Assembly: GCA_050084515.1 (NCBI GenBank)
Contig: CM114271.1
Location: 20,460,001 to 20,524,000, forward strand
Reading direction: 5' to 3'
DNA: 64,000 nucleotides
From: Blasia pusilla
Lineage: Eukaryota
Both the position numbers and the translations under genes were made by a program. Below, in pieces: positions 1 to 64,000 of the stretch (positions within the stretch are counted from its first letter, which is position 1; each line of letters opens with the position of its first letter). A model generated the notes under the pieces. The model saw nothing but the letters and a program-made list of their open reading frames with translations, had not been told where the DNA came from and did not search any database.

Positions 1-263
1 ATCACATTATCTTTACATGGCTTGTGGATCAACTCTACATCCATCAGCGCCAAGGTATCATGCCATCACAGTTGTTTTGGTGTCACTCGATCCTGGGTCT
101 CAAAATACTTGAGTGATATATTATCGGTGAATACTCGAGTCTTGTGGAGCCCTAGATAATGCCGCCACTTCCTCAAGCAATGTACCACCGTGAACAACTC
201 TTTCTCCTGAGTAGGCCATCTCCTTTTAGTATCGCTAAGCTTCTTGCTCTCATATGTCACCGG
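1..263 (-). mobile_element. RNase H segment of chromovirus copy 2 (continues beyond the left edge; split from 7524-11244 by insertion of copy 1)
   Basis: Minus strand encodes PVTYESKKLSDTKRRWPTQEKELFTVVHCLRKWRHYLG. It joins 7524 ff. once the nested element and one ACCGG are removed (compare the intact junction at 7921-7960). Confidence 0.9.
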
Positions 264-1260
264 TGTCGCGACCCTCATGACCAAACAAGTGCCAAGCGGA
301 ACATCGGAACATTAGCGGGCTCACGCTAAGATGGTTTGCGCGTTGGAGTTGTCTCAAAGAGGAGACAAGAGACGAGACGCGAGCGAGAAGTCGCGTTTCA
401 AATGTGATGGTCGCGACTCTGAAACCTGGACCAAACGCGGAATGAGACTTGAAAGAAGTCAAGTCTGGGAAGTGGGTTGCCAAAGGAAAGATCCGGACTT
501 GGAACGCCACTTGCGTTTGAGAGTTTCTGACTGTATTTATGGCCATAACTTTTAGCGCCAAGATGCGTTTGGAGCAAATAAGAGTGCGTTGGAAAGCTTA
601 TGAAGAGCCGGTTCAAACACACTAAAGATCGCTGCAAACGCATAAGCAGCGGCCGAGACACGACCCGAAAACGACTGTAAGTGGAGTCGTGTTGAGGGCC
701 ACAATGAAGGGCCCGAACCTCTTTTCCCAAAGGGGAGGGATTATTGAAGAACCCCAGAAGTACTAGTAAGGGGGAAGGTGTCCGAGAGTGCTTGGAACCC
801 AAACCCCACTTTGGGCGCCGCGGGGCGGCTCAAGGGCATGGAACGGAATGCGGGTTTGGGCGTTGGGTTGGAAAACCTGCACCAAGTCCATTGAGGCGAT
901 TTTAGACATCCCTCTTGGATTTCACGCCGCGACTCAATTACTTGGGTCTCGGTTCGGAACTCACACGAGGACCGTTGGACGCTTGGGATCGCTAGCGCGT
1001 AAGTGTCGTTTGAGATCCTGGACTAACCAGGAAGTCTGTTCCAAGTCTTGAAGGACTTGCCATGTGTTGGGAGCTAGGAACTAAGGAAGGTTGAGCTTGA
1101 TGAGACGCCGAGTTGAGGACTCGGTGGGTTGGAACGCTGGTTGGCCAAACCCGACTAACGAGAGTGCGTGTTTGGGTGCAGATCGGCGATGAGTTCGAAC
1201 TCATCAACGCACGCTTCCGCAACACTAAAGATTGACGTTCAAGGAGAGTAGGGCGCGACA
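264..1260 (+). repeat. 5' LTR of chromovirus copy 1
   Basis: Starts tgtcgcgacc, ends gggcgcgaca (terminal inverted repeat). Near-identical to 6530-7520 and to the reverse complement of 10243-11244. Confidence 0.95.
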
Positions 1261-1262
1261 AG

Positions 1263-1273
1263 TGGTATCGAGC
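1263..1273 (+). promoter_or_regulatory. Primer-binding site complementary to initiator tRNA-Met
   Basis: tggtatcgagc 2 nt after the LTR. The canonical plant PBS is TGGTATCAGAGC. Confidence 0.85.
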
Positions 1274-1408
1274 TTATCCTTGGTGAGCGAGAACTTGGGG
1301 TCGTGGGATCAGCCGGACGCTTGGGAAATTTCAAGGTAGCGGCTAGACTCGGACGCTCGAGGAGGGACGCAAGAAACGAGGAGGAGATCTGAGTGAGTTG
1401 GCTTGGAG

Positions 1409-4400
1409 ATGGCAATCGAGGAGAACAACAAGCGCCAAAAGCGGCGTGAACGGAGAGAGGAACCAATGCCGGACCGTGAAGCTATAGAGGAGTCGGAGAC
1501 TCAAGAGTGAACGCTAGCCGTGAGGACGCCCCAGTGGCGACTCCTTCCGCGGGGCCAGTGGGCCCAAACTCAGGGGAAAGGACGGAGTCGAGCGAGACGT
1601 TGGACTTGTTGAAGGTGTTGGTGGAGCAGATGTCCCAGCAAAGCAAGCGGATTTCGAGTTAGAGGCCACTCAAACCCGAAAAGTGCGGGCAAAAGCTCTG
1701 CAAAGATTTAACCGCCCACGCCATTTATCGGAGTGGGGCGCCATGAAAGTGAAGGATTTTTACGGAACTAGAACTCTACTTGAGGCGCAGAAGGTGCTTG
1801 CCGAGCAAGACAAGGTGACGGTAGCCGCGTTACTTTCTGAAGGATCATGCTCTACAATGGTGGACCGCTCAACGAGAGGAATATCTGGGCGGTGAGTCAC
1901 CTCTAAGTTGGGAGGAGTTCAAGGAGTTGATTGGGGATCGGTTCACTCCGGAGTACCAAGGGTTGCGTGACACGGTGGAATGCGTGCGGATGCGGCAGAG
2001 TGGTTCCTTAAGCGCGTATGTGAGGGAGTTTAGTGCGAAACTGACTTCTAGTCCGAAGATGGATGAGCACGCGAAGAAGGCTATCTTCATTAGTGGACTC
2101 AAGTCGAGCGCTGAGAAGGCCCTTTACCGAATGCCGACGTTGCCAGAGACCTGCGCGGACCTTCTGAAGCTAGCGGAGCGGATTGGGGACGATGAGGTCC
2201 AAACCCAGAAACCCTTCGAGTCAAAAGTTTTTTTGAAGAAGTCGAAAAATAAGGAGGTGTTCAAAAGAGGCTGGAGTGGGGGCCAACACGAACCAGGAGA
2301 GTCGTCTACCCCGGCAGCAAAACGAGTGGAACTTCATGCGAAGCCGAAAGGAGGACAACACTCAAAGACAGGAACGGCAAGGTCGTATGCTACAACCGTA
2401 TGGCGAACCGGGGGCACTGTCGAAAGGGTGTTCAAACCGAAGGTTAGTAATGGGAGTATGATTTGCGTTTGTTGCTAAGCATCTGTTGGCGGGCGATATG
2501 GAGACGTCCCTTCAAGTCACCAAGAGGATGCACAATTTGGTGTACCTAAGATCCAAGATTGCTGATCGCGATGTGTTGTTGCTCGTGGATACAGGTGCTT
2601 CGCAGACTCCTTCCTAAGCCCGAGAATCGTGAAGGAACCGGGCCGTCTACCTCTAAGGCGGACGAGCCCATTCGAGTGGGATTTGCAGGAGGCAAGTCTC
2701 ATCGGACTTCTGATTTGGTCTTGGGTTTGATAGTAGGATGCCGGGTATTCGAGTTGAAGGAGAATTTCACTGTATGCAAAATGGACGGCATTGACGGAGT
2801 TTTGGGGAATACATTCCTAGATGCGTATGAGGTGGAGTTAAGACGCTGACCATTGAGGTTGAGCGTCTTGCTAAAAGGCAAACGGTTACAGGTGCGGTTG
2901 GTCCGTGAGGTTCCAGCAAAGATGGAGTTGGTGAACTCGATCACAAGGAGGAGCATGACTGAGTTGGAGGATGGATTTCTCTGCTTGATGAGACAAGTGG
3001 AGGAGGCTACAAGCAAGATATCTGCAGAGATCGACGCCGCCTCAAGGGGAATCCAGAACCACTCGGGAAGTGGTCCAGAGTTTGAGGATGTCTTGACAAA
3101 TGAGCTTCCGATGAATTGCCGCCGATAGAGCCATAGATCATAAGATAGAGATCATACCCGGTTCCCAACCGCCTTCAAAAGCACCATATAGGTTGAATCA
3201 GGAGGAACTTCTTGAGTTGAAAAAGTAGTTAAGTGAGCTCTTGGAAAAGGGTTACATTAGGACTAGCAAGTCACCTTATGGAGCACCTGTTCTCTTTGTA
3301 AAGAAGAAGGATGGAAAGATGAGGTGTGTGTTGATTACCGTGGCACCGAACAAAGTGACGGTTCGAACAATTATCCTCTTCCAAGGATAGATGATCTCTT
3401 TGATAGGCTGGCAGGCGCGAGATATTTCAGTAGGATTGACTTGAAGTCAAGATATCACCAGATTCGGATTGTCGAGGCAGATGTGGAGAAGACTGCGTGC
3501 AGGACGAGATACGGTTCCTTTGAGTTTGTAGTGATGCCTTTTGGTCTATGTAACGCGCCTCCGACGTTCACCACATTGATGAACTCCATTTTTCACAAGG
3601 AAATGGATGAGTATGTTATCATCTATATCGATGATATACTTATCTATTCGAAGTCACTAGAGGAGCACGTTCGACATGTGAGAACGGTCTTTCTAAGCTA
3701 AGGGCAAATCACCAGATGCGAATGTAGAGAAGAGCGAATTTGGTTTGAGTAAGATCAAATTCTTGGGTCACGTGGTCGTGCAGATGGCGCCACCCGACAT
3801 GGAAAAGGTAAAGGCGATTTCGAGTGGGAACCCCATCCCCTTTGTAAAGGGATGAGGAGGTTCATAGGTGCGGTGCAATTTTATCGCACTTATGTGAAAA
3901 ACTTTTCGGAATTGTGAGACCTCTCACGGATTGACGGTAAAGTTTGCCAACACGACTTGGACCCAGGAAGTTAATGAGGCATTCAACCGAGTGAAGATTC
4001 TATCGTAGGAACCAATGTTAAAGTCGCCGGAGTTTGACAAACCGTTCAAGTGCATACCGGATGCTAGTGATTTCGCGGTTGCAGTGGAATGTTGGTGCAA
4101 GAAGGAGACCGGTGGCATATGAGAGCAAGAAGCTTAGCGACATCGAAAGGAGATGGCCTACTCACGAGAAAGAGTTGTTCGTGGTGGTACATTGCTTGAG
4201 GAAGTGGCGGCATTATCTAGGGCTCCACAAGACTCGAGTATTCACCGATAATATATCACTCAAGTATTTTGAGACCAGGATCGAGTGACACCAAACAATC
4301 GGTGGCATGATACCTTGGCACTCATGGATGTAGAGTTGATCCACAAGCCAGGTAAAATAATGTGATTCCAGATCGTTAAGTCGCAAGGAGGAACACATGC

Positions 4401-5842
4401 CATCGCGACACAGTCTTGAGAGCAATGTTCCCTAAGGAAACAGATCTTGAGAGAAGGATTCGTGAAGGATATATGAAGGATGCTCAAGCAGGAGAATACC
4501 CGAGGAAGTTGAAGCAGGGGTGAGAAGGTGGCCAACATAAGTTTGAGGCACGGTTTACTAAGGTTCAAACAGAGTAGGATCTATGTAGGGCAAGGCGAGG
4601 ATGCGGACCAAGGTGTTAGCGGAATGTCACGACGGACCCTTGGCAAGACATAAAGGAGAGAAATCACGCTAGCTGTTCTTTTCAAGAAGGTTTTGGCCCA
4701 ACATGAAGGAGGATGTTGCTCAATAGAAGCGAATAGAGTCTCTTATGATAAGAAACAAGGCTTTGTGCATCCCTTGCCGATGAAGGACCCTTGCAAAGTG
4801 TGAGTATGGATTTCATCACAAGTCTTAAACTGGGGATACAACGCTATACTTGTGATTGTTGATCGGTTTAGCAAGTACGCAAGAGGCCGATGGTATGTCA
4901 AGACAACGCAACTATTCCTCAGCTGGTGGCGTGCTCATGGTTTGCCGAGAGCATTGTTTCAGATCGATCCAAACTTTACTGCTCGGAAGCACTTGTTCGA
5001 AGGTTTAAGACCAAGCTGAGTTTGATGACGTCTTCCACCCACGCACGGATGGACAACTGAAAAGGTAAACTCTATCGTGAATCAAGATTTGAGGAATTAT
5101 GTCAATGCCGATCAACGCGATTGGGTCAGGTGGTCGAGCATGGCGGAATATCGCTACAACTCGACCAAGATTCTCGCAACAGAGAATCTCCGTTTCTCCT
5201 GGCAAATGGACGAGCCAAAAGGGCCTCTTGATCTAGCCCTTTCGGAAGGGTACTACATTGGCACGAACACGACAAGCGTTTACGGCAGAAAGTTTGTTGG
5301 TAGAGATGCAAGAACGAGAAGAGAGCGCGAGGCGAAGTCTTGCAAAGGCTCAAATGAGGTACGTTAAGCATGCTAACAAGAGTCGGCGCCAAGTACGATT
5401 CCAAGTTGGAGAACAAGTGTGGTTGAGTGTGAAGAATCTCACTCTTCCGAAAGAGTTGTGTCATGGTCGCCCGCCAAGTATGGTGGACCGTATGTGATTG
5501 TGACAAACCCGTTTGAGGATGTGTATACGTTGAGGCTGCCGGACGAGTTCAAGATTCACCCGACCTTTCATGTGTCATTGTTGAAGAAATACCTTCAAGA
5601 TAATTGACGTTTCGAGCGGAGACAGGTGGTGAGACCGCACCCCGGTCATCGTAAATGAGGAGCCGGAGTTTGAGGTGGAAACCATCTTACGTTCGAGGCG
5701 TCGGGCCAACAAGTATGAATACTTGGTAAAATGGAAGGGCTACCATGTGAAGGAGGCCACTTGGATTGCGGAGGCGGATTTGGAACACGCGCAAGAATTA
5801 TTGCGTGACTTCAAGCGAACACAAGCGAAGCACATACGTTAG
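1409..5842 (+). pseudogene. Frameshifted gag-pol of chromovirus copy 1
   Basis: Fragments: Gag (RQSGSLSAYVREF), protease (LLVDTGAS at ~2578-2600), RT ([11 protein letters not shown]...YIDDILIYS), RNase H, integrase (MDFIT, HPRTDGQTEKVN), GPY/F-like region and chromodomain. Confidence 0.9.
5666..5842 (+). other. Integrase C-terminal chromodomain
   Basis: Translates EFEVETILRSRRRANKYEYLVKWKGYHVKEATWIAEADLEHAQELLRDFKR, with the aromatic-cage residues F/W/Y present. Confidence 0.92.
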
Positions 5843-6515
5843 TACGAGGAGAAGCTAGAGACATGACTTGTTATCACTGGAATCTTGGGCCGAAGGCCGT
5901 TGTAACTAGAATATGCTAGTGTTGCAATAAAGGAGTGTATGTATTTGGAGATTCGATACCAGTGTTGATTGCAATTTGTATGTGGTAGTGCATGGCTATG
6001 AGTCGTTCATCATAGACTTAGAATGTACGACAAGAGGACGACAAGGAGTATTTGAGGTGAGAGTCAGATGTGGATAAGCACCTAGAACAGACCTTGTGTT
6101 GGATTACACTCGGGCTCGCCCTAGCGTCGGGCGGGGCAGATGAAGTCTGTCTTGGGGCTTGGGGTGATCTTACTTGTGGCCACATAAGTAAACTTAGTGA
6201 CGCGCCTAAGTCGAATACGAGAGCGACCCAATAGTAGTACGATTTTTGGACCAGGTAAACAGTGTGATGTTTACAATAATGAGTCGAAAGAGTCTAAGGT
6301 TGCACACTTAGTGAGCTTATTTGATAGGTTAGTTCCTTGAACTAGTCCAGGCTTATCGAAGATGAGAGGCTAATAATTCTAAGTGGGGCAAAGCGACAAC
6401 TAAAGACTAAGAGGAATTGCGTGTTAGCCACCAGAACGCAATTCAATGTCAAGGGGTAGGCTGCCCAGGAGACTTGACATAATAAAGGTTTGCGTTGATG
6501 ATGGCATCAACCTCT

Positions 6516-6529
6516 AAAAGAGGGGTGAG
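6516..6529 (+). promoter_or_regulatory. Polypurine tract of chromovirus copy 1
   Basis: aaaagaggggtgag immediately before the 3' LTR. Confidence 0.8.
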
Positions 6530-7520
6530 TGTCGCGACCCTCATGACCAAACAAGTGCCAAGCGGAACATCGAACATTAGCGGCTCACGCTAAGATGGTT
6601 TGCGCGTTGGAGTTGTCTCAAAGAGGAGACAAGAGACGAGACGCGAGCGAGAAGTCGCGTTTCAAATGTGATGGTCGCGACTCTGAAACCTGGACCAAAC
6701 GCGGAATGAGACTTGAAAGAAGTCGAGTCTAGGAAGTGGGTTGCCAAAGGAAAGATCCGGATTTGGAACGCCACTTGCGTTTGAGAGTTTCCGACTGTAT
6801 TTATGGCCATAACTTTTAGCGCCGAGATGCGTTTGGAGCAAATAAGGGTGCGTTGGAAAGCTTATGAAGAGCCATTTCAAACACACCAAAGATCGCTGCA
6901 AACGCATACGCACCGGCCGAGACACAACCCGAAAACGACTGTAAGTGGAGTCGTGTTGAGGGCCACAATGAAGGGCCCGAACCTCTTTTCCCAAAGGGGA
7001 GGGGTTATTGGAGAACCCCAGAAGTACTAGTAAGGGGGAAGGTCTCCGAGAGTGCTTGGAACCCAAACCCCACTTTGGGCGCCGCGGGGCGGCTCAAGGG
7101 CATGGAACGGAACGCGGGTTTGGGCGTTGGGTTGGAAAACCTGCACCAAGTCCATTGAGGCGATTTTAGACATCCCTCTTGGATTTCACGCCGCGACTCA
7201 ATTACTTGGGTCTCGGTTCGAACTCACACGAGGACCGTTGGACAGTTGGGATCGCTAGGCGTAAGTGCCGTTTCAGATCCTTGACTAACTAGAAGTCTGT
7301 TCCAAGTCTTGAAGGACTTGCCATGTGTTGGGAGCTAGGAACTAAGGAAGGTTGAGCTTGATGAGACGCCGAGTTGAGGACTCGTGGGTTGAACGCCGTT
7401 GGCCAAACCCGACTAACGAGAGTGCGTGTTTGGGTGCAGATCGGCGATGAGTTCGTGACTCATCAACGCACGCTTCCGCAACACTAAAGATTGACGTTCA
7501 AGGAGAGTAGGGGCAAGACA
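6530..7520 (+). repeat. 3' LTR of chromovirus copy 1
   Basis: Direct repeat of 264-1260. Confidence 0.95.
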
Positions 7521-7523
7521 AGC

Positions 7524-10500
7524 ACCGGTCTCCCTTCTTGCACCAACATTCCTGGAACCGCGAAATCACTAGCATCGGTATGCACTTCGAACCGTTTGTC
7601 AAACTCCGGCAGCCTTCAACACCGGTTCCCGCGATAGAATCGCTTCACTCGGTTGAATGCCTCATTAACTTCATGGGTCCAAGTCGTGTTGGCAAACTTT
7701 GATGTCCAATCCGTGAGAGGTCTTACAATTCCCAAAAAGTTTTCACCATGAACCTCCTCAAGACAATGGATGGGGTTCCCACTGAATCGCCTTCACCTTC
7801 TCCATGTCAGATCGATGCCATTTGCATCGACCACGTGACCCAAGAATTTGATCTTATCAAACCAAATTCGCTCTTCTCTACATTCGCATACAGCTGATTT
7901 GCCCTCAGTGTCGCTAAGCTTCTTGCTCTCATATGCCACCGGTCTCCCTTCTTGCACCAACATTCCTGCAACCGCGAAATCACTAGCATCCGTATGCACT
8001 TCGAACGGTTTGTCAAACTCCGGCAGCTTTAACATTGGTTCCTGCGATAGAATCTGCTTCACTCGGTTGAATGCCTCATTAACTTCATGGGTCCAAGTCG
8101 TGTTGGCAAACTTTGATGTCCAATCCGTGAGAGGTCTTACAATTCCCAAAAAGTTTTTCACATAAGTACGATAAAATTGCACCGCACCTATGAACCTCCT
8201 CATCCCCTTTACAATGGATGGGGGTTCCCACTCGGAAATCGCCTTTACCTTTTCCATGTCTGGACTGACGCCATCTGCACTGACCACGTGACCCAAGAAT
8301 TTGATCTTACTCAAACCAAATTTGCTCTTCTCTACATTCGCATACAGTTGATTTGCCCTTAGCTTAGACAAGACCGCTCTCACATGTCGAACGTGCTCCT
8401 CTAGTGACTTCGAATAGATAAGTATGTCATCGATATAGATGATAACATACTCATCCATTTCCTTGTGAAAAATGGAGTTCATCAATGTGGTGAACGTCGG
8501 AGGCGCGTTACATAGACCGAAAGGCATCACTACAAACTCAAAGGAACCGATCTCCCCCCGCACGTCTTCTCCACATCCGCCTCGACAATCCGACTGGTGA
8601 TATCTTGACTTCAAGTCAATCCTACTGAAATATCTCGCTGCCGACCTATCAAAGAGATCATCTATCCTTGAAGAGGATAATTGTTCCGAACCGTCACTTT
8701 GTTCGATTGCACGGTAATCAACACACTGACCTCATCTTTCCATCCTTCTTCTTTACAAAGAGAACAGGTGCTCCATAAGGTGACTTGCTAGTCCTAATGT
8801 AACCCTTTTCCAAGAGCTCACTTAATTGCTTTTTCAACTCAAGAAGTTCCTCCTGATTCAACCTATATGGTGCTTTTGAAGGCGGTTGGGAACCGGGTAT
8901 GATCTCTATCTTATGATCTACGGCTCTATGCGGCGGCAATTCAGTCGGAAGCTCATTTGTCAAGACATCCTCAAACTCCTGGATCACTTCCTGGAGTGGT
9001 TGGGACTCCCCTTGAGGCAAAGTGTCCCGATCTCTGGACAGATATCGCTTGTAGCCTCCTCCACTTGTCTCATCAAGGAGAGAAATCCATCCTCCAACTC
9101 AGTCATGCTCCTCCTTGTGATCGAGTTCACTAACTCCATTTTCGCTGGAACCTCATGAACCAACCGCACTCAGAATCGTTTGCCTTTTTTAGCAAGACGC
9201 TCAACCTCAATGGTCGGGCGCCTTTCCACCTCATACGCATCTAGGAATGTATTCCCCAAAACTCCGTCAATGCCATCCATTTCGACACAAAGTGAAATTC
9301 TCCTTCAACTCGAATACCCGCATCTCATGTCAAACCCAAGACCAAATCAAGTCCGATGAGACTTGCCTCCCGCAAATCCCACTCGAATGGGCTCGTCCGC
9401 TTAGAGGTAGACGGCCCAGTTCCTTCACGATTCTCGGCTTAGGAAGGAGTGCGAAGCACCTAGAAGTCGGGCCAAGACTAAACTCCCTCACATACGCGCT
9501 TAAGGAACCACTGCCGCATCCGACGCATTCCACCGTGTCGCGCAACCCTTGGTACTGGAGTGAACCGATCCCCAATCAACTCCTTGAACTCCTCCCAACT
9601 TAGAGGTGACTCGCCGCCAGATATTCCTCTCATTGAGTGCCCACCATTGTAGAGCATGATCCTTCAGAAAGTAACGGCTACCGTCACCTTGTCTCGCCAG
9701 CACCCTCTCGCGCTCGGGCATACGATTCCATTCAGAAGGAAATCCTTCACTTTCATGAGCGCCCACTCCAAGAAATGGCGTAAGGGTTCGTCTTGCAGAG
9801 CTTTTTGCCCGCACCGGTTTCGAGTGGCCTCTAACTCTGCAATCCGCTTGCTTTGCTGGGACATCTGCTCCACCAACACCTTCAACAAGTCCAACGTTTG
9901 GCTCGACTCGGTCCGTTCCCTCGAGTTTGGGCCCACCGCCCCGTGGAAGGATTCGCCCCGAACGCCCTCAAGATCGGCGTTCAGCTCTTCGAGTCTCCGT
10001 CTCCTCTATAGCTTCACGGTCCGGCATTGGTTCCTCTCTTGGTTCACATCGCTTGATTCGGCGCTTCTTGGGTTGTTCTCCCTCGATCGCCATTTCCAAG
10101 CCAACTCACTCAGATCTCCTCCTCGTTTCTTGCATCCCTCCTCCAGCGTCCGAGTCTAGCCGCTACCTTGAAATTTCCCAAGCGTCCGGCTGATCCCACG
10201 ACCCCAAGTTCTCGCTCACTAAGGATTAGCTCTAATACCACTTGTCGCGCCCCTACTCTCCTTGAACGTCAATCTTTAGTGTTGCGGAAGCGTGCGTTGA
10301 GTAGGTCACGAACTCATCGCCGATCTGCACCCAAACACGCACTCTCATTAGTCGGGTTTGGCCAACCTGCGTTCCAACCCACCGAGTCCTCAACTCGGCG
10401 TCTCATCAAGCTCAACCTTCCTTAGTTCCTAACTTCCAACACATGGCAAGTCCTTCAAGACTTGGAACAGACTTTCTGGTTAGTCCAAGGATGTGAAACG

Positions 10501-11244
10501 ACACTTGCGCGCCTAGCGATCCCAACTGTTCAACGGTCCTTGGATGAGTTCCGAACCGAGACCCAAGTAATTGAGTCGCGGGGTGGAATCCAAGAGGGAT
10601 GTCTAAAATCGCCTCAATGGACTTGGTGTAGGTTTTCCAACCCAACCCCCAAACTCGCATTGTGTTCCATGCCCTTAAGCCGCCCCGCGGCGCCCAAAGT
10701 GGGGTTTGGGTTCCAAGCACTCTCGGAGACCTTCCCCTTTACTAGTACTTCTGGGGTTCTCCAATAACCCCTCCCCTTTGGGAAAAGAGGGTCGGGCCCT
10801 TCATTGTGGCCCTCAACCCGACTCCACTTACAATCGTTTTTTGGGTTGTATCTCGGCCGCTGCGTATGCGTTTGCAGCGATCTTTGGTGCGTTTGGACCG
10901 GCTCTCCATAAGCTTTCCAATGCATCCTTATTTGTTCCAAACGCATCTTGGAGCTAAAAGTTATGGCCATAAATACAGTCGGAAACTCTCAAACGCTAAT
11001 GGCGTTCCAAATCCGGATCTTTCCTTTGGCAACCCACTTCCTAGACTCGACTTCTTTCAAGTCTCATTCGCATTTGGTCCAAGTTTCTCAATCGCGACCA
11101 TAACAGCTGAAACGCGGTTCCTCGCTCGCGTCTCGTCTCTTGTCTCCTCTTTGAGACAACTCCAACGCGCAAACCATCTTAACGTGAGCCCGCTAATGTT
11201 CCGATGTTCCGCTTGGCACTTGTTTGGTCATGAGGGTCGCAACA
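7524..11244 (-). mobile_element. Chromovirus copy 2 (5' LTR, gag, PR, RT, RH), with an internal gag/PR deletion and an RT-RH tandem duplication
   Basis: LTR 10243-11244 and PBS gctctaatacca at 10229-10240 (reverse complement TGGTATTAGAGC). ORF 7793-8614 is RT/RH with YIDD. Same family as copy 1. Confidence 0.93.
10243..11244 (-). repeat. 5' LTR of chromovirus copy 2
   Basis: Reverse complement of 264-1260. Ends gagggtcgcaaca at 11244. Confidence 0.93.
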
Positions 11245-12984
11245 TCAGGAGCCACAGAGGATGGCCCCACCACAGCACCAGTGTGACCATTGCCACAGAT
11301 ATGGTCACACTAGGGATAGATGTTTTGACCTTCGACGAGGGGCACGTCCAGAGGTAGGCCGAGAGCCTGGGGATGGTCGTCTTGGAGGAGGTCGGGGAGT
11401 TCTTCTTGGACGTGGTGGTAGAGGACCACCACCAGCCAGAGGAGATGGAGCAGGAGCACCAGAGCCGGCCCTTCTCTCACGCATCGATCAGTTGGAGCAG
11501 AGGATTGTTGCCATGACGATGATGCAGCTTAGGGAAGGCACGGAGCTGTGAGCAGCTAATGTGACTCCAGTCTCTACCTCTTACCCTGACCCGGGTGAGG
11601 ATCTCTCCAGTATGGGATTCATGTGTAGTGCAGCCCAGGTTGAGGCAGTTGCAGTGGTGACTCGGGGTGCTACGAGAGGCACCGAGCCATCGAGAGGTGG
11701 AGTTGAGATTGACCCACCAGAGGGGACCGATGGGCGGCAGGCCAGGGTTCCACAATCGTTCACATTGTCGGAGGCACTACACACACCATCGATGGTGCCT
11801 CGACGACCAGCGGTGCCTACAGTTCAAGCACCTACGTCGACGTCACAAGGAGTTGGAGTAACAACTCCTATGCCGGCTCGAGTGGAGTCAGTGTCGACTA
11901 TAGTGTTGGAGGTGGCCACTAGAGTGAGTCAGACTCCGCTATTTTCCGCCATAGAGTTGGCGATGTTGGGAGTTGGACCAGCTGAGGTGTTCTGGTTGGC
12001 CGCCACGTTGTGTGAGCGTGGAGAGATGACTCCTTCTTGTTCAGAGGTAGTTGAGGAGGTGGTGGACTTGCCCTCAGAGCCGGTGCTTGGGACGTTCCCC
12101 ATAGAGTCATGGCATGCGGCGGCGGCGAAGTTGGTAGATATGTCAGCTCGACCGGCCATAGAGCGAGCAGTGGTGACACCTGGAGTAGTGTTACTGGATA
12201 ACCGAGCTGGAGTATTTTGCTTGGTTAGTCCGACGGGGACGGTATACCACCCGCAGCGCATCCTACTGGATTCGGGAGCGCAACCCTTGATGTTAGGGAA
12301 GGCGGCGTGTTTAGCGTTGGGGTTACGGAAGGCCGACATTGAGCCTCGTCCCTTCCAGATATAGACCTCGATTGGGGGCCTATCACCCACTCAGTATATG
12401 ACTCGACAAGAGATTGTTGTCCGAGTCCAGCCAGAGCATGCGACGGATAGTGCTATGGTGCGACACGCGCGCACGACACACCAACCGTAAAGTCGCACGA
12501 TGTGTTGGTGGGGAGTACAGTGTTATATCCCCTAGGATTCATCCTTGACTTCTGGGAGGAGACCGTTGCTTATCGGCCAGGATGGCGGTCGGGTGACAGC
12601 CGGATGAGTCAGTTACCTGTGCAGTTTGCCGGACGAGATGGTCCATCACGAGGCGAGTCTGTGACCACGTTGGTAGCTTTCACAAGTAGTGTTAGCTGGC
12701 CAGGAGAGTTGTTGGAGGGGAACGCATATGCGGAGGATGTCCCAGTAGCGGATAGTCCCACGGAGAGACAGGCCATGGCGGGTGTCTCTTCCCATGTTGG
12801 CGAGGCCTCTTCACCGTTGTTGGGTACGACTCGGGAGCTACAGAGGAGTGCCGACGACCTCGTGAGGCAGGCGTAGAGTCATGTTTTTATCCCAGAGCAG
12901 TGAGAGTCACATGGCGATCGGGCTCTTGGAGTGGAGACGATGACCCCACTAGATACCACACCTATTGTGTGGCAGTGCCCAGAG

Positions 12985-13945
12985 GAGGGTGTTAGATCTC
13001 TTCGGAGGGATTAGCACCGGATTGGCTGCCATATTGCAGTCGGGCATACGGGTGCATCAAGTACCTTTATGTGGAGAGAGATGAGACCACGCAGCGAGTA
13101 TCATTACGTCACGTGGCAAGATTGGCCCAGAGGTATCATGAGTTGTTGTCGGTATCTGCAGTACGGGGATACCAGCCTACGCTACCCGCCGACATCTCTT
13201 TGGTGGGGGAGCAGGATTTGGATAGAGTTGGCACCATTCATTTGGTGATTGCTGGATGGCCATGTCAGGGTCATTCATCAACTGGCCGAGGATTTGGATT
13301 GCAGGATCCGAGGTCAGGGATGTTTTGGGAGATGTTGCGAGTAGTACGACACTTGCAGGAGAGTCAGATATGTTCTCCAACGTACATTTTGGAGAACGTG
13401 CCGTTGTTGGGAGATACTCGTACACGTGTGATGACGAGTCTACATCAGGTGAGGTCCTGGTTGGGACTGCTGTGTTGTTAGATGCAGCGAGAGTTGGGTC
13501 ACGTGCCCATCGTCCACAACTGTGGAGGACGAACCTGATACCATCAGAGGTACTGAGTCGAGCCTACACTGGAGTCCAGAGAGCACCACATCTCACAGTG
13601 GATGCTATTTTGGACCCAGGGCGTCGATCTCAGGTGGTGACACGCGATGATAGACCACCGTTGGCCACGGCCAATAAGGTGGGGGAGTTGAGGGCAGCCT
13701 TACCTACGTTGGTGAGCTTCCCAGCATCCCATGCCTTTTGTCAGGGAGGGCCACGCATGATTTAGGATGAGGTGACCGGAGTATTGGAGGAGCCTACAGC
13801 AGATGAGCGCGAGCGCGCCATGGGGTTCACTACCGGTACTACGGCGGTGCCAGGGATGATTGAGACATCACGGAGACAAGTGTTGGGGCAGGCAATGGAC
13901 CTCAACTATCTCACATGGATAGTCAGCCTAGGTATGGCTGAGCAG
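12985..13945 (+). other. C5 cytosine DNA methyltransferase domain (DNMT3-like) inside the retrotransposon polyprotein
   Basis: Motif I LDLFGGISTG (12991), motif II YVERD, motif IV AGWPCQG (13251), motif VI LENV (13392), motif VIII SRAHRP..W.TN (13502), motif IX ERERAMGF (13805) and motif X RQVLGQAM (13882), in canonical order. Confidence 0.9.
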
Positions 13946-16900
13946 AGACGGATGCGAGTGTCATCCATGCCGCCACGCCCCAGTTGGACCCACCGCCACG
14001 TGGTCTCAGACAGGCATTGGATGGGGCGTAGACGAGGAGAGATAGGCACCCATGGACTTCCTGGGACGTCGTTCGAGCAGAGAGTGCGAAGGCGGCTAGA
14101 GTAGCACATGTTCATTTTTCGGATATGGAGCATGGTGTAGGAGGTTAGAGTGGAGTGGCTGTTGCGGAGGTGGCTAGGATTGCTACATAGCAACCACAGC
14201 CGGAGGTTGCGTCCTCTCCGAGTGAGGTCACGATGGAGACTTGGGAGACTGTGATAGGTCTCAAGTTGATAGGAGAAGAGCGACGGCGAGTTCATAGGTT
14301 TCTGAGAGGGCATGTCACTTGTTTTGCCTTCAGTATGAGAGACTTGGGTACGCTGAAGGGTCCCGGGATACGGATTGAGTTGGCTAGTGATACGCCAATC
14401 TTTCGTCGACACTACAGGTATTCTAATATGGAGCGAGCCTTGATTCAGAGCAGGAGTCAGGACTTGTTGGAGGCAGGACTTGTGGAGTTATCATATGGGG
14501 AGTATGCATCTGCCAGAGTCATGCCGGCAAAGAAGGATATGTATGGCATTTGGACGGATAGGCGGATGTGTGGAGATTACCGTCCTATCAACCGACAGAC
14601 AAGGTCAGATCGGTATGCCATGCCTACTCCTGAGGAGATCTTTGATGCGGTAGGGCATGCAAATATCTTAAGTACTTTAGATCTCCGTGCTGGCTATCAT
14701 CAACTTCCTATCAGGTTGGAGGACAAGGAGAAGACAACATTCTGGGGGATAGATCGGTTCGGGAGAGATTGCTTGTATCAGTGGTGGTTCTTACCATTTG
14801 GATTGAAGAACGCGCCTGCGGAGTTTCAGAGAGTGATGGATAAGATTCTGGCTGGCTTGGATTTTGTACGATGTTACATAGATGATATTCTTATCTTCAG
14901 TTCCACGGTTGAGGAGCATGAGCGACACTTGGAGGAGGTATTTCGGCGATTGCAGTTACATGGACTGAAGTTACATCCAGGCAAGTGCAGATTCTTTCAG
15001 GAGTAGATTGAGTACTTGGGACACACCATATACCCGAGTGGGTTAGGCATTCAGCAGACGAAGGTAGAGGCTATTGTGCAGATTCCACGCCCTACAGATG
15101 TGAGTCGAGTCCGAGCATTTCTTGGACTGGCGAACTTCTATCGACAGTATGTCAAGGGTTTTAGTGCGATCGCAAAGTCTTTGACCTTGTTGATGAGACT
15201 TGATCAGGTGTGGTTGTGGGGAGATGATCAGAGCGAGCATTTCAGAGCTCAGGACAAAGTTGACGTCCTCACCCATTTTACAGAGACCGGTTAGGGGTCG
15301 CCCATTCCAGTTACATACGGATTGGAGCATGTTGGGTCTAGGAGCAGTGCTTACTTAGAGGGATGACGAGGAGAGGGAGTTCGTTGTGGCTTACGCAAGC
15401 CGATCGAACAACATTGCAGAGGCAAAGTACAGCTCCTACAAGGGAGAGTGCTTGGCTGCAATGTGGGCCGTGGCACATTTTAGGTGCTATTTATTCGGCA
15501 ACCCTTTCATACTTATCACTGATCATCAGCCGTTGAGGTGGTTGATAGAGTCCGACAAGCTTACGGGAAAGCTTGCCAGGTGGGCTCTATTACTACAGGA
15601 TTATGACTTCGAGGTGGTTCATAGACCAGGTCGGATGAACTAGGATGCGGATGGGTTGAGTCGTAACCCATGTCCGAGTCAGAGAGACGTCATGGGAGCT
15701 CGATGGCACGGAGAGAGTGACGAGGAGATGGTGCCCGGTTGGCATGCATCTGCCTATCTTTGTTGGTTGACTATGGCAAGTCAGCCACAGGTGATGACTC
15801 CAGTGGTGGGATTGGATGATGAGTCTTTGGATCCGGAGGTTAGTGAGGAGGCGACAGGTGGTCGTGATATCCATGACGACGTGGAGGTTGTGGAGTTCTT
15901 GCACACTGGCGTCATTGCGAGTACAGTGAGTGCTAGGGAGCGGGATCGGATCCTACTGAGAGCCAAGAGGTTCAGGTGGGAGGGGACTCACATTTTACGG
16001 GTATGGGGAGATGGTAGGATACGAGTGGTACCTCATCCTTCTCAGCGAGCACGTGTAGTGCGACATGCCCATGAGGAGTTGGGACATTTCGGAGTAAAGC
16101 GTACTTACAGCTTACTCCAAGTTCAAGATTGGTGGGCGCATGCATGCATATGGTACTGGTACAGATTTGTGGCCAGATGTATAGTATGTGACAGAGTGGG
16201 AGCATTGAAGGATGCTCGCACTCTGTCACATCCTTCAATGCTCCCACTCCGCATTTACATCCTTTGCCGATTATGGGTTTAGGTTATCGGTGGAGTTTAG
16301 ACTTTGCGGGACCTTTGCCATTGACAGGGCGTCATCATAAGTACGTGTTGGTCATGGTGGAGCATTTCTCCAAGTGGATAGAGTTGGTGGCACTACTAGA
16401 CAAGGCAAGCAAGGGAACAACTTATGCGTTTCTAGATCGTGTGCTTAGTCACTTTGGTGCACCGGCGAAGGTGTTGACTGACCAGGGTATCGAGTTCAGG
16501 GGAGAGTTTCAGGCCTTATGTGATCAGGCGCTGATAGATCACCGCACCACGTCCAGGGATCATCCTAAGGCGGATGGGTTGGCGGAGAGAGTGGTACAGA
16601 CGGTGAAGAGAGGATTGTGCAAGTATGGCTTGCAGCGGGGACAGGTGAGGGAGTGGGACCTACAGTTGCCATGGTTGGCTATGGGTTATCGCTTTAGTCG
16701 GCAGGCATCCTTGGCATCATTTTCACCGTAATTTTTGCTCTTTGGGAGAGAGCCAGATTTACCTCCAGCCATTCGACGTGACATGGCAGAGGTGTTAGAT
16801 CTTGATGATCCAGATGTGTGGGTACAAGCATGTTCTCAGAGGGCAGAAGTTTTTCGTAGAGTTATGCCTATGGCCTTTGAGAACTTAGCTATTGCCCAGC

Positions 16901-17195
16901 ATAGAGATACATTGAGATATGCGACCATTCGTGGAGGAGGTTATTGTCCAGGGATTAGGAGGTTTCATCCTGGAGATTACGTGTATTTACAGCACGCGGC
17001 ACCCACGACGCTAGATGTCACTGCAGGCGCCGCGATCCCACGTGTGCGCGAGGTATTACCGACCGAGTCCTCATGTTGGAGGGACGGGATGGTATGGTTT
17101 GGAAGGATCATGTGCGCAATTGTGCGCCATGTCATCTTTCAAACATAGATGGGACGGTGGATCCGAGCTTGGCAGTGGTACCTGCAGGCTTGAGG

Positions 17196-17333
17196 TGTAT
17201 GTTGTGCGGATCTACGAGGGGACCAGCCACCATGTTGGTATGTGATGGTTGTTCTCGAGGGTGGCATATGTTATGTCTGACCCCCCCTCTTGATGTGGTT
17301 CCCACGGGACGATGGATGTGTCCGAGATGTGTA
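17196..17333 (+). other. PHD zinc finger at the integrase C-terminus
   Basis: CMLCGSTRGPATMLVCDGCSRGWHMLCLTPPLDVVPTGRWMCPRC, a C4HC3 pattern. Also present at 47664-47810. Confidence 0.95.
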
Positions 17334-17412
17334 TAGGGCAGTAGGTCATGTCAGAGAGATGTGATATTTTCTATCTGGAGTTAGGGGGATCCAACTGCCA
17401 ACTAGGGGGGTG

Positions 17413-18137
17413 GTTGTGTGATCTCCATGTATATGTATGAGTTGATTTTTTGTACATGTGTGGATCGACCTGTGTGTGGGGAAGATCGGTGTTGTGTGGT
17501 GTAGATGTGACGAGCGATGTATGTTGTGTAGCGATATGTATGTGCACGACAGGTGTCACATCTGAGTTGCCGATAGGACGAGATCTATCGTGGATAGGGC
17601 GTAGGAGCCAGCGGACTATCTTGAGTATAACTTTGTCCCACGGTATCGGATGAGGTTGAGGATAGGTCCATTGTGTCAGGAATGTTGTTCCTAACAACTT
17701 TCATATTGAGGTCTTTTACAGCCGGGTGACTTATTGACCAGGTCACCCGCCCCTGTTAACCTGTGCGCACGGGTTACCAAGGGAAGGGCTATTTTTAGGG
17801 GAAGAGCCTTTTGGCTCTTCCTAACCCTATATAAGAGAGGAAGATGGCTTTCCTAAGCCATCTTTCTCATGTTGGGCCATTGGAGCACCTCCCTTGTATG
17901 TGTGTGAGCTAGGACTAGGGTGCTAGCGTCCGGATTCCTTGATAGCACAGGGTGGACGAGGCTCAATATCCCGATGTAGATTGAGGAGTGAAGTTTTAGT
18001 TGTGTGATCTCCATATATATGTATGAGTTGATTTTTTGTACATGTGTGGATCGACCCGTGTGTGGGGAAGATCGGTGTTGTGTGGTGTAGATGTGACGAG
18101 CGATGAATGTTGTGTAGCGATATGTATGCGCACGATA
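17413..18137 (+). repeat. 3' split-direct-repeat block B1-gg-A2-B2 of copy S1
   Basis: 139-bp B at 17413-17551 and 17999-18137. A (17554-17998) matches the 5' termini of copies S2 (32643-33096) and S3 (55858-56193) and contains a TATA-like ctatataag at ~17827. Confidence 0.92.
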
Positions 18138-18197
18138 AAGTTCTGATGTTTCGTTTCGCGTTTGTTTCATATTTGTTTGGTTATGAGGGTCGCAATA
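18138..18197 (-). repeat. Terminus of a diverged chromovirus-type LTR into which copy S1 inserted
   Basis: ...tttgtttggttatgagggtcgcaata matches the LTR end ...ttgtttggtcatgagggtcgcaaca at 11220-11244. Confidence 0.65.
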
Positions 18198-21100
18198 ATA
18201 TGTGTAGTTTTTTTAAAAGAGGAGGTTTTACAAAACTCTACATCTAGGGCAACAACTTCAAGACATAAGGAGTAAAATATGAGGTTTGTACCTACAAACT
18301 AGATTTATATAGGTTTCACTTACAAAATATATGTAGGAAAAGTGCAAAACTTAGAAAGGAATATGGGAAGAGTTCTAAAAAATGCAGCATTACAAATTGG
18401 CTCTAAATGAGGAAAAGAATATTAAAGATTTATGCGATGATAGTAGTGAATTAGAAAAAGTTAAGTGTAAGCTCAATTGTTCTTCTTCCACACTAAATGG
18501 TTTGGTGAGATGAACTTATTTAAAAAGATATCTTCGATGGATAGATGGAAGTAATATCATTTCTAGCACCACTGTGACCTATAAAGAAGGAATCATAGAT
18601 GTATGGATTTTGGATAGTAATGATAGAAAAAGATTGTATTCTTTCTTGAGAATTGAATAAGTTGATGTTGGTTTTTTTTAATGATTTAAAAGTATTTTTC
18701 ATTTAATAATTCAAATAGGAATGTAACTTTCTTAAATTTTGAAGAAGTAATAACACTCCACTCCTTAATTAAAATTTAAATAATACCCCACTCCTCTAGA
18801 TAACTCCATTTCTCCATAAAAGTTTAACTAATACCTATTTCTCCCTCCTCCTCCCACTAACTAAATCAATGATTAAATTATACTATTATTTGAGGAGCAT
18901 TCTTCAAATAGCAACAACTGAATATATGACACGTGATCTAGCGTTTAGGATGGCCTATGTGGACATTTAAAGTCTCACAGGTCCTAACTAATTTTAACTA
19001 ACAAAATCATTTCCCATAATTCTTTAAATTGAAATTCCAAAAGGGGTCTATTTTGATAATGGTATCTATATCATTATGGGAAAGCGCTCTTATAAGAGGT
19101 GTCATGTCTCCTCATGACACGTGTCTTTTTGGACAAATAAGATTCCTCCTCATAATTCATTATTCCATCGATTACAAGTGCTCTAGTTTGGAATCCGTTA
19201 CGTTTTTTCACCCGTGTGTACTTATCAACAAGACTTCATTGTTAGGAAGTAGGGGTCTTAAAATCCAAAAAAAGAAGTAAGATGCTTGAAATAAAGTTGT
19301 GTCACACATGATGTATAAATGTACATACATTGACATTCTCGAGAGTACTGTTAGAGTACAACCATCTACATCTTAGTTAGACATACCAATAGGGATATGT
19401 CTTGTGTGTCTCTCATGGATATCCACACATCGGTCACATGTTATGAAGCAAAAGCAAGATTATTCATGCAAAACGTAGGAAAAGATCATAGGTCAAATTC
19501 AATATATCAAAGATGACCAATCTTGGTTTGGGCCTATGTAGAGCCCAAACTTTAAAGTGCCATTTCAATTAACCTTGCTGCACTTCGACTCAAATGGGCT
19601 TCACAATTAACTTGAATCGAAGTGCAGCAAGGCTAATGGGTCCAATGGAAAAAATCTAGAAAATAGCCAGGCTCTTGGTAGGGTTTAGATAAGATTGTTT
19701 TGAGGCTCTTCCTAGAATGGAGAAGGGACATCTTATACAAACAGAAAGATACACTGTTCTCAAAATGCGACCTTGTAATGGTAAATACTTCAGATCCCAA
19801 GCTCAAAAATTGAACGCACCACTTTCAAAGTGTGTAAATCTTCATCGAACCACATGCTAAAAGTGAACCCCAATCTCTCCCAGTTTTCTTTTGCTCCCAC
19901 ATGCTCACATTATAGAATAATATGAGACCAGTGCTCTTACTCTTAAGAGAAATCCATGTTATAACGAAAAACCCACATGCAGAAGACAAAGTAGCAACAT
20001 GACACTATTTTATCACTCAAAGTCTAATTTTAGTAGGAGCCGAATAAAATAGGTATTATTGGCTGATGGAAAATTAATGGTGTTTAAAAAGAACCTTTTT
20101 CTTAGTGGTGTTCATAACATGTTATTTTAAAAAAACTTCATGTTAACTAGTAGGTCGTAGGTTTTATGCTGCATTTCGAAACGTGGATTGAGAATGCAAC
20201 AAATGCCCAATATTTCTGGTGGAAGGTACTCGGACCTATTCGTCTGGAAAGTACGATACATTCGATGTTCCATATTCGTGTGTCTCTAACGGGAAAGCGC
20301 CATAATAGGACACGGTTCATGTGTTATCAGCAAATCTTGACCGACGAAGTATATGCTTGCAATCCTCCCAGTATGATGTTTCAAGATCATCTAGTCAAAT
20401 AAACCTTGTTACGGCCTCTACAAGTTCCTATCGTTATTTTTCCTTAGACTATCCACGTATCCCATAGGTACGAACCAACTACTCTCTCCTCCATCGAGTT
20501 CACCGCACACTGGTTATATACTCTATGGGAACCACGGAATCAAGAGACTCGTACTTGTTTCTCACACATACACGTGTGGGCACCTCCAACCAATACAAGT
20601 ATTTTGGATAGAGGACTTCTTTTGTGTGCAATCGGAAGAAGGAAAAACTCACCCTCACGACCCGCACTCCAAGTCATCATATGAGTTGGAATCTTAGGAG
20701 CAGAATATCGAGAAATTGTAAAAACCTGAGTTAACATTGAAGAAGGGAAAAATTGGACCCATTGACAAAGGCATTACCTTTCATGAAGATCATCACATTG
20801 CTGCTTTCATGAGTCCAGATCACAGTGACGTCTTCCCCTCCAGTTCGATTCCTGGTGTTCCTTGAGGACCTTGAAATCTTCTGAGACACGGAACCAGCCA
20901 GACCTGCCACTAAGCGGCGTGCCATGCCCGGTAACGGAACTAGAGACCCGGCACAAACATGTTGCCAGCCGGAAATCTACAGGCCACAAGACTCTAAGCC
21001 CTTGACTTTGTACATTGTTTTATAAACTGGTGAAGAAGAAAGAGTGCATCGAATGCGTTTGTGTTTGGAAACCAGGAGATTTAAGTGAGGGTTTATGAAA

Positions 21101-21216
21101 GTCAGGAGGGTGAAACCTCCTGCCTATTCCAGCTTCTTGAAGGGTCGATAAGCCATCAACTGCCCGGCTCAACAGGAGCCCATCGTACTAAGGAAACTAT
21201 TGGTAACGCAACTCAC

Positions 21217-23277
21217 TCACTCTGTCGGCGATAGTTCCGCGTCTTGAGCTTTCTCTTCTGTTGGTGATTCTGTGCTGACTCCAGCTGATATTTCATCGTC
21301 TTGGGCTACCTCGACCTGCGCAACTCGAAAAACTGCCAAATGCTCATCTCCTGCAAAAAGTACACAAGACAGGACACTTGGATGTTAGGCAGATTCCTTT
21401 CTCATACGGAAAATGTTCTTTCCTATAGGGAACAAAACAGCTGCCTACAGTTGTTAGCTCCTACGTGTTCGATTTTCAAGAAGTCGATCAATATCGAAGC
21501 GTCCTCTAAAACTCCTCGAGGCTTCCTTTCCACGGATACCTTCTTTCCCGGGTCCAACTTCACAGACTTGAACTTAGTTGGTTGGACAATAGCAGCCACT
21601 TATTTGAAAAGTCATTACACTTCCCTAAGAACCTCGTCCTCATACTTACTATCCAGGTTCAATGAACAGAGGATGGGATCTTACTTCTACAATTTGATGG
21701 GGACTTTTCCATGAATAGGGCCACCCGCAATCTTTAACATTCGGCCCGCCCACCTTATCCAGCGTGCAAAGTGGGAGGTGGTTCAAACTTCCTCCAAATC
21801 ACATCACTCTAAACTTCGCAGCCAGCAGGATGGTAGGACACTTACCAAAAGTGACAAAGTCTCCCGGAGCAACAAGGGTTGGCGTTCCGGGTCTTACTCT
21901 CCTGTTATCAACGTAAGTTCCGTTGGTGCTGTTCAGATCGGTCACGTAGAGCGCGTTCCCTTTCTTCTCCAAACGTGCATGGAGAGAGGAAACTGCACAA
22001 TTGCATTAAAACACCAGAACTTCAGGTTTGGCTCTTGAGCAGGCCGTCGCCCTGCGATGGTCAGAGTAGGTAGGTGATTGAGACTTGGAATGAGCGACCT
22101 AGTGATTCATCTCGTAGGAGACTGCAACAGTGTGCAACAAACTTGAACATATCCGGTGCGATCGACCAAGAGGTCAAGGCAAATTGCCTTGACTTACGAT
22201 CCACTTCAAAAAATCCGCCTGGCCCATAGTTTGATCAGTTTGACTCTAGGTAAATGAAATTAAATAGATTCATTCTGAAGAAACATTATCATTGTTCCTC
22301 CAATTAGCCTGAAAGACACCGGATAACCTCTACAGTAGAGCGTAAGCCGCCTGATACGTACCCGTGGCAACGTTAAGTAAGAAGTCGGCCTTGCCTCCAC
22401 TGCGCCCCACTATGACAGAGTCCTGCACAGATGATGAAAGAGATCAAATCTGAATTCATTTAATGAAACCACGGTCCCACCAAGAATTACGAGTTCCAAC
22501 GAGTCGGATCTTACGGAGGATAATTCGAAAGAATCGGGAAGGGGCACTGGTTCATCCAGGTGGCGGCAATCGCCGTCTCCTGCACAGGCCCCCAGGATTA
22601 GCACATAAGACCTCTATCATCATCACAGACCCAAAAAGAAGAGCAATTAAAGTGTACCTTAAAATCACATTCGGCACTCACCAACAGCTCACCCGAGTCA
22701 AACTTCACTTGCTATTTTCATTAACTTCCCATCAGAGTAATTTTCATCTGATACGCCGAACTACATGAATACGCCCGCGTTGCACAAAGCTTACAAACAG
22801 CGAAGCACACACACTCAAAACTCTCCAGCGAGAATCCTTGCACCTGTAGAGCTCGCCAGATCACGAATTCGACTTCGAATTTCCTCAACGGCCTCGCCAA
22901 TCTCAGCTGGTTGCTACTTGAACCGCTCAAACTTCCGTATAGCACTGAAATGCGCACAGGACAGTAAGAATTCAAGCTCAGCCAAGATAAGACCTACCGA
23001 CAGACTCGAGAATCCAGTTCACATTCTTCTGCGTTGTTTGCGACTGCAGGGCAAAACCGCGCTGAGCGCCTTGATGAGTCTGTTGCCGTGGTTGAATGCG
23101 TCTTACCAACCTCCACGACACTTTCCCGAACCCCCTCAACTCTTCCCAGCGTCCTTGGGATGCCACATCTCCTCTCCTCCCCTGTCCGAACAACGCGCGA
23201 TCCGGCGCAGACGATCTAAAACACGCCGCCTCCGGCCGCGCTTGCAGGATGGCCTGCGGCATCCCCAGAGTTTGCAT
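21217..23277 (-). CDS. FHA (forkhead-associated) domain protein with a putative plastid transit peptide, similar to Arabidopsis At2g21530-type proteins. Exons 23277-22998, 22579-22515, 22422-22362, 21992-21846, 21350-21217
   Basis: GT-AG exons splice in frame: ...WILESVGDGDCRHLDEPVPLPDSFELSSDSVIVGRSGGKADFLLNVATVSSLHARLEKKGNALYVTDLNSTNGTYVD...VTFGDEHLAVFRV... FHA motifs GR, SxxH and NGT are present. Confidence 0.9.
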
Positions 23278-26200
23278 TATTACCGACAGCTTACGATCTT
23301 CAAAGCTGCAACCAACAGGAAAATGGCGATCGCTACAACATCACAACGTCCCGCAGTCCTGCGCTCGCCTTCGCCTTCGCCTCCGTCCGCTTCCCGATTT
23401 CTGTCTCCCTCTCCGCCCTCCCTCTTCTTCCCAGGACCGACGGGGGCGGTATTCGCCGAGCGCCACTGGCGTGGCGAGGATCCATTGGCCTGTGGAGAGC
23501 CTCTATCTTGCCAGTCAGCAGCAGCCAGTGACAAGTGGAGTAGCGAATCTCCCTCTGGTGTACATATTATATCTGCTCTCCTCGTTTGCCAGCACACTGT
23601 GCGAGCGGTCTTTGCTGCGATCTCATCGATCTGTCCGGCACGCAGGACCCGCTCACCCGTCGATTGTGCGGAAGCCGGGCCGGGCCTTTTTAAACTCCGT
23701 GTTCGGAAGTGGATACCAAGGGGTGTCAAATCCATCCCGTATGAGCTTAACATTTCAAATCGAAACACCCGTGTGAGAACCTGAACCCAACGGAGATGAA
23801 CGTTCCTTGGATCCACCCTAGCTTATCATCGCTCTCCGGCGAAAAGATAAATGCCTTAGGGTTTTTTTTCATTAGGGTTTGCTTATGTTTAACAACATAG
23901 AAATTCGTGTCTACTTGTAAGTGTGAGGTATAAAAAAGTGTTTGTTAGTAAATGCACCTGGGATTAAAGGGAAATATAAAAGTGTTTGAAGAGTTTTTTT
24001 AATGAAAATTAAAAAAATTAATGTAAGTGTATAATTCGTGAAGGGAAAAGTTTAATGATATTGAATGTCCAAAAAAATCAAATTCTTTTCTTATTGTTAG
24101 AAGTATGTTAAACATTCACGTGTCAAACAAAGAGGTGTTTACAAATCAAGAAAACATTCTCCCGTAATAATATAGATATCTATGTTATTATTACAACGAT
24201 AACATTACCTTTATTTTTTATTGCAATTAATTTGAAATATTCTATCATTATACAAATTAAGCACTACATCGTATCAAAGTTGAATTTCTTTGAGCTTTAC
24301 TAAGTTGCAATGCATGGTGTATAACTGCTTGCTAACTACTAGCTTTCTAGTCTTTACTCAACTAGAACGCATATGTGCTTGCTCATGCGATTTCACATCT
24401 CTAGTCACCTAGGCATAGCATATGTATTTCATGCTATTCATGATAATGATACAATAATGTTTGTATTTTTCAAGTTCTCTAGCCCCTACGTGAACGACTC
24501 CGCACCTTCTTGACGAATCCTTCTTGGACAACACAACGCTTACACCACAGTGGCTACATGAACTACTCTCAGCTACACAACTACTTCCGGTTGGCCTTTG
24601 GACCAGTTGTACATCTGCTCTCGTTGGCCTTCGGATCAGCTTGGCACTCGCTTGTATCTGTGCATCCATCTCAACAAGATAGAGTATCTACAAAGGCATC
24701 TTCATAGCATTACAAATGGTAGCTAGAAGAAAAAACAATAAAAGGCATGCAAGGAAAGGGGAAGGGTGTAGTGAAGAGTGGCACTTCGTCGAAAAAGCAC
24801 TATGGCGTGGAGTGTGTAGATGCCACGCCTTTGGAGAGCTACAAGTGGTCTCCAACAACACATGATGAGTGTATCCCATTGAGTGGTTGTAAGAATTCTT
24901 AGTTGGCCATTAGCCCTATATAGGGCATGAGGTTGAGTCCTTCAGAAGCTCCACTCTTCACATATGCTTGAAGGGATTCCATCCCTTCATTAGATGCACT
25001 AGAAGGATTGAGTATGAGGTATTTCCCAAGGGATGTGAAAGATATGAATGTATTTGATAAGGAAAATCACGAAACCCCACAATATCAATTGAAGAGGCCC
25101 ACAAGTCAAAGAGATATTGCAATCGGGTCGGCATTTGGCAAGAAGGGTCAGAGCATACTTTTTAGAAAAACCTAAGAGTTCTCGCCATCAATATAACGGA
25201 CCCCACCCTTGGAGGAGAAGGCACCTAAGCCAATCCCACAAGTAACCAAAAATCCTCAAAAAGCTAAAAGGGAATGTGTCGTGCGCATACATATCGCTAC
25301 ACAACTCACATCGTTGTTCACATCTACACACCACACAACACCGATCTTCCCCAACATACGGGTATATTCATACATAAATGAAACATACTCATGCATATAC
25401 TGGGACCCCACAACCGCCCCCCTAGCTGGCAGTTGGGTCCCCCAAACTCCAGATAGCACACATATGTCCTTGATATGATCTCCTATCCTATACACATCTA
25501 GCACCATCGATGCCGTCGTCCCCGCAACACTGCCAACTGGAGCATCCCGCCATGTTGGTCTCTCCAAAGAGATCTAACACTCTCGTACCCTGCTCCAAAC
25601 ATAGGAACGGCTCCAGGCGTGCCTCATGAGCTTGTCTGCACTCCACGTATCTCAACGCTCATCCCCAACAACAATAAACGAAGCTCCGCACCATGGGAAG
25701 AGACACCCACCCTGGCATGTCTCTCTGTGGGACTATTCACTACGAGAATGTCCTCCGCATGTGTCATCCTCTCCCTGAACCCTACTGATCGGCAAACACC
25801 ACATGTGAATGGTGCCAACATGGTCACCATATCCTCATGCGGTCGACCACCACTACTCCCTACAAACAACACCGGTAGATGGCTCACCCGTCCATCACCT
25901 GATCGCCACCATGGCCGATAATTAAGAAGTGTCTTCTCCCAAAAATCTAAAATAAAACCAAGAGGGTACAACATCGTAATCCCTACCAACACATCATACG
26001 ACTTTGTCGATGTTGTAATCGCCCGAGTGCGCACCATTGCACTATCCATCTCATACTCTGGCTGGAGTCTAATCACTAACTCCTATCGATTCATGTATTG
26101 CGTGGGTGATATGCCCCTAGTAGAGTTCTGTATCTGAAAGGAACAACGCTCGATGTTGCCTTTCTGTAAACCCAACGCCAAACACGCCGCCTTCCCTGCC

Positions 26201-29200
26201 ATCAAGGGCTGCGCTCCCTAATCAAGTAAGACGCGCTGCGGGTGGTACACCATACCTATGGAACTAACCAAGTGAGACACTCCTGCTTGGTTATTCAACA
26301 ACACCACACTTGGTGTGATCATGGCTCGCTCTATCGCTGGCCTAGCCGGCATATCTACCAACTTCATCGTGGCCGCATGCCATGACTCAGTGCGGGACAT
26401 CCCGAGCACCTGCTCCAAGGGCAAGTCCACCACCTCCTCAACTACCTCTGAACGAGAATTAGTCACCTCTACACGCTCACACAACATGACGGCCAGCCGG
26501 AACACCTCCGCTGGTCCAACTCCCAATGTCGCCAACTCCATGGCTGAAAATAATGGAGTGTGGCTCACCCTAGTGGCCACCTCCAACAACATGGTCGACA
26601 CTGGCTCCTCCCGAGCTAGCATAGGATTCGTCTCTCCAACTCCTTGACGTCGATGCACCTATCCCACCTGTGGGTACTACTGGTCGTCAAGGCACCATAG
26701 ACGATGTATGTAGTGCCTCCGATAATGTGAGCAATTGGGGAACCCTGGCCTGCCGCCCATCAGTCCCCTCCTGTGGGTCAATCTCAATCCCATCTCTTGA
26801 TGGCTCGGTTACTCTTGCAGCACCCCGAGTCACCACCTCAACCTGAGCTGCACTACACATAAATCCCATCCCCACAGAATCCTCACCAGTATCGTGGTAA
26901 GATGTGGAAGTTAGCGCCACACTAGCTACTCTCAGCTCCGCGCTTGCCTGCAACTGCATCATCGTCATGGTAGCAATCCTCTGCTCCAACTGATCGATGC
27001 GCATAAGGAGGGTTGCATCGGGTGCACGTCCTCCATCTCTTGTGACTGGTGATGGTACTACCACCATGATCATCTACTACTTGATCTCCACCAACTCTCT
27101 CGCCCCCAAGTTCTCTACCTACCTCTGGACGTACCTCATGGCAAAGATCATGACACCTATCCCTAGTGTGATCATATCGGTGAGAATGGTCACACTGAAA
27201 CTGTGGTGGGGCCATCCTCTATGGCTCCTGAGCAATTGGAGGCGCTTGTGGCCCTCTCCCATGATGTGGGCAGTCCCTCTGCCCAAGTGATCCACCACAC
27301 GTCCAACAAGCCAACCCTAGTCCTTGCTAGGAAACATATGTCGGTATGGGTTTTTGCCTCATCAGCTCACGATATCCGCCATGCTCTCTAGGCCCACTAG
27401 CCCGCTCCTATGGTACTAGTGCATGTTGGGGCACCTGTGGGTCTACTCCTACTCGTCGAATCCTGTGGTCACCACCTGCTCCTCACTCATGTTGAGCTCT
27501 ACCCGCTAAGACAACTCGAAGATCACCTTCAATGTGGGCTTCGCCGTGTGATGCAACATCGCATGCCAAACTCTCCTCTGTAGCTCCTCATCCAACACCT
27601 CATACCAATACTCTACTGACTGTGCCTCAGTCACCCCATATGTGGCAAAAATCAATTGTCGCATGCGCATGAATCCCTCCCTCATACTCTCAACCAATCT
27701 CCATTAAAAATCTTGTAAACTCTTCAGCTTGTCGATCCGCACGCCCTGGTAGCTCCTCCCAAATTGTCAAAAGAACTCCACTGTAGGATTGAAACTCGGT
27801 GGTCCTCTACCACAAGAAGTCTCTGCCACCTCACCACTCTCACTGCCATCCTCTCCATCTAGTCCTCGGGCTGATGGTGTAGGCCTCTCTGCCCTCACTA
27901 TCCCATCATACGCCTCGTAGCCACTAGTGGACATATACCATGAAGCCCAATATACCCTCCAGGCATCGATCTCTACAGAGTATAGAGATTAGAACTCCAT
28001 GTAGTTATCCATCACCGGACCCTCCAAGTGCTGGAACAACCCCTTCCATGCCATAAAAGGGTTGAATCGCATAGGGGCCGTATCTCCTGGAAGTTGCACA
28101 ACTTGTCGAACTCCCGGATGAAGTCATCTAAATCTATGGTGCCTACCGCACCCAAGAAACGACGCATGCCCCGGTAGCCCATGTCGTCCATCTCTCTCCA
28201 CATTTCACTGTTCTCGTCCGTGATCTCGTTACCAGACTCGCTGTCTAGTGATGATGATCCAGCCACTAATGGGAGTCAGGGTGGTTCCTCACTTGAAACA
28301 CCTCGATAGCTCACACCACTCCGTGTCACTCCATTACCACTACTCCTACTACCCCATTCTTCAAAACTCTAGAAGAACGCCGTGATGATAACCCTGTCTT
28401 ACACTCTCAAGCACTTAGACTCACCAAGAGTCTCCTACACTCCTCACTAGCTCACCTACGCTAATGGTAATCCCGTGACGACACAACCAACCTCATGCAC
28501 ACTCAACACTTGGGCTCACCATGAGCCTCTCGACTAACTCACCTAAGTCATAAACATACTCTCGGGTCATACACAAGACCCCTACTCGGCAACCGCCATA
28601 TATCCACAAACATGCTACACATGCATGGAGACTACACTCGTCACCATCGCTACACCCATCTAGCACCAGCTACTACTCGACCCAACACTCTCAATCACAC
28701 AAGATAAGTGCGGGAAAAGGGACTCGAATGGGTAACCTGATCACGCCATCCAACTTATTGCATAGTCAACACGGACTCCTCCATGTGATACGACAACCTC
28801 CGCAACACGAAATTCTCCTCAACACATGTCAAACCTCCCATCAATGGATGCAGACTACTCGTCGGCATCAACACGTGTGTCTCCATCACAACCCTTGCAA
28901 ATCCCAGTCGGTGAAGAACTAATGAGTCGACCCCCAACCAACTCGTAATAACTGCCAAACTCTCGTCGTGAATCCCACCATGCTCGCGAAACACCAAGTC
29001 TCAAAATGCTCTCCTACTGCGTAACTCAACGCAATCACATCCGCCCCCCCTCAAACTGGTAGCCTAAACCAACCACGTCCGACTTCTTGCTCCTACCACG
29101 TCTGCTCCTGCCTCTCCCACGTCGGCCTTGCTCGACTACATCAACTACCACCAGCCTGGTCGGGGTCAGGGTTTAGGGTTTAGGGTTAAGGTTTAACCAT

Positions 29201-29540
29201 CCCCACCCAGCATAGCTGCTGGCCTCGGGTGGGGTGGGGGAGGGGGGGGGGGAAGGCCTTGGTCCGCGGCCCTATGCGGGCCTCCCTAACTTCCAAAAAG
29301 AGGGGGGAGGGGGGCCAAAACACAATGTGTGTGGCCCTACCACCTTCAAAACTCCGCCTCCAGCTCCCGACTATCCTCTCTCCCAACTCAACTCCGCTAC
29401 ACAACTTGACGTCCCCAACTACGTCTTTTCTTTCTCTCCTGCCTTAACTCATATGTGGGTCCGCTGCCCTATGCGGCAGCAACTCCCTGCTCTCCCTTCC
29501 TTGAACCGCGACTGTGCTCTCACTACAAGCACGCCTCCCT

Positions 29541-31750
29541 ACCATGGGATGCCTCGGCCTTGCAAACCCCTGAATCCGACGGGTTGCAGTAGGTGGGTTT
29601 AAGGTTGCAACACGTCGGGACCCGACGGGTCGTAGAGTCGTTCATGGGATGCCTCGGCCTTGCAACCCGTCTGGTTCCGACATGTAGCTTATTTCTTTGA
29701 CTCCTGAGTTATTTTCGTTCCCTTCTAACATTGCCGTCGTTGCAGGGATTGAACATTCATGAAATGCCCTCTGCCCCAACACAAGTGGAGCAGAAAGTGT
29801 TCATTCCTCCTGGAGGTCGTCACAAGCATGGCAACAAATTTCACTTGTGGAGGCTTGCCAACAAGACTAGGCAAGAGCAATGCTACAGTCTGCAGCATCC
29901 CATATCTTCCTCACAAAAGGCATAACAAAAGGAAGGGGGTCGTCGATCTACGAGCTCTATGTGAGGGCGGTTGTGAGATCTGGTGATGAAAAAATGTACG
30001 TGGAAGCCTTCAACCGGTGCGTAGCTGGAACTCCCCTCGAGCAAGACGTACACATTGGTGGGGATATTCGTGGGCGGGTTTCAAGACGTCCCATACAGAT
30101 GGTGGTAGAGTAGTCCGAGCGAGACTCGTGGAGACCAGATAAGTATCTTGACTTCAGGCAGGCGTAGAGGCAGCATCGAGGAACGAATCCGGTGATTGAT
30201 TTGGATGAGGAAATTACGCCGCCCAGGTATTCGGGGACCGTGGACCCGTCCCAAATCCGTGATGGAGTTACTTCTCCAAAATCAGTGAATGTTTTATTTC
30301 AAAAGCCCTCCGTTGCTGGAAGTTCGCAACATCCGATCGATCAACAATATGGGATTCCGGTAATGGAGGTGGATTGCAACCTAAAACGGTGGCATATATC
30401 TCGGAGCAACCCAGGACGTGGACCCACCTGCAGGGCAGGATCTAATGGCATTAGGAGAGCATGCAGCACTTTCCTAAGTAAGAACTGTACAAGGACTAGA
30501 CGACCACTGCCTGGGTTTTGGGGACTCAAAACCTTTGATCGTTTCACGAGGACCGGGGATCAATTGAAGTACTTCTTCTGCCCAAATGAATCTTGCGCTT
30601 TCCGGAAGTCTTATCCGGCTGCCATTGGAGCTCCGGGGAATACCCCCACGATTTGGCCCATCGCCGCAGGTACGAACTGCACTCAAGACGAAGTGGACAA
30701 TCTTACAAGTGCCGATTTCAGACTCGTAGACGGGGGAAGTTCGGAGCATGTTCGCATTACAGAGACCTTCGCATTTCATATTCAACCCAAGATTGATGTC
30801 AACATGTACTCGGAGAAGGTGGATGATATGAATCCACTATTTTTGTTTGAGTCTAGAAATGGGGTGAAGAGAAACAGAATGTGTAGGCCAACGGTGGAGA
30901 GAGCAAAGCGAATTGCATCAGCTCGGGAGGCAAAAATGGAGATCATCGCCACGAAATATGTCTTGAGTGGCAATGGAATAGGAAGGATGTATTGGGTCAG
31001 GAACAACACTGTAAATTCAAGTGTCACAGGGGTGTATGTGGTGCACATTTGTTGCTTTCCCACATGTTCATGTGATGACTTTGTCCAAAGAGAGACAAGT
31101 GGCAAAAGGTATTTCCCTTGTAAGCACATGTACTATGTGTTGCTGGTAGTTTTAAGAGAGTCGGAGGTAGGAGTAGGAATCCACCAACCAATTATGTCCC
31201 TCAAAGAAGTGCGAAGTATTTTAAACAAACCACTTTGAGGATGCAAAATGAGGTTTTAGATTGTACTTTTATTTTTCAGTTTTGTATATTTTGCGCAATT
31301 TGCAACGGGTCGGACTCAGATGGGTTGCCAAAATATGGAAGAGAAAAAAAAATTGTGGGATTGCTTAATAAGTGAACAAAAAATGCAAAAAAATCACACA
31401 AAAAGTTTCCTCTCTTCAACCCAACGGAAACTCTCTTAAAAAAAGTATCTATTTCGGTTGAAGGTAGTTTCCTCTCTCCTCTCTCCTCTCTTCCTCTCCT
31501 CTTACCGCACCTTAGTCACGCTCTCAACGCTGATTTGCATCCAAAATCAGTGTTGAGAGCTCTCTGCCTCTGAGACCCATCAGGTCCCGACGTGTTGCAA
31601 CCCTAAACCCACCTACTGCAACCCGTCGGATTCAGACTGGTTGCAAGGCCGAGGCATCCCATGAATGACTCTCCGACCCGTCGGGTCCCAACGTGTTGCA
31701 ACCCTAAACCCACTTACTGCAACCCGTCCGATTCAGACGGGTTGCAAGAA
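29541..31750 (+). mobile_element. Putative Mutator-like or foldback insert with tandem ~100-bp inverted terminal repeats around a SWIM-finger ORF
   Basis: Repeat units at 29543 and 29643, inverted units at 31583 and 31684. Lies inside the 5' UTR of S2. Confidence 0.55.
30192..31238 (+). CDS. SWIM zinc-finger protein, probably the 3' part of a decayed transposon gene
   Basis: C-terminal YVVHICCFPTCSCDDF...YFPCKHMYYVLL (CxC...CxH). The same frame extends upstream to ~29745 through several stops. Confidence 0.6.
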   Translation: MIDLDEEITPPRYSGTVDPSQIRDGVTSPKSVNVLFQKPSVAGSSQHPIDQQYGIPVMEVDCNLKRWHISRSNPGRGPTCRAGSNGIRRACSTFLSKNCTRTRRPLPGFWGLKTFDRFTRTGDQLKYFFCPNESCAFRKSYPAAIGAPGNTPTIWPIAAGTNCTQDEVDNLTSADFRLVDGGSSEHVRITETFAFHIQPKIDVNMYSEKVDDMNPLFLFESRNGVKRNRMCRPTVERAKRIASAREAKMEIIATKYVLSGNGIGRMYWVRNNTVNSSVTGVYVVHICCFPTCSCDDFVQRETSGKRYFPCKHMYYVLLVVLRESEVGVGIHQPIMSLKEVRSILNKPL

Positions 31751-31849
31751 CCTGTGGCCACTCTGGAAGATCCAAGTGCAAGTCATCCCAAACCCATCCG
31801 GGTCGGTTAGTCAGATCTTGGATCAATCAGCGGGCTAACTTTCCGAGTT

Positions 31850-32100
31850 CTCGTCTCGGTCTCTCATCAAGCTCAACCGTCCTAGTTTCGTGGTTTACAA
31901 CACGGGCAAGTCTCAAAAGACTTGGGACAGACTTTCTAGTTGGTTCAGGAACCTCAAACGGCATTTCGCGCTTGGCAGTTCCAAGTGTCCGATGGACATC
32001 CAATGAGTCCCTAACCGAGACTCGCACAAAGTGAATCTCGGGTTGGAATCCAAATGTGGCGTACAAAGTCCACTCCCTTGGATCAAGTTTGGGTTTCGAG
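31850..32100 (-). repeat. Fragment of a diverged chromovirus-type LTR
   Basis: tctcatcaagctcaacc...gacttgggacagactttct aligns with 10400-10480. Confidence 0.65.
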
Positions 32101-33571
32101 TTCCAACTATGAAGAGGCCTCCCTCAAGGTATGTGGTCCTAAAGCCCCTACTTCGACTCTGCACAACCCGCTCCAAATTCTCGGGCCCCGGCTACGCGCT
32201 CCAGTGGCTATATGCATGCGTGCGTGCTCCAAGGGCTATATGCATGCGTGCGTGCTCCTTTGGCTGCCTAACCCTAGTTTCTACATATGTGACCTAAACC
32301 TAGTCCAAGCCCTAGCGCCTTTACTTTATAGCCCTCTGATGGCTGCAAGGCAAAGCTCTCTCTTTCCCGACACGCGCCACTCCTCAACGACGCTCACTCG
32401 CGTACTACATCCGAGCACTCTTGTCCACCATCTGCTACTGCTCTACCCTAGTCCGCTACCAGAAAAAATCAGGAGAAAATGAGTAGCACTTCCGCGCATG
32501 GTCTTTCAAACGGAAAAATGACAACAAAAAAAAGTCAACCAATGTCTCCAGGGGCTCCCCACCACCTGCAAACAATAAATTCCCTACCCCCTCATATCTA
32601 TCTTATGTAAAATCAAGAGTAGTAAAAATGGCTCACCCCGCCTAAAACTCCACTCATGAATCTACATCGGCATATCGAAGCACATCCACCCTCTACTATG
32701 AAGGAATCCGGATGCTAGCACCCTAACTCCTACACACCCACACACGTCTATGCAAGAGAGGCACTTCTAAGGCTCAACATGAGAAAGATGGCTTGGGAAA
32801 GCCATCTTCCTTACTCTTATACCCTTGGGAAGAGCCAAAAGGCTCTTATACCCTAAATAGCCCTACCAACGGTAACTTGCATGCACAGGTTACCGGGTGA
32901 CCGTTGACTTGGTCAACGAGTCATCTCACAGACTAAAACAAAAATAGGGAAATTGCCATAAACGACATTCCCGACATTACAGACCTATCGCCAACCTCAT
33001 CTGACATCTCGGGACAAAGTTACACCCAAACAGCCCGATGACTCTCTATGTCATCGACGTGATAGAACTCTACCTACCTCGAAATAAGATGTGAAAAATG
33101 ACTCATGCCACTCAAACCAAAGCTCCTAATGTGAAATGACTACTATTACTCTGTAGTTATCAAAGTAACACTCTACATTAGAGTGGGCAAGACCTCAATA
33201 TGTACAAACTTGACTTGCAAGGATATGAATGTCCATTGAAGCAACACGGTTTATGCTAATAGGATATGTAGCTGGAATACTTCTATAGTGTCTCTAATGG
33301 AGAGCAGAGCTCAACGACTCTAAAATATGAAGTCACATAGTTGTTTAATGCTTACAAAACTTATGCGCTAGGAAGAGAGCAGATAAGTATATGTGCTTTG
33401 ACTTGTAAGAGTCCACCCATGACCGAGATGAAGAAGCAAGAAGGTGACTAATCTGTCCACCTTTGATGCGGCTAAAGAACACATGACAATCAACCTCTCA
33501 TAACCACAACAACTTGTCATAGCAACCACAAAGAAATGAGCAAGGAGAGAAGAAGAAATTGATATGTTGTT

Positions 33572-36500
33572 TCTTATGTCTTTTGCGATGGATTGACGAG
33601 CTTGTGATAGAGTGCCTTCGATGATATTAGAGGACAACCTCAAGATGTCATGGATGACCTGTTGAGGCATCAAGTAACCTGAGAGAGCAAGTTTCCCCTT
33701 CGTTTCGGCTCATTTGGAGCCATATAGATAAAATTACTATTTTGGGTAAGCTATCGTTATAAGTGGAATTTAGTTTCTACTTTGGGAAGTGGCCCTTGAT
33801 CCCCTCCAGCAAGTCAAGAGCCAAGGAGGTGACCTGCGAGCATAGGTTACCATAGAGAGAGCGTGAGAGAGGGAAGGAGGTATACCCAAGGAGAGAGAGC
33901 TTTGGAACTCATTCTCTCTTTGTTGAACCTCTTGGCATGAGGCGGACGAGCTATGGTCTTCCTTGCTTTGTGAGTAATCCAAGTCTTCTATTAGGAGAGT
34001 GGGTTTGGTTTGACATGAGAAAGAGATGTAGTTGTGTGCATATTATGAGAGATATTTGTTGTGCGCATACACATCACTACATAACATACATCGTTGTCAC
34101 CGAACACACACACAAACACGTACAATCCCATGCTAACTCATGACATCCAAACAACAAGACCAGAAGTACCAAAATATCTCATCAAGTATAACAATGCTCC
34201 ATCAACCAAGACATCGTAGGACTCCGCATCAGTCACTATCGCCTTAGCTCGCACCACGGACTCATCTGTAGGATGTCCTGGGCGAATCCTCACCACGACC
34301 TCATGTTGGGTGATATACTGTGTGGTACTTGCTCCACCCAAGGATGTCTGTATCCGGAATGGACAACGCTCCACATCGGCTCTCGTCAAGCCCAATCCTC
34401 TGAATGACAATTTTCCCAACATCATGGGTTGCGCTCCTGAATCCAACAAGACGCGTTGCGGACTAAAAGCTCTACTTCCGGGACTCACCAACTGGAATAC
34501 CTCTCCCCGGTTATCCAGCAACACAGCACCAGGAGAAGCCATGACATGCTCTATCATGGGTCTAGCGAGCATCTCCGCCATCCTAGCAATCGTAGCCTGC
34601 CATGGATATGACGTGGATGGCCCGATCATCCGCTCCAAGGGCAGGTCCATCACCTCCTCTGCAATCACCTCTGAACGTGATGCAAGAACTCCAACTCCAC
34701 ACTCACATAGCGTAGCGACCAGCCGGAACACCTCGACGGGCGTACCTCCCAATGTCATAACATCGGAAGCAGAAAATAGCAGAGCACGGTACACCATCGT
34801 GGCCGCCCCCAACATCGTACTCGACACATGCTCCTCCTGAGCGTCGGCAATAGGAGTTGTCGCACTTGTTTCTCCCATTTTCCTCCATGCCTACACACCA
34901 ATAACATCACCAACTCTCCGGGAATTCTGATTAGGACCCATCAATGGGATCCTCATAGCCTCGGACAACGTGAAAGATTGAGGAAGTCTGGTCTGTTTCG
35001 TGGCTTTCCCCACTTTGGATCCAACTCTGCGACTGCTCCACACGTCATAATTGCGGCGGCCTCCATCTGGGCAACCCCGCACATCCAACTAGGGTCCTCC
35101 ATATCTGTGGCTGCTCCATATGATGTTGATGCCACGGATCCGGCATCGGGTAACCTCAATGCCATAGCGGCAATCTGCTCATGTAGCTGGTGTGTATGAG
35201 TAGGCATCCTCGCCTCATGCCCAGTGTCTCCCTCGACGCATCTAGATGGTGGGACTCTACCTCCTCCACGGGCAATTCCACCACCATGTCAAGCAACTTT
35301 AGCTCCTCGTCCCCCAATGGGACCACCTGGTGCACAACCTCTAGCCCACCCGTACCGGCTAGTGGCTCTGGTGCCCTCTCTAGCTCTCGGTCCGGATGTA
35401 ACTCAGGGTGTAAACTGAAACACTTGGCGCATGTCTGACCATACCTCTAAAAATAGGCACACTGATAACCTCTTGGTGCAGCACCATCTCTTCCTCCATG
35501 ATGAGGCACACGTATATGACCCTTACGAGTGCAATTATGCTGATGATGGGCTCCACCACATGACCAACAAGTAATAGTAGGCGGCTGCTGCTGAGCCGCA
35601 TATGAAGGCACATGTCTCTATGGCATGGCCTCATGGTATCCTCCCTAAGCTCATGGTGCCACAGTCAACCTATCTCGAAGTCTATGTTGCTGCACTGGTG
35701 GTACAGGCAATCGTGACTTCTCTCGCCTAGAACCCATGGTGGATGCGCTCTCCTCCGCCATGTTGCGCTTAATATTCTTGGCGGTCCTAAAAAAATCTCT
35801 CAATGTAGGGGAGGTGTTCATAGGAAGCACCCCTCCCGCACCCGTGTCTGCTGGGTCCAATCCATGCATCGCGTACCATGACTGGATAGCCTAAGCCTTT
35901 GTCAACCCATGAGTGACGTTGATCAACTGGCACAAGCGAGTGTAAGCATCATGCAAACTCTCACCCGGGCGCCTGTGGAAGTTGTGGATGCTCCGCAACT
36001 TCTCTGTCTGTACCCCCTCGTAGCTCGCCCTCAACTCAACGAAGAACTCAACCACCAGGTTGAAGCTGGGACGAACCCGACTAGACGGTACAACTGCTCC
36101 AGTGCGAGTGACCCCTCCTAGTAGAAGAGGAAGTAGCCTCTCCTGACTCCTCCTCCTCATCTGGGAATGGCTCCGTCCATGACACATAGTGTGGGTTATT
36201 GTAGAGTCGTCATGCCTCAATCTCTTGGGCATGTCTGTGGGAGAACTCATGGTAATTGTCCATGGGCGCCCCCTCTAAATGCTAGAACATACTGCTCCAT
36301 GTTGTAAACGGGTTGAACTCTCTAGAGTTCCCAGCCTATTGTGAGTCATACCAACTTCTAAACTCTGTAATGAAGTCGTGTAGCTCTAAAGCGCCTACAC
36401 CACCCAAAAACCTATGCGGTTCTCTACCCCGGTCGTCCATCTTGTACGCCCAACTGGTAGGACCACTCAATGTGTACGGTGGATCACTAACACACTCCTC

Positions 36501-38954
36501 TACACGCTCCCCCTAGTCTGAAGATGACACAAAAGGAGATCGAGGTGGTCTCTCACGTGGAGACCCTCGAAACCTCGCACCACTCGGGGTAAACCCTTCA
36601 GAGCTACTCTCAGGTCCACTACCTTGCCTCTCAAAATCCCAAAAAGGATACGGCGATGACCCTCGTGCCCTTCTCACACGATCATTCTCAATCTCGCGAG
36701 TGATCCCTCAATCAGTCAAACTAAACATGCGGCACTCAATCTCTACTCTCTCACTGAGACGTGTGCTATGCGGCAACAAGCGGCGTGGTCAAAAAATCAA
36801 GTGATTTATCGTCTCATCGACAAATCATCCTCAACTCTGGACATCCCACACAGGTCTATGTCCCCTAAACCCATACATCATCGATGCTCTCAGCATCAAC
36901 ACAAAACCCAATATCCCAAATAACTTCCCAATACCAGAAATCCCTCACACGTGCAGGGTGAGAGACCAGAATGAGTAACCTAACAATAATGTCGATGGCA
37001 CTCCTTGGCAACTGCAAATCTCAACCCCAACTCGGTCGTGAAGACAACTCCTCCAATCAACAAGTCGTACTCCTCTCGTACTGACACTGCTCAAACCTCC
37101 TCAATATGCGGTGCGGATCCAACAGTACGATGCGGCACTGGCCATATGAAATGGCTACAGAACAACACCACACTCGATAATGGGATGCGTCACTCTGCGG
37201 CATACCCTCCTCAATCAGCAATACACACTCTCTGCTCCTTAGTGAAGGAGCGGCTCCGCGATCTAGACGGTACGGTGCGGCCACGAGCGGCACGACGTGG
37301 CAATCGACGACGCGTTGCGACTACGGGCATCACGGCACAGTACTCGATCTTCGTCGAGCGGCCACCAATCACAACATAGCAAAATGAAATGAAAACTCAA
37401 ATACCATAACCCAAGCTGACCTGCTATCACTCGTTGATGTCAAAACTACGATGACGATGACGCCACAAAAAGTACGTGGTGGCGGCGCAAGTCAGAGAAT
37501 CATTAGTTGCCATGGAAGACCGTCCATTCCGTAACGGTGGCAATGGCAACCAATGGAGGACAATGGCCGAACACCGCTCTGAACGGTGGTAGGTGCCAGC
37601 GGCGATTGACGGTGGACGGCGGACGATGGACCGTTAACGGCGCATTGTCGACAGTGACGGTGGATTGTTGATGGTGACGGTCGACCGTTGATGGTGACAA
37701 TTGACCGTTGATGGAGGACCATTGAAGGCAACGGCCGCCGTTGGCACGGCAGCTGGTTTAGGATTTGAACAATTTTACCCTAAAAATTGCCTAACAATGG
37801 CAGTTTTGCAAAATCACCCATAATGTTTTGCTTGCAGCTCCAAATCACGCATCGTCTATTGCACATCGTGCATAACTTCACGATCTAGCATGGCATCAAA
37901 AACTATTTTGAATCGGACCTTCCAATAAAAATTGAAGGGGACTGTTGTTAATCCCAACGTCTCTTCTCCTACAAAAATTTTGGCAGCGTTTCCGTGCTGA
38001 TTTCTCCCAATGAAAATATAAAACCTGTGAAAATACAAATCAGCAAGCTATGTGGTGCTCCCGAGAGCACCGTCATGGGGCAACCCGCCCCCATACTCAA
38101 TCCCTATCAGAAATTGGGAGTGCTTCCGCGCGCCACTTTCTCAAATGAAAAATCGGCACACAAACGTCAAAACAACGTGCCTCTTGCTCCCTTGAGCACT
38201 CCCATGAGCCATGAAGCGGGGAACACGGTTACCAACTTGCACCAAACATAGAGCAACCAGCGAGCTCCTCCATGAAGCTCTCTCACCCTCTCATTCTCTC
38301 TTTGTAAAATAAAGTGAAATCTCTCTTACAACACCATAGCTCTCACATGTGTACACTCTCATATGTCTCTCTCAATGTCAAACCAAATCCACTCTCCTAA
38401 TGAGAGGCTTCGGTTACACTCACAAGACAAGGGACCATAGCTCCGCCACCTCGTGCCAAGAGGTTCAACAAAGAGAGAATGAGCTCTCAAAGTCTCTCTC
38501 CTTGAGGTATACCCCTCCCCTCTTCCAAGCTCTCTCAATGGTAACCTATGCTCCCAAGTCACCTCCTTGGCTCTTGACCCAATGTAGGAGGTCAAGGGCC
38601 ACTTTCCAAAATAAAAGTTGACCATATACTCAAAATGATAATTATCTAAAATAGTAAGTTTTTCTCAATATGGCTCCAAATGAACCGAAACAAAGAGGAA
38701 AACTTGCTCTCTTAGGTTTCTCGGGGCCTCAGCAAGTCATCCTCGACCGCCAGAGTCTCCCCTCCACTACTTGCGAAGGCGCTTTACTAGATCTCATCGA
38801 TCTATCCTAAAAAACGTGACATATTTGAGAGATCTTGATTTATTGGAGATACTTTTGTACACGATCGTCTCTATGGTTTGGATGTCATGAGTTAGTATGG
38901 TATCTTGTAGGTTTTTGTGTGTATTTTGTGAAAACGATCAGTATGCGCACAACA
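33572..38954 (+). mobile_element. Solo A-B unit of split-repeat subfamily 2, interrupted by copy S4
   Basis: A part 33572-34056 and B part 38822-38954 are the reverse complement of 48612-49406. TSD TGTT at 33568-33571 and 38955-38958. Confidence 0.8.
34057..38821 (-). mobile_element. Split-repeat subfamily 2 copy S4, non-autonomous (A1-gag-PR-deletion-B)
   Basis: Ends tgttgtgcgc (34057) and aacgtgaca (38821). TSD TATT at 34053-34056 and 38822-38825. Protease VLLDSGAQPMMLG at ~34440 and gag at 35400-36600 are homologous to S1-S3. Confidence 0.85.
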
Positions 38955-40039
38955 TGTTAGATCCGCAAGCCCTAGCTGCGTTCTCCATCAACACGTGAGC
39001 GTGCACTAGTTGTGAGGATATCTAGAAAGCACCCACTAACTCTAGAGACCTGCAAGCCTTGGAAGTGAGACCTAGACTATCTTCGTGTTTCAGGCGTGCG
39101 GACGCCCAAAAGGCATCCTCAAGCTCTCCAAGAGTACACGAACTGGAAAGAAGATTAAAGAAAAATTAAAAATTACTACATTAATTTTTAGCATCATTGT
39201 CAAATTTTAGGGGAAAGAATTGGAAGTAGGAGAGAGAATTGATTAACACGTGTAGTAGTTGGGAGCATCCATGGCCATAGATGTACGGGCGTTTCAGTCG
39301 GGGCTTCCACGCAACGGCTGAGCATTGCCAATTCATCTGCCATAGCCAGCGAGAGCGTGGGTAGAATTGGCGAGCTCCAAGAGCGCGCACGTGTGTTAAG
39401 AGACTGGACCTTTACCTCAATTCGAAATCAATCTCGTTTCGGCTCGTTATTCATGCACACATTGCCGTCGGTGTGCGTAAGCGGCTAACATTGCAGGAGT
39501 ACCATATCTCCATTGCGCGCTCGATTGCGACTATGGTGTCCCTTGACGGTGTTCGATGCTTCTGCTCTTCGGGCTGTTCGCTCCGTCTACTCTTTCTTAC
39601 TGCAAACGAGGCCGAACCCTTGTGAATTGCGGTGCGGTGAACTCTGGGGAGATTCGGCATGGTTACTGTAAGTGATCGGTTTCGGTTGAAGATGGAGGCC
39701 GGGGGTTTATGCTGAGGTTTAGTGAGGAGTCCTGAACATCAATCATGACATTGACGAGTTCCAGGATGCCGGGCATGGACCCGGGTGTGCTCATTCGAGC
39801 GCGTGTGCCGATTCTTCGGGTTTCGAATCTCATCACCACGAATTTTATTCGTACCGAGGAGAATGAAGCCAAGGTGCTACCACTGACTTTATTGTGATGG
39901 ACAGTAGGTTAATTGACGAAGTTCTCGCCATGATTTGTCTCAATTGGTGCGTTGGAATTCCCCCGTTGCTAATGGAAGAAAGGTATTTCCCGTAGGCAGT
40001 GGATTCGAACAGATTTGCTCTGAGTAGGCCCTCAGTGAA

Positions 40040-42010
40040 ATGAAATTGTGTGCAGTATATGTTGAACTGATGTGTGTATCGCAGGGTGGCACGCGGGGAC
40101 GCAAGGGAATGCAGGGATGCGTCGCGAGCACTGGTTCATCGGAGCCGCATTCACCGATGTCCAGGACGAAATCGGCAGAAAGACTGGAACCTTCTCGCGA
40201 GAGTTCAAGCTCACGCCACATAGGGCGATGGATGCATCAGCCAGATCACTTGATAGATTTGCAAGAAATATTGGATGCTTTGAAGGGAACTGAAGGTGCT
40301 GAAGAGTTGGAGACCGTCATGAGTCAGTGGAAAGGAAAACTTTCGTTTAGGCTGATGGTGACTCTCTTGAATCAAGAACGAGATTGGCAGCGGTCTTTGG
40401 CCCTCCATGATTGGATGGTGGAAAAAGGAGGATACCGACCATCGATTTTCTCCTACAACATTGTGGTCCGGAATGTCCTCAAGGCGAGAAGGTGGACTCT
40501 CGGAGAAGGACTCGTGGCGGAAATGGTTCAAAATGGTGTAGGACCTGACAAATGTACTTACTCTACTCTGATAAGCGCTTTCGGTAAGGCAGGAAAGTTC
40601 GACTCCGCTTTCATGTGGTTCGAAAAGATGGAGGAGAATGGTGTCGCGCCTGATTTGATTACGTACAGCACGCTTATCGAGCTGTCAGGAAAGGTAAAGG
40701 ATTTCTCGCGGGCTGTTTCTCTTTTCTCGAAATTGAGGTCTGCTGGTATCAAGCCAGATCGAGTTGTTTTCAACTCCATGATCAACATGTTTGGGAAGGC
40801 TAAACTCTACAGAGAGGCAGAGAGCCTTCTGCAGGAGATGACTTCCATCGGAATCGAAGCCGACACCGTCACTTACAGTGTTTTGATCCATGCGTACTCG
40901 GAATCTGGAAAATTTGAGGAGGCCCGGGAAGTGTTCGCAGAGATGAAACGCAAAGACGTTAGTCTTGACCCTACTACTTGCAATATGATGATAGATGTAT
41001 ACGGGAAACTAGGCCTTGCTTCTGAAGCAGAGAGCCTATTCCGGAGTATGAGAGAACTCGGTGTATATCCTAATGTGGTAACTTTCAATACTATGATCAA
41101 AGTTTATGGGGAGGTTGAAGCTCTGGCCAATGCTTTCGCTCTGTTTAACACAATGGAGAAGAAGGGCATTACACCCAATATAGTCACGTATAACACCGTT
41201 ATGAAGCTCTATGCCATGCAAAATAACGATGAAAGGGCCACAAGATTACTGAAAAAAATGGAAAATCGTGGCGTCGAGCCCAACGCAATGACATATTCTA
41301 CTCTTATATCAATATACGGTAAAGCAGGAAAATATGACAAGGCTGCTCTTCTTTTCCAAAGCTTGCGTGGCCGAGATTTTCCCATGGATCAAATTCTTTA
41401 TCAATCCATGGTGGTTGTTTACGAAAAGGCAGGCTTCATGGCTCATGCCCAGCGGCTTCTTCAGGAGCTCCATAACCCTTTGACAGTATCTCGAAACACG
41501 GCAATCAACGTCTTAGCGAAGGCTGGGAAGTTGGAAGAAGCTATCAAGCTCTTTCTGACAGCGTATGAAGCGGGCGAGGTGACGGACGCTTCTGTCTACA
41601 GAAACATGATGGAACTCCTGGCGAGTAACAAAAGAACCTACCGTGTGCTCGATGTATACGGGAAGATGAGGCAGACAGATTTTATACCCGATTCCTACAC
41701 TTGCCTGCTGGTGATAGAATCTTATGGCAAGCTTGGATGCGTCAAAGAAGCAGAGGACTTGTACCACGAGATGAAGAGGGAGGGCTTTGTGATAGATGAA
41801 GAAGTTCATTGGCAAATGATGCATTTCTACGGCAAAGCAGGTGACATCGAACGAGCAGAGAGGCTCTTTGAGGATTTGAAAGCAGAAGGAGGCTTGCCCG
41901 AAGACCGACTATACCTGAACATGATGCGTGTATACGAAAGAGCAAACAGACTTGATGATGCATCTAGAGTTTTCCAAGAAATGAAAGCAAGAGAAACTGC
42001 ACTATCGTAA
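40040..42010 (+). CDS. P-type pentatricopeptide-repeat protein, intronless, similar to Arabidopsis At5g39980 (plastid PPR)
   Basis: Intact 656-aa ORF with tandem 35-aa PPR motifs (P(D/N)xxTYxxLI). The N-terminal ERDWQRSLALHDW...PSIFSYNIVVRNVLKA matches the At5g39980 family as I recall it. Confidence 0.93.
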   Translation: MKLCAVYVELMCVSQGGTRGRKGMQGCVASTGSSEPHSPMSRTKSAERLEPSRESSSSRHIGRWMHQPDHLIDLQEILDALKGTEGAEELETVMSQWKGKLSFRLMVTLLNQERDWQRSLALHDWMVEKGGYRPSIFSYNIVVRNVLKARRWTLGEGLVAEMVQNGVGPDKCTYSTLISAFGKAGKFDSAFMWFEKMEENGVAPDLITYSTLIELSGKVKDFSRAVSLFSKLRSAGIKPDRVVFNSMINMFGKAKLYREAESLLQEMTSIGIEADTVTYSVLIHAYSESGKFEEAREVFAEMKRKDVSLDPTTCNMMIDVYGKLGLASEAESLFRSMRELGVYPNVVTFNTMIKVYGEVEALANAFALFNTMEKKGITPNIVTYNTVMKLYAMQNNDERATRLLKKMENRGVEPNAMTYSTLISIYGKAGKYDKAALLFQSLRGRDFPMDQILYQSMVVVYEKAGFMAHAQRLLQELHNPLTVSRNTAINVLAKAGKLEEAIKLFLTAYEAGEVTDASVYRNMMELLASNKRTYRVLDVYGKMRQTDFIPDSYTCLLVIESYGKLGCVKEAEDLYHEMKREGFVIDEEVHWQMMHFYGKAGDIERAERLFEDLKAEGGLPEDRLYLNMMRVYERANRLDDASRVFQEMKARETALS

Positions 42011-45000
42011 TCAGCCTTCAGAGCACAATGTGTGAGTCTAATCGACTTGTGATTGCCATCTCCATGGTTGGTTTATGATGGTTTTAGCTGGCGTTGGATT
42101 TTGGAGATGTGTTGATAATTGGTTAGTCATAGTCCGTCAATTTCTTTCGAGAGGCCCTTCAGAGAGTCCAGTAACAGTTACACGCTTTGAGGCTACTTTA
42201 GATCCTCAGAGACTTCTGGATACTCTTGGGTCATGTCATCTTCCTCTGAGGGTGTCATTTCATACTCTCCCGTCTAACCCCCCCAAGCTGTTGCCCGCCT
42301 TCCCACTTGAGCAATCATGGATCTGAGAGGGAATTTCATATGAAGCATCTTGTCACGATCCTGGATGTCCACTAATAATTTTGTATCTTTTCTCCTACTA
42401 TTTCAGTGTTGGATTCACGCTCAAAGAACTTTGAAACAGAAGATCTCCCACCAATGCCTTTTACAGCAGCATTGTATATTTCGTCTTACACTTCATTTTT
42501 GCGAGATATGTTTTCAGGTCTGCTAATGAACTATTTTTTTGTCAGACTCCTTCTGCCAGTGCCTTCCCTGCTCCAAGGGCTGCTGCCTCAAAAGTCATTT
42601 ACGCCGGATGTGGTTGGATGTTATGAGGATACCTCAAAGGTGTGTGCCCAGTCGTATCTTGATCCTTTATTTGACACACTTAGTGAGATGAGGTCTGTAC
42701 ACTGCACCTTGTCACTAAACGAAAATTGACATATTTTGTGGATCCAAATTGCTGAATAAATATCAGACTGCACCACTTGCTTGCTCTTGCAATTGGAATA
42801 GTTACTAATGTGTGGGTTGGCTCTTGTAATGTGTGATAGGTTAATAGATGTATGGGAAGAAGAGAATATACAATGACTGTATTCAATGTACATATGACTA
42901 GCCAGATTGTATTGGGTATTCGGCCATTGGATAGATGTGCAACCACAAGTTGGTCCTTCAACCGTTCCAATAATACTCAGATAAGTACCTTTGTCTCTTA
43001 CGTTCAGGCTGAAATGAAAATCATGGAAGATTGTGGGCTGTCAACTTTCTTGCTCTCAAAACTAGCGCTGAAGTCAAGACATGGTCTCATTTTGCTCTTC
43101 AACCAACAAACGGAAAAGGTTGTGGAGATTGATTTGAGTACGTTACTCACTGAATACGGGCTCAAAGACAGAGTCATGTTGGGTTGAATTCTTGAAAACA
43201 AATGTGAAATCAATTCCAGATAGGAATGATGTGATTATCCTGCTTCTCTCATCTGTGTGGGTTAATGTGTGTTTCCTATGTTCATAGCACTCCATCTAAG
43301 CATATTAGAGAAGAAATCTGTGGCAGTCAGTTGATTTTATCTCAACCTGAAAGGAGACTATTGATGAACTGGGCTTTCTACCGGAGTTTACAGATTTCTG
43401 TAATCGGTTTTCAAACATGATCAATCCGTTTTAGAATTTCAGACTCCCACATCTTTCCTTCTGGATGTCATTATCACGCAGTGCAATAGTTTCACTGTGT
43501 AGTCATGAGCCTGGAAATTTTCTCAGTTTGAATCATCAAAGTGAGTAAAGGTCAGTTAGCTGGGTACTCTGGCTCTGCGATTACTGATTTTGTTGGGTCC
43601 AGTGGTCCAATGTGTGTACTTTCTCTCTCAAGTACAGGATGGTAGAGAAAGTCTGGCTTGAGATTCCTGTCTTTCTCTAGACATCAGTACGAGTTTAGTA
43701 GCTTATTTAGGGGTGCTTGCATCGATCATCCATGCATTAGGATGAATAGAAGATTGGATCACTTGGATTGCCAACTCCTTCCTATTTAAGGTACAAACAG
43801 TATGTATTGGGCAGAAAGAAAATCTCTGGCCAAGTTTGTGGTTTGGACGCTTTATATGAGTACCTCAAGGATAAAACCCCCAGTGCGAAGAGGAATCTCC
43901 CTTCTCAGTGCCCCAAACTCATCTTGTTGAAATACCTTCCGGATGAGGAATGCCTGATTCATGGGTTCCACACCCTTCTGCAGGGTTTCCCTAGTGGAGT
44001 TTCAGCTTTGAAGTGACTTTTGTACTTCACACAAATTACATGAGAAAGGGAGTCCCTGCAGGAAAAGGATGGGGAAGTGGAAGATAAACGAGGGTAATTC
44101 TAAGAGCTGATGGTAAACGAGGCCAACAAGAGCAAATGAAGAGAAAGTAGAAAAGTCTAGGAAGATTGAACTATTGGCCTATTGCACGACGTAGCCTTGC
44201 GACCATAGTTATTGTTCCCTGGGAGGAGGATGTCTGGTTGCTGATGTTGCAGATGAACGAAGTGAAGAGGGTTACAGATTAGGAAACGGGACTTCCGTTA
44301 TATATTGGTATTGCTCGTCACTCAAGGCATTGTTTTGGGACAACATTACTTCTCTTTTCTCTGAAATTCCCAAGTACACTTGGACAGATGTGATTGTTGG
44401 CAAGGTTTTCACAGTAAATGCTTGCAATTTCACACACCTGGACAGATATTTAGAGGTTTAAAGTTCCTTCGGTATATAAGAATAAGGGGAAAAATCTAGA
44501 GTTAAAAGCTAGAAGTAGTCGAAGTAGGATTCTTCATTGAAGTCTCTCATCTATACCCACATCACAAAATTCGAATGGTGTCTTTTTATTCCGTTCATGC
44601 ACAAGGTGCCTTTCACAGACATAATCTGATTTCCATGGAAAAGAAAATGCACAACATCTACCCACGACGATCTCAAATTCATGTGAATTAAATCCTATGC
44701 GAAATTAATTCAATTTAATACGCACGCGAGATTCTATTATTACTTGCATTACTTATGACGAGTTAGTTCCATAATTGACACTTGACAGATTTCTATGTGA
44801 CTGACTTGGGAAACATTCAAACGTGAATTTTCCAGGTCAGATTTCTGTGGTTGGAACCTTACAGCACGAAACATCCGACTGGCAAATTTTCAAGTAACCA
44901 TGTTTCCCTTCCAAGAAAAGACCTAGAAAGGAAATTTCACGTCAAAAACATCCTTTCAAGAAATGTTCAAGTCAAATTCCTGCCACCCGGAAGTCTGACA

Positions 45001-45449
45001 CAAATAAACAAGAAATGAAGACTGCAACTGAAGCCAGTGAGAATTTATAGTGGGAAACATCCGAGCTAACAAAATTTCAAATCCTATTTTATCTTGGAAA
45101 TTCTTTACCAAAATAAACCAGTGGAAAAATGTTAAAATAAAATAAAGTTGCATAAGCGAAAATTTCTATCTAAACTGTCCATCACTTTTTCAATTCGAAG
45201 AACTTCTTGAGGGCGGGGAGGCCGCCTTTCGTCTCTTCGGAGCCGATTTCGGCCCGTGGGTTTTTTGGCTCTCTATGCCCCCCTCCTTGGTATCCCCATG
45301 GGATTTCCATCCCAGTTTCTATTAAATTGTATATTCCTTTCTTTTCACTCTATTCTATCAACTTACAACAATTATTCTCTACTATCCTCTTAAATCCATT
45401 TTATTATGAGAAAAATTTCAAACAGGACAAAGAAAGGTAATAACATCTC

Positions 45450-47000
45450 AAAAAAGAGGAATCAAAAAATACATAATGGAATGCAAAAAGAAAATAGTAA
45501 CAAACCAACACAAGCACCAATTGAACTAGCTACGCGATTGATAGCGTGAAACATATTTGGCAAGAACACTTGTGGTTGGTAAGACATGAATAGACGATGA
45601 GACGAGCAACCCCCCACCATTTTTGAATGACGTATCAATGCCAAACCTTGTGCACGTTGTAAGGCTATTGAGATGGATTGCCGAAAATAAGTAGTAACTA
45701 CACAGAGAGAGGGACTACGAGAAGGGCAAGGTGATAATTCTTGAAGGAGTGGTGAGCACATGTTTTCAAGAACGTATTAAAAGACACATGTAAATGACTG
45801 AATACTTCCACTGCTAACGGAATAAATCCATCGGTCTCAAATCTCACAACATAATTTAATTCTTTGATTTTTGCTTCTACTTTGGCCGCCGAAACTTTGG
45901 TATGCGCGGCTTGACACACCAAGTCAGAATGTGGTGGATCGTTGCTCCAAAAAATGGGTATAAGCAGGAACCACTTCCAAAGGAGGATCTATAATGTGAG
46001 TATCAAAAAAATGTAAGGGAAGCAACAAGATGGAAATGCTTGGGCTGATGCTCAAAGGGCACGAAATTGTGCAATGGCAAAGAGAGGGCCACCCATGAGA
46101 TCACCTTGACGTATGCCACAAGGTGATTGGAGAATACTATATTCTCCGGAAGAAGCATGATGAGAATAGATAACGGGCGAATCATAGGCATAGAAGGATC
46201 AGACAAATTGAATGAGACTTGTAAGTTGTCCTCATGCACAACGTAACTCCTCAAATATGGCTGCACGATAAATTAAATTGAATGCGTTAGCCACATCGAT
46301 TTGAATTGCTACTGAGTTTGGATGAATATTAAGAGGGAGCGAATCGCATGCACCACAACCTCACAACCACAAGGGGTTGCCACTCCAAATTGATGAGGAA
46401 ATAAGCGGGCACTAAAGTGAGGATGAAATTGCAAGCATAGGGATCAACTAACCACGCAGTACAAAACCTCTCCAATAGCCAAAGGCTAGCCACCTAAAGG
46501 AGGCTTATCTATAGCCAATAAATGGCAAGCCCCTAAGAGCCTAGAGATAGAGAATGGGAGACGATCTGGCTGGAATATGTGCACATACCTAATAAAGAGA
46601 GAAAGCCACTTGCCGAATTTTCCGGGATAAAGAAATAGCAAAGATTCCTTGATAACCCAATTTGTTGATAAGCAAGGAGTATGAAGAAAACCCTTGTAAA
46701 AACCTCTAAGTCAAACTCCAAGTCAAGATCAATTGGATAGTATTCCACAAAAGGTGCTTCATCACCACGTGAAGGAGGGTGAAAAGCTTCTAAGAGAGCC
46801 ACTATGTCCACACTTGGAACCCCTAGAGAGAGAGGATCCAATGCTCAAGCTGAGCGTGAAAACTCACCAACTTGCCCCAAAAGTAGACTTCGTCGAAGGT
46901 GTTGTTGTATTGAAAGCCTCCTAATATTGGCATGTTGAGCGGGATGAGCCGCAACAAAGGGCTCTGCTGAAGATTCTTCCAATCCCCAAATATATAACAC
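45450..47000 (-). mobile_element. Decayed CRE-like non-LTR retrotransposon (RT plus restriction-like endonuclease remnant)
   Basis: Minus-strand fragments PLAIGEVL, PHQFGVATPCGCEVVVHAIR, DVANAFN and GIRQGDLMGGPLFA, then C-terminal FIPLAVEVF and RQSISIALQRAQ. Confidence 0.72.
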
Positions 47001-47200
47001 GGAATACATGTGGATGTTTCATGATGACCCATAGCACCACCCATTGGAGGGAGGACTAAAAACCATTGTGGGAAGAGTAATAAGAGATACCAAACATTGA
47101 TATAATTGGGATCACAACTAACCTTTCTAATGAGACAAGTAATACTTGTTGTGTGATGGGGCTAATATCACTAAAGGAGACCTAATGGAAAGAGGGAAGG

Positions 47201-50200
47201 TGTCGTGCGCATACATATCACTACACAACATATATCGCTGGTCACATCTACACCACACAACATTGATCTTCCCCATACACGGGTAGATCCACACATGTAC
47301 AGAAATCAAATCATACATATACATGGAGATCACACAACTCCTCAACCTCATCCGACACCGTGGGACAAAGTTACACTCAAGAGAGTCCGCTAGCTCCTAC
47401 ACCCTATCCACGATAGATCTCGGCCTATCGGCTACTCAGATGTGACAACTGTCGTGCGCATACATATCGCTACACAACATACATCGCTGGTCACATCTAC
47501 ACCACACAACACCGATCTTCCCCATACACGGGTAGATTCACACATGTACAGAAATCAACTCATACATATACATGGAGATCACACAACCGACCCCCTAGTT
47601 GGAAGTTGGATCCCCCCAACTCCAGATAGAAAATATCTTATCTCTCTGACATGATCTACTAGCCTATACACATCTCGGACATATCCATCGTCTTGTGGGA
47701 ACTACATCAAGAGGGGGGGTCAGACATGACATATGCCACCCTTGAAAACAACCATCACATACCAACATGGTGGCTGCACCCCTCGCAAATCCGCACAACA
47801 TACACCTCAAGCCTGCAAGTACCACTGCCAAGCTTGGACCCACTATCTCGTCCACGTTTGGAAGATGACATAGCGCAAAATGGCGCACATGATTCTTCCA
47901 AACCATACCATCCCGTCCTTCCAACATGAGGACTCCGGTCGGTAATACCTTGCGCACATGTAAGATCGTGCGTCATGCAGTGATATCTAGCAACGTGGGT
48001 GCTGCCTGTTGTTAATACACGTAATCTCCAGGATGAAACCTCCTAATCCCTGGACAATAACCTCCTCCATGAATGGTCGCATACCTGAATGTATCTCTAT
48101 GCTGAGCAATAGTTAAGTTCTCAAAGGCCATGGGCATAACTCTACGAAAAATCTCTGCCCTCTATGAACACGCTTGTACCCACACATCTCGATCATCAAG
48201 ATCTAACACCTTCGCCATGTCACGTCGAATAGCTGCAGGTAAATGTGGCTCTCTCCCAAAGAGCAAAAAGTACGTGAAAATGACGCCAAGGATGCCTACC
48301 GACTAAAGGTAACCCACTAGCCAACCTCAAAGGTCCCACTCCCTAGCCCCCGCTGCAAGCCATACTTGTGCAATTCTCTCTTCACCGTCTGTACCACTCT
48401 CTCCGCCAACCCATCCGCCTCAGGATGATCTCTGGACGTGGTGCGGTGACCTATCATCGCCTGATCACACAAGCCTGAAACTCTCCCCTGAACTCAATAC
48501 CCTGGTCAGTCAACACCTCCGCCGGTGCACCAAAGTGACTAAGCACACGATCTAGAAACGCATAAGCTGTTCCCTCGCTCGCCTTGTCTGGTAGTGCCAC
48601 CAACTCTATCTTGTCGTGCGCATACACATTGCTACACAACATACATCGCTGTCACCGAACACACACACAAACACGAACATAACTTGGACTTGAGAAGCGG
48701 ATGAGGCATTCAACCAAATCAAGGAGATCCTATTGCAAGAACCAATGTAGAAGCTATTGGAGTCTTACAAACCATTTGAGGTGCATACTGGTGCTAGTAA
48801 TTTTGCTATTGCAGGAATATTGGTGAAGGATGATCCCATGCTAACTCATGGCATCCAAACAACGAGACAAGAAGTACCAAAATATCTCCAATTAAAGTAA
48901 GATCCAATCTCTCTCTCCACCATCTCACAACATAGCTCTCAAAGATGTGCACTCTCTCTCATGTCAAACCAAACCCACTCTCCTAATGAGAGGCTTGGGT
49001 TACACTCACAAGGCGAGATACCATAGCTCCGCCGCCTCATGCCAAGAGGTTCAACAAAGAGAGAATGAACTCTCAAGCTCTCTCTCCTTGAGGTATACCC
49101 CTCCCCTCTCCCAAGCTCTCTCCATGGTAACCTATTCTCCCAAGTCACCTCCTTGGCTCTTGACCTGATGTAGGAGGTCAAGGGCCACTTACCAAAAATA
49201 GAAAGTCGATCATATACTTAAAATGGTACTTACCTAAAATAGTAAGTTCCTCAATATGGCTCCAAATGAGCCGAAACGAAGGGGAAACTTGCTCTCTCAA
49301 GTTTCGTGGGGCCTCAGCAAGTCATCCGCGACCTACTGAGCGTATCCTCCACTACTCACGTAGACACTCTATTAGATCTCACCGATCTATCCTAAAAGAC
49401 GTGACAATTCACTTGGAGAAATGCTCCACCATGACCAACACGTACCTACGATGATGCCCCGTCAATGGCAAAGGTCCCGCAAAGTCTAAACTCCACCGAT
49501 AACCTAAACCCATAATCGGCAAAGGATGTAACTGCAGAGTGGGAGCATTGAAGGATGCCCGTATCTATCAAACCATACATCTGGCCACAAACTGCTGTAC
49601 CCGAGTATGCATGCCGCGCCACCAATACTGAACATGGAGTAAGTTGTAAGTACGCTTTACTCCGAAATGTCCCAACTCCTCACGCGCATGTCGCAATACA
49701 CGTGCTCGCTGGGAAGGATGAGGTATCACTCGTATCCTACCATCTCGCCATATCCGCAAAATGTGAGTCCCCTCCCACCTGAACCTCTTGGCTCTCTGTA
49801 GGATCCGATCCCGCCCCTAGCACTCATCAGACTTAATGACGCCAATGCGCAAGAACTCCACAACCTCCCCGTCGTCATGGATATCATGACCAACTGTCGC
49901 CTCCTCACTGACCTCCGGATCCAAAGACTCATCATCCAACCCCACCATTGGAGTCATCACTTGCGATTGACCTACCATAGTCAACCAACAAAGATAGGCA
50001 GATGCATGCCAATTGGGCACCATCTCCTCATCACTCTCTTCGTGCCATGGAGCTCTAGTGTCATCTCTCTGACTTAGACATGGGTTACGACTCAACCCAT
50101 TCGCATCCTGGTTTAGCCAACTTGGCCTATGAACCACCTCAAACTCATACTCATGTAGTAATAGAGCCCACCTAGCAAGCTTTCCGGTAAGCTTTTCGGA

Positions 50201-53200
50201 CTTCATCAACCACCTCAACGGTGATGATCAGTGATAAGTGTGAAAGGGTTGCCGAATAAATAGCACCTGAATGTGCCACGGCCCACACTGCAGCCAAGCA
50301 CTCTCCCTCATAAGAATTGTACTTCACCTCTGCAATGTTGTTCGATCAGCTTGCGTAAGCCACAACGAACTCCCTCTCCTCATCATCCCTTTGAGTAAGC
50401 GGTGCTCCTAGACCCAACATGCTCCAATTCGTATGTAACTCGAATGGGCGACCCCTAAGTGGTCTCTGTAAAATGGGTGAGGACGTCAACCTGTCCTTGA
50501 GCTCTTGAAATGCTTTCTCCTCATCATCTCCCCACAACCAAACCTGATCAAGTCTCCTCAACAAGGTCAAAGACTTTGCGATCGCACTAAAACCCTTGAC
50601 ATACCATCGATAGAAGTTCGCTAGTCCAAGAAACACTCGAACTCGACTCACATCTGTAGGGCGTGGAATCTGCGCAATAGCCTCCACCTTTGTCTGCTGA
50701 ACGCCTAACCCACTCAGGTATATGGTGTGTTCCAAGTATTTAATATGCTCCTGAAAGAATCTGCACTTGCGTGGATGTAACTTGAGTCCATGTAACTGCA
50801 ATCACCGAAACACCTTCTCTAGGTGTCGCTCATGCTCCTCAACCGTGGAACTGAAGATAAGAATATCATCTATGTAATATCGTTCAAAATCCAAGCTAGC
50901 TAGAATCCTATCCATCATTCTCTGAAACTCTGCAGGCGCATTCTTCAACCCAATGGTAAGAACGGCCACTGATACAAGCAATCTCTCCCAAACCGATCTA
51001 TCCCCCATAATGTTGTCTTCTCCATGTCCTCCAACCTGATAGGAAGCTGATGATAGCCAACACGGAGATCTAAAGTACTAAAGGTCCTTGCATGCCCTAC
51101 CGCATCAAAGATCTCCTCAGGAGTAGGCATGGCCTACCGATCCGACCTCGTTTGTCGGTTGATAGGACGGTAATCTCCACACATCCGCCTATCCATCCAA
51201 TTGCCATACATATCCTTCTTCGCCGGCATGACTATGGCAGATGCATACTCCCCATATGATAACTTCACAAGTCATGACTCCTACTCTAAATCAAGTCTCG
51301 TTCCATATCAGAATAACTGTAGGGTCGACGAAAGCTTGGCGCATCACTAGCCAACTCAATCCGTATCTTGGGACCCTTCAGCATACCCAAGTCTCTCAAA
51401 CTGAAGGCAAAATAACTGACGTGCCCTCTCAAAAATGCCGTCGCTCTCCTCCTATCAACTTGAGACCTATCATAGGCTCCCAAGTCTCCATCGTGACCTC
51501 ACTCAAAGAGGATGCAACCTCTGGCTTTGTTTGCTATGTAGCAACCCTAGCCACCTCCGCAACAACCACTCTACTATGACCTCCTACCCCATGATCCACA
51601 TCCAAAAAATGAAAATTTGCTACTCTGGCCGCCTTTGCACTCTCCGCTCCAACGACATCCCAAGAAGCCCATGGGTGCCTATCTCTCCTCGTCCCGCCCC
51701 CAGCCAATGCGTGTACAGACCTTGTATGCAATGGTCTTACTGCAGATACCGGCAACAACTCATGATAGCTCTGGACCAATCTCCCTACCTGAGGTAATGA
51801 TACTCGCCGCGCGGTCTCATCTCTCTCCACATAAAGGTACTCATGCACCCGTATGCCCGCCTGCAATACCGCTGCCAATCTTGTGCTAATCCCTCCGAAG
51901 AGATCTAACACCCTAACACCCTCTTCTAGACACTGCCATACAACGGGTGTGGTATCCAATGGGGTCAACGTCTCCACTTTAGGGGCCCGATCGCCACCTG
52001 ACTCTCGTTGCTCCGGGATAAAGGCATGACTCCATGCCTGCCTCTCGAGGTTGTCGGCACTCCTCTGTAGCTCTCGAGTCGTACCCCACAATGGTGAAGA
52101 GGTCTCGCCAACATGGGAAGAGACACTCGCCATGGCCTGTCTCTCCGTGGAACTATCCACTATTGGGACATCCTCCGCATGTGCGCTCCCCTCCAACAAC
52201 TCTCCTGGCTAGCTAACACTACCTGTGAAAGCTGCCAACGTGGTCACAGACTCGTCTCGTGATTGACCACCTCATCGCAAACTGCATGGGTAACTAACTC
52301 ATCCGGCCGTCACCTGACTGCCACCCTGGTCGATAAGCAACGGTGTCCTCCTAGAAGTCAAGGATGAATCCTAGGGGATATAACACTATACTCCCCACCA
52401 ACACATCGTACGACTCAGTTGGTATCGTAATCGCATGTGTGCGCACCATAGCACTATCCGTCGCATGCTCTGGCTGGAATCTGACAACTATCTCCTGTTG
52501 AGTCATATACTGCATGGGTGACACGCCCCTAATCATGATCTGTATCTTGAAGGAACAAGGCTCAATGTCGGCCTTCCGTAACCCCAACGCTAAACACGCC
52601 AGCTTCCCTAACATCAAGGGTTGCGCTCTCGAATCAAGTAAGACGTGCTGCGAATGGTATACTGTCCCCGTCGGACTAACCAAACGAAATACTCCAGCTC
52701 GGTTATCCAATAACACTACTCCATGTATCACCACTGCTCGCTCTATGGCCGTTCGAGCTGGCATATCTACCAACTTCGCCGCCGCCGCATGTCATGACTC
52801 TATGGGGGATGTCCCAAGCACCGGCTCTAAGGGCAAGTCCACCACCTCCTCAACTACCTCTGAACAAGATGTAGTCATATCTCCACGCTCACACAACGTG
52901 GCGGCCAGCTAGAACACCTCAGTTGGTCCAACTCCCAACCTTGCCAACTCTATGGTGGAAAATAGTGGAGTCTGGCTCACTCTGGTGGCCACCTCAACAC
53001 CATGGTCGACATTGACTCCACTTGAGCGGACATAGGAGTTGTCACTCCAACTCCTCGTGATGTCGATGTACCTTCCTGACATGTAGGTACCGCTGGTCGT
53101 CGAGGCACCATCGATGGTGTGTGTAGTGCCTCCGAAAATGTGAATGACTGTGGAACCCTGGCCTGCCACCCATCAGTCCCCTTCGATGGGTCAATCTCAA

Positions 53201-56193
53201 CTCCACCTCTGGATGGCTCAGTGCGTCTTGCAACGCCCCCAGTCACCACTGCAGCCGCCTCAACCTGAGCTGGACTACACATGAACCCCCTACTAGCGAG
53301 ATCCTCACCCGTGTGAGGGTAAGAGGTAGAAGTTGGAGCCACACTAGCTGCTCGCGGCTCCGTGCCTTCCCTAAGCTGCATCATTGTCATGGCAGCAATC
53401 CTCTGATCCAACTCATCGATGCGTGAGAGAAGTTCCGACTCTGGTTCTCCTGCTCCATCTCCTCTGGCTGATGGTGGTCCTCTACCACCACGTCCACGAG
53501 TAACTCCCACACCTCCTCCAGGACAACCGCCCCCTGGCCCTTGGCCTACCTCTGGACGTGCCTCTCGATAAAGGTCAAAACATCTATCCCTAATGTGACC
53601 ATATGTGTGGCAATAGTCACACTGGTAATGTGGTGGGGCCATCCTCTATGGCTCCTAAGCAATTGGAGGCGCTTGTGGTCCTCTCCCATGTTGTGTGCAG
53701 TCTCTCTGCCTATAGGCCCCTCCACACGTCCAAGAAGACAACATCGGTCCCTGTTGGGCAACATATGTAGGTACGGTTCGTTGCCTCATAGGCTCATGGT
53801 ATCCACTCTGCTCTCTGGGCACACTGGCCCGCTCCCGTGGTACTGGCACTCACTGTGGCACATGTGGGATAGGTCACCGTCGCTCGTGGACCTGTCGACT
53901 CTCGAGAAAATCCAGCGGTCACTACATGCTCCTCACTCATGTTGAGCTCAAAACGTTCAGACAACTCAAAGATCACCTTCAATGTGGGCTTCGTTGTGTG
54001 AATCAGCACCGCATCTTAGACTCTCCTCCGTAGTTCTCGATCCTGAACCCCGTACCAATACTAGACTGACTGCGCCTCAGTCACTCCATAGGTACCAATG
54101 ATCAACCTCCTCATGCGTGTGAATGCCTCTCACCCGATCGTCGCTGAAAATCTTATAGACTCTTCAACTTGTCAGTACGTACGCCCTGGTAGCTCTTCCC
54201 CAACTATCGGAAGAACTCCACTATGGGACTAAAGCTAGGTGATGTCGTCCATCTCCTCCCAAGTGATATTGGCTCCGTCTGCAATCTCGTCACCAGATCC
54301 GGTATCTAGTGATGATGATCCAGCCACGGATGGATGTCAAGGTAGCTCCTCACTCGTAACCCCTCGATATCTCACTCCACTCTGTGTCACATCACTAGTA
54401 CTACTCGCACTCTAAACCCAAGAAGAACGCCGTGATGACAACCCTGTCTCACGCGCTTAAGCACTCAAACTCACCGAGAGTCTCCCACACTCCTCACTAG
54501 CTCACCTATGCTAACGTCAATCCCTTGATGACACACCCAACCTCACGCACACTCAACACTCAAGTTCACCATGAGCCTCTCACTAACTTACCTAACCTAT
54601 CGACACACTCGGGTCATACATGCGACCCCTACTCAGCAACCGCCATATATCCACTAACATGCTACACATGAAAAGAGTCTACACTCGTCACCATCACTGC
54701 ACCCACCTAGCACCAGCTACTACCCGATACCCAACACTCTCAATCACATAAGATAAGTGCGGGAAAAAGGGACTCGAATGGGTAACCTGATCATGCCCTC
54801 CAACCTACTGCACCGTCAACACTCACTCCTCCATATGGTATGGCAACCTCGCAACACGACACTCTCCTCGACCAACACATCGAACCTCCTGTCAGCATCG
54901 GTGTGTATGCCTCCATTAGAATCCTTGAAAACACCAGCCATGCTTGAAAAAGACTACGTCATGATAAAATCTCTTCGCCCACTCCAAAATGCGCCTCGCA
55001 ACCTCAACTCAACCCCGTCCAAACGCAACCCTGCACGTCTATGACGACACCCGTGCCTCTACTACGTTACCCTACTATATCCGTCCTGGCCCCTACTACA
55101 CCCGCCGCTCTGCCCCTACCTAGTATGATCCAACCACGTACATGATTACTACGTCCCTACCACATCCGCTCCTCCACGTCGCAACTACGTAAGGGAAAAA
55201 GGGCCAAGGGCTTGGCCCGGGTCCCTATGGCCCTAGAGCCCTAAATGCGGGGGGAGGGGGGGACTTCCCAAAGTGTGGGAAGGGGGGGCCCGCATCCCTA
55301 TGGGCCCTAAATGCAAGGGGGTAGGGGGATGCTGGGCTGCTCCTAAACTGTGGTAAGAGGGAGGGAGGGCCTTATAGGGCCCGCACCCCTATGGGAATTA
55401 AATGCGGGGGAGGGGAGGGGAGGGGAAGGGACAGGAAAGGCCGGGGTTTCGCGCCCCCGGCTCCGTCTTAGCTCCAGCTCCGGCTCGCAGTCACTTGCGA
55501 CCTAGCCGCGCCTAGCCCTGGCGGCTACAAGCTCTCAACGTTTTCTCTCTACACTCCCGCCGTGCGTCGTTCTCTCGACGCTCCAACACTCTACGTTGCA
55601 CCCGAGCGCTCCTGCGTGACTTCCACTCTGTTGTTGTCCCTCGTCAACCTGCACCAGCAAAATCTGAGAAAAATGGACAACCCTTCCGCCCTCGACCTTT
55701 CGAACAGAAAAATGACCAACGCCCGCAACACACGCATCTCCAGGGGCTCCCGACAGAGGCAACTCGCTTGCCTACTTGCAAACAATGAATTCCCACTAGC
55801 CCCCTGACATCTTTCTCATGTAAAAATAAATAGTAGTAAAAATGGCACACCTTGCCAAAAACTCCACTCCTCAATCTACCTCGGCATATCGAGCCTCGTC
55901 CACCATGTGCTATAAAGGGATCCGGACGCTAGCACCCTAGTCTTATCTCATATACATAGAAGAGAAATGTTCTAATGGCCCAACATTAGAAAGATGGTTT
56001 GGGAAAGCCATCTTCCTCCCTAAAAATAACTATCCTCTTGATAACATGCGCGCACAGGTTACCAGGAATGGGTGACCTGGTCAACAAGTCACCTGGTTGT
56101 GAAAGATCTCAACAAGAAATTTACTAGAAATCCGCTGGACTACTACGCCATATTCACGATAGATCTCGACCTATCGGCTATTCGGACGTGACA
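47201..56193 (-). mobile_element. Split-repeat family copy S3, complete end to end (A1-ORF-B1-A2-B2), with the MTase catalytic part deleted
   Basis: A1 ~55858-56193, B1 47450-47587, 2-bp spacer, A2 (internally deleted) 47339-47447, B2 47201-47338. TSD AAGG at 47197-47200 and 56194-56197. Domains gag/CCHC/PR/MTase motif I/RT(YIDD)/RH/IN/PHD at 47664-54350. Confidence 0.93.
48612..49406 (-). mobile_element. Solo A-B unit of split-repeat subfamily 2, inserted in the S3 integrase
   Basis: tgtcgtgcgc...gacgtgaca ends. Interrupts FSKW|IELVAL. Flanks atct and attc derive from a host ATCC 4-bp TSD. Confidence 0.85.
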
Positions 56194-56465
56194 AAGGAAA
56201 CCAATTTAGCTTAACCACGGGGCCAAATCCAGAAAATATTAACTTTCGATTGAACACAAATCTACAAAGTTTAAACAAACGTTTAACCACACGACGAGCT
56301 ATGAGAGAGAATAAAGAAAGATCTGTGGAGGAAGGGAGCGATGGGTTCAAGAGAAATGCCCCAACAACGAAGAATCGTAGTAGAGAATCCCATGGGTGAT
56401 CGACAGGATGAAGTAGTACGTGTCGAACGCAGAGATCGTGAGAATTGCAGCGTAACGTCGCGTGA

Positions 56466-59400
56466 ATGGGTGGGCTAGTGTGGAGGCCTGCTGGAGGAGG
56501 GGGCAGTTGGTGTGCGATTTCGGACAGGCTTGGCTTGAAGCAAGAGCGGAGGAATTTGAGAGTTCGTCGCGGAGGAGAGAAAATGAGTTGTCGAGCCAGC
56601 ATGGTGAAAGTCGCGGTGGGTCAGATGACGTCTGCTTCCAACATCAACAGCAACTTCCAGACTTGCGCCGCTCTCGTGCAGGTAACACGACCAGTTCCGT
56701 CTCCCTTGCTTCCGGGTTTCCTTTGCCGGGCTCAATGGGGCAACATCTCTCTCTCTCTCTCTCCCTTGTACAAAATCTGAAAGCAATATCAACTGATCTA
56801 TCCAAGATTTTAGCAGGTACACAATGAGGTTATCAATTTACAGCTCTCTTGTCTAATCAGAGCTCGATCATGATGTGACTCTCTATATTACCACACAACT
56901 ATACATGTTTCTGTTTCCAAGCAGAGATAATAGATCAGAGAATAGATTCATGGACCTCTCAATCTAAACAAATCGGACCAAGATCTCGAACAAGTTGGAC
57001 CAAATCGGACAAGTGTTCTCGCCAGTCTTCGATGGGCCTCAATTTGCCCCGATCTCTGCTTGCGCGCTCCGACGTTGCTATGGTTGACAGAGATTTGGAG
57101 GAAGTCTCTGGAGTTCTAAGTGGCCAGCCACTCTGGGGACGTTCGATCTGATGTCGGGATTGATTTCGCGGCCTCCGTCTGCGTGAGCGGCAGCGTGGAG
57201 TGCATTAATTCGTGGAATGATAAGGGCGAGTGGTCTGAGTTGAGCGGCGAGGACGGGAGCGTTTAGCTTTCGGGTGGCCGTGATAGCTCGGATCTCATTG
57301 TCCTGCACTTGTCGGCCTATACACATTTTTGGTTGGTGGTAGGGGTTTTGACGGGCAGTGTCTGTTGTGGGGTGCAGGAGGCGGTCGCTGCAGGTGCGAA
57401 GCTTTTGAGTCTGCCCGAGTGCTTCTCTTTCATCGGCTCTAGAGAAGGAGAAGCATTGGCTATTGCGGAGCCCCTGAATGGCCCGATTATGACGCGCTAC
57501 CAAAATCTTGCCAGGCGAGCATCTTTGGTTTGATTGTCGTAAGATGGATTCAAACACTGGCGATGACAATTGTCCGATTTAGTCTCTAATTGCGTCGCTG
57601 GTTCTAGAAATATGGTGTGGGTGTCTTACCTGGGGTGGTCCATCTCTTACTGTGTATGAATAGGACAGGGAGGCAGGGTTATGGCTAGCTCTCGGCGGTT
57701 TCCAAGAAAAGGGACCTGATGACGGTCATACCTTCAACACTCATGTTTTGTTGGATGATCTGGGAGTTGTACGGAGCATTTATCGGAAAATCCACTTGTG
57801 AGCACTGCTTCTAGTCTCGGAAAATAACAATATTTGTTGTTGTACTTCTTCAAAATTGCAATTTGTTATTTGTTTCCTTTTAGAAGGAGGCATCTTCACT
57901 TTTTCGAAAAAAGGATTAGGCCCTCTCCCACTCAACCGTTATCACAATTAGGAAGCTATGGCCAAATGTAAGCCCTCAGTCTCCGTGGATGGAAATGACT
58001 GCGGATAGAACGAAATTCCTAGTTCATTCTCTTCAGTGTACGTTCTAATCCAATAATACTCTTCACGATCATGTAAGCAATACTTGTGGTGGCTGAAGAT
58101 AGCACATAAACAGGATTGGCAGTCACGGTATATTAGGACAAAAGAACCCATGACCAATTGAGGTGCTCACTAGACACTTGGAGAGACTGCAATCCCAGCG
58201 GATTACATGTCTTCGGTACCTGCGCTGCGATCCGCAACGTGTTCAATTATTGCGTTGATAATGTGTTGGACAGTGAGTTAGAGTTAGTGTTTTGAGGTAC
58301 ATGAGTTCCTGAGTATGTTGATTTACGAATGCAGATTTGATGTGGATATCCCAGGGGGGCCAGTGCTCAAGGAGAGTAAATTCACAGCTGCAGGTTCATG
58401 TGCAGTCACCCGCTGGTTCCTTCTACATCATGGACTGTCAGTCATCCCTCTGTTTACAGTCTGACCATAGGCTGAGTTGCATTGAAGTATTTATCCCTCG
58501 TTAGATGTGAAATGGGTTCTGACCCTGCAACAGGATTCCAATTCATTACAACTACCTGTCTATTCATGAACTTGACCTCAGTTGTTTCATGTTAGGAATA
58601 ACAATTGAGAAAATTTGATATATTATCTTGGTAGAGCTCTGATTTAGCAAATGTCTAAACTGTGTCTTTGCTGCCTGCTAGTTTGTTGTGATGATAATTT
58701 TTAAAATTTTCCTTTCAGGTTCAGATGTAGTTGCCGTGGACAGCCCTATTGGGAGACTCGGGTTGACTGTTTGCTATGATCTTCGATTTCCCGAGCTGTA
58801 TCAACATCTTAGGTTCAAAGAGAATGTCCAGGTACACCTTTGAGTCATCATAAGCAAGTAAAGTTGCAAGAACCCGATGGTCCTCACATGGTTTTCTAAA
58901 CCATTGTGAGCATTTTTCTGCCCTACAACCTTCACTATTCTCCATGCTCAGTGGAGAGTGGCTCCTTTTTGCTGCTTCATGGTCCACTTCCATAGCATCA
59001 CTTTCATGTGTAGACCTAAGGACCTAGTTAAATTTATGTATAAGCAGGTTGCATAATTCAGCATGAACTACAATACTACATTCACGTTGAGTCCCTGCAC
59101 ATTTTAGCCTCTGACGTAAGGTCTGAAAACTCACCTTCACAGGTGCTGTTGGTGCCATCAGCATTTACAAAGAAGACTGGGGAGGCCCACTGGGAAACAC
59201 TTCTCCGAGCACGAGCTATAGAAAACCAATGCTATGTGAGTATAACTTGCTCATAAAAAATCAGGCAGAAACTTTTTGATGGGAGTCTAGCTATCACCAC
59301 ATCAATTGTCGTGGCAAAGGCATTACAAACTCCCTGAATGCCATCTCAAACTGACATGCCCTCACTATTCCATCGTAGGTTGTTGCAGCAGCGCAGGCTG

Positions 59401-60169
59401 GAAAGCATAATGAGAAGAGAGAGAGTTTTGGCGATTCTCTGATTATAGATCCTTGGGGAACAGTGGTTGCTCGCTGTTCAGGTATGTAAGAAGTGATGTG
59501 GCAAACTGCAAGGGTTCTGTACTCCAAGAACATCAGATTGCTCATGGGATTACATGAATTGAACAAAACTTTCAAACCAATGGAAGAAATTCCTTGTCTA
59601 ATCAATAAGACACAGACGGGGTGGATTAACGAAGTAGCCTTGTCTGAGAGAAACGCTCCTCAATAATTTCTAACAATCTCGTGTGGTTTTCAATTCCCTG
59701 ATGTTGAGAAATTTCTGGCGCAGATAAATTGATGACTGGAATAGCTGTGGCAGAGATTGATCATGCCCTTCTGGACAACATAAGAGATCGAATGCCTCTT
59801 GATAAAGTAAGTTACACTCCAACATTTCGATTGCCTCGTGAGAGTTAATGTGGTCACAACCTGTGAATGAACAGAATTCAAAGCCAGCATTAGATTTGGC
59901 TTTTATGCATCTCATAGATTTGGCTTCTTTGCGTCTCAAAGATTTGTAGACTTAGGTTGGGCTAAAACTAAATTGAGGACTAGAGTGTACAGTCAATGAC
60001 AATTACCCGTGATTTTTCTGAGCAGCATCGCAGATATGACATCTATGGAAGGAACTAGAGTGCACTTTTTCGGCAGTCAATGATAATTACCCGTGATTGC
60101 TCTGAGCAGCATCGCAGATTTGACGTCTATGGAAGGAACTGCAAACGGGACATGATGTCTTCTCTTTGA
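56466..60169 (+). CDS. Nit1-like carbon-nitrogen hydrolase (deaminated glutathione amidase, Arabidopsis At4g08790-like). Exons 56466-56681, 57378-57514, 57669-57797, 58335-58393, 58719-58831, 59143-59235, 59379-59481, 59724-59806, then 60026-60058 or 60110-60169
   Basis: Spliced product has [48 protein letters not shown] and IIDPWG, including the E-K-C triad. The start codon is uncertain. Confidence 0.93.
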
Positions 60170-61535
60170 GCAGTGCTTGTCAACCTCGTAACCGGCACCT
60201 CGGTGGGTGGAGATGATTGTCCACACCAAGTCAGCCTAGCAATTAATTATGTCATTAAACCTGACGGTTTTTGTGGGTGTTAGTCTCCTAATGCAATCCA
60301 TAATGATAAATGTTCTCTTACGTAAATTTCTAAGTGGAAGATTTGTACTGTCGAGGTAACGAGAATCGTTTTCTTTCGTGACGATAATTTTCTTAGTAAA
60401 TGATTTTATGTTAAGTACTTTTGCGCAGGATTCTTTCTCATAAGTATGCCCGGAACGTTTTTTGGTGTAAAACTGTTGAAAAGTGTATTTGGAATTATTT
60501 GAATATAGACTTATACAAATGCATAAAAATTTCGTCCGTATCCACTTCATTAGTGGAAAGATATACAGAAAACAATGCCTTCCACTAAATTTTTTTATCT
60601 AGTAATCCGATTCATTCGAGATGACATCTTCTCTACTCACCTCCACCTCCTGGGTTATATGAAAGACCGTCCACTCACTTCTTCCTCCAGAGTTATCTGA
60701 AGGGCCGGCTTATCTGGATTGTTGGGGCAGTTACCCAATAATCCAAGGAAAGTTTATCATAATGAATTACTTTCACCTTTGACAAGCGCAGTGGTAGTGA
60801 GTTATGTCCAGATATCTAACCACTGGAAATGTCAAAAGTTTACAATAGTGAAACTTGTGACACAGATTCACTTTAAACCTGCTCTCTCCCCCATGATCGA
60901 TTAGTATGTCAAAAAGCCCCTCCTGACACATCCTGGAACTGGACATCTACTTTCGAAGCAGCTGTTGGTACATGCCAAGACTAGCAACCTTGTTTCGAGG
61001 TCTAGCCAGCTGACAGAAAACTTCGAATGATGATTTCCTTAATCTACCCAAAAGTAATACATTGTGGCATGTGTGGGATACCCTTGGTTATAAGCTCTAA
61101 TGTAGTCCTGGACTGCAATTTCCATCAATAGTTAGCCTGACTGCATTAGTTTATACTCCTGGAAATGCATTTGAGACTTCATCAATATGGCAAAACCACA
61201 AACTATTTCAAAACCAACCTAGTGCAATCGATAGAAAGGATGTTCATCTTATTCCACTTGTGGCATGAACTTCTCCTGCTTGTTCTAAAAACACGTTCTC
61301 AGTGGTCAACACTACCAATTCAACCAGGCACAACTCATACAAACAAGAGGGCCTTCTGCCATTTGTGAGGACACACCACTGCAGTAAATTTCTAGTAACA
61401 GAACCCAAACAGTCTTTTACCTCTTTGAACTGCCGGATAAAACCTACACTCCATTCTTCACTACTCCATCTTTAAGGCTGGTAGAGTCCATCTTCGGAGA
61501 CTTTCACTCAAGTCTTTTCATTAGATGAAGCATTC

Positions 61536-63974
61536 TCACCCGAGTGCTGGAGGAGGGGGAGGGGGAGCAGTTTTGGCTAAACTCATCCATGCAACTATGC
61601 CAATACTCAATACAATCCAACCCATCACATCATACTTGAAGTCGTTGTCTTTCTTCTTCTTCTTAGAAACCTGTACACATAGAACGCAGAAGATTGGATT
61701 ACTTCATGCACATGACCTAGACAGCGTTGCTGTAGCCATCCTGCCAATTATAAGAAGTACCACCAAAACAACCACTACCAAACACTTCAAAAAATGCAAT
61801 CCAACATATATTTGGGTTGCCCAAAGATTTTGTCTGGCAAATAGGTTTAAAGCCCACCTTTGCAGCACCTCCACTGGGGCCGCCACTTGCACCATACATA
61901 ACCTGTTGTGATGCTAGCTGCCGCTGCAGCTCTTGATGTAGTGCAGGTGCCTGGAGCCCACAACGATTTAGAAGGGTGAGGTAATGCATCAATTCCAGAA
62001 TGGAATGAGGAATCAGAAGATTTGAGTGATGACATTCTATATAGCATAAATTAGACTGGTTACCTTGAACGTCATTTCCAGGGCCTTCTGGTACAATTCA
62101 TTATGTGGGTCCTGCAATAAGATAAGAAAAAAAAATTTTAATACTTTTCATTCGCCAAACTCTTTTGACAAGTAGGACTCCTTGTTTTGCTTGGCAGCAT
62201 TTTTGCCCAAAGAGATACCACATTGGAGACAGAGAGAGACAATACATTCCATTAAAAGCAGAAGCAGAAGCAGATCCTTTGACATGAAGGGCCAAAGATC
62301 CTTGCAAAATTGATATGAAAACAGGATACCCTGGTTTGGCAAAGTAATAAATTGAGACAAATCTCTCAAGTCAAACCCACCTCCTCGAGAGCAATCCTAA
62401 AGGAGTGGGCTGCTTGCTTGAAGTAGTCATTAGCTTGATCTGTATCTGTGACTAGGAAGCCTTGAGATGTGTGCGCATTTCCTAAGCACCAAAGAGTGTC
62501 ATGCTTTCTTGGACTGATCTTCAATGCTTCTTCCAGCTTGGACACCGCCTCTGCAAAAGAAAAAAAATTCCTCCACTTAACAAGGAGCAGAAAACAATTG
62601 ATCACTCACAGCTATTGAAAATACAGTTCACTTGCACAAAAGGGAGTTAACTGTCAATTTCCATACTCAATTCTGCTCATTTGTCCTACATTCATAGAGG
62701 GCACCTGAGAGATTGAAGCATTGAATATTCACTCAAGACTGCAGAACTGACATTGATAAGATCAATTACCCACTAGTGCACTTGCTTCATTGTGTTTACT
62801 TTGGACGGCTAGTTTTCATTCTAGTGGGCTGGCAGTGAATCACAGTGACGGGCTTCAGCTCATAAAACCTTATGCTGCCCGATAGCTTTAAGCTTGATAT
62901 TCAAAATCCTTCAATTCTGGATACAATGAGCCTTACTTCATTGAAAAAACGGTTATAATCTGGTAAAAGTCTGATGCTGTCCGATAGCATTAAGCTTGAT
63001 TTTATAAATCCTTCAATTCTCGATACGATGAGCCTTACTTTCATTAAGAAAATGGTTGTAATTGGGTTTAGTGTCCTAATTTGATTGATGAAATCCTTCC
63101 CATTTACTTAAGTGGCCGTGCTTGAAGAAGCACTATCATGGTCCGTGTTTAGTATGTTTCACATAAGTCACATGTTTGTCTTCAATTAGGAAGGTGAGAC
63201 GACAATATTGTGACAATCTACCAAGTCTACGATGGGTTTGAGAATTTCCTGGATTCGAGGATACTTCGGTCAAAATTACCATGATGAGAAATAAGAAATT
63301 CTGAGAAGAGGGTACGCGACCACAAACCTTGAACCATATTCGCTGAATCTTGACCTTGGCGGAAGTGAGCCAGCTCTAGCAAAGCTCCTCCCCATCGAGT
63401 CAAATTCTATACATAATCACGGACTGTCTGGTCAGTGTTACTAATCGGATTAAACAATTAAATCTTCATTTTCGAAATATTCCTCACCCTAACCAATGAA
63501 GAACAATTCTAAACCTTCAACCTAAACTACGACTGCTTCAGCGAGTGGGACGTTCCACAGGCAACTCCTTCAGGAGTCGGACCGAATCAACCGACCCCCG
63601 CTGGGGCACTACATATCAGCCCCGCAGCCCTGTGACCTGAAGAAAAAACACTTTGACCCATCCACGCATCTACCACGTCCAGAAGTCGCCCCCCACCCCC
63701 AAACAGCCCGAGGCCTCGAAAACAATCCCTGCTCAATGTCTGAAGAGGTCTTAACCTTAATTGTGCATCATCTGGACACAAGAGCCAGCCAGCGAACGAA
63801 TTCTGTCCTAAGCAGGGCAAAGAGAAAACACAATCATATCATGACTAAAGAAAATCAAACCGGGATGCATACATCGGGATCGTTGGGATTGCGCAGATAC
63901 TCCGCGGCAGCCTTCTCACGCGTTTGCTCGAAAAGCATGAGCCTCTCAAGCTCCTCACGTGGTATCGAGTCCAT
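61536..63974 (-). CDS. TOM20: Plant mitochondrial import receptor TOM20. Exons 63974-63873, 63406-63328, 62550-62381, 62111-62064, 61950-61858, 61670-61536
   Basis: Spliced product [19 protein letters not shown]...[13 protein letters not shown]...[10 protein letters not shown]...KAPALH...[26 protein letters not shown], i.e. TPR-like domain plus C-terminal tail anchor. All introns are GT-AG and in frame. Confidence 0.95.
62875..63062. repeat. ~100-bp imperfect tandem duplication in a TOM20 intron
   Basis: ccgatagc..taagcttgat...atccttcaattct...atgagccttactt occurs twice. Confidence 0.8.
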
Positions 63975-64000
63975 TTTCGCTGGACTTCAAAACCACAGAG

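What the first reader, a model, noticed from the sequence alone, without database searches (positions are those of the whole stretch)
12985..13945. Retrotransposon carries a DNMT3-like cytosine methyltransferase between protease and RT
Seen: C5-MTase motifs I (LDLFGGISTG), II, IV (GWPCQ, catalytic PC), VI (ENV), VIII (AHRP), IX and X in order, inside the polyprotein. Copy S3 confirms motifs I-II (GVRVLDLFGGISTRLAAVLQAGIRVHEYLYVERD). The motif I, VIII and IX wording resembles DNMT3. Established: MTase-bearing retrotransposons have been reported from dinoflagellates and charophyte algae but are not a standard feature of land-plant Gypsy elements. Inference: the element may methylate its own cDNA or insertion site, for host mimicry or self-regulation.
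Basis: partly seen in the sequence, partly recalled or inferred. Interest (0 to 1): 0.9.

Follow-up and report, generated by a model that had tools for sequence, protein, structure and literature searches.

The report
Retrotransposon carrying a DNMT3-type methyltransferase
This is a decayed copy of a plant jumping gene whose own coding region includes a DNA-methylating enzyme of the DNMT3 type, a kind so far described only from an alga but here found in a land plant and its moss and liverwort relatives.

Summary
Window 12985-13945 (+) encodes a C5 cytosine methyltransferase domain with motifs I, IV, VI, VIII, IX and X in order (PF00145, E 5e-10). It lies between protease and reverse transcriptase of a Ty3/Gypsy-type element.

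A profile of relatives matches DNMT3A/3C/3B far better than DRM or bacterial enzymes. A confident model of a relative folds like DNMT3.

The domain is not a one-off capture:
- It holds the same position in Marchantia, Calypogeia and Sphagnum proteins and in 35 of 35 related metagenome loci that show both domains.
- It is about as constrained as RT.
- Closterium carries it in the same order. Chlorophytes carry it between RNase H and integrase.

New anatomy:
- DNMT ends ORF1 (gag-PR-DNMT), and a conserved in-frame UAG precedes RT-RH-IN-PHD.
- Termini are split direct repeats (A-coding-B-A-B) with 4-bp target duplications. This is the repeat pattern reported for KnitGypsy-Dnmt3 of Klebsormidium.

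This copy is dead and 5'-truncated. Self-methylation of the element's cDNA remains an inference. Eight literature searches found no report from land plants or chlorophytes.

Verdict: a new member of a known kind.

The parts
11245..18137 (+). Copy 1 of the DNMT-bearing Gypsy-type element. It is 5'-truncated: the first ~300 aa of gag, the leader and the 5' repeat are missing.
   Evidence: tblastn of Marchantia P0009 starts at its residue 303 at 11225. Homology to copies 2 and 3 starts at 11245-11247, and 10001-11244 matches an unrelated repeat.
11245..12100 (+). gag remnant with a CCHC zinc knuckle (CDHCHRYGHTRDRC, about 11285-11330)
   Evidence: ORF 11234-11551 translation; aligns to the gag part of P0009
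12200..12880 (+). Aspartic protease region (LLDSGAQ near 12265)
   Evidence: ORF 11552-12364 translation. Relatives P0033 and P0040 carry Pfam Asp_protease_2 and gag-asp_proteas at the aligned place. There was no Pfam hit on the window piece itself.
12985..13945 (+). DNMT3-type C5 cytosine methyltransferase domain, motifs I-X. It is broken by frameshifts near 13055 and 13460 and by a TAG at 13766-13768.
   Evidence: PF00145 E 5e-10; translation; motif positions; family profile best matches DNMT3A, E 4e-27; fold of relative P0002 matches DNMT3A/B/C
13946..14187 (+). C-terminal tail of ORF1 (HPW..W(D/N)V segment), with a further frameshift and a stop at 14146-14148
14188..14190 (+). Conserved in-frame stop (TAG, followed by CAA CCA) separating ORF1 (gag-PR-DNMT) from ORF2 (RT-RH-IN-PHD)
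   Evidence: 36 of the 50 sequences examined (49 type-I loci plus the window) show the '*QP...TWE' junction. The stop is TAG in 23 and TAA in 13, and the next codons are CAA CCN in 36 of 36. Marchantia and Calypogeia gene models end at the same place.
14191..15294 (+). Reverse transcriptase
   Evidence: PF00078 E 1.4e-26
15359..15643 (+). RNase H
   Evidence: Aligns to the RT_RNaseH part of P0011
16037..16566 (+). Integrase: H2C2 zinc domain (16037-16198) and catalytic core (16285-16566)
   Evidence: PF17921 E 1.1e-6; PF00665 E 1.2e-14
17196..17333 (+). PHD finger at the integrase C-terminus
   Evidence: PF00628 E 1.5e-11. The nearest solved PHDs are CHD4, DPF2/3, PHF12, KDM5A/B, ATXR5, PHF21A, UHRF1 and AIRE.
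17400..17412 (+). Purine-rich tract (CTAGGGGGGTGG) directly before repeat B1. It is conserved in copy 2 and in loci L042 and L049.
17413..17549 (+). Repeat B1 (137 bp)
   Evidence: 97.1% identical to 17999-18135
17553..17998 (+). Repeat A2. Its counterpart A1 is lost from copy 1 but present at the 5' end of copy 2.
   Evidence: Matches 56193-55858 at 79-88%
17999..18137 (+). Repeat B2, the 3' end of the element
47201..56194 (-). It has A1 at 56194-55858, B1 at 47587-47450, a remnant of A2, and B2 at 47338-47201. Termini are TGTCAC...CGACA and it is flanked by CCTT on both sides. Motifs I-II lie at about 51920-51740, and motifs IV-X are deleted.
25277..28838 (-). Copy 3: gag-PR joined directly to the 3' end. 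It has no DNMT, RT or IN and is a deletion derivative.
34174..36425 (-). Copy 4: gag-PR fragment of a related element

Best explanation
The region is the methyltransferase domain of a dead, 5'-truncated copy of a Ty3/Gypsy-type retrotransposon family that carries a DNMT3-type cytosine-5 DNA methyltransferase as a regular, selected part of its coding capacity.

Shown here:
- The domain order is gag(CCHC)-PR-DNMT | in-frame UAG | RT-RH-IN-PHD.
- The integrated unit is A-coding-B-A-B (split direct repeats), with TGTCA...CGACA ends and 4-bp target-site duplications.
- The family occurs in bryophytes (Marchantia, Calypogeia, Sphagnum) and, in the same domain order, in the streptophyte alga Closterium.
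- A sister group in chlorophytes has RT-RH-DNMT-IN-PHD.

Inferred, about 35-40% likely as the main function:
- DNMT is made at Gag-like abundance as the C-terminal domain of the Gag-PR-DNMT precursor.
- It is taken into the particle or released by the protease.
- It methylates the newly made cDNA or the fresh insertion de novo.
- The integrase-borne PHD finger, which resembles readers of the unmethylated H3 tail, steers insertion to chromatin without H3K4 methylation.

The benefit to the element could be passing as already-methylated host DNA, or damping its own expression. This is not known.
For: Identity of the domain:
- PF00145 scores 39.8 bits on the window piece, and all catalytic motifs are present.
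- A profile of 20 relatives hits DNMT3A at 4e-27, DNMT3C at 3.5e-24 and DNMT3B at 1e-23. It hits tobacco DRM at 4e-15, AtDRM2 at 1e-11, HaeIII at 1e-8 and DNMT2 at 5e-6, and lists no DNMT1. The alignment to DNMT3A runs through the target-recognition region and motifs IX-X.
- The AlphaFold model of relative P0002 has pLDDT 88.7, and every listed Foldseek PDB match is DNMT3A, 3B or 3C (best E 2.9e-18; target TM 0.79-0.84 for catalytic-domain chains, 0.42-0.57 for longer chains).

A regular part of the element:
- 42 longer proteins match, including Marchantia models with gag-PR-DNMT or PR-DNMT-RT-RH.
- The metagenome scan returned 80 loci. DNMT precedes RT in 35 of the 35 type-I loci that show both.
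- A PHD follows IN in 14 of 15 type-I and 16 of 16 type-II loci with room for it.

Selection:
- Window against 42 type-I loci gives a median dN/dS of 0.129, range 0.089-0.215.
- Uncorrected pN/pS is 0.31-0.35 for DNMT, 0.25 for RT, 0.19 for RH, 0.20 for IN and 0.48 for gag/PR.
- Cys and Gln of PCQ and Glu of ENV are invariant in the 20-sequence alignment.

ORF structure: a conserved stop followed by CAA CCN is present in 36 of the 36 sequences that show the junction.

Ends: 4-bp duplications were found in 3 of 3 complete elements checked, CCTT in window copy 2, AAGG in L042 and CATA in L049.

Repeats: the A-coding-B-A-B pattern is seen in window copies 1 and 2, L042 and L049. The Fig. 4c legend of PMC5890265 gives the same pattern for KnitGypsy-Dnmt3 (passages).

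Placement: the window falls in a clade of 19 rows with all bryophyte sequences (SH-aLRT 99, quick tree).

Host: a co-resident PPR gene has seed-plant orthologues at 44-52% identity.

Transcription: three RNA runs of the coded organism A laid 106, 112 and 138 reads. Nearly all have the first mate on the minus strand. Some cross the GWPCQ codons from diverged relatives.
Against: - This copy cannot make the enzyme. It has three frameshifts and two premature stops between 12985 and 14187, further breaks in pol, and no 5' end.
- Only 2 of 49 type-I metagenome loci have a DNMT domain free of stops and shifts, and none has a whole open polyprotein. Current activity of the bryophyte lineage is therefore not shown.
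- Among those decayed loci the pairwise dN/dS is high (median 0.585).
- pS between the window and the loci is near saturation (0.69-0.78), so the dN/dS values are rough.
- No methylation activity has been shown for any Gypsy-borne DNMT3. The yeast assay of the Klebsormidium domain gave no methylation and was called inconclusive (PMC5890265).
- Readthrough of the UAG, packaging of DNMT and histone reading by the PHD are inferred from sequence only.
- The RNA reads are few and mostly 95-99% alike, so they come from other copies.
- The strand reading assumes a dUTP-type library.
- The relation to the Klebsormidium elements rests on the shared architecture as described in the text. I had no Klebsormidium sequence.
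Confidence: 0.8

Rival explanations
1. The methyltransferase stretch is a one-off event: a host DNMT gene fragment captured by this copy, a nested insertion, or an assembly chimera. On this reading it is not a functional part of the element family.
For: Only one of the four related copies in the window has the whole domain. That copy is broken.
Against: The domain has the same position and flanks in 35 of 35 type-I loci with both domains, and in proteins of three bryophyte genera. Copy 2 keeps motifs I-II and lost the rest by a plain deletion. The domain evolves under constraint close to that of RT. DNA contigs of an independent run cover the region.
Confidence: 0.02
2. The domain is real and selected but acts on RNA, as DNMT2 does. 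It would methylate the element's genomic RNA or its primer rather than DNA.
For: de Mendoza et al. raise RNA methylation as a possibility for the LINE-borne DNMT (PMC5890265). The enzyme would sit in ORF1 with Gag, which binds RNA. No DNA methylation was obtained with the Klebsormidium domain.
Against: The profile and the fold both match DNA-methylating DNMT3A/B/C far better than DNMT2 (4e-27 against 5e-6). The alignment includes the DNMT3A DNA-recognition region.
Confidence: 0.08
3. The domain is kept for a non-catalytic role. It might serve as a DNMT3L-like partner that recruits or blocks the host's DNMT3, or as a chromatin or DNA tether for the pre-integration complex.
For: DNMT3 enzymes work as oligomers with an inactive partner; this is general knowledge that I recalled and did not test. 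The published activity test of the algal domain was negative or inconclusive.
Against: Catalytic residues are invariant or nearly so across divergent members: Cys and Gln of PCQ, Glu of ENV, and His-Arg-x-Arg of motif VIII. They are also present in the window copy. Inactive paralogues usually lose them.
Confidence: 0.08
4. The copies are domesticated host genes derived from an element, not transposon parts.
For: Marchantia and Calypogeia annotations list them as genes.
Against: They are multi-copy and are flanked by terminal repeats and target duplications. They are mostly riddled with C-to-T type stops: 52 TGA at Arg, 41 TAG at Gln and 19 TAA at Gln positions. They sit among other repeats in this window.
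Confidence: 0.02

Closest known systems
KnitGypsy-Dnmt3 of Klebsormidium nitens (de Mendoza et al. 2018, Nat Commun 9:1341, PMC5890265; I saw passages of section 9, the Fig. 4 legend, section 10 and the discussion)
   Same: A non-permuted DNMT3-type domain inside the coding region of an element with Gypsy-type domains. The repeats are arranged as in DIRS elements (A-coding-B-A-B). The DNMT domain is under purifying selection. The host is a streptophyte.
   Different: The host here is a land plant, and the relatives are bryophytes. The paper treats the acquisition as specific to the K. nitens lineage and does not mention Marchantia, liverworts or a PHD finger (0 occurrences). I could not see Fig. 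4c or the supplements. I therefore do not know whether the algal element has the same order (PR-DNMT-RT), the ORF1 stop or the PHD. No sequence comparison was possible.
SymbioDIRS-Dnmt3 of Symbiodinium (same paper)
   Same: A DNMT3-type domain in a retrotransposon, with A-coding-B-A-B repeats. De novo CG methylation was shown in yeast for two copies.
   Different: Those are DIRS elements with a tyrosine recombinase in a dinoflagellate. The element here has a DDE integrase and makes 4-bp target duplications.
Host DNMT3 (animal DNMT3A/B/C; plant DNMT3, such as the Physcomitrium and Marchantia enzymes discussed in PMC6453930 and bioRxiv 10.1101/2021.02.12.428880)
   Same: The catalytic domain matches in sequence profile and in fold, with motif order I-X.
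   Different: There is no PWWP or ADD region next to the domain. It is embedded after a retroelement protease. PCQ replaces PCN in motif IV. Its position relative to plant host DNMT3 in a tree was not tested.
Chromoviruses (Gypsy elements with an integrase chromodomain) and PHD-bearing retrotransposons cited in PMC6673714 (passage)
   Same: A histone-reader module is fused to the C-terminus of the integrase, presumably for target choice.
   Different: I recall these as readers of the unmodified H3 tail.
Retroviral and plant-viral leaky stop codons (MLV gag-pol UAG; the tobamovirus UAG-CAR-YYA context; both recalled, not from a call)
   Same: An in-frame UAG separates an upstream structural frame from the polymerase frame, and it is followed by CAA CCN.
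   Different: The upstream frame here also holds the protease and the methyltransferase. Readthrough itself is not shown.

Membership tests
C5 cytosine methyltransferase (Pfam PF00145) | Score above the curated threshold | tested here: met
   39.8 bits against a cut-off of 22, E 5e-10, for 12996-13481
C5 cytosine methyltransferase (Pfam PF00145) | Motif I FxGxG, motif IV Pro-Cys, motif VI ENV, and motifs VIII, IX and X in order | tested here: met
   DLFGG at 12995, GWPCQ at 13254, then ILENV, AHRPQLWRTN, ERERAMGF and LGQAMD
C5 cytosine methyltransferase (Pfam PF00145) | Open reading frame able to give an enzyme | tested here: not met
   Within the domain there are frameshifts near 13055 and 13460 and a stop at 13766. 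The tail has a further shift and a stop at 14146. This copy is a pseudogene.
DNMT3 class | Closer to DNMT3 than to DNMT1, DNMT2, DRM or bacterial enzymes | tested here: met
   Profile A1 gives DNMT3A 4e-27, 3C 3.5e-24, 3B 1e-23, DRM 4e-15 to 1e-11, HaeIII 1e-8 and DNMT2 5e-6, with no DNMT1. The single window fragment alone found only HhaI and HaeIII weakly.
DNMT3 class | Fold of the catalytic domain, including the short target-recognition region | tested here: met
   Model of relative P0002 (pLDDT 88.7). Every listed PDB match is DNMT3A/B/C, with target TM 0.79-0.84 for catalytic-domain chains. This was tested on a relative, not on the broken window copy.
DNMT3 class | Motifs not circularly permuted (unlike DRM) | tested here: met
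   Order I-IV-VI-VIII-IX-X
DNMT3 class | PWWP and/or ADD regulatory domains N-terminal to the catalytic domain | tested here: not met
   Pfam finds only gag, protease and DNA_methylase in ORF1 of the window pieces and of P0009, P0012, P0033 and P0040. A PHD finger exists, but on the integrase.
DNMT3 class | Branches inside the DNMT3 clade in a tree with host DNMT3, DRM and outgroups | not tested
   No host DNMT3 or DRM sequences could be fetched with the tools left.
Gypsy-DNMT3 retrotransposons (KnitGypsy-Dnmt3 type) | DNMT3 domain inside the coding region of an element with Gypsy-type RT-RH-IN | tested here: met
Gypsy-DNMT3 retrotransposons (KnitGypsy-Dnmt3 type) | DIRS-like repeat arrangement, A-coding-B-A-B | tested here: met
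   Window copy 1 has B-A-B at 17413-18137. Copy 2 has A at its 5' end and B-A'-B at its 3' end. L042 and L049 are complete.
Gypsy-DNMT3 retrotransposons (KnitGypsy-Dnmt3 type) | Purifying selection on the DNMT domain | tested here: met
   Median dN/dS is 0.129 for the window against 42 loci. pN/pS is 0.31-0.35 against 0.25 for RT. Synonymous sites are near saturation.
Gypsy-DNMT3 retrotransposons (KnitGypsy-Dnmt3 type) | Sequence kinship with the Klebsormidium copies | not testable with these tools
   No Klebsormidium protein appeared among named hits, and none could be fetched.
Gypsy-DNMT3 retrotransposons (KnitGypsy-Dnmt3 type) | De novo DNA methylation activity | not testable with these tools
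   Inconclusive even for the type element (PMC5890265)
Ty3/Gypsy LTR retrotransposon | Order PR-RT-RH-IN with a DDE integrase | tested here: met
   PF00078, PF17921 and PF00665 in that order
Ty3/Gypsy LTR retrotransposon | Target-site duplication and TG...CA ends | tested here: met
   4-bp duplications in 3 of 3 complete elements, with ends TGTCA...CGACA
Ty3/Gypsy LTR retrotransposon | Two identical long terminal repeats | tested here: not met
   Split direct repeats are found instead
Chromovirus | Chromodomain at the integrase C-terminus | tested here: not met
   Only PHD families hit 16959-17336

The most novel reading that the evidence does not exclude
DNMT3-bearing Gypsy elements are not a quirk of one alga. 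They would be an old lineage of the green plants that carries both a writer and a reader of chromatin state. The writer is a DNMT3 catalytic domain. The lineage would have passed from chlorophytes (RT-RH-DNMT-IN-PHD) through streptophyte algae (Closterium, Klebsormidium) into land plants (gag-PR-DNMT | UAG | RT-RH-IN-PHD). In the streptophyte form the enzyme is translated with Gag, upstream of a leaky stop, and so in large excess over RT and integrase. If some bryophyte copies are still active, land plants including the model Marchantia would hold transposon-encoded de novo methyltransferases. These would pre-methylate new insertions and might add to the host methylome.
Probability: 0.3. Interest if true: 0.8.

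Novelty: new member of a known kind. Interest (0 to 1): 0.62.

Why it matters
Cytosine methylation is the host's main tool for silencing transposons, so a transposon that brings its own de novo methyltransferase inverts the usual picture. The only published Gypsy example is from one charophyte alga and was read as a lineage-specific acquisition.

The data here place the same kind of element in a land plant. Many relatives occur in Marchantia, Calypogeia and Sphagnum, further ones in Closterium, and a rearranged sister group occurs in chlorophytes. This points to an old and persistent association rather than a recent accident.

It also makes the question open to experiment, because Marchantia is a genetic model with methylome resources.

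Two features give concrete hypotheses for how the enzyme is delivered and where the element lands. The enzyme sits in the Gag reading frame before a conserved stop, and the integrase constantly carries a PHD finger.

Tried and rejected
- The whole genome of the window is not held, so copy number and intact copies in the host could not be surveyed.
- A single-sequence PDB search with the 161-aa window fragment gave only weak HhaI and HaeIII hits. This would have argued against DNMT3, but the profile and the fold overturned it.
- NCBIfam gave only the generic dcm superfamily, below its cut-off.
- The protein atlas returned only generic PF00145 clusters, one streptophyte and two viral, and added nothing.
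- Pfam on ten mid-length hits, done to find host-type DNMT3 (PWWP/ADD), found only transposon domains. No host DNMT3 was obtained for a tree.
- Cluster look-ups named Scenedesmus and Closterium but not Klebsormidium.
- The look-up of sequencing runs listed no RNA holder.
- I did not resolve a primer-binding site or a replication scheme for the A-coding-B-A-B form. The sequences after repeat A differ between the window and L042/L049.
- I considered a canonical LTR made of B+A with a partial tandem copy. I rejected it because three complete elements end exactly at A-start and B-end with matching 4-bp duplications.
- Literature: eight searches and term look-ups in seven papers found no report of DNMT-bearing Gypsy elements in bryophytes, other land plants or chlorophytes. 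Subscription journals and all supplements were out of reach. An RT tree against reference Gypsy lineages was not made, because no reference set was at hand.
Full report
**What is at the coordinates**

Translating 12880-14200 in three frames shows a cytosine-5 methyltransferase domain.
- Motif I, VLDLFGGISTG, has DLFGG starting at 12995.
- A motif II-like stretch, YLYVERD, follows.
- Motif IV is IAGWPCQG, with GWPCQ at 13254.
- Then come motif VI (YILENV), motif VIII (GSRAHRPQLWRTN), motif IX (ADERERAMGF) and motif X (LGQAMD).

The order is unpermuted, up to about 13945. The piece 12996-13481 scores 39.8 bits on PF00145, with cut-off 22 and E 5e-10.

The frame is broken:
- It shifts near 13055 and near 13460.
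- There is a TAG at 13766-13768, where relatives have Trp.
- It shifts again between about 13960 and 14030, and there is a TAG at 14146-14148.

**Surroundings**

The domain lies in a plus-strand element. Its parts, in order:
- a gag remnant with a CCHC knuckle, about 11290
- protease (LLDSGAQ near 12265)
- DNMT
- RT (PF00078, E 1.4e-26)
- RNase H
- integrase (PF17921, PF00665)
- a C-terminal PHD finger (PF00628, E 1.5e-11)

Compared with Marchantia protein P0009, the copy starts only at residue 303. Upstream, 10001-11244 is an unrelated repeat that also occurs at 264-1492 and 6526-7522. Copy 1 is therefore 5'-truncated at 11245.

The window holds three more relatives:
- Copy 2 lies on the minus strand, 56194-47201, and is 88-91% identical.
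- Copy 3 (28838-25277) joins gag-PR straight to the 3' end.
- Copy 4 (36425-34174) holds gag-PR only.

It lost the equivalent of 13163-14010.

A host gene lies at 40028-42010. It is an intronless PPR protein whose named relatives are seed-plant At5g39980-like proteins at 44-52% identity. The host is therefore a land plant, but not a seed plant represented in that database.

**Class of the enzyme**

The window fragment alone found only HhaI and HaeIII weakly in the PDB. A profile of 20 short relatives (A1) gave a clear order:
- DNMT3A 4e-27, DNMT3C 3.5e-24, DNMT3B 1e-23
- tobacco DRM 4e-15, Arabidopsis DRM2 1e-11
- HaeIII 1e-8, HhaI 1e-7, DNMT2 5e-6
- no DNMT1

The alignment to DNMT3A runs through motif I, motifs IV-VIII, the target-recognition stretch and motifs IX-X.

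An AlphaFold model of the relative P0002 is confident: pLDDT 88.7 and pTM 0.87. Every listed Foldseek match in the PDB is DNMT3A, 3B or 3C, with best E 2.9e-18. Target TM is 0.79-0.84 for catalytic-domain chains and 0.42-0.57 for longer chains.

The label 'DNMT3-like' is supported. No PWWP or ADD region accompanies the domain. A tree with host DNMT3 was not possible.

**A family trait, not a one-off**

A word-seeded search with the window piece found 42 longer proteins. The best, at 64-71% identity, come from Marchantia polymorpha (many), Calypogeia fissa, Sphagnum and unnamed metagenome sources. Marchantia models show gag-PR-DNMT or PR-DNMT-RT-RH.

The exhaustive search found 1266 proteins at E up to 0.001. 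Of ten mid-length hits checked, five carried transposon domains beside the methylase and five the methylase alone; none showed host-type domains.

A profile search added chlorophyte polyproteins from Monoraphidium, Haematococcus, Cymbomonas and Tetraselmis. A cluster look-up added Scenedesmus. Most of them carry RVT, RNase H, rve and PHD. Further look-ups named Closterium species for a third group.

The metagenome scan returned 80 loci. They fall into two groups:
- L001-L049 ('type I') have the window's order, with DNMT before RT in 35 of the 35 loci that show both.
- L050-L080 ('type II') have RT-RH-DNMT-IN-PHD, in 20 of 20, often as open frames of 1100-3300 codons.

A PHD follows the integrase in 14 of 15 type-I and 16 of 16 type-II loci that have room for it.

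In a quick maximum-likelihood tree of 68 domains rooted on Tetraselmis:
- The window sits in a clade of 19 rows (SH-aLRT 99) with all Marchantia, Calypogeia and Sphagnum rows.
- Inside that clade its position is unresolved, at or near the base.
- Chlorophyte rows form a separate clade of 26 (SH-aLRT 99).
- The Closterium rows form a third group.

The tree used 68 of the 126 full-length domains available, chosen by me for named taxa and spread. Support values come from the quick method only.

**Selection**

Codons were compared position by position through tblastn segments.
- The window against 42 type-I loci gives a median dN/dS of 0.129, range 0.089-0.215. The remaining 7 of 49 gave no estimate; the three of them printed were saturated.
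- Uncorrected pN/pS is 0.31 and 0.35 for two DNMT pieces, 0.25 for RT, 0.19 for RH, 0.20 for the IN core and 0.48 for gag/PR.

The methyltransferase has therefore been kept almost as strictly as the replication enzymes.

Against this:
- pS is 0.69-0.78, near saturation.
- Pairs among the type-I loci themselves give a median of 0.585 (1118 pairs). This fits decay after insertion.
- Only 2 of 49 type-I loci (L005, L021) have a DNMT domain without stops or shifts.
- None has a whole open polyprotein.

Most stops sit at Arg positions read as TGA (52), Gln positions read as TAG (41) and Gln positions read as TAA (19). These are C-to-T changes as expected of methylated DNA. CpG observed/expected is 0.63-0.71 in the four copies.

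**Expression strategy**

Just before RT there is a stop in the same frame as both the DNMT tail and RT. The junction '...SPKVFA * QPMASSS...TWEP' is found in 36 of the 50 sequences examined (49 type-I loci plus the window). The stop is TAG in 23 and TAA in 13, always followed by CAA CCN. The window has TAG CAA CCA at 14188-14196.

Gene models of Marchantia and Calypogeia, and two unnamed proteins, end at the same point. The first frame is therefore gag-PR-DNMT, and RT-RH-IN-PHD would need readthrough.

The context resembles the UAG-CAR-YYA leaky stop of tobamoviruses and the UAG of MLV gag-pol. Both are recalled and were not tested.

**Ends**

- Copy 1 ends with B (17413-17549), A (17553-17998) and B (17999-18137). 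The two B copies are 97% identical.
- Copy 2 begins with A alone (56194-55858). It ends with B, a remnant of A, and B (47587-47201).
- Loci L042 and L049 show the full A-coding-B-A-B layout.
- All three complete elements begin TGTCA, end CGACA and are flanked by a 4-bp duplication: CCTT, AAGG and CATA.
- A purine-rich CTAGGGGGG tract precedes the first B in all four.

This split-repeat layout is what the Fig. 4c legend of de Mendoza et al. 2018 states for KnitGypsy-Dnmt3. [quoted passage not shown]

**PHD finger**

Its nearest solved relatives are the CHD4 PHDs, DPF2/DPF3, PHF12, KDM5A/B PHD1, KMT2C/D, ATXR5, PHF21A, KAT6A, UHRF1 and AIRE. To my recollection these mostly read the H3 tail without K4 methylation. 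That is a lead, not a test.

**Transcription**

Runs are coded. DNA runs of 'organism A' hold up to 0.37 of the sampled words, and 51746 contig pieces of run X1 lie on the element. That marks a very repetitive family.

Three RNA runs of the same species label laid 106, 112 and 138 reads out of 10-12 million read. Most are 95-99% alike, nearly all have the first mate on the minus strand, and most fall over RT-IN. Depth is 0.3-2.5 over 12893-13304.

Ten to fifteen reads per run fit only 13240-13274 (the GWPCQ codons) and run on unlike the window on both sides. They come from diverged DNMT-bearing relatives. This shows low-level transcription of family members, not of this copy.

**How it most likely works**

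Shown: the anatomy, the class of the enzyme, its conservation and its spread.

Inferred:
- Gag-PR-DNMT is the abundant product.
- The enzyme reaches the particle or nucleus with Gag.
- It methylates the cDNA or the new insertion.
- The PHD guides integration.

I put about 35-40% on this as the main function. That is the hypothesis de Mendoza et al. proposed for the DIRS elements. Their yeast assay worked for two Symbiodinium DIRS domains but not for the Klebsormidium domain, which they call inconclusive.

The rivals are RNA methylation and a non-catalytic partner or tether role, each below 10%. Chance capture and a domesticated host gene are each about 2%.

**Comparison and novelty**

The closest known system is KnitGypsy-Dnmt3. 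Three of its stated features were tested here and met: a DNMT3 domain in a Gypsy-type coding region, DIRS-like repeats, and purifying selection. Sequence kinship and activity could not be tested.

Eight literature searches and term look-ups in seven papers gave no report from bryophytes, other land plants or chlorophytes. Later papers cite only 'streptophytes (Gypsy-DNMT3)', with reference to the 2018 work. Supplements and subscription journals were not searchable.

I rate it a new member of a known kind. Its interest lies in the wider and older distribution, the ORF1 placement with a conserved stop, and the constant PHD partner.

Noticed in passing
window 40028-42010 (+): An intronless 660-codon open frame encodes a P-type pentatricopeptide repeat protein (PPR_2, E 2.7e-95). 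Named relatives are At5g39980-like chloroplast PPR proteins of seed plants at 44-52% identity, and an unnamed protein matches at 61%. It is a host gene surrounded by retroelements.
   Followed up: partly
window 264-1492 (-), 6526-7522 (-), 10001-11244 (+): Three copies, about 93% identical, of a 1.0-1.2 kb repeat unrelated to the DNMT element. The third abuts the truncation point of copy 1 at 11245. They may be terminal repeats of another element family.
   Followed up: no
window 7793-9098 (-) and 1825-2478 (+): A different Gypsy-type RT/RNase H (PF00078, PF17919), only about 30% identical to the DNMT family's RT. A separate Retrotrans_gag frame lies on the other strand.
   Followed up: no
window 25277-28838 (-): Copy 3 joins gag-PR directly to the 3' end of the element. 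This is an internal deletion derivative that could only move with proteins from other copies.
   Followed up: partly
window 22741-23784 (+) and 30168-31238 (+): Two open frames of 347 and 356 codons with no Pfam match.
   Followed up: no
loci L050-L080, e.g. L067:1865-11851, L051:721-6750: Aquatic-metagenome elements with the order RT-RH-DNMT-IN-PHD, mostly in long open frames (up to 3329 codons). They group with Scenedesmus, Monoraphidium, Haematococcus and Cymbomonas proteins, and they look far less decayed than the bryophyte-type loci.
   Followed up: partly
proteins P0113, P0126, P0138, P0391 (Closterium spp.); P0158, P0254 (unnamed): A third group has the DNMT ahead of RT: DNMT-RVT in P0113, CCHC-DNMT in P0126, and CCHC-PR-DNMT-RT-RH-IN in P0158. 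No PHD hit was found in P0158 or in P0254's listed domains. The named members come from Zygnematophyceae, the algal sisters of land plants.
   Followed up: partly
window 13059, 13317 and other places (read-laying table 4): Genomic contigs of the coded DNA run differ from the window by single-base indels at several places in the element. One is at the first frameshift site of the DNMT domain. Copies in that organism therefore differ in which frames are broken.
   Followed up: no
window 17413-18137; L042:10238-10805; L049:14637-15205: Inside the B-A-B block, the B-end to A-start junction reads ...CGACA(1-2 nt)TGTCA.... This is the two element ends placed head to tail, like a circle junction. How a DDE-integrase element copies such split repeats is unexplained.
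   Followed up: partly

Follow-up and report, generated by a model that had tools for sequence, protein, structure and literature searches.

A retroelement family in the liverwort Blasia pusilla carries an internal junction at which the element's right terminus abuts its left terminus across exactly 2 nt. The position of this junction relative to the repeats, primer sites and target duplications of the family suggested that it is probably a pre-formed integrase substrate, used from cDNA whose ends have been joined. As to whether this streptophyte gypsy-type lineage obligatorily integrates from end-joined (circular) cDNA, with a DDE integrase cutting at CA-NN-TG inside the synthesised repeat, we consider the chances evenly balanced.

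Self-comparison of the window, a stretch of 64,000 nt from contig CM114271.1, revealed three decayed copies of one retroelement family (S1, S2 and S3), all with frames interrupted by stop codons. Two repeat units were distinguished: unit A begins TGTCAC and measures 445 nt in A2 of S1, and unit B is approximately 138 nt long and ends CACGACA. The copies and their non-coding parts were as follows.

11245 to 18137, plus strand: S1, with its 5′ side cut off at 11245; layout internal-B1-gg-A2-B2
17400..17410, plus strand: purine/G-run of S1, polypurine-tract-like, read directly, ending 2 nt before B1
17413..17551, plus strand: B1 of S1, ending CACGACA, 97% identical to B2
17552..17553, plus strand: spacer gg of S1, between the abutted right and left ends
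17554..17998, plus strand: A2 of S1, starting TGTCAC, with TATA-like motifs and a presumed transcript start
17999..18137, plus strand: B2 of S1, ending CACGATA, followed by single-copy flank
33096 to 25277, minus strand: S2, approximately 75% identical to S1 and S3; layout A1-internal-B with a single B
33096-32644, minus strand: A1 of S2
32643-32615, minus strand: primer-binding-like stretch of S2, directly after A1
25414-25277, minus strand: the single B of S2; A2 and B2 are absent
56193 to 47201, minus strand: S3; layout A1-internal-B1-gt-A2-B2
55858..56193, minus strand: A1 of S3, with which the element begins at its 5′ end; CCTT stands before it (56197-56194)
55829..55857, minus strand: stretch directly 3′ of A1 in S3, a homologue of the primer-binding-like stretch in S2; A1 is not followed by a B unit
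47201..47587, minus strand: 3′ block of S3, with B1 (47587-47450), gt (47449-47448), A2 (47447-47339) and B2 (47338-47201), then CCTT (47200-47197)
48612..49405, minus strand: solo A.B unit of a related transcribed subfamily, nested in S3; 794 bp, with ends TGTCAC...CACGACA

A2 of S3 retains only the first 109 nt of the unit. The nested 794-bp insertion is absent from the homologous site of S1.

The junction reads CACGACA-gg-TGTCAC on the plus strand of S1 (17545-17559) and CACGACA-gt-TGTCAC on the minus strand of S3 (47456-47442). A pattern search of the window with at most one mismatch found just these two sites, compared with 0.06 expected from 100 shuffles, one of which reached two; since both are homologous copies, this count says little by itself. 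The alignment was therefore read across 19 junctions, namely the two in the window and 17 from distinct metagenome relatives. It was gap-free around the spacer, and every sequence conformed to CAYRAYA-NN-TNTYAY. The spacer letters differed among them (gg, gt, ac, gc, at and ga). Variable spacer length had been named in the preliminary description as evidence against its reading, and all 19 junctions had a spacer of 2 nt; the family thus has ends that abut across a short spacer of constant length, as in circle-junction DDE transposition. In the host read pile-up, no insertion or deletion at 17550-17555 was found among the 12 of 30 rows listed.

The abutted sequences were identified as true element ends from genomic data carrying the host species label, in which contigs of DNA runs X1 and X3 and raw reads of RNA runs X21 and X22 were piled up on 16700-18400. 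The family is very abundant in the host (45,214 contig pieces in X1). Diverse sequence appeared directly behind 17551 in 28 contigs of X1 and 47 contigs of X3 (agreement 0.37-0.40) and directly before 17554 in 20 contigs of X3 (agreement 0.40). These loose ends imply that the first base of genomic copies is the T of TGTCAC and their last base the final A of CACGACA. At the outer end of S1, the summed contig depth fell from thousands to approximately 5 beyond about 18180. The most conserved island comprised the last 40 nt of B and the first bases of A, with a depth peak in the bin 17498-17554, and a diverged transcribed subfamily had only about 17515-17559 in common with S1. The sequence of the nested 794-bp unit matched the consensus strings of the RNA loose ends in the pile-up.

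Target duplications were assessed in 10 elements with both ends readable by comparing their 4-nt flanks. S3 is flanked on both sides by CCTT and S2 by CATT (33100-33097 and 25276-25273). The flanks agreed as follows, the chance of a perfect match being 1 in 256.

4 of 4 nt: five elements (S2, S3, L033, L029 and L042)
3 of 4 nt: four elements (L006, L019, L023 and L041)
2 of 4 nt: one element (L025)

Integrated copies carry 4-bp target duplications and start and end exactly at the TG and CA of the junction. The original description of the B1/A2 boundary as right terminus against left terminus across exactly 2 nt was confirmed by these flanks of S3 and S2 together with the pile-up ends at 17551 and 17554.

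To place the layout beyond the window, 80 metagenome loci were fetched via the alignment of 15 relatives, and the A and B units of two clades were searched against all 80. Units were found in 35 loci, which represented 31 distinct elements after duplicate contig pairs (L005/6, L015/16, L025/26 and L032/33) were merged; the other 45 loci, without a match, were short contigs or other gypsy lineages. The junction B-NN-A was present in 17 of the 31 distinct elements, which were arranged as follows.

B-NN-A followed by B2: 14 elements (L004, L006, L008, L012, L019, L023, L025, L030, L033, L035, L043, L045, L046 and L078)
B-NN-A with the contig ending inside A2: two elements (L014 and L028)
B-NN-A with A2 followed by non-B sequence: one element (L018, spacer gt)
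single B: 11 elements (L011, L015, L020, L021, L029, L037, L041, L042, L055, L060 and L074)
deletion reaching into A2: one element (L010)
A1 alone on the contig: two elements (L013 and L036)

The 14 relatives with the full layout have just 30-50% protein identity to the query, and a B unit adjoined A1, on either side, in none of 14 A1 units. The layout A1-internal-B1-NN-A2-B2 is a trait of the family. The copies with a single B (S2 and 11 of the 31 relatives) may be deletions between B1 and B2, or else products of one-repeat circles or primary products. S2 was considered as proof of integration from a one-repeat circle and rejected in that role, because deletion between B1 and B2 yields the same product.

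The coding remnants of S1, all on the plus strand, were assigned with Pfam as follows.

12996..13481, plus strand: C5 cytosine DNA methylase remnant within pol (PF00145, E 5e-10), with stops elsewhere in the frame
14191..15643, plus strand: reverse transcriptase and RNase H remnants (PF00078, E 1.4e-26; PF17917, E 5e-26)
15644..16731, plus strand: integrase zinc-binding and DDE core remnants (PF17921, E 1e-6; PF00665, E 1.2e-14)
16959..17336, plus strand: C-terminal PHD finger (PF00628, E 1.5e-11)

The best protein matches were from liverworts (Calypogeia, 78% identity, and Marchantia), with more matches in Sphagnum and Chara. An intact relative of 1516 aa (P0020) contains the whole domain set according to Pfam, and its best solved relative is the Ty3 Gag-Pol (E 2e-94). 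Among the 15 aligned relatives, D1169 and D1229 of the integrase were invariant and E1264 was at least 90% conserved; the latter comes 35 residues after D1229, giving the spacing D, D, 35, E. PF00145 lies upstream of the reverse transcriptase in S1, L006 and P0020, the model scored being the general one and not one specific to Dnmt3. Upstream of the methylase, the relatives showed weak protease matches (L033, E 6e-6) and a weak zinc-knuckle match. No tyrosine recombinase family was reported by Pfam in P0020, in 21 frames of the window or in 14 frames of relatives. The expectation that the enzyme is of the DDE type was accordingly upheld, the rve and Integrase_H2C2 domains both being found. The family encodes a DNA methylase, reverse transcriptase, RNase H, an integrase of the DDE type and a PHD finger, along with gag-like and protease remnants.

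The repeat delimited by the candidate primer sites differs from the one that the integrated ends suggest. A run of 6-9 G stands directly before B1 in the relatives, and 2 nt lie between the run and B1 in the clade of the window; the run is decayed in L055 and displaced in L023. Polypurine tracts usually occupy this position, where a synthesised repeat starts. On the other side, visual inspection of the sequence after A1 revealed no tRNA-type primer-binding site. The first 13 nt behind A1 in the Sphagnum-type clade are complementary to a site 128-132 nt before the end of A and 31 nt after a TATA box, with 13 of 13 positions pairing in L019, 12 in L006, 11 in L033, L029 and L074, 10 in L036 and 9 in L028. 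In the clade nearest to the window, 12 of 13 positions in L014 and 10 of 13 in L004 pair at one shared site 173 nt before the end of A, and the two elements differ from each other by changes on both sides of the pairing. The complementarity exceeded that of shuffles (p < 0.05) in six of 14 relatives and did not in the remaining eight; for at least three of these eight (L013, L025 and L041), the boundary used was a few nucleotides off. Within the window, the S2 stretch (32643-32615) forms a duplex of −34.1 kcal/mol (z −5.4) with a site that closely follows a duplicated TATA motif. Complementarity between stretch and A was not above shuffles in the decayed copy S3 (z 0.1) or between A2 of S1 and the S3 stretch (z −0.9). 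The stretch after A1 thus resembles a Tf1-type self-priming site, if the presumed transcript start is correct.

The primer-binding stretch and the G-run therefore bracket B-NN-A and not the integrated A+B unit. With the one next to A1 and the other next to B1, the synthesised repeat would be B-NN-A by classical rules, and since B was upstream of none of the 14 A1 units, the predicted ends of the linear cDNA differ from the integrated ends. Together, the primer sites, conserved ends and target duplications indicate that the linear product as made cannot be the substrate of integration.

These features can be joined in the following candidate route. Minus strands would be primed at the self-priming-type site beside A1 and plus strands at the G-run beside B1, producing a linear cDNA of the form [B-NN-A]-internal-[B-NN-A], of which the integrated form would be a circular permutation. 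The A end of this cDNA would be joined to its B start, most simply in a two-repeat circle and possibly in a concatemer. At one CA-NN-TG junction, both strands would then be cleaved by integrase 3′ of their CA, at positions 2 bp apart, and the two cuts would linearise the molecule with ordinary processed ends bearing the usual 2-nt 5′ overhangs. Integration of this molecule would create A1...B1-NN-A2.B2 with a 4-bp duplication, and the retained internal junction would be the template for the next cycle. The proposed chemistry needs nothing new; it is the normal processing reaction carried out twice.

Under such a route, the A2/B2 joint would be the place where cDNA ends had met. Among 12 relatives of one clade, this joint varied from −2 to +6 nt, whereas the spacer never varied. 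About five of the relatives had an exact joint, two had −2, one had −1 and another two had +1; for the last two the offset was larger or unclear. In addition, the primer-binding stretch preceded B in 30 contigs of X1, and forms in which the A end was followed by 30-34 nt of primer-binding stretch and then by the start of B were found in four contigs of X1, one contig of X3 and three RNA reads of X21. The length of this insert agrees with the duplex length predicted from S2. The variable joint and the forms with an intervening primer stretch would fit joined cDNA ends that sometimes keep a copy of the primer. Counting against end-joined cDNA is L018, in which B1-gt-A2 is followed by non-B sequence. 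The further proposal that the cDNA is circular or permuted and opened by integrase was thus partly sustained: its permutation accords with the primer sites, the lack of B upstream of the 14 A1 units, the variable A2/B2 joint and the forms with a primer stretch between A and B, while the circle itself is beyond the reach of reads, because all junctions of the proposed circle are also present in integrated copies and reads cannot separate the two.

The repeat identities give a further view of the cycle. B1 and B2 were more similar inside a copy (97.1% and 95.7%) than between copies (91.2-94.2%), and in most relatives the A1/A2 and B1/B2 identities were similar within an element. In S3, A1 and A2 were 84% identical over 63 nt, compared with 95.7% for B1 and B2, and transitions accounted for seven of the nine differences. 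Such divergence is unexpected if the A and B pairs are made in one cycle; unequal decay, gene conversion or a chimeric copy could be responsible. RNA reads across the junction had one prevailing orientation, with 80 against 11 in X21 and 123 against 14 in X22. No cluster of RNA read starts was reported for X21 and X22 on 16700-18400, and the one cluster of RNA ends, at 17833 (five molecules, X22), was too weak to mark a transcript boundary.

A different use of the junction deserves consideration. It might be a template only, like the internal complementary region of DIRS-1, from which reverse transcription would rebuild the missing ends; the element would then integrate canonically as a linear A1...B2 cDNA through its free TG and CA ends, the junction staying uncut. 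The order A-coding-B-A-B is indeed the layout of DIRS-order elements in the accessible text of PMC8969392 and PMC3783388, and in that of PMC7192593 the internal junction copy of DIRS-1 is essential and its cDNA mostly linear and single-stranded. Canonical end processing would account just as well for the TG...CA ends and 4-bp duplications. The primer sites do not fit: under classical synthesis they leave B-NN on the left side of A and no sequence beyond A2 on the right, so that a template-only junction needs a second priming event at the 3′ end of the RNA and the removal of approximately 140 nt from the left. It also leaves unexplained both the variable A2/B2 joint and the forms in which the primer stretch separates A from B. 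We therefore regard this explanation as unlikely, and the use of the junction as an integrase substrate as the better account.

Partial tandem LTRs can arise by recombination, and the family might accordingly be read as an ordinary LTR retrotransposon whose LTR is A+B, the extra B1 and the missing 5′ B being inherited secondary rearrangements (unequal recombination or a partial tandem LTR). A+B has TG...CA ends as a normal LTR does, and it occurs as the solo A.B unit at 48612-49405, which is expected under ring-opening and the other view alike. This origin is very improbable given that the same layout recurs in 14 distinct relatives of low protein identity (30-50%) and in two copies of the window, that B adjoins none of the 14 A1 units, and that the primer-binding stretch adjoins A1 and not B, and the G-run B1 and not A2. 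Equally improbable is a DIRS/Ngaro-type element with a tyrosine recombinase encoded elsewhere or lost and an incidental DDE integrase: the split direct repeats are laid out identically to those of Ngaro and PAT (PMC8969392 and PMC3783388, as far as their text is accessible) and DIRS elements often carry a methyltransferase (accessible parts of 10.64898/2026.05.21.726589 and PMC7192593), but the Pfam results for P0020 and for the 21 window and 14 relative frames lack the recombinase family, the reverse transcriptase is closest to Ty3, the conserved TG/CA ends are of the kind that integrases typically process, the methylase is of the C5 cytosine type (PF00145) whereas that of DIRS is Dam-like, and the family has 4-bp target duplications (perfect in five of 10 elements), which DIRS elements lack according to the available portion of PMC8969392.

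Textbook LTR retrotransposons and retroviruses integrate linear cDNA, and circles are regarded as by-products. If integration from the junction is correct, the integrase of this family is able to use an internal junction, which would reopen the question of circle junctions as integration substrates and provide a natural test system for it. The split-repeat solution of DIRS elements would then have arisen, or been kept, with a different integration enzyme, and the family would parallel the DIRS pathway by convergence, with integrase as its driver and a circle junction as a natural integration substrate. Since LTR-finding software expects identical terminal repeats, the family will likely be missed or mis-bounded in bryophyte genomes, though it is very abundant in the Blasia host contigs.

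The Blasia element, from a liverwort, belongs to a gypsy lineage of streptophytes that has permuted repeats and is little known. The closest described system is KnitGypsy-Dnmt3 of Klebsormidium nitens, for which gypsy domains and a DIRS-like repeat arrangement are given in the legend of Fig. 4c (de Mendoza et al. 2018, PMC5890265). As far as that source describes it, KnitGypsy-Dnmt3 shares with the Blasia family a gypsy-type Pol with an in-frame cytosine DNA methylase, DIRS-like repeats and a streptophyte host; the hosts differ (Klebsormidium versus a liverwort), and the two are likened by description and not by sequence. In the text and supplements searched of PMC5890265, neither the sequence of a junction nor a spacer, a target duplication, primer sites or a mechanism is given. 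The layout with gypsy domains was thus already in print in the accessible part of that paper. A search for Klebsormidium relatives with the methylase part of P0020 gave six matches, none of them named; Klebsormidium sequences were absent from these and from the protein matches of the window copies. In the literature searched, which excluded most subscription journals, that legend was the only result for gypsy elements with split direct repeats, the mechanism was described nowhere, and no other paper naming KnitGypsy was found. Within their accessible text, split repeats were not mentioned in a preprint on adenine methyltransferases and retrotransposons (10.64898/2026.05.21.726589), nor was the Blasia element family in the Marchantia methylome paper (PMC5784723) or a plant LTR survey (PMC6317226).

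The DIRS-order elements (PAT-like, Ngaro and TOC1 of Chlamydomonas) share the A1-internal-B1-A2-B2 layout with the Blasia family. In the accessible portions of PMC8969392, PMC3783388 and PMC7192593, the B/A junction inside them reproduces the joined ends, a circular double-stranded intermediate has been proposed, and they have a tyrosine recombinase and no target duplication. Their reverse transcriptase is of the DIRS type. In the Blasia family, by contrast, the integrase is of the DDE type and the reverse transcriptase Ty3-like, the ends are TG...CA and duplications of 4 bp are present.

With Ty3/gypsy elements, the Blasia family shares the order reverse transcriptase-RNase H-integrase, the TG...CA ends, the short target duplication and a G-rich candidate plus-strand primer site. 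Unlike them, it lacks identical terminal repeats, as the 5′ end consists of A only and the 3′ end of B-NN-A-B (S3 and 14 relatives), and the repeat B-NN-A defined by its primer sites is permuted relative to the integrated ends. Compared with Tf1/sushi elements, it has a PHD finger in place of the chromodomain and an added methylase. Tf1 primes itself through a primer-binding stretch that pairs with the start of its own transcript, and the stretch after A1 in the Blasia family would likewise pair with the presumed transcript start. Self-priming is also mentioned for plant Tcn1-type elements in the accessible part of PMC6317226.

Outside these groups, the Blasia junction may be compared with junctions formed when ends of mobile DNA meet. 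At the junctions of retroviral two-LTR circles the spacer is 4 nt, and such circles are considered dead ends. In the bacterial elements IS3 and IS30, the ends abut across a short spacer, and a DDE enzyme uses this junction, in the circle or tandem dimer, as its active substrate. Neither the enzyme family nor the host is related to that of the Blasia family, and the IS3/IS30 spacer is taken from flanking DNA, whereas that of the Blasia family is inherited inside the element.

A 794-bp insertion lies within S3, one of the three decayed window copies (S1–S3) of the gypsy-type retrotransposon, and begins and ends like the element's own terminal repeats, A (starting TGTCAC) and B (ending CACGACA). 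S1 lacks this insertion at the homologous site.

48612-49405, minus strand: insertion within S3, ends TGTCAC...CACGACA
33578-34062 and 38328-38821: window pieces related to the insertion

The insertion appears to be a solo A.B unit from a related subfamily. Consensus strings from RNA loose ends, where host-species reads leave the S1 reference, match the insertion; therefore, its subfamily is transcribed.

In a second form, 30–34 nt of the sequence usually found after A1 lie between the end of A and the start of B.

17998/17999 joined to 17411-17413 (window coordinates): joint variant

It was detected in host-species DNA contigs (set X1: four joint contigs and 30 loose-end contigs; set X3: one) and in three RNA reads, and was not found in the window or in the 80 fetched metagenome loci. 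Two readings fit this form: a mini element, or a variant 3′ joint. At 17042-17155, part of the PHD-finger region, RNA depth was approximately 70–110 versus 8–20 in neighbouring sequence (5–10-fold), and loose ends agreeing well were present before 17065 and 17076 in both RNA and DNA. This pattern suggests a subfamily or host transcript having only this segment in common.

Within S3, A1 (55858-56193) and A2 (47339-47447), of which only the first 109 nt are retained, showed 84% identity over 63 nt with mostly transitional differences, whereas B1 and B2 were far closer (95.7%). Two internal segments of S1 A2 are missing from S3 A1. Among the metagenome relatives, L018 (14275-14830) carries B1-gt-A2 followed by non-B sequence, with an inverted B fragment at 8845-9005, and in L010 (3280-3640) a deletion spans the pol end to the middle of A2.

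The truncated 5′ side of S1 adjoins, at 11245, a repeat system (window 1-11244) different from the S1–S3 family.

263-1262 / 6529-7522: direct repeats, 96%
264-2034 / 11244-9477: inverted matches
2593-4142 / 9461-7909: inverted matches
7523-8362: 414-bp duplication

Upstream of RT, Pol contains a C5 cytosine DNA methylase domain.

12996-13481 (window): domain in S1
10163-10819: domain in metagenome locus L006
Residues 82-140: domain in P0020, an intact 1516-aa relative

Differences among copies of this methylase-bearing family are transition-rich. A C5 methylase in Pol has been reported for Klebsormidium elements (PMC5890265), and the family in the Blasia window likewise carries one.

Follow-up and report, generated by a model that had tools for sequence, protein, structure and literature searches.

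A Ty3/Gypsy-type retrotransposon family of Blasia pusilla with DIRS-like split repeats and, probably, integration ends out of register with its reverse-transcribed repeat

A 64,000-nucleotide stretch of the Blasia pusilla genome (assembly GCA_050084515.1, contig CM114271.1, forward-strand positions 20,460,001 to 20,524,000; hereafter the window) carries copies of a high-copy Ty3/Gypsy-type family in which the repeat that reverse transcription produces is probably out of register with the ends at which the element integrates. This reading rests on observed features: the layout of the elements, their target site duplications (TSDs), the enzymes they encode, the positions of the priming signals, the joint between the repeat parts a and b, and the absence of separate repeat lineages.

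The copy that drew attention to the family, element E, lies at 47201-56193 on the minus strand; it is described here in coding orientation, with coordinates on the plus strand of the window. Its order is a1 - internal - b1 - NN - a2 - b2. The ends read TGTC...GACA (on the plus strand b begins with TGTC and a finishes with GACA) and are flanked by the 4-bp TSD AAGG, found identically on the 5' side (56194-56197) and the 3' side (47197-47200). The 5' terminal repeat a1 (55858-56193, minus strand, as are x, the primer binding site, the internal region, the purine tract and the other repeats of E named below) starts with TGTC. A predicted self-priming primer binding site (PBS; 55808-55819), complementary at 12 of 12 bases to a site in a, stands two bases downstream of a 36-nt segment, x (55822-55857). 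The internal region (47588-55807) holds decayed gag, protease, Dnmt3-like, reverse transcriptase (RT), RNase H, integrase and PHD frames, in short broken ORFs; it is 88-91% identical to copy S1, whose ORFs match Pfam families. At its end a purine tract resembling a polypurine tract (PPT), with a run of G (47588-47598), immediately precedes b1 (47450-47587), the internal copy of the 3' repeat. The GACA end of b1 is separated by the spacer NN (47448-47449) from the TGTC start of a shortened a2 (47339-47447), and the terminal b2 (47201-47338) adjoins the TSD with its own GACA. The direct repeats b1 and b2, 138 nt long, differ at 6 positions, and a2 matches the outer portion of a1 at about 84-85% across 55-64 nt. 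The 15-nt terminus of b occurs nine times in the window with at most three mismatches; shuffled sequences averaged 1.02, and none of 100 shuffles reached nine. The A1-ORF-B1-A2-B2 layout proposed in the first-pass annotation is real, the repeats, TGTC...GACA ends and AAGG duplication having been re-measured in the sequence. Repeat A was likewise found where it had been placed (about 55858-56193), but in most copies it continues for 36 nt to 55822, through x, as indicated by a read joint (47587->55822) and by the consensus of contig X1 after 47587.

E is a decayed copy of a high-copy plant retrotransposon family. A secondary deletion of 335 nt, bounded by a pair of brief direct repeats of similar sequence, accounts for the shortness of a2, and a1 has suffered two internal deletions, one of which removed the TATA region. 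Other copies have a full-length a, as seen in a read joint (56119->47339) supported by 382 reads. The integrase region is interrupted by a nested 799-nt insertion (48611-49409), one a'-b' unit from a related family of higher abundance, around which no clean TSD was read; 725 split reads skip this insertion, and the family to which it belongs shows an end-N(N)-start joint of its own in 320 reads (all three joints being among the best 15 of 479). A stretch at 54890-55480, including G-rich repeats at 55220-55419, is unique to E, without a match in S1 or S2; read depth falls to about 5 at 55082-55388 vs about 1000 elsewhere. It is also low in the 5' leader (58 at 55389-55695), and the joint from a to the leader in the genome's abundant subfamily is accordingly not directly seen. 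Over its first 60 nt, a1 departs from a2 at about 10 positions; for b1 and b2 the figure is 6 in 138. The a2 of E is nearer to that of S1 (7/109 differences). The divergence between a1 and a2 of E could reflect local decay or a recombinant 5' part.

The window holds two other copies. S1 (11247-18137, plus strand) has its 5' side cut by another repeat, and its 3' block, noted at first pass as containing a full-length A, was borne out at 17413-18137: b1 (17413-17551), NN (17552-17553), a complete a2 (17554-17997) with a TATA box at 17828-17835 and a predicted self-primer site at 17859-17870, and b2 (17998-18137). The a2|b2 joint of S1 is without x. S2 (minus strand, 25273-33100 including its TSDs, the element itself spanning 25277-33096) is of the form a-internal-b only. 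It is flanked by AATG at 25273-25276 and 33097-33100 and consists of b (25277-25414), an internal region from which most of pol has been deleted, and a plus x (about 32609-33096); the NN-a-b block is absent.

The enzymes are those of a Gypsy element. S1 Pol shows the order RVT_1 (14191-15003, 1.4e-26), RT_RNaseH (15359-15640, 5.2e-26), Integrase_H2C2 (15644-16279, 1.1e-06) and rve (16192-16728, 1.2e-14) in Pfam, and the same order is found in the related metagenome locus L060. The integrase of L060 has its acidic residues spaced as D27/D87/E122, a D,D35E pattern, and the family's integrase matches that of Ty3 Gag-Pol (E=5.4e-7). The rve domain is in frame with a PHD finger, which forms the C-terminal end of the integrase (16959-17333 among the S1 features). 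Between protease and RT, a Dnmt3-like cytosine methyltransferase is encoded: the S1 ORF at 12996-13478 matches PF00145 (DNA_methylase; 5e-10, 39.8 bits with a cut-off of 22), and the best PDB matches of the L060 protein are to DNMT3A (4e-08). Of its catalytic motifs, S1 has both PC and ENV, and PC recurs in 11 of 12 locus rows; among relatives, PF00145 co-occurs with RT, rve and PHD. Pfam searches found no tyrosine recombinase (Phage_integrase) in 20 ORFs of S1, E and their neighbours, nor was there any recombinase match in the 18 L060 ORFs, from both strands, that reach 90 aa, or in two ORFs of L004. The suggested pairing of this layout with Gypsy-order enzymes is therefore corroborated by the RT-RNaseH-integrase order (H2C2 plus rve, D,D35E), and the HMM search that had been advised for a tyrosine recombinase domain gave no match in any ORF scanned. 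Measured against Ty3/Gypsy elements, the family has the Pol order, the DDE integrase with short TSDs and TG...CA ends, and both a PBS and a PPT; it departs from them in lacking two identical terminal LTRs, the 5' end being a only and the 3' end b-NN-a-b or b.

This arrangement is not peculiar to the window. A related family, with integrases 64-83% identical, was collected from other samples as 80 metagenome loci falling into 61 distinct groups, whose end classes were scored by script with four labels set by hand. All 14 distinct 5' ends read flank-a-PBS; at L021/L022, a is truncated with little upstream sequence and the end is uninformative. Neither b nor a second a was found upstream in any of these 14. 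The 38 distinct 3' ends comprise 17 with b-NN-a-b, two variants and 19 with b alone. The first-pass annotation had predicted that the layout would be family-wide, and the S1 3' block, the same-species read joints and the 17 of 38 3' ends agree with this; it had also named a full A-B at most 5' ends as the outcome that would tell against it, and b follows a in none of the 14 distinct 5' ends and in neither of the two in the window. Tabulation of the expected 4-bp TSDs gave perfect duplications in 10 of 12 full-length copies (E, S2, L014, L049, L052, L060, L004, L024, L048 and L069, the a1 start of L049 being degenerate); L071 matches at three of four bases and L038 shows no match.

Blasia reads bear on the same points. 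From about 2 Gb sampled, the family reaches a read depth of about 1000 and is thus abundant. The a-x|b joint (47587->55822) is carried by 257 reads (among the best 15 of 479 joints). A further 816 reads run as loose ends beyond the terminus of b, with an agreement of 0.33 (among the best 24 of 6052 loose ends), a value that implies diverse host flanks and no common PBS after b. The NN spacer is always 2 nt in 22 related loci, which were matched with a pattern having a fixed 2-nt gap; without deduplication these are GC in 12, AC in seven, AT in two and GT in one. The spacer is inherited and not random, and the idea that it is made anew in each cycle is ruled out by GC or AC in 19 of the 22. The sequence of the a2|b2 joint hardly varies, the exceptions being a 20-nt insertion (L052/L053) and S1 with its missing x; this uniformity leaves sloppy end joining unsupported as the source of the joint. 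Copies with b alone and TSDs of their own exist (S2, L004, L024, L048 and L069). Loci L015 and L025 are 99.4% alike as far as b1 and then diverge, and some of the b-only metagenome forms could be due to collapse of b1 on b2 during assembly.

The repeats are regenerated in each cycle, and there are no separate a1 and a2, or b1 and b2, lineages. Comparison of b1 and b2 of E with those of S1 reveals five copy-specific sites shared within a copy and none grouped by position. In the metagenome family, the majority base at position 1 vs position 2 differs in none of the b columns and in two of 360 a columns. Sequences of a1 and a2 are interleaved in the tree; this, together with the identical consensus, rules out that a1 and a2 are long-separate paralogues, as E alone might suggest. 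At the low resolution of the metagenome comparison, only two of four a1/a2 pairs are sisters. The b1 and b2 of a locus form the closest pairing in just one of 16 loci, and in 12 of 16 they are more alike than the median comparison with other copies.

The priming signals bear on what is reverse transcribed. A purine tract with a G run immediately precedes b1 in S1 (17402-17412) and the listed metagenome loci, and it is conserved before b in S2 as well. The PBS and PPT thereby enclose b-NN-a, not the integrated a...b ends. On sequence grounds, the PBS appears to be of the self-priming kind. In the window family, the site to which the 12 predicted PBS bases are complementary begins 32 nt downstream of the TATA box, counted from its first T; the metagenome family has a different sequence in the same arrangement, with 11 of 11 bases complementary, and in nine of its 13 copies the best PBS match falls at the homologous site. 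Across the two families the complementary site begins 32-33 nt past that T. Transcription start, primer and polyadenylation site are all predicted. A tRNA-type PBS directly after a1 (TGG start) was considered and discarded: it would need a tRNA beginning A-A, and the read joint puts the end of the repeat 36 nt further on. In loci L030 and L033, b-NN-a-PBS runs into a folded-back copy of a, the structure expected if plus-strand strong-stop DNA had primed on itself.

We infer self-priming, cleavage of an internal site by the integrase, and a route by which the a|b joint forms; together they yield the following scheme. Minus-strand synthesis would begin beside a1, the likely primer being the 5' end of the RNA itself, as it is in Tf1, and the plus strand would start at the purine tract next to b1. 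With the two signals so placed, reverse transcription would duplicate a repeat b-NN-a(-x), which x would close in most copies. The DDE integrase would then ignore the outer ends of this repeat and act at the internal GACA|NN|TGTC site, which has the look of two element ends joined head to tail; a copy inserted in this way would start with a, end with b and be bordered by a 4-bp TSD. The full form, a-internal-b-NN-a-b, holds in a2|b2 a joint between repeat end and repeat start. It would arise if the cDNA repeat ends were joined and the molecule then opened at the internal site of what had been the left repeat, the a|b joint being made either by ligation into a two-repeat circle or by an end-to-end template switch of RT. 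If either site of such a circle could be opened, the form a-b-NN-a-internal-b should be equally common, and it is found at none of 14 distinct 5' ends (one uninformative). A simple circle model thus works only with some further asymmetry, or if that form is quickly lost. Two other schemes fail: b alone cannot be the LTR with NN-a as leader, given that TSDs enclose a...b and that nothing precedes a1, and opening a one-repeat circle at the a/b boundary gives the wrong order. The first-pass annotation had supposed split-repeat replication in the manner of tyrosine-recombinase elements; this has not been borne out, the priming signals pointing to ordinary LTR-type reverse transcription of b-NN-a. 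It is tempting to speculate further, if tentatively and at somewhat less than even odds, that the integrase of this clade normally works on the internal GACA-NN-TGTC joint of joined-end (circular or concatenated) cDNA, and that the provirus is a circular permutation of that cDNA.

One could envision instead that RT makes a...b-NN-a-b directly, from an RNA running from a1 to b2, by extra template switches on the internal b1-NN-a2 that restore both termini, and with neither a circle nor internal cleavage; the integrase would be handed linear DNA whose ends are TGTC...GACA from the outset. Direct synthesis of this kind has been proposed for PAT, Ngaro and other split-repeat elements, whose layout is identical; directional copying would explain why the extra block occurs at the 3' side only (17 of 38 vs 0 of 14 distinct ends), and a nearly uniform a2|b2 joint is expected if it is templated. 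We nevertheless consider this unlikely. The purine tract and PBS enclose exactly b-NN-a and not a...b, the sequences before the start of a and after the end of b are not primer-like, the fossil at L030/L033 is a plus strand that ran b-NN-a-PBS, and no set of jumps copying b2 from the tail of the RNA could be devised. The b-only copies with their own TSDs raise a different thought, that the basic unit is a-internal-b without repeats and that NN-a-b is a passenger, an internally deleted unit lying head to tail. Such copies are also expected from recombination between b1 and b2, from assembly collapse and from cutting of a one-repeat circle; moreover, the TSD encloses the whole a...b-NN-a-b block and not single units, NN is conserved, and an element with no 3' copy of a would have no terminal redundancy for strand transfer. 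That reading is accordingly very improbable.

The a-b unit does have LTR-like TG...CA ends, and E shows heavy decay, both a1 and a2 having lost sequence and a further unit having inserted into it. It might therefore be asked whether the family is an ordinary LTR element (LTR = a-b) that underwent a local rearrangement or tandem duplication in E or in a recent master, with loss of the 5' b. This is extremely unlikely, given that S1 shares the layout, as do 17 of the 38 distinct 3' ends in the related family, and that b follows a in 0 of 14 distinct 5' ends; the PBS adjoins a and the PPT adjoins b, loose read ends after b are without consensus (among the best 24 of 6052), and b1 and b2 cluster by copy, not by position. 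Split direct repeats are described as diagnostic of the tyrosine-recombinase groups (PMC4157794), which invites the reading of a DIRS/PAT/Ngaro-type element whose recombinase is unrecognised or supplied in trans and whose circle integrates by site-specific recombination. The 4-bp TSDs of 10 of 12 full-length copies, the TG...CA ends, an rve integrase with D,D35E in frame with the PHD finger, the RT-RH-IN domain order and the lack of a Phage_integrase match in the ORFs scanned reduce its probability to nearly nothing. We are left with the out-of-register reading as the probable one.

Programs that detect LTR elements, and estimates of element age, presuppose that the two terminal repeats are identical, an assumption that this clade breaks; its elements will consequently be mis-delimited, mis-dated or missed. 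Relatives occur in Marchantia and Sphagnum. If the integrase does open the internal joint, the family, which has relatives in a model liverwort, would provide a natural system in which to study end choice and cutting by integrase, and a means of asking whether joined-end cDNA can be a productive intermediate. It would then be a DDE counterpart of circle-based integration by tyrosine-recombinase retrotransposons, and a natural case of a long-discarded idea, namely the LTR-LTR junction as a substrate for integration. An element-borne Dnmt3 with conserved catalytic motifs, along with a PHD finger fused to the integrase, also bears on how transposons handle host chromatin.

The first-pass annotation had suggested that such a family may be undescribed. 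The layout is, however, already stated for KnitGypsy-Dnmt3 of Klebsormidium nitens, to which the legend of Fig. 4c attributes a DIRS-element repeat structure together with Gypsy domains (de Mendoza et al. 2018, Nat Commun, PMC5890265). The Blasia family is another little-known Gypsy family with DIRS-like repeats, likened to KnitGypsy-Dnmt3 by description: set beside that legend, it shares the combination of such repeats with Gypsy domains, and it shares a Dnmt3-like domain inside a Gypsy-type Pol (PMC5890265). The hosts are different, the nearest named proteins coming from Marchantia polymorpha, Sphagnum fallax and Calypogeia fissa; no Klebsormidium sequence is among the 27 longer relatives retrieved by a search limited by shared words. 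Section 9 and the Fig. 4 legend of PMC5890265 give no TSD, PBS or PPT, mechanism or PHD finger for KnitGypsy-Dnmt3. The phrase "streptophytes (Gypsy-DNMT3)" is used in a 2026 preprint (10.64898/2026.05.21.726589), and our literature search found no paper on a mechanism for Gypsy elements with split repeats. As far as these sources go, the published record amounts to one figure-legend sentence for an alga, and the TSDs, priming signals, joint types and cross-species census are new here.

Elements with split repeats in the DIRS order are not known to make a TSD. PAT, Ngaro and TOC are built as A1-internal-B1-A2-B2, their internal B1-A2 joint consisting of both element ends joined (PMC4157794), and the Blasia family has the same order of split direct repeats. 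Those elements encode a tyrosine recombinase, whereas the Blasia family has a DDE integrase, TG...CA ends and 4-bp TSDs, with no recombinase found. The predicted PBS would, as in Tf1/sushi elements and the plant Tcn1 chromoviruses, be complementary to the start of the element's own RNA and not to a tRNA; self-priming has been reported for Tcn1 in non-seed plants, and TSDs in plant lineages are typically 4 or 5 bp (Neumann et al. 2019, PMC6317226). Tf1/sushi and Tcn1 have two ordinary LTRs and a chromodomain; the Blasia family has a PHD finger, a methyltransferase and integration ends that probably lie inside the repeat. A last analogy is with retroviral two-LTR circles. The proposed substrate of the Blasia integrase, a head-to-tail joint of ends, resembles their junction (CA-spacer-TG), which the integrases of HIV-1 and foamy virus cleave in a side reaction on a by-product. 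In contrast, the Blasia joint has a 2-nt spacer, would be built into every repeat and would be the normal route of integration.

Read on its coding strand, which the ORF pieces identify as the minus strand, the element under study (E, window 47201-56193) runs in the order target-site duplication (TSD), a1 (56193 to 55858), internal region, b1 (47587 to 47450), two bases (NN), a2 (47447 to 47339), b2 (47338 to 47201), TSD. Since TGTC opens a and GACA closes b, the dinucleotide separating b1 from a2 lies inside a GACA-NN-TGTC joint of both element ends. The first-pass annotation had described this split layout, the terminal TGTC and GACA and an AAGG duplication, present at both flanks; all are borne out for E. 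Over 138 positions, b1 and b2 show 6 differences, and the window holds 9 matches to the 15-nt b terminus, an excess over the 1.02 expected. E shows decay: the deletion of 335 nt between two short similar repeats has shortened a2 (a has its full 444 nt in S1), a 799-nt insertion is nested in the element, and the leader holds copy-specific material. The second copy, S1 (11247-18137, plus strand), shares 88-91% identity with E and has the same 3' end, internal region-b-NN-a-b; its 5' part is missing, cut by another repeat at 11247. Several copies of other repeats, including the one that truncates S1, occupy window 1-11247, with pairs such as 263-2034 and 9477-11244, 6526-7522 and 10241-11247, and 2593-4142 and 7909-9461. 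The third copy, S2 (25277-33096, minus strand), is an older one in which most of pol is gone; it reads a-internal region-b only, with a perfect AATG duplication at both flanks.

The ORFs of S1 match the Pfam domains RVT_1, RT_RNaseH, Integrase_H2C2 and rve, in this order, with a C5 DNA methylase match upstream of the reverse transcriptase (RT) and a PHD finger match downstream of rve. L060, a better-preserved relative from a metagenome contig, has the same domain set; its rve and PHD domains lie within one 374-aa ORF (9988-11109) with a D,D35E pattern, and its integrase core matches Ty3. The methylase of S1 is a Dnmt3-like C5 cytosine methyltransferase encoded on the plus strand between protease and RT (12996-13478 and 13766-14101; PF00145, 39.8 bits). 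The best solved relatives of the L060 methylase are DNMT3A, and among named relatives that share the Dnmt3-like domain, hypothetical proteins from Marchantia polymorpha and Sphagnum fallax are the nearest. S1 retains both the PC and the ENV motif, and PC is present in 11 of the 12 locus rows; in E, a deletion has removed 846 nt within the domain (at 51715-51737). The PHD finger (S1 16959-17333, plus strand; Pfam PHD, 1.5e-11) is fused in frame to the integrase C-terminus, the place where chromoviruses have a chromodomain. An HMM check for a tyrosine recombinase, proposed in the first-pass annotation, gave no match. None of the ORFs scanned, among them all 18 that reach at least 90 aa on the two strands of L060, contained a recombinase domain.

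With the S1 integrase core as query, metagenome contigs yielded 80 loci in 61 distinct groups, whose integrases are 64-83% identical to that core. Queries for classing their ends (a, b, leader and 3' internal region) were taken from one locus, L014, duplicates being removed and four labels corrected by hand. The 3' end is b-NN-a-b in 17 of 38 distinct cases, b followed by unrelated DNA in 19, and a variant in 2. At the 5' side the order is flank-a-leader in 14 of 14 distinct ends, although in one of them (L021/L022) a is truncated and the upstream sequence is short; a second a or a b upstream was found in none of these. A full a-b at most 5' ends would speak for ordinary LTRs plus a local duplication; b follows a in none of the 14, and in both E and S2 it is again leader, not b, that directly follows a. 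Four full-length b-NN-a-b copies have the TSDs AAGG, AATG, TCTC and CATA (the start of a1 is degenerate in the AATG metagenome copy); among six full-length b-only copies the TSD is perfect in four, matches at 3/4 positions in one and does not match in one. The proposal that 4-bp TSDs characterize the family holds up, as they are perfect in 10 of 12 full-length copies overall, E and S2 included. Some b-only contigs may be assembly collapses; the b-only form is nevertheless real, because S2 has it. L015 and L025 share 99.4% identity over 2.7 kb as far as the b1 end, beyond which one runs on into NN-a-b-flank and the other into another flank; the pair represents either an assembly chimera or two young insertions that differ in form.

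Raw reads from a run with the same species label (about 2 Gb sampled) were aligned on E; the counts of joints and loose ends are among the best-supported rows listed. Depth is about 1000 across the internal region, and the family is therefore abundant. Among the joints listed, 725 reads skip the nested insertion, 382 attest a full-length a in other copies, and 257 place position 55822 next to the start of b. This makes a, 36 further nt (x) and then b the common repeat unit; S1 has an a|b joint without x. Among the loose ends listed, 816 reads exit the b terminus into non-consensus sequence (agreement 0.33), which is host flank. Were 5' ends of the form a-b-PBS common (PBS being the predicted self-priming site), a shared PBS would be expected beyond b in those reads, and there is no consensus there. 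At window 50848, in the RT region, 753 reads depart from E with a 95%-consistent continuation, and E is structurally unlike most copies at this point. Across the 5' leader (55082-55695) depth drops from about 1000 to 5-58; the stretch 55480-55821 aligns with S2. Either the leader is very fast-evolving, or at their 5' side E and S2 represent a minor subfamily; because the leader of E is at low depth, the a-to-leader joint of the main subfamily is without direct read support. A related, more abundant family with a similar terminal 45 nt lies at 48611-49409, and also at 33607-34180 and 38366-38954. Its read depth is about 4600, some four times that of the window family (E, S1 and S2), and the same joint types recur: an end-G/GC-start joint in 320 reads (among joints listed), a G-run tract adjoining the b' start in 1963 (among rows listed) and diverse flanks in 1212 (among loose ends listed).

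As to whether the repeats are remade in each cycle, five copy-specific sites unite E_b1 with E_b2 and S1_b1 with S1_b2, and no site groups b1 with b1 across E and S1. In the related metagenome family the b1 and b2 consensus sequences differ in 0 columns (16 loci) and those of a1 and a2 in 2 of 360, and a1 and a2 sequences are interleaved in a tree. Resolution is low, the own b pair being nearest in only 1 of 16 loci and a pairs being sisters in 2 of 4. One misfit is found in E, where a1 and a2 differ at about 10 of 60 positions, far above b1 and b2.

A G-run purine tract lies directly upstream of b1 in E, S1, S2 and the related loci inspected. The putative PBS is an 11-mer immediately after a1 in the related family and a 12-mer two bases beyond x in the window family, each the exact complement of a site in a that starts 32-33 nt past the first T of the TATA box. 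The PBS sequences differ between the two families and the arrangement is identical; of 13 copies of the related family, 9 have the best PBS complement at the homologous site. This complementarity appears to follow the design of Tf1-type self-primed elements, and PMC6317226 reports self-priming for the Tcn1 clade of non-seed plants. Given the positions of tract and PBS, ordinary reverse transcription would duplicate b-NN-a(-x), and it is precisely where this repeat is predicted to end that the reads show the a-x|b joint. In L030 (3360-3878) and L033 (1411-1929), b-NN-a and the PBS precede the first 181 nt of a in inverted copy, with the turn at a palindrome of a PBS-like arm and its complement; judging from sequence, plus-strand strong-stop DNA that folded back and self-primed seems to have left this structure as a fossil.

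The family's integrated ends and its TSDs are of the kind that a DDE integrase produces. Reverse transcription leaves a repeat that is out of register with those ends; at the a2|b2 joint this repeat's end meets its start, and the NN spacer is inherited. We infer that the full form would derive from cDNA with both repeat ends joined, through ligation into a two-repeat circle or an end-to-end template switch, and that the integrase would open the internal GACA|NN|TGTC site. The b-only form might come from a one-repeat circle, from cutting of both internal sites, or from later recombination between b1 and b2. The main difficulty for this mechanism is that we saw no copy of the mirror-image arrangement, in which the extra block would stand at the 5' side.

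The suggestion that the family may be undescribed did not stand. We class E as a further member of a kind, little studied, that de Mendoza et al. (2018; PMC5890265) had already noted: their KnitGypsy-Dnmt3 of Klebsormidium nitens is described as combining DIRS-type repeats with Gypsy domains. Such elements are apparently widespread in bryophytes. The passages of two later papers that cite this finding mention it only in passing, and our search of the literature, covering the 2018 article itself, turned up nothing on TSDs, priming or mechanism in such Gypsy elements. The family is of interest because its mechanism lends itself to testing. Its layout is the same as that of the PAT, Ngaro and TOC elements, yet it lacks what defines them, having TSDs and no recombinase in the ORFs scanned; the features of Gypsy elements are all present, except for two terminal LTRs.
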